From Mesotaenium endlicherianum (Eukaryota): a DNA stretch of 34,239 nt. The DNA lies in contig WELA01003378.1 in NCBI GenBank assembly GCA_009602735.1, forward strand, positions 251,712-285,950. The letters are read 5' to 3'. The position numbers and the translations under genes were made by a program. This document shows positions 1 to 34,239 of this stretch, piece after piece. Positions within the stretch are counted from its first letter, which is position 1, and each line of letters starts with the position of its first letter. The notes under the pieces were generated by a model. It did no database searches, was not told the origin of the DNA, and saw nothing but the letters and a program-made list of their open reading frames with translations.

Positions 1-651
1 TTTTGGCTTGGGCTTACTTGGCCCTCGACCACCACCACTAGTGGTGTGAGACCCCAGTTGGTCTCTGTCCCGGAGTAGGGACATTATGATTCTTTTGTCC
101 TCCTGCTGGGACTGATACATGGTCGCCATTTGCGACTACATTTGAACGAACAATGCTCCCAAGTCTACACTCTGGGGTGGTAGTCTAGCAAATGCAGCAG
201 CAGCATTGGCATCTACTCGCTGAGTAGTGTCCTCAACAGTCCCTCTCGCTCCTGCAGCAGCAATTCCTGCCGCATTCAGCCGGTCACGTATTTGACCTAG
301 GGGTACGTTGAGTTGTACAGCGAGGGGTGGGTTCAGAACATTGGCCCTTGATGCCATGAGTTCCTCGACAATGCGCTGGTCAGCTGGCTGTCTTTCCCTC
401 ATTTCTGTATCTTTCGCGGCCTTTGCTACTTGTTCAGCTTCTAGCCTGGCTCTCTCCTCCTCAGCTTGCTGAGCTGCGACTGAGGCAATAGCAGCTGCCT
501 CCTCTGCAGCCTCCCTAGCTGCATAATCTGCTACTGCTTCCGAGTAGGTACGGTTTCCCGCTACATGGCTTTCCGCCTGGTTTTCGACATTCTCGTTATC
601 CTGGTTCTCCATGTCTCGGGAGTTGCTAGTTTGAGACCTTGTCCTTACCAT
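1..651 (-). pseudogene. gag: gag N-terminal part with premature stop
   Basis: [11 protein letters not shown]... matches 26733-28211; CAG->TAG at 136-138 where the other copy reads Q; homology continues to base 1. Confidence 0.9.
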
Positions 652-672
652 ACAAAGAAGACTGTGATAACA

Positions 673-684
673 GCTCCGATACCA
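673..684 (-). promoter_or_regulatory. Primer binding site, tRNA-iMet type (TGGTATCGGAGC)
   Basis: 1 nt from the LTR end; one mismatch to the canonical plant TGGTATCAGAGC. Confidence 0.9.
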
Positions 685-685
685 C

Positions 686-1405
686 TGAAATGAATCGTCT
701 TACCAAATAGGCGATTAATAATTAATAAAGATCTTTATATTAGCAAGTAATCTTTATGGTATTTCCATTAACTGGTTTAACGGCAAAGGACAATACACTA
801 GCAGGGAATAATACTCGTAAGTCAAATGCGAGTAAACTAGCATCAATGATGCAAATTAGTAAACTCATACATAAGCAAGGTTAGAAGACAGTGCGTATCA
901 ATGGCTTCTCGCCTTGGATTCATCTCTCTCTCAGTAAGCTGTACAAGAGAGTTGGCCTCGTTTCCGAATGCCGAACTCGAGAGCTATGTCTAGCGTATGT
1001 ACAGGGAATGAGTTTACTGTTCAACGGTCACTGCGATGGCACCGCCTACCCAGGAGTTAACCACGTTGGTAGGACCTCGGTTAACCAAATCCACCGCCAT
1101 CTCCCATCATCCCGAATCGCCATCCATCATAGGGATGTCATCTGGCCATTCATCTAGCACACCACACTTAGAAGCATATCGAGGCAGTTCGCTGCTACCG
1201 AGTACGGAAGTAAGCTGGCTGTTAAAGAATGTGTCAGCAAGCTGACTTAAGGTGACGTCAGCCTGCTACTTCCAGCCAAGTCATTAAATTGATATTAAGT
1301 ATAAAGTCCAGCAGACTGATTGTTAACTAGAGTTCAGCAGGCTGAACTTATTTAACTATATTATTTAAATGAATATTATATTGACTTGTATACTGATTCA
1401 TTACA
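686..1405 (-). repeat. 5' LTR, family A (720 bp)
   Basis: TG...CA ends with inverted terminal repeat tgaaatgaatc/gattcattaca; homologous to LTRs at 3741, 14342, 21334 and 28246. Confidence 0.95.
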
Positions 1406-1963
1406 TGAGATATAAATGAAGAGGAATACGAGAAGTCTGAAGTGGGCACTACTGGGCCCTAATGGGCATCTAAGCAGCTACTAGGCATTATATAAGGAGC
1501 AAAAAATGAGCTATGAACCCCCCCCCCCCCAGCTGGAGGCGAGGGACCGTGAGCGCAGTTGAACGCGGAGGAGCTAAAATGCAAACATCAGGAACAAGGG
1601 AAGTGTGGACGGTCTCTAGTGAGCCAGGGAAGTAGAATCGAGGCGGGAGGTACTCCAGGTGATACTCGTGGCAAACGGACACTGGATATGAATCCGAAAC
1701 GGAAAAGAAGTGGGACGACGAGGCCGACTGACGACCACGGGGCCACCGAGATGGCGTACGCGCGCGCTCCAGGAAACTCCCACGAAGAGCGTCTGCAATA
1801 GCAGGTGTTAGCATCTGAGGCGGGAGGCTCCGCAAATTGTGAAGCAGGGACTCCATCCACCATGAAAGAGGAGGGTGACCTGCAACAACGAATAGACGAA
1901 GACAGACCGCATACGGAAAGAAGCAGCGGAAATATAAAAAGGGAAGGAAGTAATGAGAGGGTC

Positions 1964-3740
1964 CTAAGCTAGAGGTGGTGGTCTGCCCAATGGGCAAAAC
2001 CAATCACCTTCAGGGACTTTTAGTAAAGATGGATACAAACAAGTGAAGTGCCAACCAGCATTGCAACGATCGCACAAGAGCATAGAAGCAGGGCAACATG
2101 TAGAACCACACCCTTGAAAAGGGTGGTTAGCTGGGACGGTGGCACGCAAAAGGTCAACTTCGTGAACGATATTAGGCAAATGGCAGGCTGCACAATTCTT
2201 CATGTTCTCACGAATGGTGCGACCATCCAAGCCCTCGAGCGTAAGCATCCCGTTAGGACTGATTGTACGCACCCGCAAGATCACTGGACCAGCGCAAACG
2301 TCGAGAGTATCCCGCATTTCACGATGAAAATAGACATAATCACCAACCTCAAACTTGACCATACGTGGCTTGTACACCCCGCTATGCAAACAAGCATAAC
2401 GTAGAGTGTCTCGGTGCTAAGAAGTGAGCAAGTTACGCATGGCAATAGGCATGTGCTGAAGGAACAAGGTAGCCCTCTCATCAAGGTGAGTCAATAGCAT
2501 ATTATGATCATAAGTGTGGATGGGAACGGTGACACGACAACAAATGGCAGAAGGAAGAAGGGGTTCTCGACCATAGAGGAGGAAGTAAGGGAAGTACGAA
2601 TGCAAAGAGGCTTGGTTGCTCAAATTGTAACCCATGGCCAGCCATGGGATGCGCACATCCCATTCAGACACGTCACACGTGAGAGCATGCTTGCGCAGGC
2701 TGCGCTTGACTGTTTGGACTATACGTTCAGCAAGCCCATCAGCCTGAGAATGGTCCCGGGAAGTGATACGATGATCAAGAAACGACTTATCAAGCAACTC
2801 AGTTAGATCTCCCTAAAACTCTGACCCTTGATCAGTGAGAACCTTAGCACACGCCCCATAGCAACATAGAACACGCTCAGTGAATGCTCAAACAATGTAC
2901 GCACTGGACTTATCGAGAACACTAACCAACTCGATCCACTTGGTGAGGTGTTCAATCATGACAAGGACGTACCGCATACCACACTAAGAGAGGGGTAAAG
3001 GCCCAGCCAAATCCAATGACCACCGGTAGAAGAGCCCTCGCAAGGGAAGAGGGTTAAGAACGGACGAAAGTGCATTAAAAGTGTTCTCAACGCGGTCACA
3101 AGACATGCAGGAACGAACAAAATTGCTGACTTTAGCGACCAAATCCTCCCGCCAGAACTTGGTTTGCAAAAGTTAACTTGTGCGTTTAACCCCGAAGTGC
3201 CTAGACTCTTCGTGTATCTTGCGAATAAGAGGTATGCGTTTAGAAGGGGGAGGGACGACTCGAGTGTGATGAGGAAACATACGTAGTAAAGTCCCTTCAT
3301 GCCAGTGATATCAGACATAACGATGCAAGACCCAATCGCGTTCTCGCGACGAAAGAGGAGAAGACCAAGTCTGGGTGCTCAAATACTCCATCACAGCAGC
3401 ATCAGACCACACATCGAGCACCTCACACGGGGAAACAATTGGACTGACAACACACGCACCCACCTGGGTGGGGAGAAGATTCAGGTAATATGCAGCATGC
3501 CAAGCTGGTAGGATATGTTCTTGCTGGCTAGACGCAAAACGAGCCCCGGTGAGATCAATATCCGAGGGGTCAGGGTTACGACTGAGGCCATCTGCATCCT
3601 GGTTACTTAACCCAGCCTTATGTTCAATGGTGAAATCGTACTCCTGAAGTATGAGAGCCCAGCATGCGTATTTACCCGTGAGTTTCTGGTTGGTCATCAG
3701 CCATTTAAGGGGTTGGTGATCGGTGATGAGTGTGAAGTGG
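1964..3740 (-). pseudogene. pol: Degenerate Gypsy pol 3' part (RNase H end, integrase, C-terminal PHD finger) of a different family ('C')
   Basis: ITDHQPLKWL...LQEYDFTIEHKAG..NQDADGLSR; HFGVKRT...SCMSCDR; RWSLDLAGP; TDQGSEF; QADGLAER; MLLCDRCNAGWHFTCL..VPEGDWFCP; several stops. Confidence 0.9.
1985..2119 (-). other. PHD zinc finger at the integrase C-terminus
   Basis: (F)QGC...MLLCDRC..GWHFTCLYPSLLKVPEGDWFCPL(G); C4HC3 pattern with first and last Cys each lost by a single-base change (TTT, GGC). Confidence 0.85.
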
Positions 3741-4485
3741 TGAAATGAATCGACTTACCAATAGACCATTTACAATTTATCAAGATCTTCATATCAGCAA
3801 GGAATCTTCATGGTGTTTTTTGTTAACTGATTAATCAGCAAAAGACAAACGTACTAGCGGTGGACAATACTCGCAAGTCAAATGCAAGTAAACGAGCAAC
3901 AATAATGCAATCAATGAACTCATATAAAAGCAAGGCTAGGATACAATGCGTATCAGTGGCTTCTCGCCTTGGATTCAGATATCTCTCACTAAGCAGTAAA
4001 GAGAGTTGGCCTCGTTTCTGAATGCCGAACTCCTGACCAACACCTAGCTGTATAAGAAATGAGTTTACTGTTCAACGGCAAGTGCGATGGCACCGCCTAC
4101 CCGAGAGTTAACCACGTTGGTAGGACCTCGGCTAACCAAATCCACAGCCATCTTCCATTATCCCGAATCGCCATCCACCTTAAGGGTGTCATCTGGCCAC
4201 TCATCTAGCACACCACACTTAGATGCATAGCTAGGCAGTTCGCTGCTGCCGAGTACAGCAGTCAGCTGACTGTCAAAGAATGTGTCAGCAAGTTGACCCC
4301 AGTCAACAAGCTGACCTAATGGACTTCAACCTGCTGTTTTCAGCTGAGTCATTTAACTAAGTATTAAGTATCCAGCAAGCTTAAATCTAGCAAACTAAAT
4401 GTTAACTAAATTTCAGCAGGCTAAACATATTTAACTATTATATCTAAATGAATATTATATCCGTCCAATATATTGATTCATTACA
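3741..4485 (-). repeat. 3' LTR, family A (745 bp), inserted in RNase H of element C
   Basis: tgaaatgaatc...gattcattaca ends; adjacent PPT; left flank AGTGG. Confidence 0.93.
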
Positions 4486-4498
4486 ATCCCTCCAACTT
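4486..4498 (-). promoter_or_regulatory. Polypurine tract AAGTTGGAGGGAT
   Basis: Abuts the LTR; identical to 22055-22067. Confidence 0.8.
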
Positions 4499-4509
4499 AA
4501 ATTGTTGTC

Positions 4510-5154
4510 CCCCACCCTCTCCCCCAACCGGTCCCAGCCCGGCAGCTGCGACAAATACTGCCGTTGCTGCAGCGTCTAGCCCGGCAGCCATAGCGGTTGT
4601 AGTAGCAGCTGCTGCAGCGGCCACCCGAGGATGGTCCGTAAGCGGAGCTGGAGGGGCGTCGACTAAGGGATAGCACCAGGCACCACGTCCGGCACCGTCT
4701 GGATGATATCAGCTCTAAACCTCTGGTAGAACAATAGCGCCTCTCCGCCGAGTAGTAAGGGTAGTGTGTCAAAAAATAAATTAGGTGTGAAGGTTTGACT
4801 ACGAGCACGCATCAGAGCCATTGAGGCATCAATCTTAGAGTCTACTGCAGCGATAGAAATCCCATCTAAATGCCCGGTATAGGTCAGAGAAAGAAGCATG
4901 GAAGTAGCCATCGTAGAAAACTCCTCAATACCCAACAGAACCCTCTCTCGTGAAGGTTCTAGCTCATGTGCAAACACGCAGCCATCAAGTAAGGACACGA
5001 GCTCGGAAGAAGATGGTGCAACCAATGTGGGGATGAGAGCTAGGGGCACTCTAGGAAACAATTCAGGAATTGACAAAGGTGGTGAGTGAGGTGAGGTGAG
5101 TAAATCAGAGGGTCCGGCCCCAATCTCAACAGTAGGCAACTCTCCCTCAAACAT
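4510..5154 (-). pseudogene. gag-like N-terminal fragment unrelated to family A gag (possibly of element C)
   Basis: YTGHLDG...FFDTLPLLLGGEALLFYQRF resembles the retrotransposon capsid F/YxGxxD...LxGxAxxWY pattern; stop at 4663-4665; Ala-rich tail cut off at ~4510. Confidence 0.5.
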
Positions 5155-5418
5155 GGGAATAGGTGAGTCAGGTAGGAATTTGCTCTAATTGGGTACCCCA
5201 CTCCGTGTGCGTCCCGGGGTGTGCTGCATGCAATCCTGCGCAAGGACAAATGCCGGGGTTCACTGCACCTGAAATTGTCTAGCGGGGAGCAGGACAATTA
5301 ACAGGTGGTGCCGAAGCTGGAAACGTGAGATAAACTCCTCGTGAGTGTGTGGGGCTGGCAGCAGCCGCTAGTAGTGGCCTGCAGTCCGGCGCAAAAGATA
5401 CCACTCTATCCCCACAAC

Positions 5419-5492
<74 letters not shown>

Positions 5493-6874
5493 CAGCACAC
5501 ACACACCTACCACGCCTTATTCTAGCGCTAGGCTCACAACCGGCCCAAAAGAGGAGCCGGATGCGAGCAAATGCTAACACAGGAGCACTCCCACCAAACG
5601 AGCAAGAGCAACGAGCAAGCTAGCGGGCAAGTGTGCGACTGGCCCACACAAGAGGGAACCGGCTCCTAACGTGGGTGCACAGGTATTAAACACAACTAAC
5701 AAACAAACAAAACGCAAGAAACTAACACAACACCGCTATCCCTGCAAGCGACGCAAGCAAGCTATAGCAAGCATGCGTGTAACCGGCCCAAGTAAGGGGC
5801 CGGTCCTACCCCAACCACGCAACACATAGTGTACGAGGTGTGGCCTTGAGATAATAGGCGCTCACCACTAGCGCGAGTAAGCTCTCACAAAGAGGGAGCT
5901 CACCTCGCGTAGTATCCTAGCGGATTCCGCCCCACGGGTGGTTCCACCCGCCCCTAGCTACTAACCTGTAGAAGAAGGATTAGCTTTGTATGTGATAGGC
6001 TAGGGCAAGGTGGTGAGCAACTAAATGGTAATCGAAGTCCAGCAACACAAACGAAAGCAATAGAGCGTGATTAGCTATGTTATGGCCAAGAGGGATAGTG
6101 GCGGATTCGCGATATTAGTGTGTTTGTGAGGGACGCTACAAGCCTCCTACGCTAAAAGCGAGGTGAACAAGAACGCACAATCACACCAACATAAACATTA
6201 AGTCACAAGAAAGCACAATAGCACATCTCTCATAAGAACAAACATACAAAGCAGACACCAAAATGGTGTTAGCTCGCGGCCTAAGTAGCGTGCTCTCAAA
6301 TAATATGCCCAGTGCCTATGAAACACAATCGAACTCTTACAACTACAATGAACGCGTCATCGCGTCACCTCACACAAATCCAAAATGCACTAAATATGAA
6401 AAAGGGTCAAACCTAGAGGTCAACACACACACGTACAACTAATGACAGAACCAAAAGAACCCGACATCCCAATGTCCCTTACTCTCCCTAACCCCTAGCA
6501 ATCCGTGGGCATACCCATGGGGATTGCGTATGGTACGGTGACGATCTAGCCATGGACAATGGGATATCCCACTGGGTACCCGCGCCGACCGTTCAGGCGA
6601 GCGAACCCGAGGGTCGGCCTCCACACATGTGGGCGGCAACACCACGTGTGAAGGTAGAAAAGAGCGCGTGATTTGGGAGGATGCCTCACAGCTGCTCAAC
6701 AGCAGAACCTCGTGAGCAGATCATGGGTCCCAGTGTTCACCACCACTGCACATACACTAGACCATCCTCACCTACCACCCAAACCCGACTATCCACTACA
6801 ACGTGTTATTGACCCTCCACCCTCTGGGAACACCACCAAACACCAAAGAGGACTCAACAAGGACGGGCATGACA
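5155..6874 (-). mobile_element. Probable 5' LTR/leader of an element inserted into ORF3 of family A copy 2
   Basis: Minus strand begins TGTCATGCCC at 6874, about where ORF3 homology to 22069-23810 stops; non-coding; upstream of the gag-like fragment; inner LTR boundary not found. Confidence 0.45.
5421..5490. repeat. (CA)35 microsatellite
   Basis: Perfect dinucleotide run. Confidence 0.99.
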
Positions 6875-8039
6875 CGGCGCCTTCCTCCTCTTTGTCCTCC
6901 TGTTCTTCTCACGCTTCTGGAGTCTCTCCGGTCATCTCTTCCAACCGTTCCCGACAAAAAGAGTATCCCACTGACCTCCCCCTTTGGGTTGCAGGTGAGG
7001 GTTGTAGGGTCCTGACCGCATACAGGTCTTTCTCCCCTTGCTTACTTGCCCATTTGGCATAAGCATGCATCCCCTTAGGAAAAGAATCTGTAGCCCTGGT
7101 CCTATCCTCCCGTGTCTCCTGTCTCATGCAGTCCCTGACTCCATCCAGCCTTGGGCCCCATGCTGCACTGTGAGGTGGCAGCACTATCTTCTTCTGCAAA
7201 TCTGCCACGAAATCGTCTTCCTCAGCTCTGTCATTTTGCTGGTCTTTCATAGTGATGGTCATCCAGCGCCAATCAGTGGGCTGCAGAAAACAAGCAGTAT
7301 CTGTTCTCTTCAAAGTACAGGGGTACCAGTGACCTAAGAAATCCAGTTGGTTGGTCTCCCTTGCCAAGAACTCCCAGCTTCTTCTCTCCACCTTGTTATA
7401 CATGGCCTTGAATCGGTTGTGGGAAGTGGTATCCTTGAAGCTGTCTGTATGCATAGGGATCAACCTAATGACCCTGTCTGTGCCCCAAATCCCATGTATT
7501 GGCACCGTTTCAGATTCACCTATCTGGGCCACTGCTTTGGCCTCCCGGATGGTGTATCCCACCATCCAGGCATAGTCATGGTACAGTAGAAACCCTGTGC
7601 TAATCTCTATGTAATTGTCAAAAGTTTAGGACGTCTCCCCCTCCCGCTGCAGTATGTCCTTCTGCGACTCACTTTGACTTCTCTGGGCGTACTTGAAGGC
7701 TTCCTCCAAAAGGTCAAAGCCCTTGCCCATCACCGTGTAGCTTTTGATTCTCCTCTGTTCCTCCTCAGCTTGCTGCTTCCGCCTCTCCTCAACCAACCTT
7801 TGTTCCTCCGACTTCTTGGCTTCCTCTGCAGCTTTTTTGTCCTGCTCCTCCTGTCTCAGCCTGGCCTATTCTTCCTTCTTCTTTCTCTTCTGAGCCTCTC
7901 GCTACAGTCGGAGTCGCTCTGATTCTCAGGAAGAGATAGAGAATGATTCGATGTCGCCATGGAATTCCTTGTACTCCGCCTGCGCCTCGTCCGCCCTTCT
8001 TCTCCTCTTGAGTTCAGACTTTTGAGTCATCCTGCTCAT
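6875..8039 (-). pseudogene. Extra ORF3 of family A, unknown function, 3'-truncated
   Basis: Starts MSRMTQKSELK; includes ORF 6909-7565; homologous to 22069-23810. Confidence 0.85.
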
Positions 8040-8430
8040 TCATACCACCATGGAGTTAGTGTAGTCATAATATCATGCACAGGATTGAGTACCTTGACTG
8101 CTAAGAACGTAGTAGTGGGAGTTGTAGCATGCAATACCTGGTGTAAGTAAATTTAAAGTGTGAGTGTGCTTGAGAGAGAAGTGAGTGTGCGCGCAGTTGA
8201 GAGTGGAGGATGGCTACGTAACGAGAATCGGCTAGTTCTCGAGATGTTTATCCCACTCTCTTCAACTTAATGTGTTAGGTGGGTTGCCTATCACAACTAT
8301 CGCGTACTGTCAACTACTGTCACTTTCTGTCACTAATTGTTACTTTCGGCCACGTTTGGTTGCATTTCCCCTCCAAGTTAATTGGAGACAGGATCTCCTA
8401 GCACCTTCTCATGTCAAATTGCAACGACAG

Positions 8431-8625
8431 TTAGGGGAGTGTCCCAGCCTCTCGAAGATAAAACCGTTTCAACGCCCCTTTGGCATCGGTCAAATGGTCC
8501 TCAAATTTCCAGGTGTTCCCAGAGGCATCGTAGCCCTCCGATAAGACCAGATATTTCATGACATATTGAGATGATCGACGGACAGAGCAAGCGTCTAAAA
8601 CCTCATCAACCTCATATTCCTCAGG
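8431..8625 (-). other. Integrase C-terminal chromodomain (degenerate)
   Basis: PEEYEVDEVLDACSVRRSSQYVMKYLVLSEGYDASGNTWKFEDHLTDAKGALKRF, in frame after the GPY/F module (WVGPYLVV...HPVFNVSFLEPY). Confidence 0.85.
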
Positions 8626-9678
8626 TTAACTTTCTCGGGCAGCGAGGACCGGTCCCAATTGGACTAGTAGCCGACCTGAGAACAGTGTGTCACTTTTGAT
8701 GTATGGTTCCAGGAAAGAGACATTAAAGACTGGGTGACCCTTGTATTTCGCTGACATGTTCAATTTGTAAGCATTTTGACCAACACGGCGCACCACCAAA
8801 TATGGACCAACCCAGACCGGACCAAGCTTTTCCTTGACCACACCAGGCAGGTACAGGTATTGAGAATGCAGTTTGACCAAATCCCCCCCTAAAAATGTCA
8901 GCTCCCGACGGTGTTGATTAGCGTATTTTTGTTGATTTTCCTGGGCTTTGTGCAAATTGTGTTGGACTTTTGACGAGGTGTCAGCAATCTCCTGAGTTAG
9001 CTGGAGACACATCGGATTTTCAATCTCCTCAGGGTGAGGTAAAGACTCCCCTAGCAAATCTAAAGGAGACTTAGGGACTCTACCAAGACTGAGTTTAGAA
9101 GGAGTCTTTCCCGTTGACGCATGCACCGCACTGTTAATCGCAAATTGAATTTGAGGGCGGTCTGATGTGCTGAGCAACTGTTTGACTCCCATTAACTCCA
9201 TTAAGCTCTCCGGAACATAGAGGTAAATTTTGAGTCCCTGTCTAAGATAATAGTAGAGAGTAGCCCATGTTGGCTTACGACATACTTGTAGAACTGTCTT
9301 GCAGTTTCGAGAACAGTCACTTTGACAGTGGTGGGGATGAAAATGACCATTTTTGTCAGTTTAACCACTGTTACCAGTATCGAATCATGCCCATTGGCAA
9401 TTCTTGGTAGTGTTACCACCGAGTCCAAGAATATTGTTTTCTAGCGTCCAGCTGAAATGGGTAGTGGTTGTAATTGCCCCCCGGGTGGTGTGTGCCTAGA
9501 CTTATTCTCTGACACTGATCACAGGACTGGACATACTTTAAGATCTCCCGAGGCAAGCCATCCTAATGATAATGTTTTGCCAGTTTGCCAACAGTTTTTC
9601 CCTGCCCCAAATGCCCGCCCAGTAAACTGTCATGTGCTTGACTCAATAAGAGTAACTTCATTTCCAAGTTATTCGGAA

Positions 9679-10422
9679 TGAAAGGGGCAAAGTGCCATAG
9701 TGGAAGCGTAGTAATTCACGAGGAAAGGAACTAGTTGCAATCATCTCAAAGAGTGCATCGGCATATCACTAACAAAGCTTAGGAAAAATACTCAATATTT
9801 TGAGTAGCAAGAAACTGCTCACAAATGATGTAGGATGAAAGGTCTTGTCATCACAAACCCGTAGCAATTTACAGAAGTGAAAATTGATGAGAAACAAAGA
9901 AGTTATGCCTATTTATAACTTTCTGCCTAAGTGCTCCCCTCTAGGAGGAAGCTACGGATTTTCCTAAGTGTTCGTCAAATTGTCACTTCCAGAATATTCG
10001 TGAGTAAGCCACATCAGTCTAATCTGACGTGTCGGGCCAAATTGACGTCCACATACATGTATCGACATTACTATAATATTTTATCTTAGACGCGCTAGGC
10101 TAAACCGAAACTTCTAGGTAAATCGACCTAGTCGGCACTCCGCGTCAGCCGAACTTACGTGAAGGTTCGATTTCATTCTAACGGGCCAGATCGCTCGACG
10201 CTGTCGGTCAATCCGATGGTCGCGCTCACCGCAAATTAAGGACAGTCGTCCACCGACCTCAAAACTAATTAAACTTCATAAATCCGTAACTCTCTCAATA
10301 CTTGACCAAATTAGATGAACTTTATATCAAAATGACCACAAAAATGCACTCTATACTACTATACAAACAAAACATACTTTCATGAAACTCAAAAATACAC
10401 TTTATAAATATATGACCTTACA
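9679..10422 (-). mobile_element. Solo LTR of family B (744 bp)
   Basis: tgaaagg...ccttaca ends; flanks CGGAA/ACGAA, each one mismatch from the AGGAA empty site in the other copy (~24295); integrase resumes on both sides; TATAAATAG on the minus strand at 9909-9917; homologous to 30813-31273. Confidence 0.88.
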
Positions 10423-12869
10423 ACGAATGACCAGCTTCAGTCTGCCTGAAGTGGTTTCAGTTACCCAAACCCCTCTCTTTAGCCTATACCCGAGTGCAGT
10501 GGCAGGACACACACCATCAGTGGGGCTGGACTCAAATGTTGCGTCAGAAAGGTAGGCTTTCCTAAGTTATTCAAGGAAGGATTATTTTACCTTTAGTGAA
10601 GTGAGTGCACAAAGGACTTTATCTACAGCATGCTGACTAAAGTTCCTTTCTTGCAAGTCAGGTCGTCTAGAGAGTGCATCAGCAAGATTCAATTTTCCTG
10701 GTTTGTAGTCAATCTGGACTTTGAACTGCTCCAGCATCTGCCTCCAGCGGTTCTCCCTCCTCGACAGCTTGGACTTCTTATGAAAGGGAGTCAAAGCTAA
10801 ATGATCAGTAATCACCTTAAAAGCTTTACCATGTAAGTATGCTCTCCATTGTTTGAGCACATGAATGATAGCTAGGAGCTCGTTATCATGCACAAAATGG
10901 TTGACTACAGCTGCGTTGAATTTCATAGACTCATACAGCACAGGGTCCCACTCCTGCCTTACCTTACCATCCTTCGTGGTTTTGTCTGCAGGCTACAACA
11001 AAATAGCACCCATGGCAAAGTCAGAAGCATCAGTGACTACCTGCACAGGTTTGCTGGGGTCATACACACATAAGACTGGGGCAGAACAGAGAGCACCTTT
11101 AAGGGTCTGGAAGGCAGCTTGCTGCTCTTCCCCCCACACATACTCTATGTTGTTCTTAGTAAAGTCAGCCAATTTAATAGCCTTTGTATAATAATTCTCA
11201 ACGAATCTCCTATAGTAGTTAGCCAACCCAACGTAGGATCTAACTTCCGAGACAAACTGTGGTACTGGCCAGTCCCTTATGGTCTGGACTTTCTTAAGAT
11301 CCACACTGATGCCTTCTTTACAGACAACATGGCCCAAGAATTCAATGGTTTCCATAAAGAAATCACACTTGCTCATTGTAGCACATAACTGATTCCTTCT
11401 CAGAATGTCCATGACTGTCTTTAAGTGCTCAGCATGCTCAGCTTCATTTTGAGATAAAATTAAAATATCATCCCAGAAGACTTGCACAAACTTATCCAAG
11501 TAAGGCCTGAATATGTCATTCATAGCACCCATGAAGGTTGCAGGAGCATTAGTCAGTCCAAATGGCATCACATTCAACTCATAGTGTCCATAACGTGTGC
11601 GGAAGGCAGTCTTGTGTTGATCTTCTTCAGCAATTCTGATTTGATGATAACCACTCTTCAGATTTATCTTACTCAACACTTTAGCACCAAACAGGGTATC
11701 AAGCAAGACCTTAATTCGAGATAAAGCATACTTGTTCTCTACCGCAATTTTGTTAAGAACTCCGTAATCCACACACTTTTGCATACTAACATTTTTCTTC
11801 TTAACGAATAGGATGGGTGCACCATAAGGTGATTTCCTGGGGAAAAATAGCCATTTCCTTCCAGTTTTGCAATCTGTGTTTTTAACTCTTCGCTCTCCAC
11901 ATAAGTCAAGGCATAAGTGCATTGCCACGATGGCTGACTCCCAGGTAATAGATCAATCTTATGATCTACTTCTCTCTTAGGCGGCAGTCCTGGAGGCATA
12001 TTAAAAACTATACAGCAGTATACTCAGCAACAATTTTTGCAGCAGTAGGGTGCTCCGGAGTGATCACCTTTTTCTCAACCACTTCTTCCTGTTGAGGAGA
12101 TACCTCTTTTAGCAACAGACAGAACATTCTGTCTTTCTTCCGGTTCTCGCTTTCAATGAACTCCATTGCATTCAGCAATTTGCATCCTCCTGGAAGCCTC
12201 TTCTTTTCCTTCATTTGCCATCCATACAGGTGAAGAGGAAGAACACTGGTGGGTGCCAAGTTCGTCTGCCCATCACTGGCTCCTCTTACTGTAACTGTAC
12301 CTCTGCTCCAACACACTTCAGCTTGATGTCTGTTAAGCCAGGACCTGCCTAGCACGAGATCATAAAAGCCAGTGTTGAGTACCTCAAATGTAAGCGTTTC
12401 AGTTAGAATTCCATTGCCAGAACCTAACTGGACCTCAATAGGCTTGGTTATAACTCCTCCCGAGATACTTGAGGCATCTCCAAGGAATACTTCTCTATTC
12501 CCTTGGATGACAGTAGGCAGCCTCAGCCGCTTGACTAAGTCCTTATGGATAAAAGTATGGGACGTCCCTTCGTCAACAAATGCCCTCACCTTTGCTACCT
12601 GCAATCATACAATGTAGTAGAATAGGGGGAACTCACTTTTCCTGACTTTCGCATTGTTCTCCTGACTTGGCAAAGAAATGTTGGACATCAGGTGGACCAA
12701 GACCATTCAGAGTGTGCACTCTCCGAAGATCCAGTTTTGTTGATGGTCTCTTTCATTCGTTTGTAAGGCATGCATATTGAATCCAGTGCAGCACGACTCA
12801 TAATACCTGGTACGAGGGCAGCTAGTGAAGACTCACTATCTCGAGCATCCTCACAGTCAGTAGACTAGA

Positions 12870-14308
12870 TTACTGACTGTTGTTGTCTGTTAAAGGTTGG
12901 TTCTTTCTCTTGCCCTTTGACAAGTGCTTGACTGGACACTGCTCTCTGTAGTGACCCAGTTGCTGGCAATGGTAGCGAATAGATTTTGCTGAGGCTGGTC
13001 TCGGGTTAGTCCTATTACCACCTCTTCCATAGCCATCTCTATAGTAACCACCTCTCCCTCTAGACTATATAGCGTTATTCTCATACTCATACTCATCACC
13101 CAGATTGGCCTCAGCCTGGTCTCCTTTAATTGCATTGTAGAAATTATGTGGGTTTTTGACAATCTTAGACACCAAAGCATTACTTTGGCGCTTGTGATTG
13201 ACTTGCTGCTGATCCCAGGCATCAGCGTCTTGGATCAAGTCAGCCAATTTTTCATACTTCTTTTCAGCAAAATGACTTGAGACTTCAAATTTCAAGCTAT
13301 ACTTGAAGTATACTATCCTACACCGTTCTGGCACGTGTGGCTGCTCATCATGTTCTCCTGGGACGTTTGAGCAAACTCAGCAACTGAAGTGGTTTGCTTC
13401 AGTGTCAAGAAGGTCATTGCATAGATAGCTTTCTCTTGCTGATTGATGACATCAAACTTCTCATGCAGTTTCTCGACAAACTCTACCCAAGAAGGGTCAC
13501 CGGGCTGCTAAGCCTTACGCTCTCCTTTCCACTACAGCCACCAGTCTGCTGCACTGCCTTTCAGTAGAGCACCAGTGTGCCTGACTTTCTCGTAATCCCG
13601 TAGTCCTCCAGCCACTGCTCAATATCAGCGAGAAACTTGATCACGTATTACTTTTTGTTTCCCTCAAGATCATAGCCTTCGGGAGGTTTTGGCTTAGGTT
13701 TACTAGGCCCTCTACCACCACCACCAGTTGTTTGAGAACCAAGTTGGTCTGTGTCACGCAGCAATGCCATCATAATCCCTTTGTCCTCAAGGTTAGGACT
13801 GATACATGCTCGCCAATTGTGATTGCATCTGCACAAATAATGCTCTCAGATCTACATTATGAGGTGGTAGCCCAACAAACGCAGCAGCAACATTAGCTCA
13901 AATAGTAGCAGCTTCGGCATTCCCAATTGCTACTGCTCCGGCTATGCTTGTTGCGCTTAACTGTCTGCGAATTTGAGCAAGAGGTATGACAATGGGCACA
14001 GCAGGAGATTGGTTTCGGAGATTGGCCCTTTCTGCCATCTGCTCTTCCACCGTCCTTTCATCAGGAGCCCTCCTGTTTACTGCCTCCTCTACCTCTTTGG
14101 CTAAACGCTCATCCTCTGCCAGCTAGACTGCTACTGCAGCAAGAGCTGCTGCCTGCTCAGCAGCTTCTCTAGCTCCTGCATCGTGCAACGTTTTTTAGTA
14201 GGTAGGGGGTCCAAAGACGCGACTTTTGTCCTGCCCTTCTACAATGTTATCATTGTCCTCGCCCTTTATTTCCCAAGAGTTGCTAGCTTGAGACCTAGTC
14301 CTTACCAT
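12870..14308 (-). pseudogene. gag: gag of family A copy 2
   Basis: ATG at 14308 (MVRTRSQ); KPKPKPPEGY; CCHC knuckle; frameshifts and stops. Confidence 0.9.
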
Positions 14309-14328
14309 TCACGACTACTGTGATAACT

Positions 14329-14340
14329 GCTCCGATACCA
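14329..14340 (-). promoter_or_regulatory. PBS, tRNA-iMet type (TGGTATCGGAGC)
   Basis: 1 nt from the LTR end. Confidence 0.9.
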
Positions 14341-14341
14341 C

Positions 14342-15075
14342 TGTAATGAATCGACTTACCAATAGCCGATTATCAATCAATAAAGATTTCTATATCAGCT
14401 AGTAATCTTCATGGTAGTTTTTGTTAATCGATTCAACAGCAAAAGACAACACACCAACAGTGAACAATACTCGCAAGTTAAATGCAAGTAAACTAGCAAC
14501 AATATTGCAATCAATAAACTCATACATAAGCAGGATTAGAAGACAGTGCGCATCAATGGCTTCTCTCCTTGGATTCAGATATCTCTCAGTAAGCAGTACA
14601 AGAGACTTGGCCTCGTTTCCGAATCCCGAACTCGAGAGCAATGCCTAGCATATGTACATGGAATGAGTTTACTGTTTTAACGGCAAGTGCGATGGCACCG
14701 CCTACACGGGAGCTAACCACGTTGGTAGGACCTCGGCTATAACCAAATCCACAGCCATCTCCCATCATCCCAAATCGCCATCCACCTCAGGGGTGTCATC
14801 TGGCCACTCATCTAGCACACCACACTTTGATGCATAGCTAGGTAATTTGCTGCTGCCGAGTACGGCAGTCAGCTGACCGTCAAATAATGTGTCAGCAAGC
14901 TGACCGAAGTCAACAGGCTGACCTAATTGACTTCAGCCTGCTGCTCTCAACTGAGTCATTTAACTTAGTATCAAATATCCAGCAGACTTAATATTAACTA
15001 AAGTTTAGCAGGCTTAACTTATTTGACTATCGTTCAAATGAATATTATATTTATGCAATATACTGATTCATTACA
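14342..15075 (-). repeat. 5' LTR, family A (734 bp)
   Basis: tgtaatgaatc...gattcattaca perfect 11-bp terminal inverted repeat; right flank CTACC. Confidence 0.95.
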
Positions 15076-15648
15076 CTACCCTGGAGCAAGAATGGGACAT
15101 GTACTTGACCCCCTTGGAGTTTGCCTACAACAACACTACGCAGGCCTCTACTCAAGAATCCCCATTCTTCCTCAACTATGGCTTTCATCCGACCACGAAT
15201 TTGAGCTTCACGGCTGGCCATGATGAAGTACCTGCAGCAACAGATTCTTTGGAGACATTAGAAGCAGCCCTTGCAGCAGCCAAGAAACCTCTACAAAACT
15301 CGCAAGATGCTCAAGCAAGAGTGGCAAACAGGTCTAGAAGAGAAATTACGTACAGAGTGGGTAACACGTGTTATCCAATAATATTTCCCTGAATAACAGG
15401 CCTGCCGGCAGCAAGTTCTCTCCCCAAGTTTTTGGGACCCTTCAAGATTATCCAGCAAGTCGACTCCGTTGCTTTCAAGCTAGAACTCCCCCCGACTATG
15501 CACATCGACCCCGTATTCCACGCTTCCTCCTTCAAGCCATATGTGGAACCGGACAACAAGTCCCCAGGACGAATGACAACCCGGCCAGCCTCAACAATAG
15601 TGAATGATCATTTGGAGTATGAAGTGGAAGACATATTGGCTATGAGAG
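15076..15648 (+). pseudogene. Chromovirus integrase C-terminal fragment of another element
   Basis: EWDMYLTPLEFAYNN..ASTQESPFFLNYGFHP; FLGPFKII..AFKLELPPTMHIDPVFHASSFKPY; chromodomain start EYEVEDIL, then truncated. Confidence 0.88.
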
Positions 15649-15982
15649 CAGTCCCATTTGACCATTCTGGCGATGGTGGAGTGTATGATGGGTTAGTATC
15701 CCACCTGCTAATATCCACCTCCAGGGCCTGCCCATTCTCTGTGTCCATTCTCCACTTCCATGGAACTTGAATCAGAGGTGATATGCCTAGTTATGGAATA
15801 CGAATACGTGGTATTCGTATTTCCAATCCGTACAGGCGTTATTCGGCAGCGGTCAACATATAACGTGCAAAATACGTGTGTCGATGAATAAACCGACTAT
15901 TAAATTGGTCGCGCATGTAAAAGACTTTAATTGCTTCTGACAGGCTGCCCCAAAATGTATCGTTTAAAATCTAGTCATCAAC

Positions 15983-16120
15983 TTCGTGGCACGGTTATGA
16001 CGGATAGCGCAAATCTAACATACCCTAGCAGATCACTCGCATCATTTGTTGTTCGTGGCACGGCGATGACAGATAGCAAAAATCGAACACATCCTAACAA
16101 CTTACTTGCGTCATCTGTGC
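15983..16120. repeat. Degenerate 69-bp tandem duplication
   Basis: ttcgtggcacgg..atgac.gatagc at 15983 and 16052. Confidence 0.85.
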
Positions 16121-16335
16121 CCTGCCATGACCACCGTCTGAGGCTATTAGCGTACTTTGAGGAGCACTAAGCAACAATCGAGATGATGGTGCGGACACAC
16201 GATCAGTCTGTAGTCTCTGTACTCTGTGAGGCACCATTTCGGCTTCTTTGTCTGCAAGAAGCCGCCATAGATTACTTCTTGTAAATGTTTAACTTTGTGT
16301 ATTAGTCGACGGGAAGACAAACTCTGTAAGTTGAC

Positions 16336-19300
16336 ATGGACACTGATGGCCCTCAGGAAACTTTGGGCTCTCAACCAACATGCAGCAGCGCCTCTCAGCA
16401 AAGAGGCAAAGGCAATCAAGTGGCTGATTCCTTATTTACTGATGAAAGGTCTGAATGGTCTTATGTAACTGTTGTGCCGAACTCTTCAAGGTCACGGAAA
16501 CAAAGAGTTAGATGTTAGTTCTATGATTTTGAGTTAGCAAGCGGTTGCACTAGGATCCGCCTATATCTATCTCATATCCCTCGTCTTGGCATTACTACGT
16601 CTACAAAGGTAGATGCTGATGTTGCAGCTTATATGGCTAAAGTGGTCCGTGAGATGATGTTAAGAAAATAGCTAAGAACAAGGAAGAAGAGGAACTGGCC
16701 TGCGTGAGGGAGTTGCGTCATAAGTCAGCTATGGTAGATTTGTGGGCCAAAAAGAATCATGCAACCTATGTCTCTGGAGGAAGTATCCAAGAAGTTGTTC
16801 AAACCACATTAGAGCAGGCTTTCAATGTTTCTAACAGGACTTTGCAGATCAAGTCATTGCTCGGTTTTTTATGACAATGGGTTGGCATTTAATATTGATA
16901 GTAGCTTGTCTTAGGTAGAAGCCATTAGATTTGTTTTGAAAGCCGGACCTGGCTATGTGCCTCCTAAAATTGATCGCCTAAGAACTTGTCTCTTAGATAA
17001 AGAAGCTGCTGTCACAAAGAAGCGGCTTCTATTGTACGTTGATAGGGCCGGTGTGTATGGGTTCACAATAACCTCGGATGGTTGGACAGATCACACTAAA
17101 AGACCCTTAATTAACTTCATGATATCATCTCCAGATGGAGAGATGTTTGTGAAAGCAGTGAATACCAAGAATATGACAAAGAGTGCTGCATATCTTGCTG
17201 GCTTATTTCGGGAAGTGATAGACAAACTCGGCCCTACCAACATCCTCTAGCTTTGTACTGATTCTGTAGCGGTCTGCAAAGCTGCAGGTACCTTACTCCT
17301 CCTTGTTCTTCATTTATACATCGTTTCTTCCACCTTGTGATTCTTGCAAGCGGTTTTCATTTTTTGGTTTTGTGAATATTGTATCTCAGTGTGCTGTTGC
17401 CAGTTGCTGTATGCTTGTATTTTGCACTTTTTACTTTATTGTCTCAGCTGTCTGAGAGTGCTGTTGATTACACTTATGTGCTCCTATGGTTTGCTTTTGT
17501 AATTGTTGTCGTAGTATGGATCTGTCTGATGGTGTTCTTCGCATTTTTTCTTTTGAAATGTATGTCGGAGTGTGCTACTATGTGCTCCTATCAAGTAACT
17601 TTTTCAGCCTTTGAATATCATGTCTCACTTGTCAAAGAGTGCTGCTATCTGCTCCTTTTTTCAACTTTTAAAATTGTTGTCTTACTGTGGAGCTGTTTGC
17701 TGCTGTTTGCTTTTCTTTTTTGCTTTTCAAATGTATGTCGGAGTGTGCTGCTGTCTGCTTGATATCGACTACTTTGTTCAGCTTTTGAATTTCTTGTGTG
17801 ACCTGTTAGAGAGTGCTGTCGTGTGCTGTTATTTGCTCCTTTCTTAAGCTTTTAAAAGTGTAATTTTGGTGTGGAGCTATCTGCTATGATTTTCTATATT
17901 TGGTTCTATAATTGTTGTCTAAATGTGTTGCTGTTTGTGGCTGTTTGCTCTTTGTTTTTGCGTTTCAAATCTATGTCAGAGTGTGCTGCTGTGTGCTGCT
18001 ATCCGCCATTTTTTCCAGCTTTTGCATTTATTGTTTGAGTTGTCTGAGAGTGCTGCCGGGTGGTGCTATCTGCTCCTAATTATATCTTTTGAAGTCATAA
18101 TCTGAGTGTGGAGCTTTCAACTGCTGTGTGCTTTGCTTGGTCTTAACTTTTGCTGTCTAATTTTGTGTCTGAGTGTGCTGCTGTCAGCTGCTGTGTACTC
18201 GGTTTGCTCTTTATTTGAGCTTTTGATTTTTGTTTATATCTGTGTTGCTGTTAGCTGCTGTGTGCTCCTATTTCTAACTTAGTTCTTAAGTGCTGGTCTC
18301 TGTGTCACGTGTGCAAGGAAACTCATTGAGGCAGAGTACCCGCACATGACATAGACTGCTTGCACTGCCCATGGAATTGATGTGCTTCTGGAGGACATGG
18401 CGAAAGAATCCTAAATCAAGGATTTGGTGGATAGAGGAAAGCAGGTGGTCATCTACATCCGGAACCACCACAAGCCTTTGGCGCTATTCCGGAAAGAGTC
18501 AACGCTAGAGTTGAAGATGTGGTGTCAAACAAGGTTTCTCACAAGTGTCATCATGCTTAGCTGGCTCTACGAGGTAATATGCTCTTGCTCATCTGTAATT
18601 TTTTTACTGCTAGCAGCTGCTAGTTTGTCCCAGCTTGTCTAAATATGTGCCCCTTTATGTTTATGCCTGCTATGCACTTCTTCTTGCTACTGCTATACGT
18701 TTGTGTCATTAACTGTCTGCTGCTATTTTCTGGTGATTTGTGCTGTCTACTGCTGTGTGCTACTATCTGGTGCTGTGTGCTCGCAGCTACTGTCACCTGC
18801 GTGTATGCTGCTGTCTTTGTGCTGGTTTGTGCTCTTTGTTGTTGTGTGCCACTATCTGCAGCTGTGTAATAACGTTGCTGTCTGCTCATGGGTGCTGTAG
18901 GCTGCTGGTGTGAGAAACTATATACAGCTGTTTAGTGCTCTCTCTTCCTGTCTCTCGTTGTGTGCTGCTGTCTGCTAGGGTTTGCTGCTTTCTTATGGTG
19001 TAAGCTGCGGTATTGTGTGCTACTATCTGGTACTGTGTGCATCGTGCTCCTGTTATTTGATGAATGTCGCTTGTTGCTTGTTGGCTGCTGCTGTGAGATG
19101 TGGTTCTCGATCTGTTACTTTGTGCTGCTGTTTGCTGCTGTGTCGTCTGCTGCTGCCTGCCATTGTCATGTTTGTTTGTTTGTCTTCTCACTAATGGTGA
19201 CATTTTTTGTGTTATATGATATACAGATGCAGCAATCTTTGAAAGTGGTGTTGTTCAGGAATGGGTGAAAAGAGCATCTGCGCAGGCTTAATCCTTCCCA

Positions 19301-19621
19301 CAAGAAGGATTGCCTTGCTATGATGGCGGTCATAAATGATGACACCTTTTGGGAGGAGGTGAAGCTGCTGCTAAAGATCACAGAGAAGCTAGTGAAGCTC
19401 CTCAGACATGTTGATGGCAATCAACCTGCTGTGGGTCTTGTTTACAACGCTATGGCGGAGTTGCAAGAGCAAATCAAGAGCATGGATGATGAACTTGCTG
19501 AAGATGAGCTGGACAGGCTGGTGGAGATAGTGGAGACCAGGTGGACCTCCTTTCACTCTCCCATATGTGCTGCTGGTTACATGCTTCATCCATTGTGGCA
19601 AGACACCCTGACATTGGACAT
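16336..19621 (+). pseudogene. hAT transposase pseudogene (BED finger, DUF659-type catalytic region) with two introns (~17288-18316 and 18574-19226)
   Basis: EWSYV..RVRC; GYVPP..RLRT.LLD; TITSDGWTD..RPLINF; CTD; YPH..TACTAHGIDVLLED; TRF; FWEEV..LLRHVDG; RW..FHSPICAAGYMLHP; multiple stops. Confidence 0.9.
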
Positions 19622-19753
19622 GGGGCTAGACCATTTCCATTTTGACCACTTTACCAAATGGAATTCCATTTCGAGCCAAATCGGCCCATTCCAATGGATT
19701 TTGTTCCATTTGAGGCCTCAAATGGATTTTGCTATCCATGGAAAGCAAAATCC
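19622..19753. repeat. Cluster of CCATTT/AAATGG palindromes; candidate DNA-transposon end
   Basis: Palindromes at 19656-19671, 19705-19726 and 19724-19753; starts GGGGCTAGACC where hAT homology stops. Confidence 0.65.
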
Positions 19754-20389
19754 CCCGGCACTCCTCGCCGATCCACTGCGAAAGGGAACTTCGGAATCTA
19801 TTGCTGTGTTTTCCGGCCGTCTGCGGCTAACATGTTGCTATATGTCTTCCACTCTCGATCCGCAGTCCCGAATTCGGATGATTGGTATCATTGTTCTGAG
19901 ATTATGACACAATTTCACGATTCACTCCGACATCCAGCATTATCTCTTAGTTTGATGGTAGTTTGCGTCGGTGAACTGATTCGCGCATTGCGACACTATT
20001 TGAGCCTCCACAATGACATCCGTTATGGGTGGCGTGTCGTTACTGAGGTGGCGGTTAAAAATGTAGTCACTGTGAGTGTTGAATGCCGTTTGTTGTCGTC
20101 CAACGTCGTACGCGTTCGATTAGGGGGGAGCCCGTACGCTGTACATGCAGAGAGCAAGTGTCGGCCAGTGCCGACAATGAAGATGATCTAAGCTCACGTG
20201 AGGCACAGCGTTTGCAAAGATACATGGTATGACGACAATAGCCGAAGTTCTTGCATAGCACTTGGTGCGAACATGGCACGTATTCATCTGATTAAGTAGC
20301 GGATCTTCAACCCGGATGTACGACACCTGCCTTGAAGCTACTCATGTTATATTTGTCTTGCACTGCATTCAGGCCCCCCCATTCAAGAT

Positions 20390-21333
20390 AGCAGCATCCT
20401 ACATTCGCGTTCCTGCCCCCTTTTTCGGAGAGGAGTGGGCGACCCGAAAGCATGGCGGGCACGCTGACACTATCTTCCATGAAGGCTTGTGCTTGGGATG
20501 GAGCTGCATATCTCTGGAGCCATATTCCACCGCCATGGCCAGCGAAATGAAGGCGACTATTACTGAGTGGACGAAGATAGAGTGTCACAATATCACGTAC
20601 CCACAATTACAACGCGTGCTACATTTGAGTGCACGTATGATTTACACAATTACGTATATGCTTTTGTCTTCAAGAACCCTAGGTTGCACAGTGATGCTAG
20701 TATAGAGATTATTAGGCGCTGTAAACTGCCCCACCAGATTTCGGCACAATAGTCCACTGCACTAAGCTAAGCTTGGGTTCTTGGTAAAATCTTGGCTGCC
20801 ATGCATGTACGGCCCCACTCTGATGGGCAAATGGTTTCACCTGAAGAGAGACGACAAAGAAGAGTACCCCTGAAAGTGTGCAGTCTGTTTGCGGGTATAG
20901 GTGGCTTCGAGTTGCATTCTACATCCAGGGGCACGAAATATGTGTCTTTGTTGAAAGTAATTCCCACTGTCAGGCCCTCCTCAAGGAGCACTTTCCTGGT
21001 GTTCAAGTCCATTCGGATGTAGTGAGCATGGGCAGTCTTCCCCCAGGCATCGACCTTATCCTGGCGAGCTTTCCCTGCCAGGATGTGTCGACGAGAGGTA
21101 ACACAGGCGAAGAGGTTGCGTCGTTGAAGCAAACCAATCTCATTGTACACTTGTGGCGCCTCATAGAACAGCAGAGAGTGCCTATCGTTGTTCTGGAGAA
21201 TGTCTCGGGGCTGCTCACGAGGAAAACACAGAGTGGGACTCCCTATGTATCCCATGTCGCTCACAATCTGCACGCCTTGGGTTACAATTGGGCCTGTAGA
21301 GTCGTGCAGTGCCTGTCCTTTGGACAACCCCAA
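20390..21333 (+). pseudogene. C5 DNA cytosine methyltransferase, 5' half (possible N-terminal extension; motifs I-VII and start of VIII)
   Basis: LKVCSLFAGIGGFEL (I); FVESN (II); SDV (III); DLILASFPCQDVS (IV, catalytic PC); VVLENVSGLL (VI); LHALGY (VII); FGQPQ; 1-bp deletion at ~20914; start position uncertain. Confidence 0.92.
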
Positions 21334-22054
21334 TGAAATGAATCGCCCTACCAAATACACAATTTACAATTCATAAAGATCTTTATATCAGCAAGTAATC
21401 TTTATGGTAATTTCCGTTAACTGGTTAAACGGCAAAGGACAACACACTAGCAGTGAATAATACTCGTAAGTCAAATGTGAGTAAACTAGCATCAATAATG
21501 CAAATCAGTAAACTCATACATAAGCAAGGTTAGAAGACAGTGCATATCAATGGCTTCTCGCCTTGGATTCAGATCGCTCTCAGTAAGCTGTACAAGAGAG
21601 TTGGCCTCGTTTCCGAATGCCGAACTCGAGAGCAATGCCTAGCATATGTACATGGAATGAGTTTACTGTTCAACGGTCAGTGCGATGGCACCGCCTACCC
21701 GGGAGTTAACCACGTTGGTAGGACCTCGGTTAACCAAATCCACCGCCATCTCACATCATCCCGAATCGCCATCCATCATAGAAATGTCATCTGGCCATTC
21801 ATCTAGCATACCACACTTAGATGCATATCGAGGCAGTTCGCTGCTACCGAGTACGGAAGTCAGCTGGCTGTCAAAGAATGTGTCAGCAAGCTGACTGAAG
21901 GTGACCTCAGCCTGCTACTTCCGGCCGAGTCATTAAACTGATATTAAATATAAAGTCCAGCAGAGTGATCATTAACTAGAGTTCAGCAAGCTGAATTTCT
22001 TGAACTATATTATTTAAATGAATATTATGTCAATCAATATACTGATTCATTACA
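21334..22054 (-). repeat. 3' LTR (721 bp)
   Basis: TG...CA ends; highly similar to 28246-28975. Confidence 0.97.
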
Positions 22055-22067
22055 ATCCCTCCAACTT
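22055..22067 (-). promoter_or_regulatory. Polypurine tract AAGTTGGAGGGAT
   Basis: Abuts the 3' LTR. Confidence 0.85.
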
Positions 22068-22068
22068 A

Positions 22069-23810
22069 TCATGTTGTCGCCTCGACAACACTAACACAAA
22101 TAACAGCGTGCTGTCCTTTCCGTCCCCATCCTGCTGCCATTAGGATAGGAGATGTCCCTGAGGCTCTATACTCAGGGGAGCCAGACATCGTCCTGTCTTG
22201 GGGTATTCTGAAGCCTGTCAGAGAGGGAGGTTTCGTGTAAGGACCCCGCGGAGAACGCAGTAACGGGGCTGTTTCCTCCTGCACAGTCTGGAGGGAGGCA
22301 GCCTTCTCCTGGGCAGCCCTCAAACTGACAGGTACGTATACCGGCATCCCAGAAGGATGTTGCATGACATGAGCCAAGGGTACATGCCCTTTCTGCGAGG
22401 GAGATGCTGGCAGGCCTCTGGCTATCTCCCGAGCAGCCCTCCTGTCTGCTCTGTCTGACTGGGTCTTCTTGCCTAAAGATGGGGTCTGTCCTCTGGCAGT
22501 CCCCAGCCAAGTGATATCCTTCTCTTCAGCGAGTTGCTGCATGGCCAACCCCGTCTTCTCCCTTATAGGGGATGTGGCAGGCGTCAGGATCACGGCGGGG
22601 CTAGTGTCCTTCTCCTCGCTTTCCTCCTCGTCTTCCTCTGACTCCTCCTCCTCTCCGTCCACGGGTTCCTCTGAGACTTCTGGGGTCTAATCTGTCAGCT
22701 GTTCCAGCTCTTCCCGAGAAAAAGAATATCCTACTGACCTTCCCCTTTTGGGTGCTGGTGGGGGCTGCTGAGCCCGGACCGCATAGAGGTCCTTTTCCTT
22801 CTGCTTACTTGCCCATTTGGCATAAGCGTGCTTCCCTTTGGAGAATGACTCTCGGGCCCTGCTTCTGTCCCCCTCCATGTCCTGGCTCATGCAGTCTCTG
22901 ACTCCATCCAATCTTGGGTCCCTGGCCGCAATGTGAGGGGGCAATACTATGTTCCCCTTTAGGTCTGTCAGGAAATCCTCATCCGTCGCCCTGTCATTCT
23001 GCTGGTCCCTCATGTTGATGGTCATCCACCGCCAATCGGTGGGCTTTTGAAAGAAGGCAGGGTCTGTCCTTTTAAGAGTACAAGGGTACTAGTGCCCTGC
23101 AAAGTCCAGCTGACTGGTTTCCCTGGCCACGAATTCCCAGCTCCTCCTCTCCACCTCCTTGTACATGGCCTTGAACCTGTTATGGGGTGTTGAGTCCTTG
23201 AAGCTGTCCGCGTCCATGGGGATCATCCTCATGACCCTATCTGCCCCCCAGATACCAGGAATCGAGACAGCTCCTGCTTCGTTCAACTGGGCCATTGCAT
23301 TGGCCTCTCCGATGGTATATTTACCATCCTGGCGTAATCGTGGTAGAGGAGGAGCCCTGTGCTAACCTCTATATACTTGTCAAAGTTCTCGGATGTCTCC
23401 CCTTCCTTCAGGAGGATTTCCTTCTGCGACTCACTGCGACTTCTCTGGGCATACTTGAAGGCCTCCTCCAGTAGATCAAAGCCCTTGCCCAACACTGTGT
23501 AGCGGTAGCTGCTGATTCTCCTCTGCTCTTCTTCTTTAGCCTTCTGCTTCCGCTTCTCCTCAGCGTGCCTCTCCTCCTCTGCTTTCTTGACCTCCTCTGC
23601 AGCTCTTCTGTCCATTTCTTCCTGTCTCAGTCTGGCTTGTTCCTCCTCCTCCTTCTTCTTCTGTGCATCCCGCTGTTGTAGGAGTCGTTGTGATTCCCGA
23701 GCGGTGATGGAAGATGATTCGATGTCTCCACGGAATTGCAAGTATTCTGCATGTGCCTCTTCCTCCCTTCTCTTCCTCTTGAGTTCCGACTTTTGAGTCA
23801 TCCTGCTCAA
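22069..23810 (-). pseudogene. Extra ORF3 (~580 codons), unknown function; one frameshift (~23320) and two stops (23089, 22687)
   Basis: ORF pieces 23283-23810, 23089-23295, 22687-23025 and 22069-22662 join using the copy at 6875-8039 as a guide; the final stop lies 1 nt before the PPT. Confidence 0.85.
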
Positions 23811-23907
23811 TCATAAACACAATGCAGTTAGAGAACTTAGAGGTGAATTTTGAGTCTCTGTCTGAGATGATATTAGAAGGGAGCCCATGTTGGCATACTA
23901 CATGGTT

Positions 23908-26757
23908 CTAAAACTGTCTCGGTGTTTCGAGTGCAGTCACTTTGACAGTGGTGGGGATAAAAATGACCATTTTTGTCAGTTTATCCACGACTACCAGTAT
24001 TGAATCATGCCCATTGGCCGTTCTTGGTAGTGAGACCACCCAGTCCATGGATATAGTTTCCCAGCGTCCAGCTGGGATGGGCAGCGGTTGCAAGAGACCT
24101 CCAGGTGGTGTGTGCCGAGACTTATTTCTTTGACACTGGTCACAGGACATGACATATTTCAAGACCTCCCGGGGTAATCCCTCCCAATGATAATGTTTTG
24201 CCAGTTTGCCAACCGTTTTGGCCCGCCCCAAGTGTCCACCCAGGAGATTGTCATGAGCTTGACTCAGTAAGAGAGATCTTATTTCCAAGTCGTTAGGAAT
24301 GACCAGCTTCAGCCTGCCTGAAGTGGTTTCAGTCACCCAGACCCCTCCCTTGAGCTTATACCCGAGTGCAGTAGCACGACACATACCAGTAGTGGGGCTG
24401 GGCTCAAATGTTGGGTCAGAAAGGTAGGCTTTCCTAAGTTGTTCAAGGAAGGACTTTTTCACCTTTAGTGAAGTGAGTGCACACAGGACTTTATCTACAG
24501 CATGCTGACTAAAGTTCCTTTCTTGCAAGTCAGGTCTTCTAGAGAGTGCATCAGCAGGATTCAACGTCCCTGGTTTGTAGTCGATCTGGACTTGGAACTG
24601 CTCCAGCATCTGGCTCCAGCGGTTGTCCCTCCTCGACAGCTTGGACTTCTTCTGAAAGTGAGTCAGAGCTAGATGATCTGTAATCACTTTAAAAGCTTTA
24701 CCATGTAAGTATGCTCTCCACTGTTTGAGTACATGAATGATAGCTAGCAGCTCTTTATCATGCAGTGAGTACTTCATCTCCACTGGATTAAATTTCATAG
24801 ACTCATACAACACAGGATGCCACTCCTGCCGCACCTTACCATCCTTTGTGGTTTTGTCAGCAGGCTGCAACAAAATAGCACCCATGGCAAAATCAGAGGC
24901 ATCAGTAACCACCTGCACCGGTTTGCTGGGGTCATACACGGCTAGCACTGGGGCAGAACAAAGGGCATCTTTAAGGGTCTGGAAGGCAGCCTGCTGCTCT
25001 TCCCCCCACACATACCCGATGTCTTTCTTAGTAAGGTCAGTCAGTTTACTGGCCTTTGTGGAATAATTCTCAATAAATCTCCTATAGTAGTTAGCCAACC
25101 CGAGGAAGGATCTAACTTCAGAGACACACTGTGGTACTGGCCAGTCCCTTATGGTCTGGACTTTCTTAGGATCCACACTGATGCCCTCTTTACTGACAAC
25201 GTGGCCTAAGAATTCAATACTTTCCTTAAAGAAATCACACTTGCTCATTTTAGCATATAAGTGATTTTTCCGCAGAGTGTCCAGGAGTGTTTTTAAGTGT
25301 TCAATGTGCTGAGCTTCATCTTTAGATAAAATTAAAATATCATCCAGGAAAACTTGCACAAGCTTTTCCAAATAAGGTCTGAAAATGTCATTCATAGCAC
25401 CCATGAAGGTGGCAGGAGCATTAGTCAGTCCAAATGGCATTTCTTTGAACTCATAGTGTCCATAACGTGTACGGAAGGCAGTCTTGTGTTCATCCCCCTC
25501 AGCAATTCTGATTTGATGATAACCACTCTTGAGATCTATCTTACTGAACACCTTAGCACCAGACAGGGTATCAAGCAAGTCCTCGATTCTGGGTAAAGCA
25601 TACTTGTTCTTTACTGTAATTCTGTTCAGGGCTCTGTAATCCACACACATCCGCATACTGCCATTCTTATTCTTAACAAATAGGATGGGTGCGCCGTACG
25701 GTGACTTACTGGGAGAAATATAACCATTTTCCTCAAGCTCTGCAATCTGTGTTTTCAACTCCTCGCTCTCCACATACAAGCCATACGTGCGTTGCCAAGG
25801 TGCCTGACTCCCAGGTAATAAATCAATCCTATGATCTACTTCCTGCTCGGGGGGTAGTTCTGGAGGCATATTAAACACATCCGTGTACTGAGCAATAACG
25901 TTTGCAGCAGTAGGGTGCTCCGGAGGGCTTACCTTTTTCTCCACCATTTCTCCAGGTTGAGGAGGTACCTCTCTTAGCAGCAGACATAACATTCTGTCTT
26001 CCTTCTGGTTCCAGCTTTTGACGAACTCCATTGCATTCAGCAACTTGCATCCTTCTGGAAGCCTCTTGTTTTCCTTCATTTGCCATCCACACAGGACAAG
26101 AGGAAGAGCACTGGTGGGTGCCAAGTCAGTCTGCCCATCACTGGCTCCTCTCACTTTAACTGTACCTCTGCTCCAACACACTTCAGCTTGATGTCTATTA
26201 AGCCAGGACCTGCCTAGCACGAGATCATAAAAGCCAGTGTTGAGTACCTCAAATGTAAGCGTTTCAGTTAGAACTGCAATGCCAGAACCTAACTGGACCT
26301 CAATAGGCTTGGTTATAACTCCTCTCGGGATACTTGAGGCACCTCCAAGGAATATTTTTCTATTCCCTTGGGTGACAGTAGGCAGCCTTAGCCGCTTACC
26401 TAAGTCCTTGTGGATAAAAGTATGTGACGCCCCTCCGTCAACAAATGCCCTCACCTTCCTACCTGCAATCATGCAATGCAGTAGGATAGGGGGGACTGTC
26501 TTTTCCTGACTTTCGCATTGTTCTCCTGACTTAGCAAAGAAATGTTGGACATCAGGTGGAACAAGAGCATCCAGAGTGTGCACTCTCTGGACGTCTATAT
26601 TACTGATGGTCTCCTTTATCTGTTTGTCAGGCATGCATAGTGAATCCAGTTCAGCAGGACCCATAATACCTGCTACGAGGGCAGCTAGTGACGACTCACT
26701 ATCTCTAGCATCCTCACAGTCAGTAGACTGGATTACTGACTGTTGCTGTCTTTTAAA
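23908..26757 (-). CDS. pol: pol polyprotein (PR, RT, RNase H, N-half of integrase); truncated; probably reached by -1 frameshift from gag
   Basis: 918-aa [64 protein letters not shown]...CDQC; SMDWV; frame stays open up to 26778. Confidence 0.93.
26716..26757 (-). promoter_or_regulatory. Predicted -1 ribosomal frameshift signal
   Basis: U UUA AAA (26757-26751) in the gag frame, 7-nt spacer, 10-bp stem ACAGUCAGUA/UACUGACUGU with 8-nt loop. Confidence 0.8.
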
Positions 26758-28211
26758 GGCTGGTCTTTTCTCTCGACCTTAGGCAGGTGCTTGACCGGAC
26801 ACTGTTCTCTGTAGTGGCCTTTCTGCTGACAATGGTAGCAAGTAGATTTTGCTGAGGCTGGTCTCGGCTTAGTCCTACCACCACCCCTTCCATAGCCACC
26901 TCGAGAGGGACCACCTCTACCTCTAGACTGAATAGCATTGTACTCATACTCATATTCATCACCCTGATTATCCTCAGCCTGGTCTCCTTCAACTGCATTG
27001 TAGGAACCGTGGGGCTTTTTGACAATCTTAGACACCAAAGCGTTACTCTGGCGCTTGTGATTGAACTGCTGTTGATCCCAGGCGTTAGCATCCTGGATCA
27101 AGTTAGCCAGTTTCTCATACTTTTTCTGAGCAAAATGACCAGAGACCTCGGATTTCAAGCCATACCTGAAGTATGCTATCCTATACCGTTCTGGCAAATC
27201 TGGCTGCTTCATCATGTTCTCTTGGAACTTTTGAGCAAACTCAGCAACTGAAGTGGTCTGCTTCAGTGTCAGGGAGATCATCGCATAGATAGCTTTCTCC
27301 TGCTGGTTGATGACATCAAACTTCTCATGCAACTTCTCGACAAACTCTACCCACGTAGGGTCACCGAGTTGCCGAGCCTTACGCTCTTCCTTCCAGTAAA
27401 GCCACCAGTCTGCGGCACTGCCTTTCAGTAGCGCACCGGTGTGCCTGACCTTCTCGTGATCTTGCAGTTCTGGGTAGTTCTCCAGCCACTGCTCAACATC
27501 CGCGAGAAACTTGATCAGGTAATATTTTCTGTTTCCCTCAGAACCATATTCCTGGGGAGGTTTCGGCTTGGGCTTACTAGGCCCTCGGCCACCACCACTA
27601 GTGGTTTGAGACCCCAGTTGGTCTCTGTCCCGCAGTAGGGACATTATGATTCTTTTGTCCTCCTGCTGGGACTGATACATGGTCGCCATTTGCGACTGCA
27701 TCTGAACGAACAATGCTCCCAAGTCTACATTTTGGGGTGGTAGATTAGCAAATGCAGCAGCAGCATTGGCATCTACTCGCTGAGTAGTGTCCTCAACAAT
27801 CCCTCTCGCTCCTGCAGCAGCAATTCCTGCCGCATTCAGCCGGTCACGTATTTGACCTAGGGGTACATTGAGTTGTACAGCAGGGGGTGGATTCTGAACA
27901 TTGGCCCTTGATGCCATAAGTTCTTCAACAGTGCGCTCGTCAGCTGGCTGTCCTTCCCTCCTTTCTGTATCTTCAGCGGCCATTGCTACTTGTTCAGCTT
28001 CTAATCTGGCTCTCTCCTCCTCAGCTTGCTGTGCTGCGACTGCGGCAATAGCAGCTGCCTCATCTGCAGCCTCTCTAACTATAGTATCTGCTACTGCTTC
28101 AGAATAGGTACGGGTTCTCGCTACATGGCTTTCCGCCTGGTTTTTGACATTCTCGTTATCCTGGTTCTCCATGTCTTGGGAGTTGCTAGTTTGAGACCTT
28201 GTCCTTACCAT
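26733..28211 (-). CDS. gag: Gag (492 aa)
   Basis: [43 protein letters not shown] tract; [14 protein letters not shown] zinc knuckle. Confidence 0.95.
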
Positions 28212-28232
28212 ACAAAGAAGATTGTGATAACT

Positions 28233-28244
28233 GCTCCGATACCA
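28233..28244 (-). promoter_or_regulatory. PBS, tRNA-iMet type (TGGTATCGGAGC)
   Basis: 1 nt from the LTR end, about 22 nt before the gag ATG. Confidence 0.9.
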
Positions 28245-28245
28245 C

Positions 28246-28975
28246 TGAAATGAATCGCCTTAACAAATAGACGATTTACAATTAATAAAGATCCTTATAT
28301 GGACAAGTAATCTTTATGGTAATTTCCGTTAACTGGTTAAACGGCAAAGGACAACACACTAGCAGTGAATAATACTCGTAAGTCAAATGTGAGTAAACTA
28401 GCATCAATAATGCAAATCAGTAAACTCATACATAAGCAAGGTTAGAAGACAGTGCGTATCAATGGCTTCTCGCCTTGGATTCAGATCTCTCTCAGTAAGC
28501 TGTACAAGAGAGTTGGCCTCGTTTTCGAATGCCGAACTCAAGAGCAATGCCTAGCATATGTACATGGAATGAGTTTACTGTTCAACGGTCAGTGCGATGG
28601 CACCGCCTACCCGGGAGTTAACCACGTTGGTAGGACCTCGGTTAACCAAATCCACCGCCATCTCCCATCATCCCGAATAGCCATCCATCATAGGGATGTC
28701 ATCTGGCCATTCATCTAGCATATCACACTTAGAAGCATATCGAGGCAGTTTGCTGCTACCGAGTACGGAAGTCAGCTGGCTGTCAAAGAATGTGTCAGCA
28801 AGCNGAGCAAGCTGACTTAAGGTAACCTCAGCTTGCTACTTCCGGCCGAGTCATTAAACTGATATTAAGTATAAAGTCCAGCAGACTGATCATTAACTAG
28901 AGTTCAGCAAGCTGAACTTATTTAACTATATTATTTAAATGAATATTATGTCAACCAATATACTGATTCATTACA
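28246..28975 (-). repeat. 5' LTR (730 bp, including 9 extra bp around an N at 28804)
   Basis: TG...CA ends; followed by TSD CCCAA. Confidence 0.97.
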
Positions 28976-28980
28976 CCCAA

Positions 28981-29991
28981 GCTAGGGAGCGGGTCGTCAT
29001 TCTTGCCAAGCGCTGAGGAGATCCGCTTAACCTGCTATTGACTTCTCGCACGTTTCGCAATCAGACAGAAATATGCATCTGTGCCCATCACAGCTTGGTG
29101 GTGAAGACAGAGTACTAGGGAGTGTGAGTATCGGGATTGAATGAGGCATCGCCTTACAAGGGATACAGCCTCTGTCCGACAGTCACGTGCGTGAACTCCA
29201 ACCTCCTCGTCGTGGCAGAGAAGGTGGGCCGCACCTCTCGCCTCCAGGTTCTAGGCGTGGAGGACATAGAGACCCTGCAAGAATTCCCAGTTGGCTGGAC
29301 GAATTGTATGGCCCACGCAAAGCGTCATCTTTACCACTTAGGTAATGCCATTTCGGTAGGCCATTCGGTATGGATCGAGAGTAGAATATCTCATGCCTAC
29401 GAAGACAAGTACAAATTTAGCAAGGACCCGCCGTTGCACGAGGTGGCCGCCTGGCCGAAGGCTGCCTGGCAGATGCAGAGAGGTGATTTTAGGATACATC
29501 AGGTGATCCACGTGTCGACGCTGGTTGATGCACCTCCCGTTGCTCCCATACCCGGTTCTCTCGTGCATAGGTCAATCGAGGAACAAAGGTGCGCTAAGAG
29601 CAAACTCGTGCGGTGGTTGAATTGGCCACGGTGTGACAAGGAGTGGGCAAGCATTGGAAGCGTGGCACAGCCCCTGAGACACGCGTTGCTGGCGACGTGT
29701 AGTGCGTCCCTCTGCCAAGCGGCCAACGATGCGCTGTCCACACGCAGTGAGCCCTGCGCTACGCCACAAGTCGAGGGTGGCCTCACGAACAAACAGTGGG
29801 CCTCGCTCAACCTGCTGTCTACTGGAAGGCTAAAGCCCGTGAGAGGCAGCTGTGGTGCCCTGAGGTGCGCACTGCCTTTGGGCCACTTTGTGGAGGAGGA
29901 GATTAGACTAAATAAAGACTCAGGTCATCTTACTTGTGACACGTGGCTTTCTGGGGAAAAGTGCACATGGCGAGCATCAGCACAAGTGTAA
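28981..29991 (+). pseudogene. C5 DNA cytosine methyltransferase, 3' half (rest of VIII, target-recognition region, IX, X, C-terminal extension)
   Basis: (PQ)ARERVVILA; LGVEDIETLQEFPVGWT (IX); LYHLGNAISVGHSVWI (X); a single frame with stops at 29014, 29116 and 29125. Confidence 0.9.
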
Positions 29992-30812
29992 TAGAAAGCA
30001 TGTGAGCACGCTGGTGGGGATTGACGGCCTTCACTGGCAGAGAGGAAACAAGTATCCCAGTATCTATAAGGACAGGTGCTCGATAGGACTCTTTTGATGA
30101 CGGCACCCAGTGTGTGGGAGGAAGTTAAAATAGCACTTTGTAGTTTGCCATGAGTATGTTGTGACGTTTCTTAGTGGGTGATTTGCTTCTACTAGTGATC
30201 ATTTGAGTGACGATTATTTGGAATGCTGCCAGACTTGATCATGCGCTGAATTCACTACACAAAACTCAGAGGTAGAGTACCCTGTCGGAAAGTACTGGAC
30301 CTCAACCTCATACTCAATGCTTGTTGGTGTGCTGGAACTCAATTGAACAAGCAGCTGTGATTTCATATGTGCTGGGCTCTTGTGATACAACTTCCACGAG
30401 GCCACTAAGAAACAACTGGCTTCTGCTGCGGGATATCATTAACTTTTCTAAATCTGCTCAATCCCAGGGGGGAGAGACATGATCCTGAATACCTATCAAA
30501 CACACTGGCACCTGTACACGAGTAGGCGATACAATACAAGGGACTCTAGTTACAACCATCGCAGTATTCCAAGGACCTTCCCCTGCATAACTACCCTCAA
30601 CTATGACAACTAGCAGCATTGTTGGATTCAGCCGGCTGGAATGAAGAATCAGATTGACAACCGCGCGAAATGGGACTAATCCTAAACAGCCCCCAGGACG
30701 GAGTCAAGTAGGGAGGCAATTTTGCCTTCTTGGTCTGTACAATGTTTGCTTCCAACGACAGGCTGGGGTTGTTGACCACAAAGGTTGTACACTTTTCGGA
30801 AAGAGCTGCGGT

Positions 30813-31273
30813 TGTAAGGTCATAGGTTTATATGGTGCATTTTTGAGTTTCATGAAAGAAAATTCTGATTGTATAGTATTGTAGAGTTTCTTTTTTTGGT
30901 CATTTTGATTTAAAGTTCATTGAATTTGGTCAAGTATTGAGAGAGTTATGGATTTCCAAAGTTTAATTAGTGTTGAGGTCGGTTGACGACTGTCCCTAAT
31001 TCGTGGTGAGCGCGACCGTCGGATTGACCGACAGCGTCGAGCGATCTGGGCCGTTAGAGTGAATTCGAACCTTCACGTAAGTTTGGCTGACGCGGAGTGC
31101 CGACTAGGTCGATTTACCAAGAAGTTTCGGATTAGCCTAGCGCGTCTAAGTTAATATATTCCAGATATTTTGATGCATGCATGTGAACGTCAAATCGGCC
31201 CGACACGTCAGATGAGACTGATCTGGCTTTCTCACGAATATTCTAGAAGGAACCATTTGACAAACACGTGGAA
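30813..31273 (+). repeat. Partial family B LTR
   Basis: Starts tgtaaggtcata; reverse-complement homolog of 9961-10422. Confidence 0.88.
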
Positions 31274-31536
31274 TGCCTGCACTCATAACATGGAAGTTGA
31301 GCCCTTTCTAAGACCGTGTGGCCAACAAGCAGAGTCAGTCGACAGTCTCGCATGCACATGCTCTCAAGGGGTCAGGAGGCTGTGTACCTCTCATGGAGTT
31401 TTGGCTTTCTTCTTGGCGGTTGTGGCCGGGGACAGATTGGAGTTCCTTGCCGGTCCCTTGCACACCGGTGCTTCTGTTAACAGGGATGCTAGCCTTCTCT
31501 TCTGCTCCAATAATTGCAAACATCCAAATAGCACGT

Positions 31537-31551
31537 GAGAGAGAGAGAGAG

Positions 31552-31616
<65 letters not shown>

Positions 31617-31699
31617 NNNNNNNNNNNNNNNNNNNNNNNNNNNNNNNNNNNNNNNNNNNNNNNNNNNNNNNNNNNNNNNNNNNNNNNNNNNNNNNNNNN

Positions 31700-31730
<31 letters not shown>
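31537..31730. repeat. (GA)n microsatellite spanning an assembly gap (N 31617-31699)
   Basis: Seen directly. Confidence 0.99.
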
Positions 31731-31732
<2 letters not shown>

Positions 31733-31827
31733 TTGGGCCACTGTTAAGCTAACAAGCAGACCAAAGGAATTGAGCAACACAGGCCATTTTACACATGCAC
31801 TTGCACATGGACAAAGTCGTGTCTGTC

Positions 31828-32462
31828 ATGGCATCAACATCAGACAAGGGCAAAGCTCCATTATTAGAACCTGAGAGATCACAGGGAGATGTAGTGCCGG
31901 CTGTGGATGTAGTGGCAGCTCTCGAGCCAATTGATGACGATCCAGTTGTGGAGATGGGGCCAAATAGGACAAGAGAGTTTAATAGAGTCACAAATGATAT
32001 TGCCCAATGGAAGAAGGAGTTAGTACAGATGTCTGAAAAAGCCTCATACGATTTGGGTAAATTCCGAGACTTGAGATCAGAAGCAATTCTGTCCCACAGA
32101 AAGTGTCTGGGTGACATATGGGCACCCAAACGCGTGCAAAAATAACTGTTGAAGCTGAGGGTGAGGATGTTGCTGTGGAAGAAAGCGGTTTAAGATTCAA
32201 CATGTGCTCTGTCTGCTACATGGGAGGAGTGGAGGTAGGCAATTCTTGATGTGAAGGACTTGAGGTGGACAATTCCTGTGTTGTTTGTGCCCAACATGCA
32301 ATGGCAGGTAGTTTTGCCACTTTTGCGCCTCCATCTAACACACTAAATGCTACTGTGGATGTGCAGTTGTGGAGGGCAGGGTCGGAGGATGATGATGGTG
32401 CAACCTGGAAGCAGAGAGCGATTGGAAGCTGTGTAGGGTGAGGGCCTTTTACGAGGTCCTAA
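31828..32462 (+). pseudogene. Degenerate ORF of unknown function, probably TE-associated
   Basis: MASTSDKGKAP...; after a probable frameshift in the A-run at ~32140 it continues with CSVC and CVVC motifs. Confidence 0.35.
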
Positions 32463-33726
32463 TAGTTGTTAATATGTGGCCCTTACTGTTGCAAGGCCCC
32501 TCTTTGAGCTCCTTGTACAGTAGTTCATATTGTTTTACGGGCAGGTTACAATAGTTGCAGCACTAGCGTCTGAGTCAAATATTTGTACATACGCTTTTGA
32601 GAAGCTTGTGTTAGGGGTGTAGGCGCCTTGTTGCTACAGAGTAGCATCATTTTATCCTCCTCACTTTTGGGGATGTATGCAGTCGAAGTAACGGTTGAAA
32701 ATCGAATCACCTTCATGCCTCCTCCAGTGCACATGCGTGGTTGTGTGAAGTTGAGTGACGAATAACGTAGAGTAATATAATATCAGAAAGTATGCATGTG
32801 TACTTGTGTTAGTGTCCTGCACTGCAGCACTTGGAGTCTCTGCGCCTAGCAAATTTGCGGTGTGCATCATGGAATCAGTGTATGTTACTAAGAACAGCAC
32901 CTGTGGACAAGAGTTTTATTCTTTATTTTATTAAAACAATGTACAAGTTGTGGTCCTGCACCATATACTCTAGTACTCCAAATCTTCTTCCGACAAATAT
33001 TTCCGCCATACTGTTGCATTAGCTTTCTACACATGCTGCCAGAGCATCTCTTTTAGCACCTCTTATTGTACACAGGCCTTTGGCACTCCTCTTGCTCCCG
33101 CCTTGTTCAGTCCACAGCAAGCAGCTCCACAGCACGCAGCTCCCGGGGCTTCGTTTTGTAATCAGAGTCTGCTCAGTGCAAATGAAACGGGTGACAATGT
33201 ATCTTCCAGTGGCCCCAATATTGGCATGCTATCATCCCTCACAAGCGCTCCAGTTTCTTCAACTCACAATCATGTGTAGACCTACTCTCGTGCAGATTTT
33301 CACGAGAGGTGCACCATTGATGCTGAACTCTTGAGACATGTGTGCATCAGCGAACTTGCGTGCAACAGGGAGTCCAATCGCTCTTTTGCCCACCTGAGCT
33401 TGTCGTCTCTACCTCACTGAGCTGTGTTGCCATGTCCTCTTTTTCCACGGAGAACACGCGGCGTTCCTTTTGCTGCTGGTTCTTCTTAGTTGTTGGAGCA
33501 GCGGAACCCCCGCCTAAAGTTGCAGCCTGCTTCATTTTCTTGTTTGTCTGGGCTGACTTCCTAGCTGGAGGCCTCCTACGTGGCGGCGCTTTGAATTTTC
33601 GCGTCCTTTTCTTTAAACTGGTCGAACACGTACCAGTTGAGGCATCTTGTTCACGAGTAAAACTGTAGTTTTTGGGTGAATGCATTTGGGGTACACTTAA
33701 CCAGGAGGACAGGAGTTGTTGTGGAG

Positions 33727-34239
33727 ATGCCAAGGATATTGGGTAGTGGTAAAGCACCACATCAAAACGAGAAAGTACAATGCACTCAATGTGGAGAATG
33801 GAGGAGGTAAAGAGTGGTTCGTCATCATGCGTGTAAAGCCGAATCAGCTGATGAAGAAGGATTGCGCAGAGAACAAGAGTGGGCAAGCCATGTTGAAGAG
33901 AGTGATGAGAGAGCACGCCTTAGTGAGGCAGATGAGGCACGCCGACAATTAGGGGAGCAAGAGGAAGATCTCAGGCAAGCGCAAATAGAAGCCTCAGAAG
34001 CAGCGCGCAAGGATGCTTAAGAGCACAAGAGACAGCCAAAAGACTAGCTGATTTAGCACTACAGGCAGAGGTACGAGAACAGCAGGCAGCTGTGCGGGCA
34101 TCGGAGAGGGCTGCCGAGGCTACAGCACACGCAGCAGGAAATTTAGCTTTGAACCGTAGTGACGAAATCATATTAGAGGCCACAGAGAAAGAGTGGGGGA
34201 AGTTCACCAGCGCAACGTGCTTTTGCAAGTGTGGCTACG
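33727..34239 (+). pseudogene. Degenerate ORF with zinc-finger-like start and coiled coil; runs off the window
   Basis: MPRILGSGKAPHQNEKVQCTQCGEWRR*RVVRHHAC, E/A/R-rich helix, then CFCKC; one frame with two stops. Confidence 0.45.

Follow-up and report, generated by a model that had tools for sequence, protein, structure and literature searches.

The window, a stretch of 34,239 nucleotides of Mesotaenium endlicherianum contig WELA01003378.1, contains a broken, intronless, bacterial-type C5 DNA cytosine methyltransferase gene that is cut in two by a retrotransposon. The gene falls in a bacterial restriction–modification (R-M) subfamily, occurs in several dispersed copies, and lies beside one sharp element terminus. 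On balance, we favor the reading that it is a dead copy on a dispersed multi-copy element, likely a non-autonomous CMC/CACTA-like transposon, and that intact copies would encode an enzyme acting on cytosines, probably those of the element itself. Probably, the gene was acquired from a bacterium and then spread as transposon cargo. The features of the locus are as follows.

16330..19603, + strand: decayed hAT-type transposase, the insertion target of the element; its frame ends ...MLHPLWQD at the boundary
19604..19780, + strand: left terminus of the carrier element, beginning with CAC, with clustered short direct and inverted repeats
19604..20800, no strand assigned: left arm with multi-copy cover and no recognizable gene, including a 137-codon stop-free frame (20292-20702)
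20801..20914, + strand: methyltransferase N-terminus and motif I (20888-20905), ending in the frameshift at ~20914
20920..21333, + strand: methyltransferase motifs II-VII and the first half of VIII (PF00145, PDLC03324, 63 homologues)
21329..21333, + strand: target-site duplication CCCAA, left copy
21334..28975, − strand: Ty3/Gypsy LTR retrotransposon inserted in motif VIII (7,642 bp, TG...CA ends)
28976..28980, + strand: target-site duplication CCCAA, right copy
28981..29496, + strand: rest of motif VIII, then a variable region that has diverged and contains three stops, followed by motifs IX and X and WPKAAW (29452-29469) (PDLC03324)
29497..29991, + strand: C-terminal extension, a stop-free stretch of 164 codons that is rich in Cys and His toward its end
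29992..30812, no strand assigned: right arm as far as traceable, no recognizable gene, multi-copy cover as for the gene
30813..31267, + strand: piece of a second high-copy repeat, starting with TG, LTR-like, interrupting the right arm (depth jump)

C5 motifs I, IV (PC), VI (ENV), VIII, IX, and X were all present in canonical order. In the N-half, FAGIGG was located at 20888, FPCQDVS at 21070 (catalytic PC, 21073-21078), ENV at 21196, and FGQPQ at 21319-21333. In the C-half, ARERVVILA was located at 28981, LQEFP at 29275, GWT at 29293, and LGNAI at 29338. In C5 enzymes, SAM binding falls to motifs I and X; the flipped cytosine is attacked at C6 by the motif IV cysteine and held by ENV and the motif VIII arginines. 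PF00145 matched the N-half (E 7.8e-20, 72 bits; curated cut-off 22), as a previous sequence-only reading had anticipated; the C-half (28981 onward) gave no Pfam match. With X placed at each break, the gene gave an alignment spanning positions 3-317 of the 383-position profile without any gap of intron size, and its two halves joined at profile positions 153/151. This collinear alignment agreed with the earlier claims of an intronless gene with canonical motif order and of an in-frame join between FGQPQ and ARERVVILA. The copy had also been called dead, and the lesions were located: a frameshift at ~20914 and stops at 29014, 29116, and 29125. The in-frame ATGs closest to motif I on its 5' side were at 20801 and 20831, so position 20390, where the feature had been said to start, is not the gene start. 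The relevant feature is wider than 20390..29991: it begins at 19604 and reaches 30812 or beyond.

The 164 C-terminal codons were stop-free in 33 of 20000 shuffles, and the other two + frames contained 7 and 9 stops. No relative of this extension was found in a full HMMER scan or in Pfam, and the protein Atlas likewise yielded nothing for the extension or for P0072, an offshoot of the subfamily described below. AlphaFold models of the C-half (pLDDT 50) and of the extension (pLDDT 38) were both too poor for a fold search. Of the fifteen single-base differences listed for the reading frame, 4 were synonymous, 10 were non-synonymous, and 1 fell on a stop; most were private to the dead window copy, and none was taken as evidence on selection.

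The Ty3 element destroyed this gene copy and is separate from the carrier element, which does not look like an LTR element. Its LTRs (21334-22054 and 28246-28975) were identical at 692 of 721 aligned bases (96%; K2P 0.041), and its gag (26736-28259) and pol (23911-26778) coding regions lie on the − strand. The LTRs, the TG/CA ends, and the CCCAA duplication were all found, in accordance with the earlier description of a 7.6-kb retrotransposon splitting motif VIII. The family was very high-copy in the DNA runs, and gag had no relative among 7997 candidates. As it is inserted into the gene and is absent from other copies, Ty3 was rejected as the carrier.

For each half independently, PDLC03324 (PADLOC, bacterial Type II R-M) was the top model among 5027. 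It matched the N-half at 1.6e-27 (94.4 bits, model positions 25-159; runner-up model, 59.5 bits) and the C-half at 8.5e-9 (32.7 bits, model positions 161-330), where no other model matched. The N-half had 63 homologues, the best with 42% identity, and the top matches came from one bacterial subfamily (34-43% identity). A full HMMER scan with the C-half gave 8 matches, all belonging to the PDLC03324 subfamily or its offshoots. All 63 and all 8 matches were short stand-alone methyltransferases, the best being in the bacterial subfamily. The WPxA[AGS] tail was present in 66 of 84 subfamily loci and in 0 of 76 other methyltransferase loci. The tail profile scored 12.1 bits in the window gene over the first 30 of 86 tail positions (family minimum, 26.5), whereas outgroups reached at most 2.1 and shuffles at most 3.0; none of 500 shuffles reached the window score. 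The profile of the GFYWTEG-type target-recognition region (TRD; family minimum, 74 bits) had no match in the window gene, and the whole-profile score of 205 bits was equalled or exceeded by some outgroup proteins (up to 240).

Two trees, with outgroups that were prokaryotic and phage only, placed the window gene on a long branch inside the subfamily clade (support 0.84 and SH-aLRT 87.4/aBayes 0.99; SH-like, SH-aLRT, and aBayes values are from fast searches). Its sister group had a support of only 30.7/0.48. The search scores and the tail support the gene as a member of a specific Vsr-linked bacterial R-M subfamily, and the trees point tentatively the same way. The earlier reading of a bacterial or phage Dcm-like enzyme was right about the bacterial type, but the gene is not Dcm in general. 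The subfamily is widespread in bacteria: the best 80 of at least 592 loci span many phyla. A Vsr neighbor was found in 65 of 84 subfamily loci; nothing like Vsr or a nuclease was found in the arms of the window element, and the bacterial neighbor genes of 183 loci gave no tblastn match to the window at E 0.1.

Copies were analyzed in contigs of one DNA sample from one study, possibly the source of the assembly. About 10-30 dispersed copies were roughly estimated, and up to 18 contigs differed at one site. Copies without the retrotransposon, without the frameshift, or without a stop occur among the contigs. The empty-site joint 21328-28976 was found in 2 contigs in X1 and 2 in X3, with a short side of only 26 letters, and 3 contigs in X2 continued across the insertion site into the right half of the gene. 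One extra base at ~20914, which keeps the frame, was present in 2-6 contigs per run, and a sense codon at 29116 in 3 and 4 contigs (all depth). Compared by hand across motif VIII, the three X2 contigs and the window had 4 differences in 10 codons, all synonymous, in a stretch chosen after the fact; another contig subfamily, at 21293, had several amino-acid differences. Many copies carried deletions of 63-489 nt, and no fully intact single copy was seen among the short DNA contigs. RNA was searched in 2 of 9 raw runs, X5 and X8, using 6% and 13% of their reads. The left half had a depth of 0-0.35 and the stretch 29175-30802 a depth of 0, whereas the Ty3 parts were covered. Hardly any reads fell on the gene at 80% likeness, so no close expressed parent was seen in those RNA samples.

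The left end of the carrier is sharp. Contigs ceased to match at 19604 in runs X2 (n = 5), X3 (n = 6), and X4 (n = 6), and their flanks beyond it (median 255 nt) were mutually unlike, with an agreement of 0.45-0.48. The first 177 nt of the element contained 8 TCCAT/ATGGA words versus a window mean of 0.38 per 180 nt. The 5' part of the interrupted hAT transposase matched DUF659 (2.4e-24); its 3' exon, without a Pfam match, we take to be hAT from the motif AAGYxL. The shared CAC end, the unlike flanks, the repeat cluster, and the interrupted hAT frame indicated that the gene lies on a mobile element. The multiple copies with a common end and different flanks ruled out a single-copy pseudogene and, with the bacterial subfamily matches, upheld the earlier proposal of mobile or horizontal origin. 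The order of events at the locus was hAT, then the methyltransferase element, then Ty3. The element that probably carries the gene as cargo measures at least 3.6 kb and is probably a DNA transposon of CMC/CACTA-like type. A 5'-CAC end is invariant among CMC elements (PMC6004678); CAC is only three letters, a weak criterion alone for CMC/CACTA. The left terminus reads CACCC, not CACTA or CACTG. The left arm gave no Pfam match below E 0.1 in six frames, the right arm was likewise without a Pfam match, and the Pfam searches found no RT in either arm. Rfam gave 0 matches.

The window gene was compared with known systems. With the PDLC03324 subfamily, of which WP_180942066.1 (Sinorhizobium mexicanum; dcm then vsr) is an example, it shares the order of motifs I-X, WA.R and GDP around motif VIII, E.LQ.FP.GWT, the WPKAAW tail, and 34-43% identity. 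It differs in that its TRD does not match GFYWTEG...IPSPPAI, that the last ~60 residues of the family are replaced by the 164-codon tail, and that it is multi-copy in a eukaryote without an adjoining Vsr or nuclease. Like CMC (Chapaev-Mirage-CACTA) transposons, the element has a 5'-CAC terminus (PMC6004678); unlike them, it has no second terminus, target duplication, or transposase within the window, and its end is CACCC. Clustered subterminal repeats and captured genes, known from CMC and Pack-type elements, are further points in common.

Like the retrotransposon-borne DNMTs SymbioLINE-Dnmt, SymbioDIRS-Dnmt3, and KnitGypsy-Dnmt3 (PMC5890265) and those of EpiLTRs (bioRxiv 10.64898/2026.05.21.726589), it is an intronless C5 methyltransferase multiplied as TE cargo. 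Those genes lie within ORF1 or Pol and are DNMT3-derived, DNMT4-sister, or dinoflagellate-specific, whereas the window gene stands alone, between arms without RT, integrase, or recombinase, and belongs to a named bacterial R-M subfamily. Marine-virus DNA transposons bearing DNMTs are mentioned in PMC5890265. Orphan DNMTs and those of endogenous giant viruses (PMC12344493, PMC11244446) are similarly lineage-restricted, domain-poor, laterally gained, and mostly silent; the window gene has no surrounding viral genes and belongs to a nuclear dispersed repeat that is small and sharply bounded at one terminus. The 4mC methyltransferases of Adineta vaga and Marchantia polymorpha (cited in PMC12344493 and PMC10952607) are also bacterial R-M enzymes moved to eukaryotes. 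They are N4 amino-methyltransferases and domesticated host genes, whereas the window gene is C5 and element-borne. The Adineta enzyme is said to have acquired a new domain. A hornwort 'DNA methyltransferase' transfer (PMC7027989) proved unrelated, being a PF02870/PF01035 repair protein.

In the favored transposon reading, the gene would have been gained horizontally from a bacterium, directly or via a virus, without Vsr or nuclease neighbors. Its target-recognition region would then have been rewritten and a new tail gained, and a transposase encoded at another site may mobilize the element in trans. Intact copies are predicted to make an enzyme that methylates DNA cytosines, probably of the element itself. 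By analogy with the proposal for retrotransposon DNMTs, self-marking of new copies could let them be tolerated or kept quiet. A more specific version, less likely than not, is that a nuclear cut-and-paste transposon family captured the R-M methyltransferase, that the enzyme with its new TRD and Cys/His-rich tail has been maintained by selection, and that surviving intact copies write 5mC in a context foreign to host enzymes.

It is unlikely that the bacterial gene was instead domesticated elsewhere in the host genome and copied passively by a Pack-type transposon, the copies being useless to the element. No intact copy or transcript was seen, internal deletions are common among the copies, adaptation to the host could account for the new tail and the changed TRD, and domesticated bacterial methyltransferases exist in Marchantia and Adineta (PMC12344493), all of which would suit such an origin. 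However, the gene is whole from start to stop and intronless, the two RNA samples with their near absence of reads showed no close expressed parent, and a synonymous bias between element copies is hinted at in one stretch. Somewhat less probable still is that 19604 is the end of a far larger virus-like or giant element (giant-virus insert, Polinton-like, or Plavaka-like) that continues past 30812, with the methyltransferase as one of its genes. The right end and the remainder of hAT are absent from the window, and orphan DNMTs are often in viral inserts (PMC11244446, PMC12344493). In both trees, two offshoots of the subfamily, P0072 and the P0079 group, also fall close to the window protein, though unsupported, and the loci of the P0079 group are densely packed with genes whose products were not recognized. 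Nevertheless, the arms are gene-poor, and Pfam searches of all frames of the arms and of 30813-34239 turned up no viral or integrase domain, with no capsid, polB, or packaging ATPase gene among the matches. The best BLAST matches were ordinary bacterial members, with no P0079-group protein in the top 40; P0072, P0079, and alignment A3 had no relative in IMG/VR; and among the best 80 viral loci just 4 were subfamily members.

Descent from an ordinary eukaryotic DNMT (DNMT1/CMT, DNMT2, DNMT3/DRM, DNMT5, DNMT6, or ChloroDNMT), as a processed pseudogene or a divergent paralogue, is very improbable. The gene is intronless and lies among retroelements, and the trees covered prokaryotic and phage outgroups only. 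Against this, the N-half preferred M.HhaI (3.8e-5) over the DNMT2 (0.015) and DNMT5 (0.24) chains, no DNMT1, DNMT3, DRM, or CMT chain appeared among solved structures at E up to 1, and Pfam searches found no BAH, chromo, PWWP, or SNF2 companion domain. In terms of search scores only, the gene is thus unlike DNMT3, DRM, DNMT1, and CMT, as previously claimed. The stand-alone form and bacterial placement of the best database matches and the presence of the subfamily tail also speak against such a descent. Bacterial contamination or a chimeric assembly is the least credible account. The window does contain an assembly gap, but the gene is interrupted by an LTR element of the host whose target duplication is perfect, and it is decayed, multi-copy with unlike flanks, and without any bacterial neighbor gene.

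TE-borne and orphan DNMTs are already a described class, to which the window gene adds a probable case of bacterial-subfamily cargo. Several bacterial donors are presumed for eukaryotic DNMTs, with donors and route rarely traceable (PMC12344493). In the present case, a name can be given to the donor subfamily, and the location of the gene on a small dispersed element would illustrate one route, from bacterium to transposon cargo to remodeled enzyme. If the more specific transposon reading is true, the family would be a DNA-transposon counterpart of DNMT-bearing retrotransposons with a traceable bacterial donor subfamily. Two questions could be tested in one genome: whether the methyltransferase is retained because it serves the elements, for which dN/dS among copies is the measure, and whether exchange of the target-recognition region confers a new methylation motif. 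The family would escape DNMT surveys based on proteomes, since its copies are broken and masked as repeats.

On the right side of the element, no right terminus, target duplication of the carrier, or transposase was found within the window. A right-terminus candidate at 32104, with a 9/10 match to the inverted left end, was rejected because it had no target duplication and no repeat cluster. The right arm is broken at 30813, and the assembly gap (31617-31699) follows. The repeat piece at 30813..31267 is 88% alike to 9968-10424, in inverted orientation.

Transposable elements are nested within one another across the window, whose GC content is about 47%. A C5 methyltransferase gene in it is interrupted by the following feature:

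21334-28975, minus strand, Ty3/Gypsy element with TG...CA ends, CCCAA on both flanks, and gag and pol domains

The two LTRs of this element are alike at 692 of 721 bases (K2P 0.041). The reading frame to its left closes with FGQPQ, and the one to its right opens with ARERVVILA. The left half matched PF00145 (7.8e-20), a check proposed in the sequence-only reading, and these features confirmed the retrotransposon-split C5 methyltransferase described there. When each break was filled with X, the gene covered positions 3-317 of the 383-position profile of its relatives (205 bits). The halves joined at profile positions 153/151 with no intron-sized gap, in agreement with the claim of an intronless gene. 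The gene is about 510 codons long. Its likely start is 20801 or 20831 rather than 20390, where the feature had been begun. This copy is dead, as proposed: it is frameshifted near 20914, has stop codons at 29014, 29116 and 29125, and is split by the Ty3 insertion.

A word-indexed search with the N-terminal half, restricted to proteins 243-2000 residues long, gave 63 matches from 270 candidates, of which the top one reached 42% and 97 bits. When the C-terminal frame was run in full with HMMER against 1.84 billion representatives, eight matches emerged, all confined to the first 130 residues of the frame. The database matches had in common a variable region of the GFYWTEG type and a tail with WPxAA. 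In PADLOC, both halves preferred PDLC03324, a model of bacterial Type II R-M C5 methyltransferases (model positions 25-159 and 161-330), on which the protein P0001 scored 489 bits. In the window protein, the beginning of the subfamily tail is retained (12.1 bits; 76 outgroup proteins scored 2.1 or less; 0/500 shuffles), and profile comparison found no match to the subfamily variable region. Two trees of chosen sequences (88 and 61), with prokaryotic and phage outgroups only, placed it within the subfamily (0.84 and 87.4/0.99, respectively); its branch was long and no sister group was supported. The PADLOC preference and the tail bore out a bacterial-type enzyme; judged from its sequence, the methyltransferase derives from this R-M subfamily. 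In comparison with the subfamily, it is without two features, a matching variable region and a Vsr neighbour. The change in the variable region means that the bacterial relatives do not reveal the target sequence. After WPKAAW, 164 codons are free of stops (33/20000 shuffles do so). This tail had no relative in the full HMMER scan of the 1.84 billion representatives or in Pfam, and its predicted structure contained no confident fold.

The subfamily is common in bacteria, with at least 592 GTDB loci, the best 80 of which cover several phyla. A Vsr homologue was present in 65 of 84 subfamily loci and an AAA-type nuclease in 4 of 84. Among the best 80 IMG/VR loci, 4 belonged to the subfamily. The 607-residue member P0073 has a C-terminal part that, by eye, looks like a fused Vsr nuclease. 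The P0079 group (alignment A3, metagenome loci L161-L163) is a tight offshoot with SPC replacing FPC on gene-dense metagenome contigs. Six neighbours examined on these contigs had no Pfam match, and the source is possibly large DNA viruses.

Copies were analyzed in four DNA runs (X1-X4) of one sample. An X1 contig identical to 18900-19226 had a depth of 38, and long contigs had depths of about 20-95. Many different contigs overlapped 19604-21333 and 28981-30802, up to 18 at one site. Summed X3 depths over the element were about 440-1930 at the listed sites, which suggests some 10-30 copies, a rough figure since depth is no copy number. Two contigs in X1 and two in X3 skipped the Ty3 element and one target copy, and three X2 contigs bridged the left and right halves. 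The frame at 20914 was intact in 2-6 contigs per run, and position 29116 was a sense codon in all listed contigs. Some other copies had deletions of 63-489 nt. In X2, X3 and X4, 5-6 contigs each ceased matching at exactly 19604, and their long flanks agreed with each other at only 0.45-0.48. A hAT-type frame also breaks off at 19604. The order of events here is therefore hAT, then methyltransferase element, then Ty3. The multiple copies, shared end, unlike flanks and bacterial subfamily supported the proposed mobile-cargo or horizontal origin.

We favor, with moderate confidence, a reading in which the bacteria-derived gene would have been cargo of a non-autonomous, probably CMC-like DNA element. 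The end at 19604 begins with CACCC, and PMC6004678 gives CMC termini as CAC...GTG. The left end has eight TCCAT/ATGGA words in 177 nt, more tightly clustered than anywhere else in the window (window mean 0.38 per 180 nt). For this element, no inverse terminus, target duplication, transposase, RT or viral gene could be located in the window, and comparison with 183 loci found no bacterial neighbour gene in it. It is unlikely that a domesticated host gene was copied passively in Pack-type fashion. Across motif VIII, this copy and three contigs showed four differences in ten codons, all synonymous (read by hand), which would be the only sign of selection. A second contig group keeps the family's WAYR (WACR in the window copy), but other residues differ.

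Less probable still is that 19604 marks where a larger, virus-like element ends. The methyltransferase element is at least 3.56 kb long, and at 30813 a different high-copy repeat interrupts its right arm, with an assembly gap beyond. A pseudogene of an ordinary eukaryotic DNMT is very improbable: among solved structures the window protein preferred M.HhaI, with no DNMT1, DNMT3, DRM or CMT match at E 1. Contamination is scarcely credible. For the cargo element, C5 methylation chemistry follows from the conserved motifs, and by analogy the methyltransferase may mark the element's own copies.

Of nine raw RNA runs bearing the same species label, two were compared with the window at a likeness of 80%; 6% of one and 13% of the other were included. 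RNA depth was 0-0.35 on the left of the gene and 0 over 29175-30802; Ty3 parts were covered. In these two samples, possibly from other strains or stages, the family looks silent. CpG observed/expected was 0.35-0.49 in three surrounding elements and 0.56-0.79 in the gene. The depletion in the surrounding elements would fit a host that methylates repeats.

The methyltransferase would work as TE-borne DNMTs do but falls outside the described classes of retrotransposon DNMTs. PMC5890265 describes DNMTs carried by LINE, DIRS and Gypsy elements, and mentions DNMT-bearing DNA transposons in marine viruses; bioRxiv 10.64898/2026.05.21.726589 describes EpiLTRs with a DNMT sister to DNMT4. Orphan DNMTs gained laterally appear in PMC12344493, whose supplementary table 1 gives them for Klebsormidium alone (6) of eight listed streptophytes. 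Giant-virus inserts hold 10 of 18 Amoebidium DNMTs (PMC11244446), and the relevant passages of PMC7027989 and PMC10952607 concern other methyltransferases only. A literature search that excluded most subscription papers and Repbase turned up no nuclear DNA transposon described as carrying a bacterial R-M C5 methyltransferase. The sequence-only reading was supported overall and sharpened by a named R-M subfamily and a separate carrier with a sharp end.

Five related LTRs (686-1405, 3741-4485, 14338-15075, 21334-22054 and 28246-28975; 80-95% alike) belong to a single Ty3 family of very high copy number; they are nested at different ages and covered by RNA reads. A Ty3-like pol end (1967-2416, minus strand) has a PHD finger (PF00628, 4.4e-7) in place of the chromodomain of chromoviruses. 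Between integrase and 3' LTR, the Ty3 family has an additional broken coding region (22072-23810, minus strand, and 6883-8059; 76% identity) with no Pfam match. About 2 kb of degenerate TG/C-rich repeats (17300-19230) separate two hAT transposase parts and are probably an expanded intron. A 743-bp LTR-like insertion (9682-10424) lies within an older Ty3 pol, and its inverted partial copy (30813-31267) interrupts the methyltransferase element. A GA microsatellite (31537-31730) encloses an 83-base assembly gap, and 31740-34239 contains broken reading frames of no recognised kind; one of them has a CxxC motif and a charged, helical segment.
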